DNA from: an uncultured Holophagales bacterium
Lineage (GTDB): Bacteria > Acidobacteriota > Thermoanaerobaculia > Multivoradales > UBA5704
DNA: 64,000 nucleotides
Assembly (NCBI GenBank): GCA_963842525.1
Contig: CAWJGT010000009.1
Coordinates: 1,184,001-1,248,000, forward strand
Direction of reading: 5' to 3'
A model generated the notes under the pieces. That model made no database searches. It was not told where the DNA came from and saw nothing but the letters and a program-made list of their open reading frames with translations. A program made the translations under genes and the position numbers. The stretch's first letter is position 1, and every line of letters begins with the position of its first letter. This document shows positions 1 to 64,000 of this stretch, piece after piece.

Positions 1-1
1 G

Positions 2-1381
2 TGCACCTTCTGCAGCGAGTGGGTGCTCTGGAAGCGGATGCGCCTGGGGAACATGCACCACGTGGCCGACGGCTTCGAGGAGCTTTCCCGCCGCTACAAC
101 GCCGAGCGGATCTGGTTCATGGACTCTCTCCTGAACGCCAAGCTGGAGCCTCTCAAGGAATTTGCGGAAGAGATCCTGCGCCGCGGCCTCAACGTCAAGT
201 GGGGAGGGTTCATGCGCGCCTTGATGGATACCGAGACCGCCGCCCTGCTGAAGCGGGCCGGCTGCGATTTCGTGTTCATCGGCGTCGAGTCGCTCGCGGA
301 CGAGACCCTGCGGTTGATGAACAAGAGGCGGACCGAAGCGGACAACGTCAAGGCCCTGCGGGCGTTCCTGGGCGCGGGGCTGCGGCACGTCGTGGCCGGC
401 TTCATTCCAGGCTTCCCCGGCGACACCCGGGAGCGCTTCCTCAAGACGGCGCTGGTGCTCAGTGACATCCGGCGGGACTATCCCGATACCTTCCGCGTCA
501 ACGTCGAGCCATTTGTGATCTCCCCCGGGCAGCCGATCTATTGGCAGCTTGCGGACAGCGGCCTCGCGGCGCACAAGTGGGACGAGCCCTACCTGGACAT
601 CGCGCCGCGGTTCCGGGACCTGACGGACGACATCGGCTGCCACATCACCGGGCCGAACCAGGGGATCGACCGGCTGGGCGAGTTCCAGATCGCCCGCACG
701 GTCACCGCCACCAACAAGAGGCACGCCGATCCGTTCCTGTACACCGACGGGGATCCCTGGTCGACAGCGAGCCTTCAGATCGTCGAGATCAGGAAGGGGA
801 TCTATCTCGGACGTGCGAAGAGCCCCGCGGGCCTTTCACACGGGCTCATCCTTACGGACGAGGAGAAGGAGGAATACGAGGGCTCGACCGAGCTCCTGAC
901 GCTCAACCTCTCGGACGACGAGGGCAGTACGGAGGCCTTTTTCGACCCTGAGGCGCAGGAGAGCTTCCTGCGGAAGATCGAAGCCCGCCACCTCGTCTAC
1001 CCGAGCCGGACGGAGCCGCGGGTCCAGCGGGGCTTCTATCTGAACAATCTCGGCACCGGCAGCGAGGTGAGCCTGTCCCCGTACACGGCCGCCCGCCCGA
1101 TTTTCCAGGACGGCACGGAGGGCATTCTGGCGGTGAGCGTCGTGACGATGAAGCAGATGTTCATCCCCCTGGAAGCGGGCGCTCTTCTTTCCGCATTGAG
1201 CCTCGGGCCGAGCCAGGTGCAGGACCTCGAGGCGATCGAGCCGCACGCCGGGCTCCTGGAGGAGCTCAAGGAGAACGGGATCCTGACGATCACCAACCCT
1301 GGCGATGATTCCGGTGCCGGATCCGCCGTCCTCGCCGTCGAGGCGAAGGACGCCCTGGCGCCCGACCTGCGCCGGGCCTGA
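2..1381 (+). CDS. Radical SAM enzyme, probably B12-binding class, 5'-truncated by the window edge
   Basis: Frame +2 opens with C-T-F-C (tail of CxxxCxxC), then IWFMDS and FIGVES...LRLMNK, typical of B12-dependent radical SAM proteins. Long C-terminal extension. Confidence 0.8.
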   Translation, partial: CTFCSEWVLWKRMRLGNMHHVADGFEELSRRYNAERIWFMDSLLNAKLEPLKEFAEEILRRGLNVKWGGFMRALMDTETAALLKRAGCDFVFIGVESLADETLRLMNKRRTEADNVKALRAFLGAGLRHVVAGFIPGFPGDTRERFLKTALVLSDIRRDYPDTFRVNVEPFVISPGQPIYWQLADSGLAAHKWDEPYLDIAPRFRDLTDDIGCHITGPNQGIDRLGEFQIARTVTATNKRHADPFLYTDGDPWSTASLQIVEIRKGIYLGRAKSPAGLSHGLILTDEEKEEYEGSTELLTLNLSDDEGSTEAFFDPEAQESFLRKIEARHLVYPSRTEPRVQRGFYLNNLGTGSEVSLSPYTAARPIFQDGTEGILAVSVVTMKQMFIPLEAGALLSALSLGPSQVQDLEAIEPHAGLLEELKENGILTITNPGDDSGAGSAVLAVEAKDALAPDLRRA

Positions 1382-1498
1382 GCAACCGTCCCCGAGGTCT
1401 GTTTGCAGGGCCCTTCCCCGTTTCCGGTCCATCCCCTGAGGGTGTGGCCCCTGGAGACCGCCCTGGCGGTGGTCAATTTTTTCTACGGCCGCCTGGAA

Positions 1499-2320
1499 AT
1501 GGCTTCGATGGGCCTGACCTATCGCATCGCCCTCCTGCGGTGGTACCGGCCGCGGCCGGACGACGTGTTCGTCGTTTCGTTTCCCAAGTCGGGGACGACG
1601 CTCATGCAGATGATGCTCTACCAGATCACAACGGACGGGAGCATGGATTTCGACCGGTTCGATCGCGTCTCGCCGTGGTTCGAGATGGCGTTGGGCTGGC
1701 GCGACCCCTCGATCATCGAGACGATTCCGTCGCCGCGGATCTTCAAGAGCCATGAGCTCTCCAGGAAGCTGCCGCGGGGGAGCCGCTCCATCTATCTCGT
1801 CCGCGATCCGGCGGACGTCGCGGTCTCGGCCTTCCACCATCACAGCCCGGGGGCCGGCCTTGCCGGAGACCGCGCGCGATATCTTGATCACTTTCTCACG
1901 GACCCGTCGCAGTTTGACGCGTGGGCGCGTCACGTCGAATCGTGGTGGCCGCGCCGCCGCGACGAGGACGTCCTGTTCCTGAGCCACAACCAGGTGATCC
2001 GGGACCTCGAAGGCACGGTCCGCCGGGTCGCCGCCTTCTGCGGCTTCGCCCTCCGGGAAGATGAGATGCCGCGCATCCTGGAGAGGTGCAGCCTCATCTT
2101 CATGAAGAAGCATACCGGGAAGCTCGATCCCCGAGCGCGCGAGCTCGGCCCGCAGCGTGAAGAGTTCGTCAGGGAAGGCCGGGCTGGCGCGGGGGAAGAG
2201 GCGCTGAGCCCGGTCCAGAAAGAGAAGCTCGCCAGGAAGGTGGAGGCTCTGGCCCGCCGGCTCGGCTGCACCGCCGGCGAGCTGTATGCCGTCCTGCGCG
2301 GCGGTGCTCCGGCCGCTTGA
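1499..2320 (+). CDS. PAPS-dependent sulfotransferase
   Basis: SFPKSGTT (5'-PSB), IFKSH, YLVRDPADVAVS (3'-PB) and FVREGRAG motifs. The ORF could start upstream at 1403. Confidence 0.88.
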   Translation: MASMGLTYRIALLRWYRPRPDDVFVVSFPKSGTTLMQMMLYQITTDGSMDFDRFDRVSPWFEMALGWRDPSIIETIPSPRIFKSHELSRKLPRGSRSIYLVRDPADVAVSAFHHHSPGAGLAGDRARYLDHFLTDPSQFDAWARHVESWWPRRRDEDVLFLSHNQVIRDLEGTVRRVAAFCGFALREDEMPRILERCSLIFMKKHTGKLDPRARELGPQREEFVREGRAGAGEEALSPVQKEKLARKVEALARRLGCTAGELYAVLRGGAPAA

Positions 2321-2329
2321 GAGAGGTCC

Positions 2330-3091
2330 TCACTCGACCGGCTTGACGGCCACGACGAAAGTCCGGTTCGAGAAGTCGTGCAGGCCCAGGTCGCGGGCCC
2401 GGTCGTAGATCCGGACCTGGGTGAAGCCGGTGGCGGTGAGGGCGGATTCAAGCTCGGCGGCCGCGTAGAACTTTTCCCACGAGGTGGAATCCCAGCGACG
2501 CCAGAGCCCCTGCTCGCCTTCTTTCCTATAGAAGAGGGTCATCTCGTAGCGGCTCAGGTGCTGCTCGGCATCGAAGGCTTCCCGGGTCACCATCACGTAG
2601 TCCTCTTCGACCTGGGCGGCGAAGCTCTGCGGCTCGGGCTGGTAGAGCCCGGCCAGGAGGACGTCGAAGACGAAAAGACCGCCGGGGCGCAGGGAACGGT
2701 GGAGGTTCGCGAAGACGGCGCTCAGATCTTCCAGGCGCACGATGTGGTTCATGGAGTCCAGGGTCGAGAGCGCCCCGTCGAAGACCGCCGGCAGGTCGAA
2801 GCTGCGGGCATCCCCCACCAGGAAATGGCAGGACGGCGCGTTGCGGCGCGCCAGGTCGATCATCTCCTCGGAGATGTCGATTCCGGTCATGCGGAAACCG
2901 CGGGCGCTCAGGGCTTCGGTGATCTGCCCGCTGCCGCAGCAAAGGTCCAGGAGCTCCGCGCCCGGCGGCATGTGCCGGAGCAGCAGCTCTTCCAGGGGAG
3001 GGACGACCATGTCGACCAGCCGGGGTCCCCAGATGCGGTTGTAGATGGCGGCATACGGTCCGTAGGTGTCGCTCTCCAGGGATTCACGCAT
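2330..3091 (-). CDS. Class I SAM-dependent methyltransferase
   Basis: LLDLCCGSG motif I, GIDISEEMI, LRPGGLFVFD. GAGGAG RBS precedes ATG at 3091. Confidence 0.88.
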   Translation of the reverse strand: MRESLESDTYGPYAAIYNRIWGPRLVDMVVPPLEELLLRHMPPGAELLDLCCGSGQITEALSARGFRMTGIDISEEMIDLARRNAPSCHFLVGDARSFDLPAVFDGALSTLDSMNHIVRLEDLSAVFANLHRSLRPGGLFVFDVLLAGLYQPEPQSFAAQVEEDYVMVTREAFDAEQHLSRYEMTLFYRKEGEQGLWRRWDSTSWEKFYAAAELESALTATGFTQVRIYDRARDLGLHDFSNRTFVVAVKPVE

Positions 3092-3285
3092 ACGAAGTCG
3101 TCTCCTCAGGAATAAAAGGTATGAATCCACTCTTCGAAAGAGTTTGCTTCACAAATCGAATCGGGAAGTCGAAGAGCAATAGGCAACTTTTCTCACGGAT
3201 TGCCCGTATACACCGCGCAGGTGTTTACGGAGCGGGGTCTATCAAGGTTGCAGGCCCGGGCAACCTTTACAGGGGGTGTGTCGCG

Positions 3286-5088
3286 ATGAATGTTTTGGGT
3301 ATCAATGCAGCGTATCACGAGTCTTCTGCGTGCCTGGTGAACAAAGGCAGGATTATCGCAGCGGTTGAGGAAGAACGGTTGAACCGCATCAAGCACGCGA
3401 AGCCGTCGCGGGTCGACAACCCGGGAGTTCTGCCTCTGCGGGCGATCGAGCACTGCCTGCGGGAGGGCGGCCGGGAGCACGGGACGCCTCTCGCGCTGGC
3501 CGATCTCGACCACATCGGGTATTCCCTCGATCCGGTGGAGCGGCTGAAGCGCAACAGCAGCCACCAGCATCCCTATCCGGTCGTCGCGGGCAGCTTCGGA
3601 AGCCCCGAAGGGGAAAGGCTTTTCCACGAGCGGAGCCGCGCGGTCGAGGAGCATCTGCGCGGGTTGGGGTTCCGCGGTTCCTTCCACTATCTGGACCACC
3701 ACGACTGCCACGCGGCGAGCACCTTTTTCGTCTCGCCCTTCGAGGAGGCGGCGGTCCTGGTGGTGGACGGTATCGGCGAATGGGAGTCCACGACCTCCTA
3801 CCGCGGAACGGGCAACCGTCTGGAGCGGCTCGACAGTATCGGGTTTCCTCATTCCATCGGCCTGCTGTGGGAAAAGGTTTCTAAATTCCTGGGATTCAGC
3901 GAATACGACGCCTGCAAGGTCATGGGGCTCGCCTCCTACAGCTCGCCGGAGCGCTACCTGGAGAGCTTCCGCCGGCTGCTCCACGTCAACGGCAACGGCA
4001 GCTTCCACGTCGACGACAGCATCGTCCGCCTGCGCAACGAGGACTACTCCGGGCTGGAGGAGCTTTTCGGGCTCGGGCGCCGGTCGCGGCCCATCGAGGT
4101 GGCCGAGAACGGTACCCGGCCCTATGTGGAGGTCGCCGCCGCCCTGCAGCGGGTGACGGAGGAGGCGATGCTGGCGGTGTCCCGCGATCTGAAGCGGCAG
4201 ACCGGCGCCAATTACTTGTGCATGGCCGGCGGCGTGGCGCTCAACTGCGTGGCCAACGGCAAGCTGCTGGAGGAGGGCCTCTGGGAGGACATCTTCATCC
4301 AGCCCGCCGCCCACGATGCGGGCACGGCTCTGGGTGCGGCCTTCCTGATCTGGAACCAGATCCTGGGGCAGCCGCGCGGCGAGGTCTTCCGCAGCCCCTA
4401 CCTGGGGCCGAGCTTCTCGGACGCGGAAATCCAGGCGGCGTTGGACGCCCGCGGCCTCGTCTATGAGCGGCCCGAGCGGATCGAGGAGGCGACGGCGCGG
4501 CTCATCGCCGGCAACCAGGTCGTCGGCTGGTTTCAGGGTGCCATGGAGATCGGGCCGCGGGCCCTGGGCAACCGCAGCATCCTGGCCGACCCCCGGCGCG
4601 CAGACATGGTGAGCACCCTGAACGTCAAGGTGAAGCACCGCGAGCCCTTTCGTCCGTTCTGTCCCAGCGTCCTCGCCCACAAGGCCGGCGAGTGGTTCCA
4701 TCTCGACCGCGCGGACCGGCCGGCGCAGCCCGCGGGCTACATGCTCGCCGCCTACCACGTACGGGAGGAGCGGCGCAACGCGATTCCGGCGGTGACCCAT
4801 GTGGACGGCACCAGCCGGGTGCAGCTCGTCAGCCGCGAGAGCAACGAAGTCTTTTTCAATCTGATCTCGGAGCTCGATCGCCTGACCGGCGTGCCGATGG
4901 TGCTGAACACCTCGTTCAACAACGACGAGCCCATCGTCTGCACCCCGGAGGATGCGGTCAACACCTTCCTGGGCACCCGCATCGACGCCCTGGCCGCCGG
5001 CCCCTTCCTCGTGCGCAAGGCGGACAACGCCGTGGACGAGCGCATTCCCGATCTGCCGCTCACCACCTATTTCGAGAACCTGCGCTGA
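3286..5088 (+). CDS. Carbamoyltransferase (NodU/CmcH/TobZ family)
   Basis: LGINAAYHESSA, EEERLNRIKH, HHDCHAAS, VDGIGE, AGGVALNC, GPRALGNRS, KHREPFRPF and LNTSFN motifs. Confidence 0.93.
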   Translation: MNVLGINAAYHESSACLVNKGRIIAAVEEERLNRIKHAKPSRVDNPGVLPLRAIEHCLREGGREHGTPLALADLDHIGYSLDPVERLKRNSSHQHPYPVVAGSFGSPEGERLFHERSRAVEEHLRGLGFRGSFHYLDHHDCHAASTFFVSPFEEAAVLVVDGIGEWESTTSYRGTGNRLERLDSIGFPHSIGLLWEKVSKFLGFSEYDACKVMGLASYSSPERYLESFRRLLHVNGNGSFHVDDSIVRLRNEDYSGLEELFGLGRRSRPIEVAENGTRPYVEVAAALQRVTEEAMLAVSRDLKRQTGANYLCMAGGVALNCVANGKLLEEGLWEDIFIQPAAHDAGTALGAAFLIWNQILGQPRGEVFRSPYLGPSFSDAEIQAALDARGLVYERPERIEEATARLIAGNQVVGWFQGAMEIGPRALGNRSILADPRRADMVSTLNVKVKHREPFRPFCPSVLAHKAGEWFHLDRADRPAQPAGYMLAAYHVREERRNAIPAVTHVDGTSRVQLVSRESNEVFFNLISELDRLTGVPMVLNTSFNNDEPIVCTPEDAVNTFLGTRIDALAAGPFLVRKADNAVDERIPDLPLTTYFENLR

Positions 5089-5099
5089 GGGCCGGGCCG

Positions 5100-6287
5100 T
5101 TGCAGACCCCTATCGACGACGATCGCTGGCTGCGTGCCACGCCGGACCTCGTCCTCTACAGCGCGGCGGGACGAGTGATCCCACCCCGGGATTTCGCCGC
5201 GCACCACCTCGGCCGGCTCGACCCTCTGGAGGCCATGCTGGTCGCCGCGGAGCTGGAGGCTCTCGGCGCGGAGACGGCCTCCGCGTCGTCGCTCGGGCTC
5301 GACCGGCCGCTGCTGCGCACCGAGCGCTACGCCGACGGCGCGCGGCAGGTGCCGGCCCGGCGCGGCGGCGCACGCTCCGCCTACCTGCTCGCGGGGGAGG
5401 TCAAGATCAAGGCCTGCCGGCCCGAGGAGACGACGTTCCTGCAGTGGGAGCTCGACGAGGGCTTCGGCCTGCGCGTGGGGCAGATCCCCTTCGGGGTGCT
5501 CACTGCCGAGGGGGTGATGCGGGAGCTGCTGGCGTGCTGCTTCGAGCGCCGCCATGGGCTACCGTCCGCCGGCCGTCCGCTGGCGGTCTTCGAGTATTCC
5601 CCGGCGGCCCCGGAGGGCAACGGTGTCCTGGGGTACGCCCTGGCGAGCCACGTGCCGGGGGACGAGCGGGCGGAGCGCTTCCTCGACTGCGACGGCCGGA
5701 CGCTGCACGATGTGATCCGCCTGCACCGCCGGGGCCGTCTGGCGGGCGGCGAGGTGAAGCTCCAGGGCCTGTCGCGCGAGGATTTCGTGGCGGCGAAGGC
5801 GGACCTGCTCGCCACCTACAACTTCGGCGGTGGCTTCCGCGGGGTGCTCAACAGCAACATCGGCAACGACGTGATCCGCGACGGCCGGCTGCATGCGCTC
5901 TGCGACTTCGACACCTTCCGCTGCCTGCCGGTGCCGGCGGCCTCCGACCGCGAGGGCATCCGGCGTTTCACCCTCCGCGCCCACATCGAGCTGCTCAAGT
6001 CGAGCCTGCCGTTCGTCGACTATCTGGACGTGAACGGCGCGCCCGAGGCGGAGCTTCACCGGGCTCTGGAAGCCCGCTACCGCGAGCGCAGCACGATGTT
6101 CCACGTCTACTCGCTGCGCTTCCGGAAGCAGGCCGCGGGCCTCGGCTGGGACCTGGAATTGGTGGCGGCATCCGTCGACGAGGCGTTCGCCTTGCCGGTC
6201 TCTTTCGAGGTGCTGCAGGAGCTGATCCCGAACTCGTACAACGCCTGCAAAATCCAGCTCACCACCCACTACGTGCCCCACAACTGA
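5100..6287 (+). CDS. Hypothetical protein with SelO/MchC-like kinase-fold motifs
   Basis: Fills the gap between the carbamoyltransferase and the NRPS, with GAGG before a TTG start. Motifs ERY...GGARS...VKIKAC...VMRELL...GLP..RPLA and GFRGVLNSNIGN...LCDFD. Confidence 0.55.
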   Translation: MQTPIDDDRWLRATPDLVLYSAAGRVIPPRDFAAHHLGRLDPLEAMLVAAELEALGAETASASSLGLDRPLLRTERYADGARQVPARRGGARSAYLLAGEVKIKACRPEETTFLQWELDEGFGLRVGQIPFGVLTAEGVMRELLACCFERRHGLPSAGRPLAVFEYSPAAPEGNGVLGYALASHVPGDERAERFLDCDGRTLHDVIRLHRRGRLAGGEVKLQGLSREDFVAAKADLLATYNFGGGFRGVLNSNIGNDVIRDGRLHALCDFDTFRCLPVPAASDREGIRRFTLRAHIELLKSSLPFVDYLDVNGAPEAELHRALEARYRERSTMFHVYSLRFRKQAAGLGWDLELVAASVDEAFALPVSFEVLQELIPNSYNACKIQLTTHYVPHN

Positions 6288-6297
6288 GGGGAGCTGC

Positions 6298-9200
6298 ATG
6301 TTGGAGACGAGCCGTCTGGAAGCTGTTGTGACGCCCTGGCGCCGCCCGGTGCGGAGCCGGGCCGTGCACGAGCTGATCGCGTTGCGCGCTGCGCGCGAAC
6401 CCGCGGCGCTGGCCGTGGCCTGCGGCGCGGAGAGCCTCACGTACGGTGCGCTGCGGCGTGGCGCCAGGCGGCTGGCCGGCCGGCTGAGAGCGCTGGGAGT
6501 CGGGCCCGAGGTGCCGGTGGGGCTCTACGTGGACCGCTCTCCCGCGGCCGTGGTGGGACTCCTGGGCATCCTGGAGGCCGGCGGCGTCTATGTCCCTCTG
6601 GACACTGCGCATCCCCCGGACCGGCTCGCCTTCCTCCTCGATGACGCCCGCCTCTCCGTGATCGTCACCCGGCGCGACTTGGCCGGCTCGCTGCCACCGT
6701 GCCGTGCCGCCCGCGTGGAGTTGGAGGAGCTGGCGGCCGAGGAGGGCCTGGAAGGTGAGGACCCGGATGGGGCTGACGATGCGGTGCCGGACACCCTGCT
6801 CGACAGCCTGGCCTACGTCATCTACACCTCGGGCTCGACGGGGAGGCCCAAGGGGACGGGCGTTTCGCACCGTGCCCTGGCCCGCCACTGCCTGCATCTC
6901 GCGCGGCGCTGGAGGCTCACCCCCGCGGACCGGGTGCTCCAGTTCTACGGCCTGAGCTTCGACCTGTCCATCGAGCAGATGCTTTCTCCGCTGGTGGCTG
7001 GCGCCGCGGTGATGCTGCGTGGCCCCGAGGGGTGGAGCGCGGGCGAATTCGCCGCGCGGGTCCGCGAGCTGGGGCTGACCATGGCGAGCCTGCCACCCGC
7101 GTACTTCGCCGAGGTCGCCCGCGAATGGGCCGGGCGGACGGAGCGCGGGCCGGGCGACCGGCTGCGGCTGGTGACCAGCGGCGGCGAGCGGATGGAGCCC
7201 GGTCGCGTGGCGCTCTGGCGGCGTGGCCCCTGGAGCGCGCTGCCGCTGGTCAACGCCTACGGCCCGACCGAGGCGACCATCACGGCCACTTTCTACCAAA
7301 TCCCCGCGAGCACCGGCGAGAGCGGACGGGTGCCCATCGGCCGGCCGCTCCCTGGGCGCCTCGCGCGGCTCCTGGACGGAGACGGCGGGGAAGCGGCGCC
7401 TGGCGAGGCGGGGGAAGCTCTGCCTGGGCGGCCTGGGGGTGGCGCGTGGCTACCTGGGACGGCCGGAGCGGACTGCCGAGAGCTTCGTCCCTGATCCCTT
7501 CTCGCTTCGGCCTGGCGCGCGGCTCTACCGCACCGGAGACCTGGCGCGGCGGCTGTCCGGAGGCGATCTCGACTTCCTGGGCCGCATCGACGACCAAGTC
7601 AAGATCCGCGGGTTTCGCGTCGAGCCGGGGGAGATCGAGACGGCGCTGCGGGCCCACCCCGGGGTGGGGGACGCGGCCGTGATCGCACGCGAGGATCGCC
7701 CCGGAGAGCGGCGGCTGATCGCCTATGTGGCCCCGGGCCGCTGCGGTCGCGCCCGGAGCGCGGGAGCTACGCCGGCATCTGGCTTCACGCCTCCCCGCCT
7801 ACATGGTGCCCTCGGCCTTCGTGACCCTGGCCGAGCTGCCGCGGACGCCGGGCGGCAAGCTGGACCGCCGGGCGCTGCCGGCGCCCGGCCGGCAGCGCCC
7901 CGAGATCGCCGCGCCGTACGCCGCGCCGCGCCGACCGCTGGAGGAGCGGCTGGCCGCGATGTGGGCCGAGCTGTTCGAGATCGAGCGCGTGGGCATCGAG
8001 GACCCGTTCGTGGAGCTGGGCGGCCATTCGCTGCTGGCCCTCCAGCTCGCCTCGCGGGTGCGCGACGCCTTGGGAGTGGAGCTGCCGCTGCACAATCCCT
8101 TCGCGGTGCCTACCATCGCCGAGCTGGCGCGGGCGATCGAGGAGAGGACCGCAGCCGGCGTTTCCGGTAGCCTGGCGCTGCGGCCCGCCCCTGTGCCGCG
8201 CGGCGGCGAAGCTCTACCCCTGACCTCGTCCCAGGAGCGGGTCTGGTTCCTCCACCGCATGGCGCCGGAGAGCCGGGCCTATCAGACCCAGTTCACCGTC
8301 CGCTGCCGCGGCGCTCTGGAGGTGCCGGCGCTGACCGGCGCGCTGGCGGAGATCGTGCGCCGGCACGAGATCTTCCGCACCACCTTCCCGGAGGCCGGAG
8401 GCCGGCCCGTGCAGGAGATCCATCCCACGGGTCCGTCCGCTCTGCCGTTGGCCGACCTGTCGCGGCTGCCGGAGCCCGTGCGGGAGGCCGAGGCCCGGCG
8501 GCTGGTGAGCGACGGCTTGCAGGAGCCCTTCGACCTGGAGCGGCTCCCTCTGGTCCGTTGGTCCCTGCTGCGCCTGGGCGCGGAGGACCACCTGCTGGCC
8601 GTGGTCGAGCACCACCTGGTGCATGACGGCTGGTCGAACAACCTGCTCCTGGGCGAAATGGTCGCGCTCTATCGCGCGGCAATGGCCGGCCTGCCGTCGC
8701 CGCTGCCCGAGCCGTCGCTCCAGCTCGCCGACTACGCGGTCTGGCAGCGGCGGTGGCTGGAGACGGACGCGGCGGCGGAGCAGCTCGCGTACTGGCAGCG
8801 CACTCTGGCCGGATGCCGTCCCCTGGAGCTGCCGGCAGACCGCCCGCGGCCGGCGGCGCCGTCCTACCGCGGCGGGGCGCCGCGCTTCGACCTGCCGGCG
8901 CCGCTCTGCCGGGAGCTGCGCGCCGTGGCACGGCGCCGGGAGGCGACCCTGTTCGCCGCCATGCTGGCGGCCTTCCAGGCGCTGCTCCACCGCTACACCG
9001 GCGACGTGGATCTGTGCGTTGGCTCGGGCGTGGCCAATCGGTCCCTGCGGGAGACCGAGGGGCTGATCGGCATGATCGTCAATAACGCGGTGCTGCGCAC
9101 CGACCTGTCGGGGGATCCGGCCTTCGAGGAGCTGCTGGGACGGGCCATGGCCGTGGCGGTCGGCGCCTATGCGCATCAGGATCTGCCGTTCGACCGGGTG

Positions 9201-12200
9201 GTCGAGGGGGTGCGCCCGCACCGCGACCGCAGCGTCCACCCGCTGTTCCAGGTGATGCTGAGCTTCCACGATTCGGCCATGCCGGAGCTGGACCTGCCGG
9301 GCGTCGAGGCGACGGTCGAGGGGCTGATTGCCAACGGCTCGGCCAAGTTCAACCTCAACGTGATCATGATCCCGCGGGCGGACCAGGCCCGCTCCTGGCA
9401 AGGCGGGGAGCGGCCGGAGTGGATCACGGTGGGCTGGGAATACAGCGCCGACCTCTTCGATCCGCCGACCATCGAGCGCATGACCGGCCACTTCCGCAAC
9501 CTGCTGGCAGCGGCGGTGGCGGACCCTGGACAGCGGCTCTCCGAGCTGTCGCTCCTGGGCGAGGCCGAGCGCCATCAACTGCTGGCTGAATGGCGAGAGA
9601 CCGAGGCTTTCCCCGGCGGCGCCCGTCTGGACGAGCTGTTCGCGCACAAGGCGGCCGGGACGCCGGACGCGGTGGCCGTGATCTGCGGACACGAGGCGCT
9701 GAGCTATGGCGAGCTTGCGCGCCGGGCTCGCGCGTTGGCCGCGGATCTCCGGTCGCTGGGGGTCGGCCCCGAGGTGCGGGTCGCCCTCTTCCTGGACCGC
9801 TCGTTGGAGATGGTGATGGCGGTTGTGGGCGTCCTCGCGGCTGGCGGTGCCTATGTGCCGCTCGATCCTGCGCTGCCGGCCGGGCGGCTTGCCTGGCTGC
9901 TCGCGGATGCGGCTCCGGCGGTGGTGGTTACCCGCGCTGACCTTGTGGATCGGCTGCCGGAGGTGCGGCCGGCGGTGGTGCTGGTGGCGGAGACCTCACC
10001 CCCTGTCCCCCTCTCCCATCTCCCTTCCACCCCCCGCCGGGAGAGGGGGAACGCATCCGGAGCCGCTATGACGGACCTCGCCAAACCGCCCCAGCCACGT
10101 TCCCCCTCTCCCGGGGATTGGGAGGGTGGTAGATGGGAGAGGGGGCCAGGGGGTGAGGACTCCGCCGCCTACGTCATCTACACCTCCGGCTCCACCGGCA
10201 CCCCCAAGGGAGTGGTGGTGTCCCACGACAACGTCGTGCGGCTGTTCGAGGCGTCCCAGGAGCGGTTCGGCTTCGGTACGGCCGATGTCTGGACCCTCTT
10301 CCACTCCTATGCTTTCGACTTTTCGGTGTGGGAGATCTGGGGAGCGCTCCTCTATGGCGGCCGTCTGGTGATTGTCCCGGAGCTGGCGAGCCGCTCTCCT
10401 GAGGAGCTGCTGCGGCTGCTGCGTGACGGAAGGCGTCACGGTCCTCAACCAGACGCCGTCGGCCTTCCGGCAGCTCGCCCGGGCGCGCGAGCTGGAGGAT
10501 GCGGGTGCAGCCGCCGCTCGCCCTGCGCTGGATCGTCTTCGGCGGCGAGGCGCTCGACGCGCGCACCCTGGCGCCCTGGCTGCGGGCCACGGGGCGGATC
10601 AGTCGGCCCTCGTCAACATGTACGGCATCACCGAGACCACGGTCCATGTCACCTGGCGGCGGATCGGGCCCGAAGACTTGATCGACGCCACTGGGAGCGC
10701 CGTCGGCCGTCCTCTCGCCGACCTGGAGGTGCTGCTCCTCGACCGGCAGGGAAAGCCGGTGCCGGTCGGCGTGCCGGGCGAGATCCACGTTGGCGGCGCC
10801 GGGCTCTCTCGCGGCTACCTGGGCCGGCCCGCGCTGACCGCCGAGCGGTTCGTGCCGCACCCCTGGTCGGCCGTGCCTGGGGCGCGCCTCTACCGCTCGG
10901 GCGACCTGGCGCGCTGGCGGCCCGACACCGACCTGGAGCACCGGGGCCGCATCGACCACCAGGTCAAGGTCCGCGGATTCCGCATCGAGCCGGGGGAAGT
11001 GGAGGCGGCGCTCGCGGCGCACCCCGCAGTCGCGGCGAGCGCCGTGGTGGCGCGCCCCGACGCAGCCGGCGATCACCGGCTCACGGCCTACTGTGGTGCC
11101 GGCCGGCGACGCGGCCCTGGTCGTTGCGGACCTTCGTGCCTTCCTGAAGGAGCGGCTGCCGGAGCACATGGTGCCTTCGGCCTTCGTCTCCCTAGATGCC
11201 CTGCCCTTGAACGCCAACGGCAAGCTGGACCGCGCCGTGCTGCCGGCACCGGACGGTGAACGTGCAGCACGGGAGATCCCCATGGCGCCGCGCACGTCCC
11301 TGGAGGAACGGCTGGCCGCGATCTGGGCCGAGGTGCTGGAGGTCGGGACCGTGGGCGCGCAGGACGACTTCTTCGAGCTGGGCGGGTATTCGCTCCTGGC
11401 CGTCCGCCTGCTGCACCGGGTGCGCGAGGAGCTTGGGGTCGAGGTCCCCCTCGGCCGGCTGTTCGATGACCCTACCGTGGCCGGCTTGGCCGCGGCCCTG
11501 GCCGAAGCGAGGCCGGTTGATCCCGGTACCGCCGGGGGAGGGGAAGCGTTCCCGCTCTCCTTTGCCCAGCGCCGCCTCTGGTTCCTCGACCAGCTTCAGC
11601 CCGGCCTGCCGGTCTACAACGTTGCACGGGCGGTGGGAGCTGCGGGAGTGCTGGATCCCGCGATGCTGGCCGCGGCGCTGGCCGAGATCGTCCGCCGCCA
11701 CCAGGTGCTGCGCACCGTCTTCTCGGCCGAGGGAGGAGCGGACGGCGAGCCCCTCCAGGTGGTGCTCCCTCCCCGGACGCCCGAGCTGCCGCAGGTCGAC
11801 CTGACGGCGCTTCCGGCTGGCGCGCGGCAGGCCGAGGAACGGCGCCTGGCCGCCACCGAGGCGGCGCGGCCCTTCGACCTTGCCCGCGGGCCGTTGTTGC
11901 GGACGGCGCTGGTACGCCTCGGCGCGGCGGATCACGTCCTTCTCCTCACCCTCCACCACGTGGTGGCCGATGCCTGGTCCATGACGATCCTCTTCCGCGA
12001 GTTGGGCGAGCTGATCACAGCCTTTGCGGCCGGCCGCCCGTCCCCGTTGCCGCCGCTGCCGGCCCAGTACGGCGACTTTGCCCGCGTCCAGCGCGAGCGG
12101 CTGGCCGGGGAGGCGCTTCAGGCCCAGCTCTCTTGGTGGCGCGCCCGCCTGGCCGGCGCTCCCGCACTGTTGGAGCTGCCCGCGGACCGGCCGCGGCCGG

Positions 12201-14752
12201 CGGTGCCGAGCGGGCGCGGCGGCACGGTGGCCTTCACCCTGCCGGACGGCATTGCCGGACGCCTGCGGGAGCTCGGCCGCTCGTCCCGGGCCAGCCTCTT
12301 CATGACCCTCCTGGCCGCCTATCAGGCGCTGCTCGCCCGCTTCACCGGCGCCGTGGACCTGGTGGCCGGGACCCCGGTGGCCAACCGCGAGCGCCCCGAG
12401 TGGGCGGACCTCATCGGCTTCTTCCTGAACACCCTGGCGCTGCGCGGCGACCTGTCCGGAGACCCGTCCTTCGGCGAGCTGTTGCGGCGGGTGCGGGATG
12501 GCGCGCTCGCCGCCTATGCCCATGCCGAGGTCCCGTTCGAGCGCTTGGTCGAGGAGCTGCAGCCGGAGCGCACGGCGGGCCACGAGCCGCTGTTCCAGAC
12601 GATGTTCATCCTGGACAGCACACCGCAGCGCCCGCTGGTCTTGCCCGGGCTCACCCTGACCCCCCGGGCTGTGCACAGCGGAACCGCCAAATTCGATCTG
12701 ATGCTGACGGTCGAGGACGCCGGTGAGGAGCTGCGCGGCCACGCCGAATATGCCCGTGACCTGTTCGAGGCGGCCACGGTGGAGCGGCTCGTGGGACACT
12801 GGCAGACCCTCCTCACGGCCATGGTCGAGTGTCCGGACCAGCGCCTCTCGGAGCTGCCGCTCCTCACCCATGAGGAGAGGCAACAGCTCCTGGTGGAATG
12901 GGGGACCGGGCCGAGACGCACCTGAAGGCGCCGGAGACGTCGTCTCCTGGTTCGAGGCGCAGGCGGCGCGGCAGCCGTTCGTTTCCGCTGTGATCGACGG
13001 CGACGAGCGCCTGAGTTATGCCGAGCTCGACCGCCGGTCCGGCCGCCTGGCCCGCCGCCTGCGCGAGTTGGGGGTGAGGACGGAGTCGCGGGTGGCCCTG
13101 CGCCTCGGGCGCGGCGTCGAGATGCCGGTGGCGGTGCTCGCCGTGCTCAAGGCGGGCGGCGTCTGTGTCCCCCTCGACCCGGCCTATCCGCCGGAGCGGA
13201 TTGCCCTGATGTTGGAGGATGCGCGGGCCGTGGCAGTGCTGACCCGTCGTGAGATGGAAGCGGAGGCGGCGGGGGGGATGCTTTCTCCATCCCCGGCCCG
13301 GCCAGCGGGGAGCCTGCTCTACGTCATCTACACCTCCGGCTCGACCGGCCGCCCCAAGGGGGTGGCGATGACCCACGATGCCATCGCCAACCTGGTCGCC
13401 TGGCAGCTCCGCGACCAGCCCTCAGGCCCGCCGGTGACCCTCCAGTTCGCCGCCCTCTCCTTCGACGTCTCGTTCCAGGAGATGTTTACTACCTGGTGCG
13501 CGGGCGGCACGCTGGTGCTCGTGCCCGAGGAGCTGCGCCGCGATGCGCCGGGCCTCCTCGACCGGGTGGCGGCCGCGGGCGTCGAGCGCCTGTTCCTGCC
13601 GGTGGCCGCCCTGGAGCAGCTTGCCGAGGCCGCGGCGGAGCGGGAGAGCCTGCCAGCGGGCCTGGCCCGGAGGCTGCGCGAGGTCATCACCGCTGGCGAG
13701 CAGCTCCGGGTCACGCCGCAGGTGGCGGCCTTCTTCGAGCGGCTGCCGGGCTGCGCCCTGGTCAACCACTATGGGCCGTCCGAGACCCATGTGGTCACCT
13801 CGCTGCGGCTCGACGGCCCGCCCGCGAGCTGGCCGGCCCTGCCGGCGATCGGCCGGCCGATCGACAACGCGCGGACCGTGGTCCTCGACGCCGCCCTCGG
13901 CCCGGTGCCGCCGGGCGTGGCCGGCGAGCTGTACCTCGGCGGCCGGGCCGTGGGCCGCGGCTACCTCGACCGCCCGGATGCCACGGCGGAGCGGTTCCTG
14001 CCCGATCCGTTCGCGGAAGAGCCCGGGGCGCGCCTCTACCGCAGCGGCGACCGTGCACGGATGCACGCCGGTGGGATCGTCGAGCACCTGGGCCGCACCG
14101 ACGACCAAGTAAAGCTGCGCGGGTTCCGCATCGAGCCCGGCGAGATCGAGGCCGCACTGGGGGCCCATCCCGCGGTGCGGGAAGCGGCCGTGGCGCTGCG
14201 CGACGGGCCGGAGCCAGGCTCGCGCCGGCTGGTGGCCTGGGTCGTGCCGCGCGAGGTGGCCGGGGACCTGGTGCCGGCGCTGCGAGTCCATCTCGCGGCC
14301 CGGCTGCCGGCCTGGATGGTCCCGAGCGCCTTCGAGATCCTGAACGCGCTGCCCCTGACCCCGAGCGGCAAGGTCGACCGCCGCGCCCTGCCTGCGCCGG
14401 GCGGCTCCGGTCCCTCGGCTCCCGCCCGGCCGCCGTGCACGCCGGTCGAGCGGGCGCTGGCGGCGATCTGGTGCGAGGTTCTGGGGCTCCCGGAGGTGGG
14501 AGCCGTAGGGATCAACGACGATTTCTTTGCCCTGGGCGGGCACTCGCTGCTCGCTACGCGGGTGCTCTCCCGGCTGCGCCGCTCCCTCGGGGTCGATCTG
14601 CCGCTCGCCGAGATGTTCTCCGGGCCGACGATCGCCCATCTGGCCGCGGCCGTGGAGCGGGCTCGCAGCGGTGCTCCATCCGGGCGGCCCTCGAAGATCA
14701 CCGCGCTGTCGCGCCAGGAACGGCGCCTGGTTCCGGTCCCGGAGGAGCCTGC

Positions 14753-14756
<4 letters not shown>
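6298..14756 (+). CDS. NRPS 1: A-T-C(ureido-type)-A-T-C-A-T, reconstructed across about 7 frameshifts
   Basis: Three YTSGSTG/YGxTE A domains, T domains GGHS/GGYS/GGHS, C motifs EHHLVHDG and HHVVADA. Stitched from ORFs 6298-7494, 7223-8170, 7725-11147, 10372-11259, 10499-10681, 11093-12925 and 12723-14756. Hand-read specificity codes: DLESTGAITK (basic?), DFWNVGMVHK (Thr), DVQFIAHVVK (Pro). Confidence 0.9.
9994..10158. repeat. Palindromic CCTCACCCC...GGGGTGAGG element, in frame inside A domain 2
   Basis: Nested inverted repeats over 165 bp. Adds a Pro/Gly-rich stretch just before AYVIYTSG. Confidence 0.85.
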
Positions 14757-27771
<13,015 letters not shown>

Positions 27772-27779
<8 letters not shown>

Positions 27780-30700
27780 GCAGACCCCTGGGGACCGTCT
27801 GGCCGGGCTCTCGCCCGAGCAGCGGGCTCGCCTCGTCGAAGCCCTGCGCCGCGAGCGCTTGCAGAAAGGCGGCTCAGCGATCCCGCCGCGGCCCGCGGGT
27901 CATCCGCCGCTGTCGTTGCCGCAGCAGCGCCTCTGGTTCCTGGAGAGGCTGGCGCCCGGCACCTGGACCAGCCATGTGGCGGTCGCGTGGCGCCTCGCCG
28001 GCCCTCTCGACGTCGCCGCCCTGGCGCGCGGTCTGAACGAGATCGAGAGCCGCCACGAAGCGCTGCGCACGACGTTCCACCTGGTGGACGAGCGCGCTGT
28101 CCAGATCGTTGCCCCGCCGCAGTCTCTCCCCCTGCCACGGATCGATCTCGACGGCCTCCCCTCGGCGCGACGGGAGGAGGAGGCCCGACGCCTGGCCGAC
28201 CGCGAGGCGCTCCGCGTTTTCGACCTCGCCCGTGGGCCGCTGTGGCGTCCTCTGGTCCTGCGGTTGGACGCGCACGAGCACGTCCTGCTGCTGACCTTCC
28301 ATCACCTGGTCTCCGACGGCTGGTCGATCGGGGTTCTGCTCTCCGAGCTGGCGGCGCTGTACGGCGCGTTCACCGCAGGCCGCCCTTCGCCGCTGCCGGA
28401 GCTGCCGATCCACTACGGCGACTTCGCCGCCTGGCAGCAGGGGCGGTGGGAGCGCGGCGACTTCGAGCCGCAGCTCGACGACTGGATCGAGCGGCTTGCC
28501 GGCTGTCCGCCCGTGCTTGCGCTTCCCACAGACCGGCCGCGCCCGCCGGTGCAGACGCAGCGCGCCGGCCTGATCTCCGTCTCGTTCCCTGCCGATCCCT
28601 GGCAGCGCTGCGAGGCGCTGGGCCGCAGGCTGGGCGCCACTCCCTTCATGGTCTGCCTGGCGGCGTATGCGGCCGTCCTTGGCCAGGTCAGCGGGCAGGA
28701 CGACCTGGCCGTGGGATCGCCGGTAGGCAGCCGGCAGCCGGCGGAGACCGAAAAGCTCATCGGTCTCTTCGTCAACACCCTGGTGCTGCGGGTGGACCTC
28801 AAGGGCGACCCGTCGTTCGCGGAGCTGCTGCGCCGTGTGCGCGCCGCGGTGCTCGCCGCCCAGGCGCATGGCGAGGTGCCTTTCGAAAAGCTGGTCGAGA
28901 CGTTGCGTCCACCGCGCGATCTCGCCTACGCGCCGCTCGTCCAGGTGATGCTCGCCTTCGAGGAGTCGGCGGGGGAGCGGCCGGCCCTCGCCGGCCTCAG
29001 TGCCGAGACCTTCCCCCTCGGCGCCGCGGTGGCGTTGTTCGACGTCACGCTGGGCCTGATCGCCATGGACGGAGGGCTCAAGGGGTGGTGGGACTACAAC
29101 GCCGACCTGTTCGATGCCGCCACCATCGAGCGCTGGGCGGCCGCCTGGGAGCGGCTGCTCCTTGCCGCGGCCGACGAGCCGGACCGCCGCCTCTCGGATC
29201 TGCCGTTCCTCTCCGCGGCCGAGCGGCGCCAGGCCGCGGACCGCCGGCCGCTGTCTGCGCTCACTGGAGCTTCGCCTGATGCAGTGGGAGCCGCGCTGCC
29301 GCCCCGCGACGACATCGAGCGCTCGATCGCGGCGATCTGGTGCGACGTGCTCGGCCGCGAAAAGGTAGGGATCGACGAGAGCTTCTTCGACGTTGGAGGC
29401 CATTCGCTGCTGCTGGTGCGGGTGCACGCCCGGCTCGTCGAGCAGTTCCCCGAGCTGGTCATGGTCGACCTCTTCAAGCACCCCACGGTGCGGCGCCTGG
29501 CGAGCTGCCTGCGCGCCGAGCCGGATGCGCCTGTGGCCCTTGTCGCGAAGACGCCGCCACCCCACGCCAAGGGGAGCGCCGTTGCCGTCATCGGTCTGGC
29601 CGGCCGTTTCCCCGGCGCTGGCGATATCGAGGCTTTCTGGCGCAACCTGAGCGGCGGCGTCGAGTCCATCTCGTTCTTCACCGCAGAGGAGCTCCTCGCC
29701 GAAGGGGTGAGCCCCGCCCTGGTCGCCGATCCTGGCTACGTGCGGGCCAACGGCGTGCTCGACGGAGCCGACCTGTTCGACGCGGATTTCTTCGGGATCG
29801 CGCCGCGCGAGGCGGAGGTGATGGACCCGCAACACCGTCTGCTGCTGGAGATCGCCTGGGAAGCCCTGGAGGACGCCGGCCGCGATCCAGCCCGCGCGGA
29901 CGGCCGCGTCGGCGTCTTTGCGGGGATCTCCGAGAGCAGCTACCTGCGCGTCCACGCGTCCGGCTCCGAGGCCGTGGCGTCCGTGGGTCCCTTCCAGGCG
30001 TCGATCGCCAACAGCGAGGCTTTCGCGGTCACCCGCGTCTCCTACAAGCTCGATCTGCGCGGTCCGAGCCTGCACGTGCAGACCGCCTGCTCGACCTCTC
30101 TGGTGGCGGTCCACCTCGCCTGCCGCAGCCTCCTGGCGGGCGAGTGCGACGTGGCGCTGGCCGGCGGCGCCGGCATCCTGTTCCCACAGCGCATCGGCTA
30201 TCGCTACCAGGAGCGCGGCATCGCGTCTCCGGACGGGCACTGCCGCGCCTTCGACGTCCGCGCCGCCGGGACCATCGGCGGCAACGGCGGCGGGCTCGTG
30301 GTCCTGAAGCGTCTCGCCGACGCCGTGGCGGATGGCGACCGCATCCGGGCGGTGATCCGCGGCACGGCCATCAACAACGACGGCGCCGGCAAGGTCGGCT
30401 TCACGGCGCCCGCCGTCGACGGCCAAGCCGAGGTGATCGCCGCGGCTCTGGCTGCCGCGGGCGCCGGCCCCGAGACGATCGGCCTGATCGAGGCCCACGG
30501 AAGCGGCACGCCGCTCGGCGACCCGATCGAGGTCGCGGCGCTCCACCAGGTCTTCGGCGTGGGTGCGGGCCCAGGCTCCTGCGCCCTTGGCTCGGTCAAG
30601 ACCAACATCGGCCACCTGGATGCCGCGGCCGGTGCCGCCGGGCTGATCAAGGCTGTGCTGGCGGTGGAGCGGGGCGTACGCCCGCCGAGCCTCCATTTCG

Positions 30701-33700
30701 AGAGCCCCAACCCGGCGATCGACTTTGCGGCCGGCCCTTTCTTCGTGCCGAAGGAGGCGACGCCCTGGCCGGCGGGTCCCGGTCCGCGCCGCGCCGGCGT
30801 CAGCTCGTTCGGTATGGGCGGGACCAACGCCCACGCAGTCATCGAAGAGGCGCCTCCGCAACCTCCTCAGCCCTCGCCACGCCCCTGGCAGCTCCTGGTG
30901 CTCTCGGCGCGCAGCGCCGCCGCCCTGGACGCGGCCACGGACCGGCTGGCGCAACACCTCGCGGCGCATCCGGACGTCGATCCGGCCGACGTCGCCTGGA
31001 CGCTCCAGACCGGCCGTAGAGCCTTCGCCCACCGCCGCATCCTGGTGGGCCGCGACGTGCCGGATCTGGCCGCGGCACTGGTCCCCCTCGACGCGGCCCG
31101 TGCGGTGACCGCCGTGGCCACGGAGACGGGGAAGCCCGTGGCGCTTCTGTTCCCCGGCCTGGGAGACGTGCGGCCGGGCATGTTCGGCGACCTCTGGCGC
31201 ACGGAGGCCGGTTTCCGCGCGGAGGTCGAGCGCTGTGTGGCGTTTCTTCCTGATGCGCTCGGGGAGCGCATTCGGGAGCTTTTCGCTGGAGAGGCCAAAC
31301 CAGGGACCGGGCTCGACCTGCGGCGGCTGGTCCGTCCCGGTGCGACGCAGGATGGCGACTGGTGGAGCCGCACCGAGGTGGCGCAGCCGGCGCTCTTCAT
31401 CGCCGAATACGCCCTGGCCCGGCTGTGGATGGATTGGGGCGTACCGGTGGCGGCGCTCCTCGGCTACAGCTTGGGCGAGTACGTGGCCGCCTGCCTGGCC
31501 GGAGTGCTGACCCTGGAGGAGGCGCTCCCCCTGGTGGTTGCGCGGGCGCGGCTTCTCGCCAGCTTGCCGGCCGGCGCCATGCTCGCCGTGCCGCTCTCCG
31601 AGGAGCGCACCCTGGCGCTGCCCGAGGTGGCCACGGGCGTGGTGGCCCTCGCCGCGATCAACGGCCCCGAGGTGTGCGTGCTCTCCGGCGATCCGGAAGC
31701 GATTACCGCCGTGGAGCACCGTCTGGCCGGCGAGGGGGTGCCCTGCCAGCGCCTCGCCGCCACCCAGGCGTTCCATGCGCCAGCCGTGGAAGCCGTCCGC
31801 GAGCCCCTCCTCGACCTGTTCCGCGCGGTGGACTGGAAAGCGCCCCGCATCCCCGTGCTCTCGGGTTTGACCGGCACCTGGCTCACTGCCGCGGAGGCAA
31901 CCAACCCGGAGCACTGGTACACCCAGACCCGCCGGACAGTGCGCCTAGGCGACAGCCTCGGAGAGCTGCTACGCGGTCCGGACTGCGTGTTGCTGGAGGT
32001 CGGGCCCGGGCAGGCGCTGTCGATCCTGGCCCGCCAGCACCCGGACCGCACGGCGGAGCGCCCGATCATCGCCTCCGCGCCGCACCGCCACGGCGGCGGG
32101 TCGGACGCCGCCTTCCTGCTCGAAGCCCTCGGCCGCCTCTGGCTCGCGGGCGTCGACGTGGATTGGAAGCGCTTCCATGCCGTCCAGCCGCGCCGCAAGG
32201 TCTCTTTGCCGACCTACCCCTTCGAGCGCCGGCGCTACTGGATCGACGTACGCCGCCCCGCGCCGCAGCCCGCCTCCCGGCCCGCGCTCGCCGACTGGTT
32301 CTACGCGCCTGCCTGGAAGCCGGCGCCGCGTCCTCGCACAGTCGAGACCGCCCCGCAGCGCTGGCTGGTGGTCGGGGACGTCGGCGGTCTGGGAGAGGCG
32401 CTCGCCGCGGAGCTGCGGCTGCGCGGGTACGAAGCCACAGTGCAGGCTGAGGGGTCGTCGCAGGCTGTCCTGCGGGAGCACCAGCCGGACGGCATTGCAT
32501 GGCTGTGCGAAACCGGATCCTGCGATCCTTCCCCGCATCCGGAGCAGGCCGAGTCCGCCTTGCTCGCCCTGTTCTCCCTGGTCCAGGCTCTGGGAGAGCA
32601 CCCCCTGGAGCTGGTCGTGGTGACGGCTGGTGCACAGGCGGTGACCGGCAGTGAGCGCCTGGCGCCCGAGCGGGCCGCTCTGGCCGCTGCGTGCCGGGTG
32701 ATCCCACGGGAGCACGCCCACGTGGCCTGCCGCAGCATCGACCTGCCGCTGGAGGAGAGCCCGTCCGCCAAACTCCTCGCCGACGAGCTCCTCGCCGGCC
32801 CGGCCGCCCCGGCCGTGGCCTGGCGCGGTGGACGCCGTTGGATCGAAGGCTTCGAGCAGGTCCGGTTGGAGCCTGCCGGAGCAGCCGATCTGCCACTCCG
32901 TGAGCGCGGCGTCTATCTCGTCACCGGCGGCCTGGGCGGCATCGGTCTGGCCCTCGCCGGATTCCTGGCACGGCAGGTCCGCGCCCGCCTCGTCCTCGTC
33001 GGCCGCACAGCGCCGCAGGATCATGCCTCGCGCCACATCACCTCGATGGAGGAGCTGGGAGCAGAGGTGCTGGCGCTGTCGGCCGATGTGGCAGACGCTG
33101 GCCGCATGCGGGAGGTGCTGGATACGGCGCGCCGACGCTTTGGCGAGATCGACGGCGTGATCCACTGTGCCGGTGTGCCCGGCGGCGGCCTGATCCAGCT
33201 CCGCACGCCCGACGCGGTGGCGAACGTCTTCGCGGCCAAGGTGCGCGGCGCGTTCGTCCTCGCCGAGCTGCTGTGCGGCCGTCGCCTCGATTTCCTGGCC
33301 CTCTGTTCATCGTTAACCGCGGTCCTCGGCGGCGTCGGACAAGCCGACTACTGCGCGGCCAATGCCGTGCTCGACGCCTTCGCGTCCTGGTACGCCGGGG
33401 AGACCGGCACACCGACCGTGTCGATCGGCTGGGACGCCTGGAAGGACACCGGCATGGCGCTCGCCGGGATGCCGGAGGACGAGGCCGCAGAGCTCCTCGC
33501 CGGAGAGCTGCGCGACAAGCTGGTCTCGGAGGAAGGGGTTGAGGCCTTCCGTCGCGTGCTGGCAGCCGGCCTGCCTCACGTCCTGGTCTCCACCGCGGAT
33601 CTCGACACCGCCTTGGCACGGGCGCAGGAGGTCGGCTTGGCGGAGGTGGCGGCGCAAGCCGGGCGGTCCACCCATCCGCGGCCGGCCCTCGCGCGTCCCT

Positions 33701-36700
33701 ATGTGGCGCCTCGCGACGAGACGGAGAAACGGCTCGCCGTACTCTGGCAGGAGGTGCTTGGCGTCGATCCGGTCGGCGTCCACGACGAGCTGACCGAGCT
33801 TGGCGGGCACTCGCTGCTCGCGCTCCAGCTCCTCTGGCGGATGCGCGGCTCCTTCGGTGTCGACCTGGCCCTCGGCGCCCTGTTCGAGGCGCCCACCGTG
33901 GCCACCATGGCCGCGATCCTCCGCGACGACGAGGCACCGCGGCCCGCGGCTGTCTCGCCGCTGGTGCCCCTCCAGACGACTGGTGGGGGAGACAAGCCGC
34001 CGCTCTTCCTTGTCCATCCGGCCGGCGGCGGCCTTTCGGGTTACCGCGATCTGGCACTGCGCCTGGGTGCAGACCGGCCGGTTTGGGGGCTCCAGTCCCC
34101 GGGTCTGATGGACGGCGGCGAGCCGCCGGCGGATCTGGAGACGATGGCCGCCCTCTACGTCGAGGCGGTACGGTCGGTCGCTCCGGCGGGGCCGTACCTT
34201 CTCGGCGCCTGGTCCATGGGCGGCCTCATCGCCTATGAGATGGCGCGGCAGCTCACAGCCTTGGGGGAGGAGGTGGCGCTCCTTGCCCTGATTGACGCCC
34301 ACGTGCCGGTCCCCGGCCTGGAAGACCCGGAGCCCGAGGATGACGCGGCATTGCTTGCCGATCTTTTCCGTCTCCCGCCCGTGGCCGGCTCCGTGGACGA
34401 CGTGCTCGCCACTGCCCGCCAGGCTGGCACGATCGGCGAAGACTTCGGGCCGGCCGAGGCCGGGCGTCTGCTCCACGTGTTCCGGGCCAATGTTGCGGCG
34501 GTCGAGGCCTACCGGCCGCGGCCCTGGCCTGGACGAGCGCTTCTCCTGCGCTGCCGCGAGGCGCTCCCCAGCGCGCCGGCCGAGCCCACCCTCGGCTGGG
34601 GAGCTCTGGCCACAGGAGGCGTCGAGGTCGTCTACGTGCCCGGCGGGCATGGCGACCTGGTCTTCGAGCCGCACGCGGCGGTGCTTGCCGAGCGGCTCCG
34701 TGCCTGCCTCGCCGGGCCCGCGGCTCTGCATCAGCTTTTCGAGCGCTGGGCGGACTGCACGCCGGACGCGGTGGCGGTGGTCCTCGGCGACGACCAGCTC
34801 TCCTGCGGCGAGCTGGAGCGCCGCGCCAACCGGCTCGCCCGGCATCTGCGTGCGGCCGGGGTCGGACCGGAGGTGCTGGTGGGGCTGGCTCTCGACCGCT
34901 CCCTCGACCTGGTCACGGTGGCGCTCGCGGTCCTCAAAGCCGGCGGCGCCTATCTGCCGCTCGATCTCACCTATCCGCCGGAACGCCTCGACTTCATGAT
35001 CCGCGACGCGGGCACGAAGCTCCTCCTGACGCGGAGCACCCTCAACGAGAGCCGGGAGGAGATCAGCCGCGAGAGCGCCGAGCGCCTGTCGGACGGGACC
35101 GGTCCGGACAACCTGGCTTATGTGATCTACACCTCCGGCTCGACCGGCCGGCCCAAGGGAGTCCAGGTGCCGCACCGAGGGCTCCTGAACGTGGCCGCAG
35201 TGCAGTTGGAGACCTTCGCGGCGACGCCCGACAGCCGGGTTGCGCAGTTCGCCTCCTGGAGCTTCGACGCCTCGGCTTTCGACCTCCTGATGGCCTGGGG
35301 AGCCGGTGCTGCCCTGTGCCTGGTGCCCGAAGAGGCGCGGGTCCCGGGACCGGCCCTGGTCGAGCTGCTGCGCCGGCATCGGATCACACATGCCACGCTC
35401 TCCCCTTCGGTGCTGGCCGGGCTGCCCTCCTCCGCCGAGCTGCCGGATCTCGCTGCGCTCGTCGTCGCCGGCGAAGCCTGTCCCCAGGCGGTGGTGGACC
35501 ACTGGGCGATCGGAGGGCGACGGTTCTGGAACGCCTATGGCCCGACCGAGGCCACGATCTGGGCGACCGTCGCGGAGTGCTCGATCGGCGAACGGCCGCC
35601 GATCGGCGCTCCCATCGACGGGGTCCGCGCTGCTGTGCTCGACGCCGGTTTCGAGCCGGCCGAAACCGGAGAGCTGTACCTCGGCGGCATCGGTGTGACC
35701 CGCGGCTATCTCGGCCGGCCCGCGCTGACCGCGGAGCGTTTCGTGCCGGATGCCTGGAGCGGCGAGCCGGGAGCGCGCCTCTACGCCACCGGTGATCTGG
35801 TGCGCCGCCGGCCGGACGACGCGCTCGACTTCCTGGGGCGGATCGACCACCAGGTGAAGATCCGCGGACTGCGCGTCGAGTTGGGAGAGATCGAATCGCT
35901 GCTCGACACCCTGCCTGGCGTGTCCGGCAGCGCCGTCCTCGCCGTGGACGAGCGCTTGGTGGCTTACATCGTCCCCGCCGGAGACTCCCCGACGCTCGCC
36001 GATTTGCGCAAGGGTCTGCGCGAGCGTCTGCCGGAGCACATGGTCCCCTCGACCTTTGTCGTCCTCGACGCCTGGCCCCTCACCCCCAGCGGCAAGGTGG
36101 ACCGGCCGGCTCTCCCTCGTCCAGAGCGCGGCCGCCGCGGCGATGCAGACTTGATCGCACCACGAACCCCGGAGGAAGAAGCGCTGGCAACGATCTGGCG
36201 CGACATCCTCGGCCTGGAAGAGCTCGGGGTCCGCGACGACCTTCTGGAGCTGGGCGCCCACTCGCTGGTCTTCGGCCGCTTCACCGCCCGGGTCCGCGAA
36301 GAGCTGGGCCGCGAGCTCCCCCTCCGCGAAATCTTCGACCATCCCACTGTGGCCGGCCTCGCCGCCTGTCTCCAGCGTGCCGCAGCGCTGCCCCCTCTGC
36401 CTCCGATCACCGCCATGCCTCGCGAAGGTCTGCTGCCGCTCTCCTTCGCCCAGGAGCGGATCTGGTTTCTGGAGCAGCTCTCGCCCGGCATCCTGGCCTA
36501 CAACGCCCAGGCCGAGCTGCGCTTCCGCGGGCCGCTCGACCCCGGCCTCTACGCTCGGGTGCTCGCCGAGGTGGTGCGGCGGCACGAGGTTCTGCGCACC
36601 GGGTTTCCGGAGGTGGACGGCCAGCCGGTCCAGGTGATCCACCCGCCGTATACGCCCGCCCTGCCCCTGGTCGATCTGATCGGCCTTCCCGCCGCCATAC

Positions 36701-39700
36701 GGGAGACCGAGACCGGGCGGCTGATCGGTGTCCTGATCCAACAGCCGTTCGACACGACCCGGCCGCCTCTCGTCCGCTGCACGCTGCTGCGCCTGAACGC
36801 GGAGGAGCACGCCCTCCTCCACATGGAGCACCACATCGTCCACGACGGCTGGTCGTTCGGCGTGTTCCTGGCCGAGATCGAAGCGCTCTACGAGGCGTTC
36901 GCTACCGGCCGCCCCTCGCCACTGCCGGAGCCGCCCATCCAGTACGCCGACTATGCCCTCTGGCAGCGGCAGTGGATGCGGGGCGAGGTTCTGGACCGGC
37001 ACCTTTCGTTCTGGCGGCAGCGGCTCGCGGGCAGCCCGCCGCTCCTCGAGCTGCCCACCGACCGGCCGCGCCCACGGGTCCAGCGTTTCCGCGGCGCCGG
37101 TCCCCGGATCACCCTGCCGCGCGACCTCTACACCGGCCTGCGCACCCTCGCGCGGCGCGAAGGGGTCACGCTCTACACGGTCATGCTGGCCGCGTTTGAC
37201 GCACTTCTCCAGCGCTACGCGGGCTGCGACGACGTCCTGGTCGGCGCCGGCGTGGCGAACCGGCGGGCCCGCCAGCTCGAAGGGATGATCGGCATGGTGG
37301 TCAACACCCTGGTACTGCGCACCTCGCTGGCCGGCGATCCGAGCTGGCGCGAGCTGCTGCGCCGGGTGCGCGACACGGTCGTCGAGGCGCGGGAATGGGA
37401 GGACATGCCGTTCGAGCAGCTCGTGCGCGAGCTGGCGCCCGGCCGCGACCTGGACCGCAACCCGCTGTTCCAGGTGATGTTCGGCTTTCACGACGCGGCC
37501 GTGCCGGACCTCGACTTCGCCGGCCTGCGCGGCACCGTGCGCGAGATCCACAACGGCTCGGCCAAGACCGACATCAACATCGTCGGAGTGCCTCGCGCCG
37601 AGCAGCGCGTCGGCCGAGTCGGGAGTGGGGGAGAGGACTTGGTTCTCATCTGGGAATACCGGACCGACCTCTTCGACGCGGCGACGATCGAGCGCATGAT
37701 CGGTCACTACCGCACCCTGCTGTCCGCCGCGCTCGCGGAGCCCGAGCGGCGCCTCTCGGAGCTTCCCCTCCTGGGAGACGAGGAGAGGCGCCAGGTGCTC
37801 GGTGCCTGGAGCGGCGCCGAGGCCGGGCATATTTGGCCGCGAGAGGCGTCGATCCCGGAGCTGTTCGCTGCCGTGGCCGCCGCGTCTCCCGATGCGGTGG
37901 CGATCGAATGCGGCACGGAATGCCTCACCTATGGCGAGCTCGACCGCCGGGGCCATCAGCTCGCCTGGCGCCTGCGTGCCCTGGGAGTCGGTCCGGATAC
38001 TGCCGTGGGCCTGGCGATCGAGCGTTCTCCGGAGCTGATCGTGGGCATGCTCGGCATCCTCCAGGCCGGCGGCTGCTATGTGCCGCTGGACCTGGTCTAC
38101 CCGGCCGAGCGCCTGGCCTGGATGGCGGCCGATGCGGGGCTGGATGTGGTGGTCACCTGCGGCGGCGCGCCGCTCGACCTGCACGTCGCCACCGTAGTCG
38201 ATCTCCGTGGCGAGGCCTGGGAAGCCCCTCACCCCCCTGGCCCCCCTCTCCCATCCGCCCTCCCTGCCTCCCGGGAGAGGGGGGAAGAGGCACTGCCAGA
38301 GAGCCTTAGTGCGGGGGCTCCCCTCTCCCGGAGGGCGGGAGGGCGGATGGGAGAGGGGTCGGGGGTGAGGGGCCAAGGCTTGCGCAGGACTTTCCAGACA
38401 TCCCCCGACAGCCTGGCCTATGTGATGTACACCTCCGGCTCGACCGGACAGCCCAAGGGGGTCGCGGTGACCCACCGCGGCGTGGTGCGGCTGGCCCGCG
38501 GCGGTGTCGGCGACGGCGACACCCTCCCCGGACCCGAGGAGGTACTGCTCCACATCGCTCCTCCGTCCTTCGACGCCTCGACCTTCGAGGTCTGGTGGAC
38601 GCTGCTCCACGGCGGCCGGCTCGCGGTCCTGCGCGAGCGCACCCCGTCCCTCGCCGAGCTTGGGGAGGCCGTCGTGCGGCACCGCGTGACCACCCTCCAC
38701 CTGACCGCCGGCCTCTTCCACCAAGTGGTCGATGAGCACCTGGAGGGTCTCCGCACCGTGCCGCAACTGCTCACCGGCGGCGACGTGGTCTCGGCGTCCC
38801 ATGTCCGCCGGGCCCTTGAAGCTCTTCCCGGCCGCCGGCTGGTCCACTGCTATGGGCCGACCGAGAACACCACCTTCACCTGCTGCCACGTCATGGCCGG
38901 ACCGGACGAGGCGCCCGATCCGCTGCCCATTGGCCGGCCGATTGCCGGCACCCGGGTCTACCTCCTGGACTCATGGCTGCGGCCGGTGCCCACGGGCGTC
39001 CCGGGCGAGCTGCTCACCGGCGGCGACGGCCTGGCTCGCGGCTATCTCGGCCGTCCGGGTCTGACCGCGGAGAGGTTCATCCCCGATCCCTTGACGCGAG
39101 AGCCCGGGGCGCGGCTCTACCGGACCGGCGACCTGGCGCGCTTCCGGCCGTCCGGCGCGATCGAGTTCCTGGGTCGGATCGACCGCCAGGTGAAGGTCCG
39201 CGGCTTCCGCATCGAGCCTGGAGAGGTCGAATCCGCGCTCGCCTCCTGCCCCGGGATCGGTGAGGCGGTCGTGGTGGTGCGCGACGACGCGGCCGAGAAG
39301 AGCCTGGTGGCGTATCTCACCCCGTCTTCCCCGCTGGCTGACGAGGCGGCCGGAACGGGAGCTCGCCGCCGCGGTCCGCGCCCTCCTCGCCGGGATGCTG
39401 CCCGACTACATGGTGCCCTCGGCCTTCATGGTCCTCCCGGTCCTGCCTCTCACGCCGAACGGCAAGGTGGACCGCGCGGCTCTGCCGGCTCTGGCTGCCC
39501 CGGCGGTAGACGCGTCCCGGGCGACCGCCTTCGTGCGCGCCCGCGGCCCCGTCGAGGAACGGCTGGCCGGACTCTGGGCTGAGGTGCTGGGTGTCGGCCG
39601 GGTGGGTATCCACGACAACTTCTTCCACCTGGGCGGCCATTCGCTCCTCGCCACCCGTCTGATCGCCCGGGTGCGCCGCGCCTTCGAGGTCGACCTGCCG

Positions 39701-40603
39701 GTCCATGCCGTCTTCGAAGGCGCCACGGTCGCGGGCATGGCGGCGCTGATCGCCGAGCGCCGCACCGGCGCGCCGGCACGGGAGGTCTCGCCGCTGATCA
39801 CCCTCCAGCCGTCAGGCGACCGGCCTCCGCTCTTCTTCCTTCACCCGGTCGGCGGCGGTGTTTCCAGTTATGCCTTCGTGTCCCGCCACCTGGCGCCGGA
39901 CCAGCCCTGCTTCGGCCTCCAGGCGCCCGGCCTGCTCGACGACCGTGAGCCGTTCGACCGGATCGAGCCCATGGCCGCCTTGTACGTGAAAGCCATCCGG
40001 GAGCGGTGGCCGGAGGGGCCCTATCTGCTCGCCGGCTGGTCGCTCGGCGGCTGGCTGGCCTTCGAGGTGGCCCAACAGCTTGCCGCCGGCGGAGGAGACG
40101 TGGCCCTCCTCGCCCTGCTCGACACGTCGAGGATCCGGCCCGAAGAGGTCGAGGAGGAGATGGACGACGCCACGCTGCTCGCCGATCTCTTCAACTTCGA
40201 CCTCGAGCGGACCGGCGGCGGGCCATGGACCCTCGAAGCCGTGATCGACGAGGCGAGGAGCACGGGCCAGGTGGAGGAGACCTTCGGGCTCGACCAGGCC
40301 CGCCGCCTGCTGCGGGTGCTCAAGAGCAACGCCAAAGCTCTCGACGCCTATGTGGCCCTGCCCTACCCGGGCCGCATCACGCTCCTGCGCTGCGACAAGT
40401 CCGCTGTGGCAGGGGCATCGGCCGATCCCACCCGAGGCTGGGGGAGCGTGGCGATTGGAGGGGTGGGAGGCGTGGACATCCGGCCCGTACCCGGCAGTCA
40501 CGCCTCGATCGTCCACGAGCCCCACGCGGGCCCGGTGGCCGAGACGTTGCGCCAGGCGGTCGGCGAGGCCCTGGCGGTGCGCCTGGGCGTCCTCTCGGTT
40601 TGA
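27772..40603 (+). CDS. Hybrid NRPS-PKS 3: C-T-KS-AT-KR-ACP-TE-A-T-C(ureido-type)-A-T-TE, one frameshift near 39350
   Basis: GTG overlaps the previous stop, with a GGAGG RBS. Motifs: [36 protein letters not shown] and YCAAN, TE GAWSMGG, two A domains (codes DAFTVAAIWK, Phe-like; DAFHLGCTFK, aliphatic), EHHIVHDG, terminal TE GWSLGG. Confidence 0.92.
38224..38373. repeat. Palindromic CCTCACCCC...GGGGTGAGG element, in frame inside the last A domain
   Basis: 150 bp, GCCCCTCACCCC...GGGGTGAGGGGC, shortly upstream of LAYVMYTSG. Confidence 0.85.
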
Positions 40604-40629
40604 GCTTTTTCAAGGAGCCAAGAACGATC

Positions 40630-41734
40630 ATGACCGTAGCAGCGTTTCCAACCCAGCTTGTCAGCCCCGTCGTGAGCTCCCACAACGAGTGGGACCCTCT
40701 CGAAGAGGTGATCGTCGGCGTCGTCGATGGCGCCGCTGTCCCGGAATGGCATCCGACCCTGCCGGTCACCATGCCACGCAGCCAGTGGTCGTTCTTCCGT
40801 GAAAACGGCGGACGCCCGTTTCCGAAAGAGCGGATCGATGCGGCGCGGAAGGACCTGGAGGGGTTGGTGCACCTCCTGGAGGAGGAAGGGGTGACGGTGC
40901 GCCGGCCGGAGGTGCGCGACTTCGCACGGCCCTATAGCACGCCCGAGTGGAGCAGCGCGGGCGGCCTCTATGCCGCCATGCCGCGCGACCTCCTGCTGGT
41001 CGTCGGCGACGAGATCATCGAGAGCCCGGTCGCCTGGCGCTCGCGCTACTTCGACGTGCACGCCTTCCGCCCCCTGCTCAAGGAATACTTCCAGAAAGGA
41101 GCGCGCTGGACCGCCGCACCTCTGCCGCAGCTTTCCGACGCGCTCTACCGGCCGGACCGCGCGGCGGCCGAAGAGGAGCGCGACTCCGAAGACTTCGATT
41201 CGGTGATCACCGAGCACGAGCCGACCTTCGACGCGGCCGATTTCATGCGGATGGGGCGTGACCTCTTCGTGCAGCAGAGCCACGTCACCAACCGGTTTGG
41301 CATCGAATGGATGCGCCGCCACCTGGGGCCCGACTATCGCGTCCACGTCCTGCCGGTCCGCGACGCGCACCCGATGCACATCGACGCCTCGTTCGTCCCC
41401 CTGGCCCCGGGGAAGGTCCTGGTCAACATCGAGCGCGTCCCCAAGCTTCCCCCCATGTTCCGCGGCTGGGACGTCATTCCCGCGCCGCCGCCAGAGATGC
41501 CGGCGGGCACTACTCTCTATATGACCAGCCGGTGGATCTCGATCAACCTGCTGTCGCTCGATGGCGAGCGTGTGCTGATCGAGAAGCACGAAGACGGCCT
41601 GGCGCGGGTGCTCAAAAACCACGGCTTCAAGCCGATCCGCTGCCCCTTCACCAACTTCTACGCCTTCGGAGGCTCCTTCCACTGCGCCACCCTGGACATC
41701 AAGCGGCGCGGCGAGCTTCCAGTCGTACTTCTGA
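40630..41734 (+). CDS. Amidinotransferase (glycine/inosamine-phosphate amidinotransferase family)
   Basis: SHNEWDPLEEVIVG, PRD, FDAAD, HID and GGSFHCATLD motifs, with an AAGGAG RBS. Removing one base near 41717 gives the family-like end RRGELQSYF-stop at 41734; uncorrected it reads on to 41832. Confidence 0.92.
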
Positions 41735-41774
41735 AGCGCTTGCCTGAAACCCTGGTGCATGCTATGCATACTCG

Positions 41775-42050
41775 ATGTGGGTCGAATGGGACGAGAGCAA
41801 GGCTGCCAGCAACGAACGCAAGCACGGAGTGACCTTTGAGGAAGCGGCGACCTGCTTCTACGACCCGCACCAGGTGGCCTTCTACGACCCGGACCACAGC
41901 GACGAGGAGGATCGGGACGTCCTGATCGCCCGCTCGGAAGGCGGCAGATTGCTGCTCGTCGTCTACACCCTCCGAAGCGAGGCGGTCCGGATCATCTCGG
42001 CTCGGCCGACGACGAAAAGGGAGACTCGGGACTATGAGAGAGGAATATGA
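41775..42050 (+). CDS. brnT: BrnT-family type II toxin (RNase)
   Basis: EWDESKAASNERKHGVTFEEA...RIISAR signature. Confidence 0.9.
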   Translation: MWVEWDESKAASNERKHGVTFEEAATCFYDPHQVAFYDPDHSDEEDRDVLIARSEGGRLLLVVYTLRSEAVRIISARPTTKRETRDYERGI

Positions 42051-42355
42051 TCTCGCCAAGCTGAAGGTCAAGCGGCGGGGGCCTCTGCCTGCCTTTCGTG
42101 ATGCCGAGGGGCGGCCGATGAAAGTCCGCATCACCATCACGCTGGATCAGGATCTGGTGGAGCATTTCAAGGCAGAGGCCGCGAAGCCAGGTGCTCTGCC
42201 TTACCAGACCCAGATCAACCAGGCTCTCCGTAAAGCATTGATGGACGATGAGCTGCGGCCGCAGCAGACCGAAGCCATCAAGGCGGCGCTGCTCAAGGAC
42301 CCGGACTTCTTGCGCGCTGTAGCCCGTCGGATCGAGGCCCAGGGGAGCTCCATAG
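42034..42355 (+). CDS. brnA: BrnA-family antitoxin
   Basis: MREEYD...KVRITITLDQDLVEHFK...YQTQINQALR, overlapping the toxin. End inferred from a TAG in the +1 frame at 42353; uncorrected the ORF runs into the repeat. Confidence 0.8.
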
Positions 42356-42420
42356 GCGACCTTTCCGGCCGGATCGGTCCCATCCCACCGCCGGAATTCC
42401 CCTTTCCCGGCCGTCTGGTC

Positions 42421-42850
42421 CCGCGGGACCGGCAAGGTTCCCCGCGGGGTCATGGACATTCCCCGCGGTGGCGCGCAGCGGTGCCGCGGGACCGGCGGTG
42501 TTCGCCGCGGGGCCATGGACACTGCCCGCGGTGGCGCGCAGCGGTGCCGCGGGACCGGCGGTGCTCGCCGCGGTGCCATGGACACTGCCCGCGGTGGCGC
42601 GCAGTGGTGCCGTGGGACCGGCAGTGTTCGCCGCGGTGCCATGGACACTGCCCGCGGTGGCGCGCAGTGGTGCCGCGGGACCGGCAGTGTTCGCCGCGGT
42701 GCCATGGACACTCGCCGCGGTGGCGCGCAGTGGTGCTGTGGGACCGGCGGTGTTCGCCGCGGTGCCATGGACACTCGCCGCGGTGGCGCACAGCGGTGCC
42801 GCGGGACCGGCAGTGTTCGCCGCGGTGCCATGGACACTGCCCGCGGTGGC
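42421..42850. repeat. Tandem repeat: about 7 x 63 bp, each 3 x 21 bp with a CCGCGG core, flanked by ~23-bp direct repeats
   Basis: CATGGAC at 42451, 42514, 42577...42829. CCGCGG every 21 bp. CCGCCGGAATTCCCC-(T/C)..CCCGGC at 42388 and 42854. Confidence 0.92.
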
Positions 42851-42898
42851 CCCCCGCCGGAATTCCCCCTCCCGGCGCTCTGTTATGCTCTGCCGCCT

Positions 42899-44287
42899 AT
42901 GTCGGAGCCCTCCCCCCCGATCCATCGCCCCCGTGTCGGGATGATCAGCCTTGGATGCCCGAAGAACCTCGTCGACAGCGAGGTGATGCTCGGGGAGCTT
43001 GCGCGCCGGGGGTATGAGGTCGTCAACGACCTGGAGAGCGCGGAGACGGTGGTGATCAACACCTGCGCCTTCATCGAGGAGGCCCAGCAGGAGTCGATCG
43101 ATACGATCCTGGAGGTCGTGGGGCGTAAGGGGAAGGGAGTCGAGAAGGTGCTGGTCGCCGGTTGCATGGTCAACCGGTTCGGCGACCAGCTTGCCAGGGA
43201 GATCCCCGAGATCGACGGCTTCGTGGGGCTCGACCAGCTCCGCGACGTGGGCAACGTGGTCCAACTCGGAGGCGGGCCGCCGCTGCCGGCGCCCTCGCAC
43301 CTGGTCTTCGACCACACCGCGCCGCGCATGCTCACCACCCGCGGCTTCGCCTACCTGAAGGTCGCGGAGGGGTGCAACAACCCGTGCACGTTCTGCGCGA
43401 TCCCCATCTGGCGCGGAAAGTTCCGCAGCCGCACGATCGAGGACCTGGTGGCCGAGGCCAAGCGGCTCGAAGAAGGCGGCATCGCCGAGCTGAACCTGAT
43501 CGCCCAGGACACCACCCGCTACGGCGAGGACTTGGGGATGCGCCGCCATGGGCTGCTGCGCCTGGTCGAGGCCCTGCTTGCCGGGACCTCGATCCCCTGG
43601 ATCCGGTTCCTCTACGCCTACCCGACCACGCTCGACGAGGATCTGCTGCGGCTCATGGGCACCGAGGAGCGCTTCTGCTCCTATCTCGACATGCCGCTCC
43701 AGCACAGCCACGGCGACATCCTGTCTGCCATGCGCCGGGGAGGCGATGCCAAGCGCTACCTCCGCCTGCTGGAGCGGGCTCGCGAGCTGGCACCCGATGT
43801 CTTTCTCCGCTCGACCTTCATCGTGGGCTTTCCCGGCGAGACCGAGGAGCATTTCCGCGATCTGCTGGGCTTCGTCCGGCAGGCCCGGTTCGACCACCTG
43901 GGCGGGTTCGCCTACAGCCCGGAGGAGGACACGCCCGGAGCGCAGCTCCCCAACCGGGTGCCGAAGAACGTGGCGCGGCGACGGCTGCGCCAGCTCCTGG
44001 AGGCCCAGAGGCCGATCGCCTTGGAGCAGCGCCGCCGGCTGGTCGGCCAGCGGCTGCGGGTCCTGGTCGAAGGCCCTTGCGAAGAGTCCGAGCACCTGCT
44101 CCAGGGGCGGCATCACGGCATGGCCCCGGAGATCGACGGCCGCCTGCTGATCAACGACGGCTCCGCCCCCGTGGGATCGCTGGTCGAGGTCGAGATCACC
44201 GAGGCCCATGCCGACGACCTCGTCGGGCACATCGTGGGCCCCGAAGGGCTCGCGGGCGTCGAGACCGCATCTGCGGTCACCGTGTAG
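42899..44287 (+). CDS. rimO: Ribosomal protein S12 methylthiotransferase RimO
   Basis: SLGCPKNLVDSE, INTCAFI, YLKVAEGCNNPCTFCAIP, APEIDG and a TRAM tail. Confidence 0.95.
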   Translation: MSEPSPPIHRPRVGMISLGCPKNLVDSEVMLGELARRGYEVVNDLESAETVVINTCAFIEEAQQESIDTILEVVGRKGKGVEKVLVAGCMVNRFGDQLAREIPEIDGFVGLDQLRDVGNVVQLGGGPPLPAPSHLVFDHTAPRMLTTRGFAYLKVAEGCNNPCTFCAIPIWRGKFRSRTIEDLVAEAKRLEEGGIAELNLIAQDTTRYGEDLGMRRHGLLRLVEALLAGTSIPWIRFLYAYPTTLDEDLLRLMGTEERFCSYLDMPLQHSHGDILSAMRRGGDAKRYLRLLERARELAPDVFLRSTFIVGFPGETEEHFRDLLGFVRQARFDHLGGFAYSPEEDTPGAQLPNRVPKNVARRRLRQLLEAQRPIALEQRRRLVGQRLRVLVEGPCEESEHLLQGRHHGMAPEIDGRLLINDGSAPVGSLVEVEITEAHADDLVGHIVGPEGLAGVETASAVTV

Positions 44288-44352
44288 ACCTGCTAGACTC
44301 CCGCGCCGATGCGGGGCCGGCCGGCTCCGCCCACCCGGAGCCACCCTGGTCC

Positions 44353-45321
44353 ATGCTTGTCGTCGACGACGCGTACAACAGCACAGATCTGCCGCGTGGT
44401 GTGATCGCGACCATCGGCAACTTCGACGGCGTCCACCGCGGCCAGCGCGCCATCCTCGACCAGGTGGTGCAGCGCGCCGAGGAGCTGGGTGTCCCGTCGG
44501 CCCTGATCACTTTCGACCCCCATCCTCTCGCGGTCCTGCGGCCCGACCAGGCGCCGGTCACTCTCACGACACGGCAGCAGAAGGAAAAGCTGATCGAGGA
44601 GGCGGGCGTCTCGGTGCTCCTGGTCCTGCGCTTTACTCCTGACTTCGCGCGCCTCCCGGCCCGCCAGTTCGTGCGCGACTTCCTCCATGCGCGGCTCGGC
44701 GTCCAGGAGGTCTGCGTCGGCGCCACCTTCACCTTTGGTCACGGGCGGGAAGGGAATCTGGAATTGTTACAGGAGATGGGAGGGGAGCTCGGCTTCCAGG
44801 CCTGTGGGGTCGAGGAGGTGCTCTACCAGGGCGATCGGATCTCCAGCACCCGCATCCGCAGGGCCATCACCGAAGGGAAGGTCGGGGATGCCGCGGCCAT
44901 GCTGGGACGTCCCTATGCGGTCGCCGGCAAGATCGTGCGCGGCGACCGCATGGGAAAGCGGCTCGGCTGGCCGACGATCAACCTGCAATGGGACAACAAG
45001 CTGCTGCCGCTGGACGGCGTCTATGCCGGGCGGGTCTTCTTCCCGAGCTATCCTGCCACCTTCGACTGCGTGACCAACATCGGCACGCGGCCGACGGTCT
45101 ATGAGAACTACCAGCGGGTCGTGGAGAGCCACATCCTGGACTTCAAGTCCGACGTCTACGGCGAGCGGGTGGAGCTCTCCTTCTACAAGCGGTTGCGCGA
45201 GGAGCGGATCTTCCCCAACGTGATGGACCTCTCGGCCCAGATCGCCCGGGACGTGGAGGCCACGCGGGAGTACTTCGCGCGGCGGCGGCTGGAACAAGAA
45301 GGGGCGACGATCGAGTTGTAG
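44353..45321 (+). CDS. ribF: Bifunctional riboflavin kinase/FAD synthetase
   Basis: IGNFDGVHRG, ISSTRIR, GKRLGWPTIN, NIGTRPT and ESHILDF motifs. Confidence 0.95.
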   Translation: MLVVDDAYNSTDLPRGVIATIGNFDGVHRGQRAILDQVVQRAEELGVPSALITFDPHPLAVLRPDQAPVTLTTRQQKEKLIEEAGVSVLLVLRFTPDFARLPARQFVRDFLHARLGVQEVCVGATFTFGHGREGNLELLQEMGGELGFQACGVEEVLYQGDRISSTRIRRAITEGKVGDAAAMLGRPYAVAGKIVRGDRMGKRLGWPTINLQWDNKLLPLDGVYAGRVFFPSYPATFDCVTNIGTRPTVYENYQRVVESHILDFKSDVYGERVELSFYKRLREERIFPNVMDLSAQIARDVEATREYFARRRLEQEGATIEL

Positions 45322-45387
45322 ACTTCGACATGGCGGGCCGGCCACCGCTCCGGCGGCACACCGGACCCGCCCCAGAGGGAGACAAAC

Positions 45388-45717
45388 ATGGCCAGTGACA
45401 AGATCTTTGCAATCACCGAGCAGAACTTCGAGGCCGAGGTGCTCAAGTCGGAGACGCCGGTGCTGGTGGATTTCTGGGCCGCCTGGTGCGGCCCGTGCCG
45501 GATGGTGGCGCCGCTGCTGGACGAGCTCGCCGATGAGAACGACGGCAAGGTGCGCATTGCCAAGCTCAACGTGGATGAGAACCAGGAGCTCGCTTACAAG
45601 TTCCAGGTCTCGAGCATCCCGACCTTCATCCTGTTCAAGAACGGAGAGATGGCGGACCGTATGATGGGCGCCATGCCCAAGTCCGCCTTCCAGGGCTTCA
45701 TCGACCGGAACACCTAA
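45388..45717 (+). CDS. trxA: Thioredoxin
   Basis: VDFWAAWCGPC motif, 109 aa. Confidence 0.96.
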   Translation: MASDKIFAITEQNFEAEVLKSETPVLVDFWAAWCGPCRMVAPLLDELADENDGKVRIAKLNVDENQELAYKFQVSSIPTFILFKNGEMADRMMGAMPKSAFQGFIDRNT

Positions 45718-45722
45718 ACCGC

Positions 45723-46940
45723 ATGGCGAGCCGCCTTGCGGATCTGTCCGCCGGGCTGGCGGAGCTGGGCTGTGAGGCCCTGCTCGTGCTGGCCCGGTCG
45801 GCGCAGGACCCGGACCTCGCACCCTTCGTCGGCTCCGTCCACCTCGGGGAGTGCCAGCTCGTGGCTCCCCGTGGTGGACCGGCCCATCTCGCCTATCTCA
45901 CCCCCATGGAACGGGACGAGGCGGCCTCGACGGGCCTCGCCCTGATCACGCCCGAGAACCTCGACCTCGCCCAGCGGTCGAGCGAAGCCTCCGAGCCGCA
46001 GGATCTTCTCGCCGAAGTCGCCGGCAAGTCGCTGGCGCGAGCCGGCCTCGCGCCGGGCCGCATCGCATTGGCCGGGCACGGCCCCGCCGGAGTGATCCAG
46101 GCCGCCTGCGCCCGCCTCGCCCGCGAGGGCTGGGTCTTCGTACCTGGCAACGGGCTCGTCCTCGCCGCCCGCAAGCGCAAGACCCCGGCCGAGGTTGCGG
46201 AGATCCGGACCGCCGCCGAGGGGACCTGCGCCGCACTGCGCTCCGTGGCCCGGCTGCTGGCCGCAGCCGTTGTCCGGGAAGGAGAGCTGTGGCTGGAGAG
46301 CGAGCCTCTGCGTGTTGCTCGTCTCCGTGCCGAGGTCGGCCAGGTCCTGGCCGGGCTCGGGCTGGAGCAGCCGCGCGGGAACATCATCGCTCCGGCGGAG
46401 GAGGGTGCAGTGCCGCACTCGACCGGCACGCCCGACCGCATCCTCCGCGCCGGCGAGTCGCTGGTCGTCGACCTCTTCCCCCGCAACGCCCTGTTCGCCG
46501 ACTGCACCCGCACCTTCTGCGTCGGAACCCCTGCGCCGGCGCTGGCCCGTGCCCATGCCGCGGTCCTGGAAACGCTCGAAGAGGCGCATCTGCGCGCCGC
46601 TCCCGGCGTCCGCGGCTGGGACCTTCAGGAGACCGTCTGCGTCCGCTTCACGGCGCACGGCTACCTCACCCCGATCTCGGATCCCGGCACCACCAGCGGC
46701 TATGTCCACAACCTCGGCCACGGGGTGGGCTTCGACCTCCACGAGCAGCCGATCTTCAAGAAGGTCTCGGGAGCCGAAGGAGTCCTCCGCGAAGGCGACG
46801 TCTTCACCCTGGAGCCGGGGCTCTACCATCCGGACGAGAGGCATGCGGTGCGTCTGGAGGACCTGGTCTGGCTGGGGCCGGACGGGCCGGAGAGCCTGAC
46901 GCCGCTGCCGCACGACCTCGACCCGCGCGCGTACGGCTGA
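45723..46940 (+). CDS. M24 family metallopeptidase (Xaa-Pro peptidase-like)
   Basis: VPH, VVDL, ADCTRT, HNLGHGVG..HE, TLEPGLY and VRLED metal-ligand motifs. Confidence 0.9.
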   Translation: MASRLADLSAGLAELGCEALLVLARSAQDPDLAPFVGSVHLGECQLVAPRGGPAHLAYLTPMERDEAASTGLALITPENLDLAQRSSEASEPQDLLAEVAGKSLARAGLAPGRIALAGHGPAGVIQAACARLAREGWVFVPGNGLVLAARKRKTPAEVAEIRTAAEGTCAALRSVARLLAAAVVREGELWLESEPLRVARLRAEVGQVLAGLGLEQPRGNIIAPAEEGAVPHSTGTPDRILRAGESLVVDLFPRNALFADCTRTFCVGTPAPALARAHAAVLETLEEAHLRAAPGVRGWDLQETVCVRFTAHGYLTPISDPGTTSGYVHNLGHGVGFDLHEQPIFKKVSGAEGVLREGDVFTLEPGLYHPDERHAVRLEDLVWLGPDGPESLTPLPHDLDPRAYG

Positions 46941-46992
46941 ATTTCAGCCTGCTGCTCGGCGGCAACATACGCCTCGCCGATGCGGTGGTCAG

Positions 46993-47013
46993 TTGTACCA
47001 GTCTCTGGTACCA
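46993..47013. promoter_or_regulatory. Inverted repeat, probable antitoxin operator
   Basis: GTACCAG-TCT-CTGGTAC immediately upstream of the antitoxin start. Confidence 0.6.
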
Positions 47014-47021
47014 TTCCCGCC

Positions 47022-47294
47022 ATGAGAGAGATGTCAGCTCACGATTTCCGGAGCCACCTTCGCAGCGCGGTCGAGAAGGTAGTGGAAGACCACGTTCCTC
47101 TCCGTGTCAAGAGGCGTGGTGGGCAGGATTTTGTGGTCGTCAGCGCCGAGGATTGGGAGCGGGAGCAGGAGACGCTGTACATCCTTCAGAACAAGTCGCT
47201 CATGGAGCAGATCGAGCGCTCGCTGAAGACCCATCGGGAAGGGACAGGCTACCGTCCCTCCCCGGAGGAGCTGGATGCGCTCGATCGTGTTTGA
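47022..47294 (+). CDS. yefM: Phd/YefM-family antitoxin
   Basis: FRSHL..VEKVVEDHVPLRV...VVVSAEDWEREQETLYIL, overlapping the toxin gene. Confidence 0.88.
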   Translation: MREMSAHDFRSHLRSAVEKVVEDHVPLRVKRRGGQDFVVVSAEDWEREQETLYILQNKSLMEQIERSLKTHREGTGYRPSPEELDALDRV

Positions 47295-47541
47295 AGGCGA
47301 CACCTGGGAGCGCTACGAGGATCTGCGCCAGCGCGAACCCGCGTTGCACCGTGTCCTCTGCCGGCAGATCAAGGAGATGCAGCGGGGAGACCCTGCCAGC
47401 GGCGCCGGCAAGCCCGAGGCTTTCAAGCACGCCCTGAGCGGATGCTGGTCCCGCCGGCTCTCCCTCAAGGACCGGCTCATCTACCGGTTCAACGACGAAA
47501 ACCTCTACGTGATCGCCATCGGCGGGCACTACGAAAGCTAA
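47275..47541 (+). CDS. yoeB: Txe/YoeB-family toxin
   Basis: GKPEAFKHALSGCWSRR...RLIY...GHY signature. Confidence 0.9.
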   Translation: MRSIVFEGDTWERYEDLRQREPALHRVLCRQIKEMQRGDPASGAGKPEAFKHALSGCWSRRLSLKDRLIYRFNDENLYVIAIGGHYES

Positions 47542-47560
47542 CTGCTCTGAGGATTCTCAA

Positions 47561-48493
47561 ATGCATACCGACGCCGAGCCGGAAACACCAGAGAGCACCT
47601 GGCCCTCGCTTCCCTATGCGGACTGGCGGGACACCTACGCGACCCTGCACCGCTGGTCGCAGATCGTCGGCAAGACACGCCTCGCGCTGGCGCCGATGGT
47701 GAACCATTGGTGGCAGGTACCCTTCTACGTGAGCGCTCGCGGGCTGACCACGTCGGCCATGCCCTACGGCGGGAGGCACGAGGTCGAAATCGAGTTCGAT
47801 TTCCTCGCCCATGAGCTGGTTTTCCGCACCAGCGAAGGAGAACGGCGCGCGATGCCGCTCGTCGCGCGCAGCGTCGCCGACTTCTATGCGGAGTACATGA
47901 GCATTCTCGATGGGCTCGGCGTCGGCGCAAAGATCTGGCCGGTGCCGGTGGAGCTACCGGACGCGGTGCCGTTCGCCGACGACCGCGAGCACGCGGCATA
48001 CGATCCGGCAATGGCCCAGCGCTTCTGGCAGGTGTTGATCCAGGCGGACCGGGTCTTCCAGTCCTTCCGCGGGGAGTTCCTCGGCAAGTCGAGCCCGTCG
48101 CACCTCTTCTGGGGGGCTCTCGATCTAGCCGTAACGCGCTTTTCAGGCCGGACAGCACCGCCGCATCCCGGCGGCATGCCGAACGTCGGCGACTGGGTGA
48201 TGCGGGAAGGCTACTCGCATGAGCTGTCGAGCGCCGGCTTCTGGCCAGGTGGCGAGCCGCTTCCGGAGCCGGTGTTCTACTCCTACGCCTACCCGACCCC
48301 CGAAGGTTTCGCCGACGCTCCTGTCCGTCCTGAAGGAGCCTACTTCCATGCCGGGATGGGGGAGTTCGTCCTCCCCTACGAGACCGTGCGGTCTGCGGCG
48401 GATCCCGATGCCGCTCTCCTCGACTTCCTCCAGAGCACCTACGAGGCCGCTGCCAACGCGCTGCATTGGGATCGAAGCGCGCTGGAGCGCTAG
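47561..48493 (+). CDS. Conserved hypothetical protein (DUF5996-like)
   Basis: TLHRWSQIVGK, NHWW, FWGALDLAVTRFSGR, YSHELSSAGFWPG and WDR motifs recalled for this family. Confidence 0.8.
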   Translation: MHTDAEPETPESTWPSLPYADWRDTYATLHRWSQIVGKTRLALAPMVNHWWQVPFYVSARGLTTSAMPYGGRHEVEIEFDFLAHELVFRTSEGERRAMPLVARSVADFYAEYMSILDGLGVGAKIWPVPVELPDAVPFADDREHAAYDPAMAQRFWQVLIQADRVFQSFRGEFLGKSSPSHLFWGALDLAVTRFSGRTAPPHPGGMPNVGDWVMREGYSHELSSAGFWPGGEPLPEPVFYSYAYPTPEGFADAPVRPEGAYFHAGMGEFVLPYETVRSAADPDAALLDFLQSTYEAAANALHWDRSALER

Positions 48494-48555
48494 GTCCCTG
48501 GCCGCGCAGGGTTCGGCGCCAGCCAGGTGTAGACGATCAAGTGCCGGGCGTTCAT

Positions 48556-48607
48556 GTAGGGGCGGCCCTTGTGGCCGCCCTCCGGAAGGGCACCCACAAG
48601 GTGCGCC
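48556..48607. repeat. GTAG-type REP-like palindrome (degenerate pair)
   Basis: GTAG-GGGCGGCC-CTTGT-GGCCGCCC hairpin followed by a partial inverted copy, GGGCACCCACAAGG. Confidence 0.5.
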
Positions 48608-49417
48608 GGGAAAATAAGGTGCTTGACAAGAACGGCCCACATAGAAGGTGATTCGGCAGGCCCGGCGGGGGCCTTCCACGTGGTCTGGAGGCGCCTCGTC
48701 TTGGGCAGATCGACCTCCCAGACCTGCTCCAGCTAGCGGCAGCTTCCTCGGGCCAGACGGTCTGCGGCTGCACACCCTCCATCGTCCGCGACGGTCCGAG
48801 GCAGAGGAGACCCCCTGGCCGTACGATGACCAGCCGTTGCTGCGGCTGGGCTGATCACCGTGCAGCCTCGTTACCCCTTTCGATTTCCTAGAATTCAAGG
48901 AGTTGGCTTTTGAGCAGAGGTTGCTTCAGTGGTAAGGAGGAGGCCGACGCTGGGGTGGGATTGCCAAAGATCGGGTGACAAGACCAATGCCCGATACACG
49001 CTGTGAGCCTGCACCTCGAACGGGTGGGCTTCGCACTGTAGCTGGTAAGATCGCCGCGCCATGAAACACCCAATTCGCATCCAGTCCCAAGTCAGCCGCA
49101 ATCCGGAGCTTTCCGTCGACCAGTTCACCGTGATGCAAAGGCAGAGGCCGTTCCTGATCATGAACGGCGCGATGTACAGCAATTCGAGCGCTTCGAATTC
49201 CTCGCAGCTCCTGCCGTTCGAATCCACTCCGATCACCGTGGGGGTCCGGATGACCTTCGAGGGGCAGGGGCCGGGTGGGCGGGACATCGGCGGCGGTATG
49301 ATCGAACGTGCTGGAATCTGATGACGAATCAGGCGATGGTGAAGGGGCTGTTCGGGCAGTGAGGGTCTGATCCCGGCAGCTTCCTTTCGAATCGCTGCCG
49401 GGCACCCGGTACCGCTG

Positions 49418-49714
49418 TCAGGCGGGGTTGTCGCCAGCGTCAGGCTGAGCCGGAGCCGGATTACCGGCCGAAAGCTCTTGCAGGTTGGCGACCAGGCTCT
49501 TGCCGGTGACCGACGTCGCATAGGAGTTGGCGGCCACCAGAAGCAGCCCGAGGGGGCCGAACGCGATCCTGGCGATCGTTCCGCCAATGAAGTGGAGCGC
49601 GCCTTCGCCGACCTTGCCATCCAGGAGAAGGCTCGCTCCCGGAGCTACGGTCTCGCCAGCGAGCTTCAAAGCGCGGGACAAAAGGACGCTAGTGGACGAT
49701 TCGGACTGTGGCAC
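49418..49714 (-). CDS. Small glycine-rich hydrophobic protein (DUF6072-like)
   Basis: GGAGG RBS before GTG. KLAGE..PGASLLLDG...ANSYATSVTGK pattern. Confidence 0.7.
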   Translation of the reverse strand: MPQSESSTSVLLSRALKLAGETVAPGASLLLDGKVGEGALHFIGGTIARIAFGPLGLLLVAANSYATSVTGKSLVANLQELSAGNPAPAQPDAGDNPA

Positions 49715-49986
49715 GGCGTTGCCTCCCATCATCGTCTGTGCTTGTTGATGAGCCTCTTTATACCACATCCGGCGGAGAGGTGAAAGTCCTCTCGCCTCTA
49801 CAAGTGCGCCAGACCCCATCTTCCGCGACAGCGCCGCCCTCGCCCCTGAAATGAAAACCGGTGGCCGGTCACAGACTTGGTACAGCGGGCGAACTAGCCG
49901 AGGTCGCCCGATCCTCCCGACGTTTGCCGAGCAGACGTTCACGCGTGGATTCGTCGGGGACCAAGAATTCAACAAGGAGTGATCCC

Positions 49987-52389
49987 ATGAGAAACCGCCT
50001 TGATTTGCCGCGTTGGACCCCCTTCGCCCTTATGTTCGTCCTCATCCTGTTGCCCTGGGTGGTCGGCGCACAGCCCTTCCCAAGTGATCCATTCCTCGGC
50101 GAGTACCCGGACGTCGGTCCCGTCAGCCCTTTGCACTTCCGGACCTTTCAATGGCCGCTTGGCTTCGAGAGCTACGGCCCTCGGACGCACGTCAATGCCG
50201 GCACAGCTTGGAGCTACAACCCTGGCCACGCCTATCTCGGCATCCTCGACCATGGTTTCGCGTATCACCTGAATGGCACCGGGCCGATCCTTGTCCATCC
50301 GGACCTGGATGCCAACTTCCGCCGGCATCTTTCTCCCTGGTCTCATATATGGCAGCCCGGTGATGATCTTCAATTACTCGGCCTTGCCGAGGACAACCCC
50401 CCCCACCCCTACGGCCACGGAATGCACGTCGCGGGCATCGCTGCCGGAGTCGAGAACGGCCAGGGCATCGTGGGCATCTGCAGACAATGCAGCACGCTGC
50501 TGGGCAACCTTTCTCGTATTTATGACAGCACCGACTATGGGGCGAGCAGCGTGCACGTGCATACGTGGCCAGCGAAATGGCTGCAGGCGTTGATCGAGCG
50601 CGGAGCGCAGGTCGTCAACATGAGCTTCGGCAATCAAGACGAGGCCACGTACCCGAACATGCGCGCAGTGATCGAGGGGATCGCCGCCGAGCGCGACGTG
50701 GTCCTGGTTGCCGCCGCTGGCAATGACGGCATCGGGAATGCAGACTTTCCGGCGCGCCACCCCTACGTGATCGGGGTTGCGGCCTCCAGCCCGCAGGGGC
50801 TGCGGTGGGACGAGCTCGGGCCACAGTGCCGGCAGGCGGGCGAATGCGCTTCCAACTATGGAATGAACGTGACTGTGGGAGCCCCGGGCCAGGACGTGCT
50901 ATCGGCGTGGATTCCTGGCGCCAACAACAATACCGCCAACCCGATGGCGTCCCTCTGTGGCGACGCTCTCCACAGCCAGGAGATGGGTGCCGGCATGGTC
51001 CATCCGGCGGCGACGCAGGCGGACGGCTTCGGCCTGTGTACGGGGACCTCCATGGCCGCCCCCCACGTGACGGGGGTGGCAGGTCTGGTGCGCTCGGTCA
51101 ACCCGTTGCTGCCGGCGGCGCAGGTGCGGTCGGTCATCGAAAGCACGGCTGCGCCGACCGACGCGAACTTGGGATTCGGCGTGGTCAACGCCGGTGAGGC
51201 GGTCGAGAAAACCTTGGGCCAGGTGAGGGGGGTACAGGTCAGAAACCGGCTGACTCCTCTCTTCAGTCTCTACAGCCCGTTGGCGGAAGATCTCTTCTAT
51301 ACGACCGTTCCGCAGATGGCGACGGCGGCGATCCAGGACGTGCGGCGGCCGCAGTATTCGGTTCCCGGGGATCCGGCGAGTTGGCCATTCTCGGAAGCCT
51401 CACCCTACAGCAGCGCCGCCGACCCTGCGGTCGGATTCGCCTATACGGCTTTTCCGGGGGGCGGCGCACAGGTCCCCGCGGCAGCCGTCTACCTCTTCAC
51501 GGGCGACGTCAACCCGCTCACCGGCGACCGCGACCTGATATCGCTCTACCGTCTTAGCTACGTGGCGGCATCGGCGACCAATCCGAACAATCGAGATCAC
51601 GCCTACGTCACCGACGCTGCCGGCATCTCCGCCTACCAGTCGGTGGGGTACAAGCTCGACGGGATCGAGGGCTACCTCGTACGGTCCAGTGCCGCTCAGC
51701 CAGCAGGCACCGTCCGCCTTCTGCGGCGTTACAATCCCGGCCGTGACGACCATGCCATTTTTCCCGAAAGCCAACTCGCCGCCATGGCGGCCCAGGGCTA
51801 CACAGACGGTAACCTGGTGCTCGGCTACGTGTATCCGAACCAGGACACGGACAGCGACGGTCTGATCGACGGTTTCGAAACCGCCATTCTGGGCACAGAT
51901 ACCAGCCGCGCCGATTCCGATTGCGATGGAGCGAACGATGGCGCCGAGTATCCGCTGACGGGCTTGCCGGTGAGCGATCCGCTGGATGGCCAATGCCAGC
52001 CACGCAGCGACCTCGCCGTCAGACTGCTCACGACGAAAATCCGGCCGGATGGAGTGGATCTGAGCTTCCGCCTGACCAATCTCGGTCCGAACGGTTCGGC
52101 GGCGACTACAGGTGCGATCTCGTTCTCGTCGGACGCAGGGTATGGCGTTTCGGCACCCACGGGGTGCGTCCTCACTTATGCCTCCAAGCGATATGGTACG
52201 GGTCTGGCCTATGCATGCCCATTCCCGACGCTCGTGCCTCTCGCGAAGTACGATTTCGTGTTCACGATTACGACTTTCGGCAAGGGGCCCGCTCTCTCCG
52301 TGGAAGGCTCGGTGCCAGTCGATCAGCCGGTGGTGGATCCGAATGGCGCCAACAACACCGCAGTGACGACTCTTAAAGGAGACGGGTAG
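49987..52389 (+). CDS. Secreted S8 subtilisin-like serine peptidase with C-terminal accessory domains
   Basis: AAGGAG RBS, signal peptide, GILDHG, GHGMHVAGI, AAAGND, GTSMAAPHV, DTDSDGLIDG calcium-binding-like repeat and a DUF11-like tail. Confidence 0.9.
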   Translation: MRNRLDLPRWTPFALMFVLILLPWVVGAQPFPSDPFLGEYPDVGPVSPLHFRTFQWPLGFESYGPRTHVNAGTAWSYNPGHAYLGILDHGFAYHLNGTGPILVHPDLDANFRRHLSPWSHIWQPGDDLQLLGLAEDNPPHPYGHGMHVAGIAAGVENGQGIVGICRQCSTLLGNLSRIYDSTDYGASSVHVHTWPAKWLQALIERGAQVVNMSFGNQDEATYPNMRAVIEGIAAERDVVLVAAAGNDGIGNADFPARHPYVIGVAASSPQGLRWDELGPQCRQAGECASNYGMNVTVGAPGQDVLSAWIPGANNNTANPMASLCGDALHSQEMGAGMVHPAATQADGFGLCTGTSMAAPHVTGVAGLVRSVNPLLPAAQVRSVIESTAAPTDANLGFGVVNAGEAVEKTLGQVRGVQVRNRLTPLFSLYSPLAEDLFYTTVPQMATAAIQDVRRPQYSVPGDPASWPFSEASPYSSAADPAVGFAYTAFPGGGAQVPAAAVYLFTGDVNPLTGDRDLISLYRLSYVAASATNPNNRDHAYVTDAAGISAYQSVGYKLDGIEGYLVRSSAAQPAGTVRLLRRYNPGRDDHAIFPESQLAAMAAQGYTDGNLVLGYVYPNQDTDSDGLIDGFETAILGTDTSRADSDCDGANDGAEYPLTGLPVSDPLDGQCQPRSDLAVRLLTTKIRPDGVDLSFRLTNLGPNGSAATTGAISFSSDAGYGVSAPTGCVLTYASKRYGTGLAYACPFPTLVPLAKYDFVFTITTFGKGPALSVEGSVPVDQPVVDPNGANNTAVTTLKGDG

Positions 52390-52391
52390 TC

Positions 52392-52944
52392 GTGCGCGGC
52401 GACGTGGATGGCGTGGTGCTGACAGGTGTGTCGCACACCATAGCCCCTGCCTTGGGGGAGGCCTTGGCGGCTCTGTATCCGGCGAGCCTCGATCCACGCT
52501 TTTCCGGGCAGAGCATCCCGGATGGCTATCTCACCACCCAAACCCGGCGATCGCACCCTCTTCTACCATCTGCCGTCGGCCGACCCCCTGGTCATCGCGC
52601 TCGACGAGCAGACCAAGGAGACCGTCACCACGGGTGAGCTCGACACGGCTCTGCCCGCGCTCGGCCTGTCGAGCGCGATCCACGTTCCGGTGCTCGTGGT
52701 CGTCGGCGATTTCGATCTGGCGTTCTGCGAAGAGCCGTCGTGCTCGGGGTCCGGCAGCCTCGCCGGCGAGCCGAGCTTCTACCCGGCGGATGCCTGCGCC
52801 GAGACGGCGATCATCCCTGGAGCGGGGCACGACCTGAACCTGCACTTTCAGGCCCAGATCGCATATGACGCCGTGCTGGAGTGGATGGACCGGCGCGTCG
52901 GCCGCAACACGAAGGCTCCGCCGCCGTCTCCCTGCCAGCCGTAG
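52392..52944 (+). pseudogene. C-terminal fragment of an alpha/beta hydrolase
   Basis: DVDGVVLTG...PVLVVVGDFD...GAGHDLNLH present. No N-terminal half or GxSxG. Frameshift near 52540. Confidence 0.65.
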
Positions 52945-53352
52945 CTTCCCTCGGGCCAGAGAAGCTTGCGACGGCACAGAGAAGCTTGCAATGGGCCAGC
53001 GAAGTTTGCAGCGGGCCGTTGGAAGCTTCTTTCGGGCCAGCGAAGCTTGCACTGGCGCAACGAAGCTTCCGTCGGTCCAGGGAAGCTTGCAGTGGCGCAG
53101 AGAAGCTTGTGACGGGCCAGCGAAGCTTGCAGTCGTCCAGGGAAGCTTGCCATGAGCCGTTGGAAGCTTCCGTCGAGCCAGGGAAGCTTGCAATGGCGCA
53201 GAGAAGCTTGTGACGGGCCAGCGAAGCTTGCAGTGGTCCAGGGAAGCTTGCCATGAGCCGTTGGAAGCTTCCGTCGGGCCAGCGAAGCTTGCAATGGCAC
53301 AGCGAAGCTTGCGACAGGCCAGCGAAGCTTGCAGTGCGACGTTGCAGGCTTC
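52941..53352. repeat. Tandem array of about 21 x 20-21 bp units with a GAAGCTT core
   Basis: GAAGCTT at 52961, 52981, 53022, 53042...53324. A higher-order 101-bp duplication spans 53082-53182 and 53183-53283. Confidence 0.92.
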
Positions 53353-53392
53353 CGTTGAGTCAGGGAGGCTTGGGGCGGCGGGACGGAGGGAG

Positions 53393-53427
53393 AAAAGCCG
53401 GAGGCGTGCCCAGGGCATGCCTCCGGC
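53393..53427 (-). terminator. Intrinsic terminator
   Basis: GCCGGAGGCATGCCC/GGGCACGCCTCCGGC stem followed by TTTT on the minus strand, right after the stop at 53435. Confidence 0.65.
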
Positions 53428-53434
53428 AGGGGGA

Positions 53435-53806
53435 CTACGGGGTGGGCTCAGGCTCAGGCGGAAGGGTGGGAAGGGAGGCGGGCTTTTTACGGCCGCGGAA
53501 CGGCTGGAGGTTGAACTCGGCCAGCTTCTCGGCGCGGATGCCGAAATGCTGCTTCACCGCCAGGCGCAGCACGGTGCCCAAGCGTTCCGCCTCATCCAGC
53601 GTCTCCCTGAGTTGCTTCGAGGTCTCCTGCTTTTCCGCCCTCAAGAACCCCTGACGGTTGGCCAACTCCAGAGCCCTGGCCACCATCCCGTCGTACCGGG
53701 TGAGGCTGACGTCGAGGTGCAGCAGAATCTCGCGGTTGGTGCTCAGGGCGTCGCGGAACCTCTGCAGGCCGCCCAGCCTCCCCGTGTTCGTCGTCTCTCG
53801 AGCCAT
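53435..53806 (-). CDS. Hypothetical 123-aa helical/coiled-coil protein
   Basis: AAGGAG RBS, ATG start, amphipathic sequence ending EKLAEFNLQPFRGRKK plus a Pro-rich tail, with its own terminator. Confidence 0.75.
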   Translation of the reverse strand: MARETTNTGRLGGLQRFRDALSTNREILLHLDVSLTRYDGMVARALELANRQGFLRAEKQETSKQLRETLDEAERLGTVLRLAVKQHFGIRAEKLAEFNLQPFRGRKKPASLPTLPPEPEPTP

Positions 53807-53972
53807 GCTCGTTCTCCTTGAGCCGTACTCTGGAGCGCCGGAATTGGCGCCAAGGGTCCGGCTCTTCTGCGAGCACATTGACGCCACGAGCGCAAGCCCC
53901 CAAATCGGCAGAAGGGCTATTCTGGGCGTAAAGCGCACAAATCAAAAGAGATAGACAGCGCGATCGGTGAGG

Positions 53973-54001
53973 TGATTTGTACCGATGATCGGTACAAATC
54001 A
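53973..54001. promoter_or_regulatory. Perfect 29-bp palindrome, probable operator
   Basis: TGATTTGTACCGAT-G-ATCGGTACAAATCA, AT-rich and intergenic. Confidence 0.6.
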
Positions 54002-54046
54002 ACGGATGGACCGTGAGGAGACCGGAGCGCAGTCGCTTCGGGCGCG

Positions 54047-54865
54047 TCAGCGGGACGCGCCCGTGAGCTGATCGAAGACCTCGAGCACGGTCTCGGGCCG
54101 GGTCCGGACCCGGTAGTCGTCGGTCAGGTCGACCCAGCGGATGGTGCCGGTCGGATCGATCAGCAGCTCCGCCGGGCGTGCGACGTCCGTGCCGGTGCCT
54201 CCGTCCGGGTGCAAGAGGTCATAGCGCCGGAGGACCTCGGCCTTGGGATCGCTGAGGAAGGTATAGGTCCAGCCGGTCTTCGCCAGGTGTGCGCGTGTCG
54301 CCTCGGGAGGATCGACGCTGATCGCCACGGGGCGGATGCCGCGAGCCGCGAACTCGGGAAGCTTTTCCTGGAAACTCCGTAACTCGGAGTTGCAGAACGG
54401 TCACCAGTAGCCGCGGTAGAAGATGAGGACCACCCAGGAGCCCGGAGCGCCCCCTCCCGCGGGTCCGTCGGCTCGAGGACCCAGGAGGTCGTAGAGCCGT
54501 ACCGAGCGGCCCTGGGTGTCGGCCAGGGTGAAGTCGGGGGCCTTCTCGCCGACCGCAGGAGCCTCCGCGGAGGCCGGCAACTGCCGCGACATGGCCACCG
54601 TGAAAAACAGGAATATCCCGACGACGGCCAAGCTGAGGAGCGCGAGGATCGGGCCTGTGATGCGGCCCCGGTAACGCTCCGACTGGCGGAAGGCGCGGGC
54701 GAGACCGGTGCCCAGCAGCGCCAGGCCGAGGGCGAAGAGCAGCCAGCTTGTCCAGGGAACGTCCCGCGTCACGGGGAAGCGGTAAAAGAACAGGAAATAG
54801 CTCAGGAACGCGATCACGCAGACGAGGAACCCGGCGAGGGGGAGGAAATTGCGCTGACGTGACAT
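54047..54865 (-). CDS. Membrane-anchored AhpC/TSA (peroxiredoxin-like) protein, probable selenoprotein (UxxC)
   Basis: Three TM segments, APDFTL, then FYRGYW-TGA-PFC continuing in frame into AISVD...LIDPTGTIRW. Confidence 0.85.
54373..54391 (-). promoter_or_regulatory. Candidate bacterial SECIS hairpin
   Basis: AACUCCG-AGUUA-CGGAGUU begins 9 nt after the in-frame UGA (54401-54403). Confidence 0.6.
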
Positions 54866-54995
54866 GAGAGGAGTCTACAGCTCCTTTCCTCCCGATCCAA
54901 GCTAGACTGTGCGGAATGCCGCTCAAGGGACGCACGCCGCCCCGGCGCCCACCGCTTCCAAGGAGCACTGTCCCTCCGAAGTAGACGGGTTTGTC

Positions 54996-57323
54996 CTACC
55001 GATAGAGCAGCGCTGGCCGCCGGTTTCTACGCCAGGCAGCGTGATCGGCGGCGTCTGCCGCCAGGATCTCCTCGACCGTCTTCCCCGCTCGCAGGCGCTC
55101 GAACAGCCGCGGAGTGCCGACGAGGCGGGTGAGGGCATCGCCGCCGTCTCGCCAAGCGAAGCCGGGCTGGCGAGAGAGTGCTGCGAGGAGGGTGACCCCG
55201 AGCCGGTAGGGCTCGGCCGTCGCCGGATCGGCGACTCTCACGCCCAGGCCGCGGCATTCCTGGTCCGCATACTTGGGCTGCGGCGCAGCGGGCGAGGCCC
55301 TGGGGGTGAAGCGGGCGGGCTCGAGGTGGAAGCCCGGCGCGGCGGCCGTAAGGCTGGAGGGATCGAGCCAGGGAGCGCCGAGGAGCAGGAAGGGCGACTC
55401 CGTTCCCCGGCCCTCCGAAAGGTTGGTGGCCTCCAGGAGAGCCGTGCCGGGATAGGCCAGGGCGGATTCGGCGCTGCGCAGGTTGGGCGACGGCGGCACC
55501 CACGGCCGGCCGGTGTCGGCCCAGGTCATGCGCCGCGTCCAGCCGGTCATGGGCACGACCGTGAGGCGCGCCGGCCGCTCGAGGTGCGCATTGACGTAGG
55601 TGGCCATCTCGCCGAGCGTCAGACCGTGCACGAGCGGTCCCGGGGCGAGGTTGAGGAAGCTCGCCGGGACGACGTCCCGCGGCGCGCTCACCGGGCCTTC
55701 GATCCGCTCTCCACCCAGAGGATTGGGGCGATCGAGCACCACGAAATCGATCCCCGCATCCGCCGCCGCTTCGAGGGCGAGGATGAGCGTGCTGGCGTAG
55801 GTGTAGAAGCGTACTCCGGCGTCCTGGAGGTCGAAGACCAGCGCGTCGATCCCCGCGAGGTCGGCGGGCTGTGGCCGGCGCCGCTCGCCGTAGAGGCTCA
55901 CGACCGGCAGACCGCTCACCGGATCGAGGCCGCTCTCGACGCCCTCGCCCGCAGCGGCTTGGCCTCGCAGCCCGTGCTCGGGGGCGAAGAGCCGAACCAC
56001 GTTCAGCCCGCGCGCTCGGAGCGCCTCGACGGCGTGGCGGCCGTCCGTTGTCACCGATGCCGGATGGACGATCAGGCCCACCCGTTTCCCGTCGAGAGCC
56101 GTGATCTCGCCGCCGGCGATCCGTTCCAAGCCCACCCGCACCCGCGACCCTCCAAGCGCCCGGACCACGGCATCGGCCACCGCCGGTCGTACCTCGCGGA
56201 TGAGGTTGTTCTCCCGCGTGGGATGGACGCGGTTGGTCAGCAGGATGACGTAGAGCTGCCGCTCCGGATCGATCCAGAGCGAGGTGCCGGTGAAGCCGGT
56301 GTGCCCGAACGAACGGGGACCGAACAGCGTGCCGGCGGAGGAGCCCTCCGCGGACTTCGCGTCCCAGCCCAGGGCGCGATCCGAGCCGGGGATTCCGGCC
56401 CGGCGGGTGAACAGCTCGGCGGTCTCGCGGGAGACGATGCGATGGTGGTCCAAGACGCCGCCGTTCAGGATCATCCGGGCGAAGCGGGACAGGTCTCCGG
56501 CGGTGCCGAAGAGCCCGGCGTGGGGAGCGACGCCGCCGAGTGCGAAGGCGTTCTCGTCGTGCACCTCCCCCTGGACGACACGGCGGCGCCATGGATCGTC
56601 TTCAGTGGGAGCGATCCGCGGCCACAGGGCGGCCGGCGGCCGGAAGAGGGTGTGGCGCATCCGCAGCGGCTCGAACACCCTCTCGCGTACGAACGCGTCC
56701 AGAGGCTGGCCCGTGGCCCGTTCCAGGATCTCGCCGAGGAGGATCATGCCCAGGTCGCTGTAGATGGAGCGGCTGCCCGGCGGGTATTCGAGGTCCATGG
56801 CCTGGATGCGTTCGAGATAGGCTGCCTTGCCCCGTATCTCCTTGTAGAGCTGTGCCGTCGCAGGAAGGCCGGCCGAGTGGGTGAGCAGATGGCGCACCGT
56901 CACCAGCTCTTTCCCCGGCCCGCGAAATCCCGGCAGAAGCTCCTGCACCGGCTGGTCGAGGCGGAGCCAGCCCTCGTCGACGAGGATCATGGCCATGGTC
57001 GTGGTGGCCACCACCTTGGTGAGGCTGGCGAGGTCGTAGAGCGTCTCGGCGGTCACCCGAGGGGCATCCGGGCCGTAGGAGAGGCGGCCGAAGGGGTGCA
57101 GGTGGATCAGGGCTCCCTGATGTCCGACCGCCAGGACGCCGCCCGGGAAGGCGCCTCGCTCCACATAGCCGTCGAGGAGGCGGTCCACCTCCTCCAGGTC
57201 TCGCGAGACCGGGAACGGCGGAGTGACGGGAGATAGGAACCGGCAGCTCGCCGCGAGAAGTGCAGCGAGGGCGAAGCCGGCGAGGAATCGACCCCGCCTG
57301 GGGATTGCCGGGAATGGACGCAC
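54996..57323 (-). CDS. Serine hydrolase (beta-lactamase family) fused to a DUF1343/NamZ exo-beta-N-acetylmuramidase domain; probable lipoprotein
   Basis: LAASC lipobox, ASLTK, YSD, GHTGFTG, then FAPEHG, DLQDAGVRFYTY, DRPNPLGG and PSPN. Start codon uncertain. Confidence 0.88.
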   Translation of the reverse strand: MRPFPAIPRRGRFLAGFALAALLAASCRFLSPVTPPFPVSRDLEEVDRLLDGYVERGAFPGGVLAVGHQGALIHLHPFGRLSYGPDAPRVTAETLYDLASLTKVVATTTMAMILVDEGWLRLDQPVQELLPGFRGPGKELVTVRHLLTHSAGLPATAQLYKEIRGKAAYLERIQAMDLEYPPGSRSIYSDLGMILLGEILERATGQPLDAFVRERVFEPLRMRHTLFRPPAALWPRIAPTEDDPWRRRVVQGEVHDENAFALGGVAPHAGLFGTAGDLSRFARMILNGGVLDHHRIVSRETAELFTRRAGIPGSDRALGWDAKSAEGSSAGTLFGPRSFGHTGFTGTSLWIDPERQLYVILLTNRVHPTRENNLIREVRPAVADAVVRALGGSRVRVGLERIAGGEITALDGKRVGLIVHPASVTTDGRHAVEALRARGLNVVRLFAPEHGLRGQAAAGEGVESGLDPVSGLPVVSLYGERRRPQPADLAGIDALVFDLQDAGVRFYTYASTLILALEAAADAGIDFVVLDRPNPLGGERIEGPVSAPRDVVPASFLNLAPGPLVHGLTLGEMATYVNAHLERPARLTVVPMTGWTRRMTWADTGRPWVPPSPNLRSAESALAYPGTALLEATNLSEGRGTESPFLLLGAPWLDPSSLTAAAPGFHLEPARFTPRASPAAPQPKYADQECRGLGVRVADPATAEPYRLGVTLLAALSRQPGFAWRDGGDALTRLVGTPRLFERLRAGKTVEEILAADAADHAAWRRNRRPALLYR

Positions 57324-57444
57324 GGATTGATAGCCTAGCGGTTGCTGCCGGGTATGAACAATCAGACCCGCCGCGGTGTCCATAGCGCCGGGACCAGCGC
57401 CCTCCGGTTTTCCGCCGGCGGCGCAGCCGGCCCCTCCGGTCGCC

Positions 57445-59253
57445 ATGACAGTTGCCAGTCGCAGGAGAATCCAGTACGAGGACTTCGCGCTGGAGATCCT
57501 CCCCCAGGATGGCGGGTACGGCGTCAGGGTGCGGGCGCCGTTCCATGGCCCAGAGAGCCCGTTCCAGCCGCCGTTCGATCCTTCAGAGACCGAGCGGATC
57601 ATGGCGGTCCTGGAGCGCACGGTCCGCGGCAGTGGCCTGGATCTCGGCCGTGATCTGAAGACCGCGGCGCCCGAGGAGGCCGCCCTGCCGTCCGCTTCGG
57701 ACGTTGGCGCGGCACTGTTCCAGTCGCTCTTTCCCGGCCCGGTTCTGGAGAGGTTTCTCCTGCGCCGCGGGCAAGCCGCGGCGCGCGAAGGCTGCGGTCT
57801 GCGCATCCGGCTCCTGCTCGATCCCTCGCGGCCGGAGCTCGCTGTGCTGTGCTCTCTGCCCTGGGAGCTGCTCTACCGCGACGGTTTTCTCAGCCGCGAC
57901 GTCCTGACGCCGGTCGTGCGCTGCCTGGATACCCGCAGCCCCTGGGCCGGCACCCCGGCGCCGGTGGGCGACCGCCTGCGCATCCTGGTGGCCATGGCCA
58001 GCCCGCCGGGCTACGCGCCGCTCGACCTGCCGCGCGAGCGGAGGAGGATCGAGGAGGCCTGGGGAGGGATCGATGGAATGGAGATCGCGTTCCTCGTGGG
58101 GGCCACCCTCGCCGGCCTGCGTCAGGAGCTGCGCGACTCTCCATTCGAGGTGCTCCACTTCATGGGCCACGGCGCGCTCGACCACGAGTCCGGCGAAGGG
58201 CTGCTTCTGTTCGAGGACCCGCAAGGCGGGGCGCACCTTGTGTCGGGCGCGATGCTCGCCGAGACCTGCCGCGGCCCTCGCGGACTGCGAATGGTGTTCT
58301 TGAACGCCTGCGACACCGGCAGGCTGCCGCGCCGCGGTGGGCAGGACCCCTTCACCGGCGCGGCCTCGGCTCTGGTGATGAGCGGTGCTCCGGCCGTGGT
58401 GGCGATGCAGTTCCCCATCTCGGACGCGGCGGCGGTCGCTTTCAGCGGCGCGGTCTACACGGCCCTGGCGGCCGGCGATCCCGTCGATGCCGCAGTGGCC
58501 GAAGGACGGTTGGCCGTCTATCAGTCGTCTCCCAGTTCTCTGGAGTGGGCGACGCCGGTGCTGTTTCTCAGCACGGCGGAAGGGGTGGTGCACGAGCTGG
58601 AGAGGGCGAGGGGGCAGCGATCGTGGCTCGCCGCGGCTCCTGCGGTCGCCGCCATGCTCGTTCTCCTCACCCTTGCCGTCGTGCTTTGGGTCGCGCACCA
58701 TCGCGCGGCGGTTCAGCGACAGGCCGCTTTTTCGCTGGGGGCTTCCCTCGCCATGTTGGGGCAATCGAGCGAGGCCGCAGGGAGGCCTATTTTTGAACGG
58801 GAGCTGGCGCGGCTTGATCTCGAGCCCAACGAAGAGAAAGTGTTGTTCGAGACCTATCAGAAGCTCGAAGAAAATCGCCAGGCAGAAAGGATCGGCTCCG
58901 CGGAGCTCGCGGAAGGTGTGGAGCAACTTCGGCGCGTCGTCGCGGTGCGGCTCCAGATGCTGGCCGGGGCCGGCGCAGTCCCCTACATGGTCCTCGGATA
59001 CAACGTCTCCCACCTTTATCTTGTGCTGGGCCACTGGGACCAGCTCGAAACGCAGTCGGCCGCTCGCGTGGCGGCGAACGATATCAAGGCGATTCTCACC
59101 ATCGCACCGCAGGTCCAGCTATCCGCCGAGATCCGGCAGGCGATGGAGGGATTGGGCTCGCGCGACCTCGAAAGACAGGAGGAGCGCGCCGCCGTCCTGC
59201 AGACCCTCGGGGAGATCCTGCGGTTTTTCCAGAGAGACAACCAGGGAGGCTGA
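57445..59253 (+). CDS. CHAT-domain (caspase-like) protein with a transmembrane helix
   Basis: LPWELL, LHFMGHG, VFLNAC, VVAMQFPISD and EWATPVLF, followed by a hydrophobic segment. Confidence 0.88.
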   Translation: MTVASRRRIQYEDFALEILPQDGGYGVRVRAPFHGPESPFQPPFDPSETERIMAVLERTVRGSGLDLGRDLKTAAPEEAALPSASDVGAALFQSLFPGPVLERFLLRRGQAAAREGCGLRIRLLLDPSRPELAVLCSLPWELLYRDGFLSRDVLTPVVRCLDTRSPWAGTPAPVGDRLRILVAMASPPGYAPLDLPRERRRIEEAWGGIDGMEIAFLVGATLAGLRQELRDSPFEVLHFMGHGALDHESGEGLLLFEDPQGGAHLVSGAMLAETCRGPRGLRMVFLNACDTGRLPRRGGQDPFTGAASALVMSGAPAVVAMQFPISDAAAVAFSGAVYTALAAGDPVDAAVAEGRLAVYQSSPSSLEWATPVLFLSTAEGVVHELERARGQRSWLAAAPAVAAMLVLLTLAVVLWVAHHRAAVQRQAAFSLGASLAMLGQSSEAAGRPIFERELARLDLEPNEEKVLFETYQKLEENRQAERIGSAELAEGVEQLRRVVAVRLQMLAGAGAVPYMVLGYNVSHLYLVLGHWDQLETQSAARVAANDIKAILTIAPQVQLSAEIRQAMEGLGSRDLERQEERAAVLQTLGEILRFFQRDNQGG

Positions 59254-59254
59254 G

Positions 59255-60290
59255 ATGGGCAAACCGGGTGCTACGGATTGGACAGGAGCCGCGACACATT
59301 CGCCGGAAGCTCAGCCGTGCCGAGGCTGTCCTTGACGAGCTCGCCCGCGGCGGCAGCACGGTGTCGGTGGAAGACCGTGGGAAGGCGGAAGACGTTCTGC
59401 TGGGTCTGCTCTGGACCGCAGGTCCCGCCGAAGGTGCACGGGCGCGGCAGGGCCTGCTGCGGCTTGCAGAGCACGGAACCCGGGAAGATCGCGTGCGGAT
59501 CGCGGCCGAGGCCGCCGCAGCCGGACCGCGTGGGAGTGCGCTCTTCGACGCCCTGCTGAGGCCCGAGGACAACGTGCTGAGCCCGGAGGAGAAGGCACTG
59601 GTGCGGGCCGCCTTGGACGAATCGCCGGAAAAGACTCTGCAGATCCTCGCGGGCTTCCTCGCCAAGTCCGCCGGTAAGGAGCCTTCGATCCCGAAGGCTC
59701 TCCGCGACCATGGCGAGCAGGCCGTCCTGCCTCGTAGAGGTCACACACCGGCACCGCAGGCGCGCACCCGTCCGGATGGCAACGGTGATGGCCGCCCGGA
59801 GGATCGCGTGGAGGACCTCATGGATCGCGATCACCCCCTGGGGGAGAGGACTGCCCTGGCCGTGCAGCTCGGGGCGGCAGCGCTGCCTTTCCTGCTGGCG
59901 CAGCTCCGCGCCGGCGACAGGGGTGAGGAAGCCGAGCTGTTCCTCCGCGTCCTGGGCCGGAATCCGCAGGTGCGGCGGACGCTCTATGCGGAGCTCCGCA
60001 AGATGGATGCGGGGGCGGATTCGGAGCTGCATGGACGAATCCAGCCGATCCTGCGCGACATCGAGCTGCACGCCCGCGGCCCCCGGGACGACGCTGATGG
60101 AGGGCACGTCCGGCCCCGGGACGGCGGGGGAGGAACCACTCTGTTGGAGAGGGCACTCGACCTCTGCGATGCGAGGGAGCTTGTTCTTCTTGCGACCGGC
60201 CGCGAAACCACGGCGGTCCGCCTGACCCTGGTCCGCCTCGGGGCGTTGCGAAAGGCCGCAGACCCGAAGGCTCCCGCGAGGAGGGAATGA
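59255..60290 (+). CDS. Hypothetical helical-repeat (HEAT-like) protein
   Basis: ORF 59268-60290 fills the operon gap. ATG at 59255 has a GGGAGG RBS and joins it via a +1 shift. Confidence 0.55.
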
Positions 60291-60291
60291 C

Positions 60292-63200
60292 ATGCCGAGC
60301 TGGCCCGTCTTCCAAGTCCGCATGCGTCCGGCCGACCCGGCGGAGAGGGATTTCCACCTTCTGGAGGAGCTGGCGAAGCCGCCGGCCTGCCTGACCGGGG
60401 GGAGCGTCTGGTGCTGGGTCTATCACGACCCCCTGGGCATCCGGGAGGTCGTGCTCAGCGGCCACACCGAGTCCGCCACCTGTCTGCAGGCGAGCAACAT
60501 CCTCATCGAGGCCCTCCGCCGGCTCGACGGCCCTGTGTCCTGGATGCTGACATGCGGCGCGGCCCACTTCCGGGTCGAAGCACTCTCAGCTACGGCGCAG
60601 GAGATCCTCGGCGTCGCCATGGCGAGTCTTCGAGAGCTGGCGGAAAACACCGGGCTCGTGACGGTCCTCGATCGCGACTGGAGTCTGCTCGCAGCGCTCC
60701 GAGACGACCTGCAGGCCCGGACCGGAGCCAAACCGCCAATGGTCGTCCTACCCATTCCGAAGGACGGTCGGGTTGCCGACTATGTCCCGCTGGTACCGGG
60801 GCGTGACCCTGGTGGGGAACCGCTGGAGTTTCGCCTGGAGGGATGGGACTTCGACTGCCCGGAGCTCCAGGCCGTGGCCAACATTCACCTGCGCAACATG
60901 CGCCGGGAGCTTCTCCGGGACGCCCTCCGGCGCCGCGGGATCTATCGTTCCTGGCTCAAAGAGTGGACCGAAATGTGGGTGCGGCGGCTCCACTGGCTCC
61001 CTGAGGAACAGGCTCAGGGCGTCACGATCAAGATCCCTCCGCCTGGCAACCGGCCCGGAGTCTCCGAGACGGAGGAAGCCATCGCGCGGTTTTTGCGGGC
61101 GTTGCCTGAGTTTCTGGACAAGGGGCAGACCTGGCCCGAACAGTTGGAGCACGAGAACAGCCAGGTTCCCTACGGGTTGTGGAGCGCCACTGATCTGGAC
61201 GAACGACACTGGCCGGAGACGATCCAGGTGGTGGACTACCAGAGGGGCATCAAGACCTCACGGCCTGCCAAGCCTACCGATCCGCCGTTCATCTGGCGCG
61301 AGCGCCTGCGCTATCAGGATTCCGGTTTCATTTCGCAATGCCTGCTTTTCATTCGCAAGATGGATGACCTTATCCGTCCCTACGAGGAACTGGAGACGCG
61401 GCTGGCGGGGTGCCAGGACCCGCAGGCAGTGGAACTGGAGCCTGGCATGGCCGTGGTCGCGGAGATCTCCCGGCGGATCGTGATCGAGACCATGATCCGC
61501 GGTTGGCCGTCGTTCTATCTCGACGACCCGCGGGACCGGGCGGTGTTCGAACGCCTGGGCCTGCAAGGTTCGTCCACGAGCCTGGTCGATCCTGGCTCGC
61601 CAAGCCCGGCGCCGCGGTGTGGCCCTGGAGCCGCTCCTGGAGGACAACGTGGTCTTCGACGTGCGTTTCGACTCCGACCTCGGCTGCACGATCCGGCCTC
61701 TGGTGCTGGTGGACGATGCGGCGCATGCCCAGGTCCACGGCAGCCGGATGGGCGCCAGCGTCTTCATTCCCCTGTGGACGCGCCGGACCTGCCGGCCGCT
61801 CGACGGCGAGGTCCTCGGCCTGGCCGCCGGCAACCGCGAGCGCGCGCAGCGGCTGGTGGAGATGGCGAGCCGTCGCGCCGGAGGACCGGACGCCTCGGCC
61901 GAGGCGGCGGCGGAGCTTCTGCGCAAGGCCCTGGCCTGCCATCCCGCGGAGGCCGGATACCGCATCCTGCGGGAGTGGTCGCGGCGGTTGGGCAGAGAGA
62001 CGGCGTCGGAATTCCAACGGGCGCGGGAGCTGGTGGAGGCTCAGGCGCTCTGCCGGCGCCTGCGCCATGGCGAGGCCCGGCCCCGCATCGCGGCTCACCT
62101 CGCCGCGGAGCCCGACCCGGTGCCCGATGCCCTGGTGATGGCAGCGCTCTGCGAGCTGGCAGGAGGTTGGGACCTGGCACAGCAGGTCGAGGAGCTGGAG
62201 GAGGCGGCCAAGAATCATGATGCGCTCATTCCCCGCTACAACGACCTCGTCGAGAAGGCACGTACGCTGCGGGCCGAGCTGCCTAGGGAGAACGCATTGG
62301 GCCCTCTACAGGGTTTCGTCTTCGGGTCGAGGCGCACCCTGGACTTGTTCTCGAGGCTTCAGGTTTTAGAGGGGCAGTTGCAGCAGGCCGGCGAGCAGTT
62401 GCACCGGGAGGAGGCCCGTTGCGACCGCCTTCAGAAGACGCTGGGACAGCGTCGCCAGACGGCCGAGACCGCCATCCGCGAGGCATTAGCGGATCCCGCC
62501 TCGATCTCCGCCGACCGGCCTGCCCTCGCCCGCGTTGCTCGTGAAGCCCCGGACGAGCTGGAAGCGGTGCTCGCCGGCGAAGGGCTCCTGCCCCTGCGGC
62601 AATCCGAAGCCTTCGATCGCCGCTACGACGGTGTCCGCAAGCTGGTTGATATCCGGGGAGCCCTGGAGATCTTGCAAGCCCTGGCTGAGGTGCGCTACCG
62701 GATCGACCATGATCCGCAATGCTTGGCCCTGAAGAAAGAGGCCCAGGAGCTGCTGCGGCTCTCCCGCGACGTCAGGCTGCCGCCCCGCCTCGAGGAAAAC
62801 CTGAAGGATCTGATCGCGGAGCTCGACCGTGGAGAAGGAGACCGCATCCTGCATCGCACTCTTCTGGCTGCCCTCGACGATGCCATGGGGGGCGCTGTGT
62901 CCGCGGTCCATGATCGAAGGAGCGACACCTCTCTCCCGGCGACGTCCTACGGCGAAGATCTGGAGATCCGCGTCCAGGTACTGCAATGCATCGACCTGCG
63001 GTACCGGCTGGCCCTTGAAGCCCTGCTCGGCGCCCGGGTGGCTCTGGCGCGCGTCGCCTCCCAACCCTGGACCGTGCTCGACTCCGGGCTGATAGAGCTG
63101 CCGGACGGAGCCGGCCTCGGTTTCGACGCCACGTCCGGCACGGTCTTCGTAGACTCGCCGGACAGTCGCACCCCGCTCCTGCGCATCGACGGCATCGCGC

Positions 63201-63571
63201 CCGAAGAGACGGACCACCTCGCCCTCTTCTTCACCGACCCGGCACTGCCTGCCCGGATCGACTTTCGCGCCCCCTCGCCCGCTGAGGGCCTGCTCCTGAC
63301 CGAGGTCGAGCCGGGTCTCCTCTGGCATGTCTGGCGAGACGCCTTGGCCCTGGTGCAGACCGAGCTTCTGTGCTCCCTGAGCTTCTTTTCGTACCGGGCA
63401 TGCCTGTACCCGGAGCTCTCGCCCTCCCTGACCGAGGCGGGCCGGCGCATGGAGGCGAGGATGGAGGAGGCCGTGCCGCGGGACGTGCCGGAGGTCGACT
63501 GGCAGTGGAGCAACCCAGGGCCGCGCTGGAGCCGCCTGCTCGGCCGCCGCGTTCGCAGGGTCCCCGGGTGA
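60292..63571 (+). CDS. Large hypothetical protein (~1090 aa) with a coiled-coil region, one frameshift near 61600
   Basis: ORF 60292 is protein-like until about 61600 and ORF 61619-63571 continues in the +1 frame. It starts 1 bp after the previous stop. Confidence 0.6.
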
Positions 63572-63589
63572 GCCCTACCCCGGCTTGAC

Positions 63590-63835
63590 AGGGACTCGTC
63601 AAAGTCGGGCGGAGGCGGAGTTTTCCCCGCCCCAAGACCCTCACCCCCTGGCCCCCTCTCCCACCCGCACTCCCATCCACCCGGGAGAGGGGGAACCCCC
63701 AACACTCTTTTTTCTCAAGACCTTGGGCGGTGGCGCCCCCTCTCCCGGGTGGGCGTGAGTGCGGGTGGGAGAGGGGGACGGGGGGTGAGGGTGGGCGGAG
63801 GGAGGCCCCCGCTACGACGACTTTGACGGAGCCCT
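63590..63835. mobile_element. MITE-like element containing the CCTCACCCC palindrome
   Basis: Imperfect terminal inverted repeats AGGGACTCGTCAAAGTCG / CGACTTTGACGGAGCCCT. Direct repeat GAGCCCTACCCCGGCTTGAC at 63570 and 63829. Inner palindrome at 63638-63791. Confidence 0.7.
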
Positions 63836-63998
63836 ACCCCGGCTTGACCCAGATCTTGACGCTGCCGGCGGGGGCGGCCGCCAGATAGGTTCCGGGCTGC
63901 ACCGAGGCGCCTGCCGCCACCAGGAGGTCGAGGGCATTGCCCTGGGATGTCCCCGGCTTGATGGGCACCAGCGTCTCCACTTTGATGCGCCGCCGGCG
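63834..63998 (-). CDS. 3' end of an unidentified gene entering from beyond the window
   Basis: Open frame ...RIKVETLVPIKPG...SVKIWVKPG-TAG with high-GC3 codons. Confidence 0.5.
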   Translation of the reverse strand, partial: RRRRIKVETLVPIKPGTSQGNALDLLVAAGASVQPGTYLAAAPAGSVKIWVKPG

Positions 63999-64000
63999 GC

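Follow-up and report, generated by a model that had tools for sequence, protein, structure and literature searches.

The DNA analysed was a 64,000-nt window (contig CAWJGT010000009.1 of assembly GCA_963842525.1, positions 1,184,001-1,248,000, forward strand), and all coordinates are positions within it. A large antibiotic-type cluster, hybrid NRPS-PKS in make-up, occupies about 34 kb of the window (6.3-40.6 kb), with the gene considered here, the last of the cluster, at its 3' end. The features assigned are listed below, with the means of assignment in brackets.

6298-27779, + strand: upstream part of line 1, A-T-C(EHHLVHDG)-A-T-C-A-T-C-A(FkbM-type MT)-T-KS-AT-T-aminotransferase-C-A-T, with several frame changes (Pfam, tblastn, motif scan)
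8607-8630, + strand: first ureido-type C signature, EHHLVHDG, in a C domain at about 8193-9587 (tblastn frame map, motif scan)
27772-39354, + strand: frame-1 part of the last gene, C-T(no A)-KS-AT-KR-ACP-TE1-A-T-C(ureido type)-A (ORF, Pfam)
33679-33924, + strand: ACP of the last PKS module, GGHSL at 33799-33828 (tblastn frame map, motif scan)
34000-34716, + strand: TE1, internal type I thioesterase, AWSMGG at 34207-34224, LALIDAH at 34282-34302, PGGHGD at 34639-34656 (Pfam PF00975)
34717-34725, + strand: TE1-A junction, three codons, Pro-Ala-Ala (frame translation)
34726-36105, + strand: first A domain of line 2, loading type, A3 core at 35131-35160, A10 core at 36076-36105 (Pfam, motifs)
36181-36372, + strand: T domain of the loading module, GAHSL (Pfam, motif scan)
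36427-37797, + strand: ureido-type C domain, EHHIVHDG at 36826-36849 (Pfam, motif scan)
37852-39475, + strand: second A domain of line 2, A3 at 38431-38460, A8 at 39172-39216, A10 at 39446-39475, frame change at about 39355 (Pfam, tblastn frame map)
38210-38403, no strand assigned: copy (about 190 nt) of a palindromic repeat (about 170 nt) found genome-wide (genome repeat comparison)
39557-39751, + strand: last T domain, frame 2, GGHSL at 39629-39658 (Pfam, motifs)
39827-40603, + strand: TE2 including the stop codon, frame 2, GWSLGG at 40034-40051, LALLDTS at 40109-40129, PGSHAS at 40490-40507 (Pfam, motifs)

The ORF list gives the last gene as a reading frame of 3951 aa (27727-39582, + strand), and in the frame map the open stretch of frame 1 runs from 27718 to 39579; frame 1 has no stop across 11.6 kb. 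The database copy of the protein (P0003) starts at ATG 27772 and overlaps the stop codon at 27777-27779 which ends the upstream frame. The Pfam order in the ORF is Condensation, PP-binding, KS, AT, KR, PP-binding, Thioesterase, AMP-binding, PP-binding, Condensation and AMP-binding, with the second Condensation domain at aa 2901-3357. Both Pfam and the frame map give the gene a C-T module which has no A domain. The initial annotation had described a PKS ACP followed by a TE and then by an A domain with no C domain between them, and this was borne out by the Pfam order and by the motifs at the positions claimed: the GAWSMGG placed near 34204 corresponds to AWSMGG at 34207-34224 with the preceding G at 34204, and PGGHGD lies at 34639-34656. 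A T domain, an EHHIVHDG C domain, an A domain, a T domain and a second TE (100.5 bits) follow in the order it had given. Its claim of one uninterrupted frame over 33700-40603 fails, as the sense frame changes from 1 to 2 at about 39355, inside the last A domain. By their specificity codes, the A domains of line 2 may take a Phe-like and an aliphatic residue.

A type I TE has a Ser-Asp-His triad and a GxSxG nucleophile elbow. Both TEs directly follow a carrier domain and match Pfam PF00975 at 106.1 bits (TE1, aa 2092-2313) and 100.5 bits (TE2) against a cut-off of 26.4. The motifs of TE2 are GWSLGG, LLDTS and GSH. Ser, Asp-like and His motifs are also present in TE1, which has AxSxG (AWSMGG) instead of GxSxG; Ala occupies the first position in none of the 173 nucleophile motifs found in 113 homologous proteins. 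The closest solved relatives of TE1 are terminal NRPS TEs (4zxh, 1.4e-30; 7crn, 4.2e-29). The two TEs are 48% identical, and of the genome's 13 TE matches each is the best for the other.

In the excerpted text of PMC11212132, EHHXXHDG is given as the active-site signature of ureido-forming C (Curea) domains, as against XHHXXXDG, and the loading A domain of a bimodular Curea starter supplies the outer residue of the ureido pair and the next A domain the inner one. The signature is found twice in the cluster, as EHHIVHDG at 36826-36849 and as EHHLVHDG at about 8607-8630, the latter agreeing with an earlier remark that the ureido system is double. The other two C motifs detected in the motif scan are FHHLVSDG and THHIVSDG. 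Each Curea-type copy comes directly behind a loading A-T, with no C domain in front of the first A of either A-T-C-A-T. A homology search with the Curea-type domain brought up mostly ordinary C domains, 2 of the 120 best matches carrying the motif, and gave no clade assignment.

The TE1-A junction and the quality of the assembly

The first A domain of line 2 (LHQLFERW, 34726) starts three residues (PAA) past the last TE1 residues which align with TE2, and Pfam finds no C domain between the two. Over approximately 34705-34745 there is no stop and no ATG, GTG or TTG in any frame, and frame 2 runs on without a stop to 34996 and frame 3 to 35792. One indel could therefore not hide a normal gene end, and an artefact of that kind was rejected because the other frames have no nearby stop. 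A chimeric false join was also rejected, there being no repeat of at least 90% identity and more than 85 nt within 3.5 kb around the junction. With no stop, start codon or nearby repeat at the junction, the fusion probably exists in the organism.

The orthologue searches gave nothing of high identity across the junction. No match spanning the TE-A boundary was present in 40 relatives, 52 species-representative loci or 6 metagenome loci, and the fusion is a singleton in everything searched. When TE1 and the start of the A domain were searched together against the representatives, the matches were dominated by proteins with many A domains, and among the 150 matches listed only P0003, the window's own protein, spans the junction in one stretch. 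Two candidate orthologues were discarded. L051 consists of two genes, the TE-ending ORF stopping at 10708 and the A ORF lying in another frame. G019, the best A-domain relative (56%), has the layout KS-AT-KR-ACP / C-A-T-C-A-T, with a C domain at the place of TE1 and an ordinary LHHIVGDG C domain at the place of the ureido-type one; it may offer a loose hint of ancestry.

Frame 1 makes sense to 39354 and frame 2 from 39356, the break falling inside the last A domain, past its A8 core and before its A10 core. This offset of one extra base moves the end of the A domain, the last T domain and TE2 into frame 2, where T and TE2 retain all their core motifs. Frame changes inside NRPS/PKS domains number 84 genome-wide, and a coding-phase scan of the genome gave 430 candidates, 383 of them outside NRPS/PKS, although the scan is crude, recovering 3 of the at least 8 known shifts in the cluster, and its false-positive rate is uncalibrated. 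One of three essential genes checked, rpoB, is frameshifted. Since indels occur throughout the genome, rpoB included, the break at about 39355 is read as a probable artefact of assembly, as are, probably, at least 8 others in the cluster. If it is a one-base assembly error, the gene would be a single ORF of about 4270 codons in the organism. The number of frame changes per kb is higher in the cluster than the genome average, an excess which also fits decay. An apparent stop at 20078 was rejected as a real nonsense codon; it sits in a compensated pair of frameshifts within a KS domain, and frame 1 there reads a conserved KS motif. Homopolymers showed no clear enrichment at frameshift sites compared to controls, and one scan candidate, at 61575, was not confirmed, its gene having no homologue in 12 relatives and no Pfam match. 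With indels even in rpoB, frame-based readings of the NRPS genes (about 280 A domains' worth) need checking at read level before any is called intact, split or fused.

The repeat copy at 38210-38403 keeps the reading frame and lengthens the last A domain by about 55-60 residues between its A2 and A3 cores. Five other A domains have the same repeat in their A2-A3 loop, and in other NRPS/PKS genes it also occurs within C domains and within KS-AT linkers.

Comparison with known synthetases

The initial annotation had named no precedent for the double-ureido fused layout. Precedents were found: T-TE-A occurs in FmoA5 and in uncharacterised proteins, and clusters with two lines and two TEs are characterised, some of them starting with a ureido unit. 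What looks new is the combination of the cis fusion with a second ureido-type C domain.

FmoA5, from the 4-methyloxazoline NRPS for JBIR-34/35, has the order C-T-TE-TE-A-T in the excerpted text of PMC5707447 and thus, like the present protein, carries A-T behind an internal TE within a single polypeptide. It differs in that its TEs are in tandem, one being type II-like, and that the excerpt describes neither a ureido C domain nor a second terminal TE. An uncharacterised family of about 4480 aa (P0193, P0202, P0203, P0230 and P0265, with P0197 similar) has the order C-A-T-TE-A-T-C-A-T-C-x-T-TE. It resembles the present protein in that a TE is directly followed by a loading A-T in one polypeptide and in having a paralogous C-terminal TE. 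TE-A-T in one polypeptide is also shared by P0161 (C-A-T-TE-A-T-TE-A-T-TE). Both the family and P0161 differ from the present protein in their Cys-type TEs (GGYCFGG), in a TE-A linker of about 40-60 residues compared to three, and in having no EHHXXHDG C domain or PKS part; identity across the junction is 35-39%.

A-T-Curea-A-T with the EHHXXHDG motif is shared with the bimodular ureido starters, ie SnaA (A-T-C-A-T) and the first modules of the anabaenopeptin, bulbiferamide, chitinimide and pseudovibriamide synthetases. In the present cluster, unlike those, it occurs twice, and the second copy follows an internal TE and leads straight into a TE. In the limited literature searched, no cluster was found described as having two C domains of the ureido type, and a metabolite with two ureido (chain-reversal) units is a structural type which was not found there.

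Among the closest known systems are some in which two lines are coupled. In the pseudotetraivprolide (pip) system the TE of one line esterifies its product onto the carrier-bound intermediate of a KR-ACP-TE line, the TE of which releases the product, and the pseudovibriamide (ppp) and chitinimide (chm) systems combine this two-line ester logic with a ureido start, the linkage being made by the C domain which first follows a loading A-T. These detoxin/rimosamide-like clusters have, like the present one (TE1 and TE2), two TE-ended lines, one of theirs ending KS-KR-ACP-TE. Their lines are separate proteins with one ureido C domain, whereas here they are fused in cis with two of that type. Their acceptor line is a conserved Val/Ile-Pro-malonate NRPS-PKS, AT-less in ppp and rimosamide, compared to an acceptor-like line here which is long, has a cis-AT and contains a C-T module without an A domain. 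The signature line A-T-C-A-T-KS-KR-ACP-TE is not present; the corresponding order is ...C-A-T / C-T(no A)-KS-AT-KR-ACP-TE. In FR900359 biosynthesis (FrsA, C-A-T-TE, with FrsD-G) the TE of a short side-chain line transesterifies onto the product of the main line, and the two TEs are each other's closest relatives. FrsA, unlike line 2, stands alone as a monomodular protein, carries a starter C domain and has no ureido chemistry or PKS part.

Possible cooperation of the two lines

By canonical logic, an A-T without a C domain behind a chain-ending TE1 means that a second line must start there. The earlier proposal that a new ureido line begins where line 1 ends is supported by the loading A-T without a C domain and by the EHHXXHDG C domain which follows. 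We favour with a probability of about 0.4 the reading in which two lines are truly fused in the last gene (27772-40603) and cooperate as in the detoxin/rimosamide-like and FR900359 systems. Line 1 would start upstream with A-T-Curea-A-T and end in C-T-KS-AT-KR-ACP-TE1, and line 2 (A-T-Curea-A-T-TE2), starting three residues past TE1, would make a ureido dipeptide. TE2 would transfer the ureido-dipeptidyl unit which it carries onto chain 1 at a hydroxyl group; the most plausible acceptor is the beta-hydroxyl from the KR, with chain 1 still on the ACP. TE1 would then free a conjugate bearing two ureido groups. That a TE might join the two products had been suggested in the initial annotation, and as an idea it has direct published precedent in PipB-TE, FrsA-TE and Sln9-TE. 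The sequence itself shows the domain order, the motifs, the junction, the paralogy of TE1 and TE2 and the poor quality of the assembly. We infer that the organism has the fusion and the single ORF, that TE1 and TE2 both work, and that the lines are coupled, with TE2 as the coupling domain. The full picture, ie a megasynthase of about 4270 residues with two complete lines in cis, one TE grafting a ureido dipeptide onto a KR-derived hydroxyl and the paralogous TE releasing a doubly ureido, branched product, is rather unlikely; it would amount to the detoxin/rimosamide and FR900359 logic in covalently fused form, with the ureido unit doubled. In favour of cooperation we counted the reciprocal best match of TE1 and TE2, as reported for FrsA-TE and FrsG-TE, and the coupling described for pseudotetraivprolide, pseudovibriamide and chitinimide. 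Counted against the favoured reading were the singleton fusion, the three-residue link, the AxSxG of TE1, the repeat insertion of about 55-60 residues, the high density of frame changes and the missing Val/Ile-Pro-malonate line.

Alternatively, the lines might make two independent products, neighbouring synthetase genes having been joined neutrally, a reading which we consider rather doubtful. TE1 would then hydrolyse or cyclise chain 1 and TE2 would free the ureido dipeptide, possibly a small protease-inhibitor-like compound. Both lines are formally complete, each running from a loading A-T to a type I TE of its own; adjacent but separate TE and A genes exist, eg in L051, from which loss of the boundary would give the present layout; and the three-residue link resembles an accident more than an evolved linker. 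However, in the literature covered the lines of characterised clusters with two TE-ended lines are joined, TE1 and TE2 are closest to each other in the genome, and a fusion which fixes a 1:1 stoichiometry suggests that the lines work together. A still smaller probability is given to a decaying, non-functional cluster, in which all the irregularities would be real lesions and the layout would have no biosynthetic meaning. The density of frame changes within domains, at least 8 over 34 kb and above that genome-wide, points that way, as do the repeat inside the last A domain, the atypical elbow of TE1 (0 of 173 motifs), the C-T module without an A domain, the fusion without a linker and an orthologue not found in the relatives, species representatives or metagenome loci searched. 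Similar frame changes in rpoB, and at similar or higher density in non-NRPS genes, argue for assembly error instead. Conserved motifs are still read after each shift, including the compensated KS pair, frame 1 has no stop over its 11.6 kb, and the repeat recurs in the A2-A3 loop of five other A domains, in C domains and in KS-AT linkers.

TE1 might also not end a chain at all, acting as an in-cis editing or otherwise non-canonical domain with chain 1 released in another way. AlpA2, the burkholderic acid PKS and FmoA5 (C-T-TE-TE-A-T) are reported to contain internal TEs with an editing or unclear role, and the AxSxG of TE1 is unusual. The best solved relatives of TE1 are nevertheless terminal NRPS TEs (4zxh, 7crn), and in the database TE1 aligns best with the TE part of multimodular NRPSs carrying PF00975. 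No C domain follows TE1 to take chain 1 on, so a release step is needed at exactly that point, and a non-canonical TE1 is very improbable.

If the fusion and both TEs are functional, the gene would represent natural donor and acceptor lines tied into one protein. It would then bear on how the coupling of lines by TEs is organised, and on the engineering of branched peptide-polyketide hybrids.

The last gene and its setting

The genome is assembled into 34 contigs that total 9.95 Mb, and 67.5% of it is G+C. A hybrid NRPS-PKS cluster lies on the plus strand of the window, from about 6.3 to 40.6 kb, and has a G+C content of 72-74.5% compared with 64-69% in its flanks. A tblastn map of the frames, together with Pfam searches of the ORF fragments, gave the upstream order A-T-C-A-T-C-A-T-C-A(FkbM-type methyltransferase)-T-KS-AT-T-aminotransferase-C-A-T. 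The module at 18869-23350 is KS-AT-carrier-aminotransferase (class III), and the A domain before it carries the FkbM-type insert. In lines of the mycosubtilin/iturin and microcystin types, a KS-AT-carrier-aminotransferase module supplies a beta-amino acid. The genome is very rich in NRPS/PKS sequence: about 1.19 Mb of it is no more than 300 bp from NRPS/PKS homology, and a single A-T query returned 234 full-length and 139 partial A-domain matches. Open frames reach 15714 aa in relatives.

The longest ORF of the window (27727-39582, 3951 aa) encodes, in Pfam order, C, T, KS, AT, KR, ACP, thioesterase (aa 2092-2313), A, T, C and A. In the database copy of the last-gene protein (P0003) the start is ATG 27772, which overlaps the upstream-frame stop (27777-27779), and this is therefore a normal gene boundary. 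The gene opens with C-T (27907-29514) and no A domain before the KS; the carrier of this module would then depend on loading in trans, or else an A domain has been lost.

Features of the last gene and of the flanks
23-1381, radical SAM fragment, upstream of the cluster
1403-2320, sulfotransferase, upstream of the cluster
2330-3130, minus strand, methyltransferase, upstream of the cluster
3121-5088, carbamoyltransferase, upstream of the cluster
34207-34224, AWSMGG motif of the internal thioesterase TE1
34639-34656, PGGHGD motif of TE1
34717-34725, TE1-A junction, three codons (Pro-Ala-Ala)
36826-36849, EHHIVHDG, second ureido-type C signature (motif scan)

The four upstream genes are likely tailoring genes. 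Downstream of the cluster, an over-long ORF begins with a BrnA-antitoxin-like match (42034-43017), and a CHAT-domain protein is encoded at 57376-59253.

The part alignable between TE1 and the final thioesterase, TE2, ends ...RLRACL, and the next A domain opens LHQLFERW three codons on, with no C domain between. The initial annotation, which had an A domain without a C domain straight after the thioesterase and whose motif coordinates were correct, was largely right in its observation, but its claim of an uninterrupted frame to 40603 was wrong: sense runs in frame 1 to 39354 and in frame 2 from 39356. One extra base in the last A domain (39355) offsets the frame, and the A10 core, T and TE2 then lie in frame 2.

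Frame changes, repeats and the reality of the junction

The frame map and motif reading revealed at least eight in-domain frame changes in the cluster.

In-domain frame changes
about 7410
about 7737
within 10388-10615
within 11004-11093
two near 20060-20190
about 23820
39355

A nonsense mutation was rejected for the apparent in-frame stop at 20078, as between two compensating shifts frame 1 gives GVSAFGVGGTNVHAVLEE..., the conserved KS end. Across the genome, regions of C, A and KS-AT homology contain 84 junctions that look like frameshifts. With 1279 long ORFs as its training set, a coding-phase scan for same-strand phase switches without a nearby stop gave 430 switches: 47 in NRPS/PKS (about one per 22 kb of coding-labelled sequence) and 383 elsewhere (about one per 15 kb), figures from a crude method which recovered three known in-cluster sites out of at least eight and whose false-positive rate is uncalibrated. 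Another indel is suggested by a switch of this kind at 61575, where ORF 60292-62220 gives way to ORF 61619-63571; Pfam did not match the gene, and a homologue was not found in 12 relatives. Essential rpoB (G000:C9:670320-674532, outside the window) is in two frames near 670.5 kb of the same contig (break at 670.48-670.52 kb), which we take as an assembly indel; rpoC and dnaE are unbroken. Just past the rpoB shift, four CxxC pairs (CKCG...CTNCG...CTECG...CDICG) lie in a Cys-rich insertion that looks like a zinc ribbon. Homopolymer enrichment at the frameshift sites was not clear. Our reading is that uncorrected indels run through the whole assembly, more densely in this cluster, and that the offset at 39355 is probably one of these errors.

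The last A domain also contains an in-frame insertion (38210-38403), between the A2 and A3 cores. It is one copy of a palindromic repeat, about 170 nt long, that is dispersed over the genome; the window has another at 21847-22002. A consensus built from the 40 best copies folds to a hairpin (-149 kcal/mol) and is stop-free in four of six frames. Distinct long copies (at least 130 nt) number 145, of which 98 lie between coding-labelled stretches or at their edges, 25 within NRPS/PKS regions and 22 within other coding-labelled stretches with the frame equal on both sides. The A2-A3 loop is occupied in six A domains, including this one, and copies also occur in C domains and KS-AT linkers. The repeat is reminiscent of the palindromic elements that Rickettsia carries in frame.

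At the TE1-A junction, frames 2 and 3 remain open to 34996 and 35792, so a single indel cannot have masked a gene end there. No stop or ATG/GTG/TTG was found in any frame at about 34705-34745. No stretch within 3.5 kb of the junction has a second copy of at least 90% identity and more than 85 nt, making a false join at a repeat unlikely. Forty relatives gave no junction-spanning match, only A-domain matches from query residue 231 or later, and there was none in six metagenome loci or in 52 species-representative loci, L051 apart; that locus was rejected, since it holds two genes whose frames differ. That the fusion is a singleton counts against its reality. Overall we put the probability that it is real at roughly three in four.

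Ureido-type units and possible coupling of the lines

In PMC11212132 the EHHXXHDG signature is reported for ureido-forming C domains and for no other MIBiG C domain, and these domains are placed after a loading A-T; the ureido reaction leaves the first residue with a free carboxylate, and the second alone is still carrier-bound. With the first residue off the carrier, such a C domain requires its own loading module, and a loading A-T directly follows TE1. The first C domain of the cluster also has the signature (EHHLVHDG, about 8607), and there are therefore two A-T-C(EHHXXHDG)-A-T units, at the cluster start and behind TE1, as the double-ureido layout proposed initially would have it. The specificity codes of the second line, taken at assumed motif positions, are tentatively DAFSVAAIWK (first A) and DAFGLGC(TF)K (second A, with TF as our own reading of the ORF); they would match 'aromatic' and 'aliphatic', respectively, only loosely.

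The closest solved structures to TE1 are terminal NRPS thioesterases (4zxh, 1.4e-30; 7crn, 4.2e-29). TE1 and TE2 are 48% identical and are reciprocal best matches among 13 TE matches in the genome (runners-up 44% for TE1, 41% for TE2). The TE1 nucleophile motif is AxSxG. Ala was at the first position in none of 173 motifs (101 G..S, 72 G..C) from 113 homologous proteins scanned, so that TE1 may be atypical.

Where clusters with two TE-ended lines have been characterised, the products of the lines are joined. For pseudotetraivprolide, PMC12828459 describes how PipB-TE esterifies the intermediate bound to PipC, which PipC-TE releases; deletion of PipB-TE, or mutation of its Ser, abolished all full-length products. 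In FR900359 the side chain is transesterified onto the core by FrsA-TE, the closest relative of which is FrsG-TE, and vice versa; salinamide, rimosamide and necroxime are further cases cited (extracts of PMC7794379). Pseudovibriamides and chitinimides combine the two-line design with a ureido start. By analogy, line 1, with its KS-AT-KR-ACP-TE1 end, would be the acceptor, and A-T-C(ureido)-A-T-TE2 would act as a short donor line. The hydroxyl that the KR provides on chain 1, still bound to its carrier, would be acylated by TE2, and the conjugate would be released by TE1. We infer this coupling, and the initial interpretation of two products or a joined one is reasonable. The main rival is independent release of two products by the two thioesterases. 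Next comes decay of the cluster, with the frame changes as lesions and not, as we read them, assembly indels.

Precedents for two lines in one polypeptide

In a genome of the same family (L064, G019:C40:24000-43000) KS-AT-KR-ACP is followed by a separate C-A-T-C-A-T. The locus is colinear with the KS-AT-KR-ACP and A-T-C-A parts of the last gene (about 48-51% identity), with a C domain in place of TE1 and an ordinary LHHIVGDG C domain in place of the ureido-type one. TE1 may have replaced a C domain of an ancestral continuous line.

FmoA5 is C-T-TE-TE-A-T (extracts of PMC5707447), AlpA2 has an internal TE immediately before an NRPS module, and the burkholderic acid PKS has internal TEs (PMC6113372 and as cited therein). 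When TE1 and the first part of the following A domain served as query in a database region search, the best local alignment spanned 99-100% of the query in six of the 120 proteins listed (P0161, P0193, P0202, P0203, P0230 and P0265). A group of about 4480 aa has the layout C-A-T-TE-A-T-C-A-T-C-x-T-TE (Pfam on four proteins of the search, and motif scans), and P0161 is C-A-T-TE-A-T-TE-A-T-TE (Pfam/motif scans). These have Cys-type TEs and TE-A linkers of about 40-60 residues, whereas the window protein has a Ser motif and a three-residue link; within the 4480-aa group, internal and terminal TEs are alike. Neither the group nor P0161 contains EHHXXHDG. Fused TE-A precedents exist, and the layout is less unprecedented than was thought initially. 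Draft assembly quality and the lack of an orthologue limit the weight of the finding. On these precedents, two lines per polypeptide are a recurring, uncharacterised design, from which the fused protein of the window is set apart by its three-residue link, PKS acceptor end and ureido-type second line.
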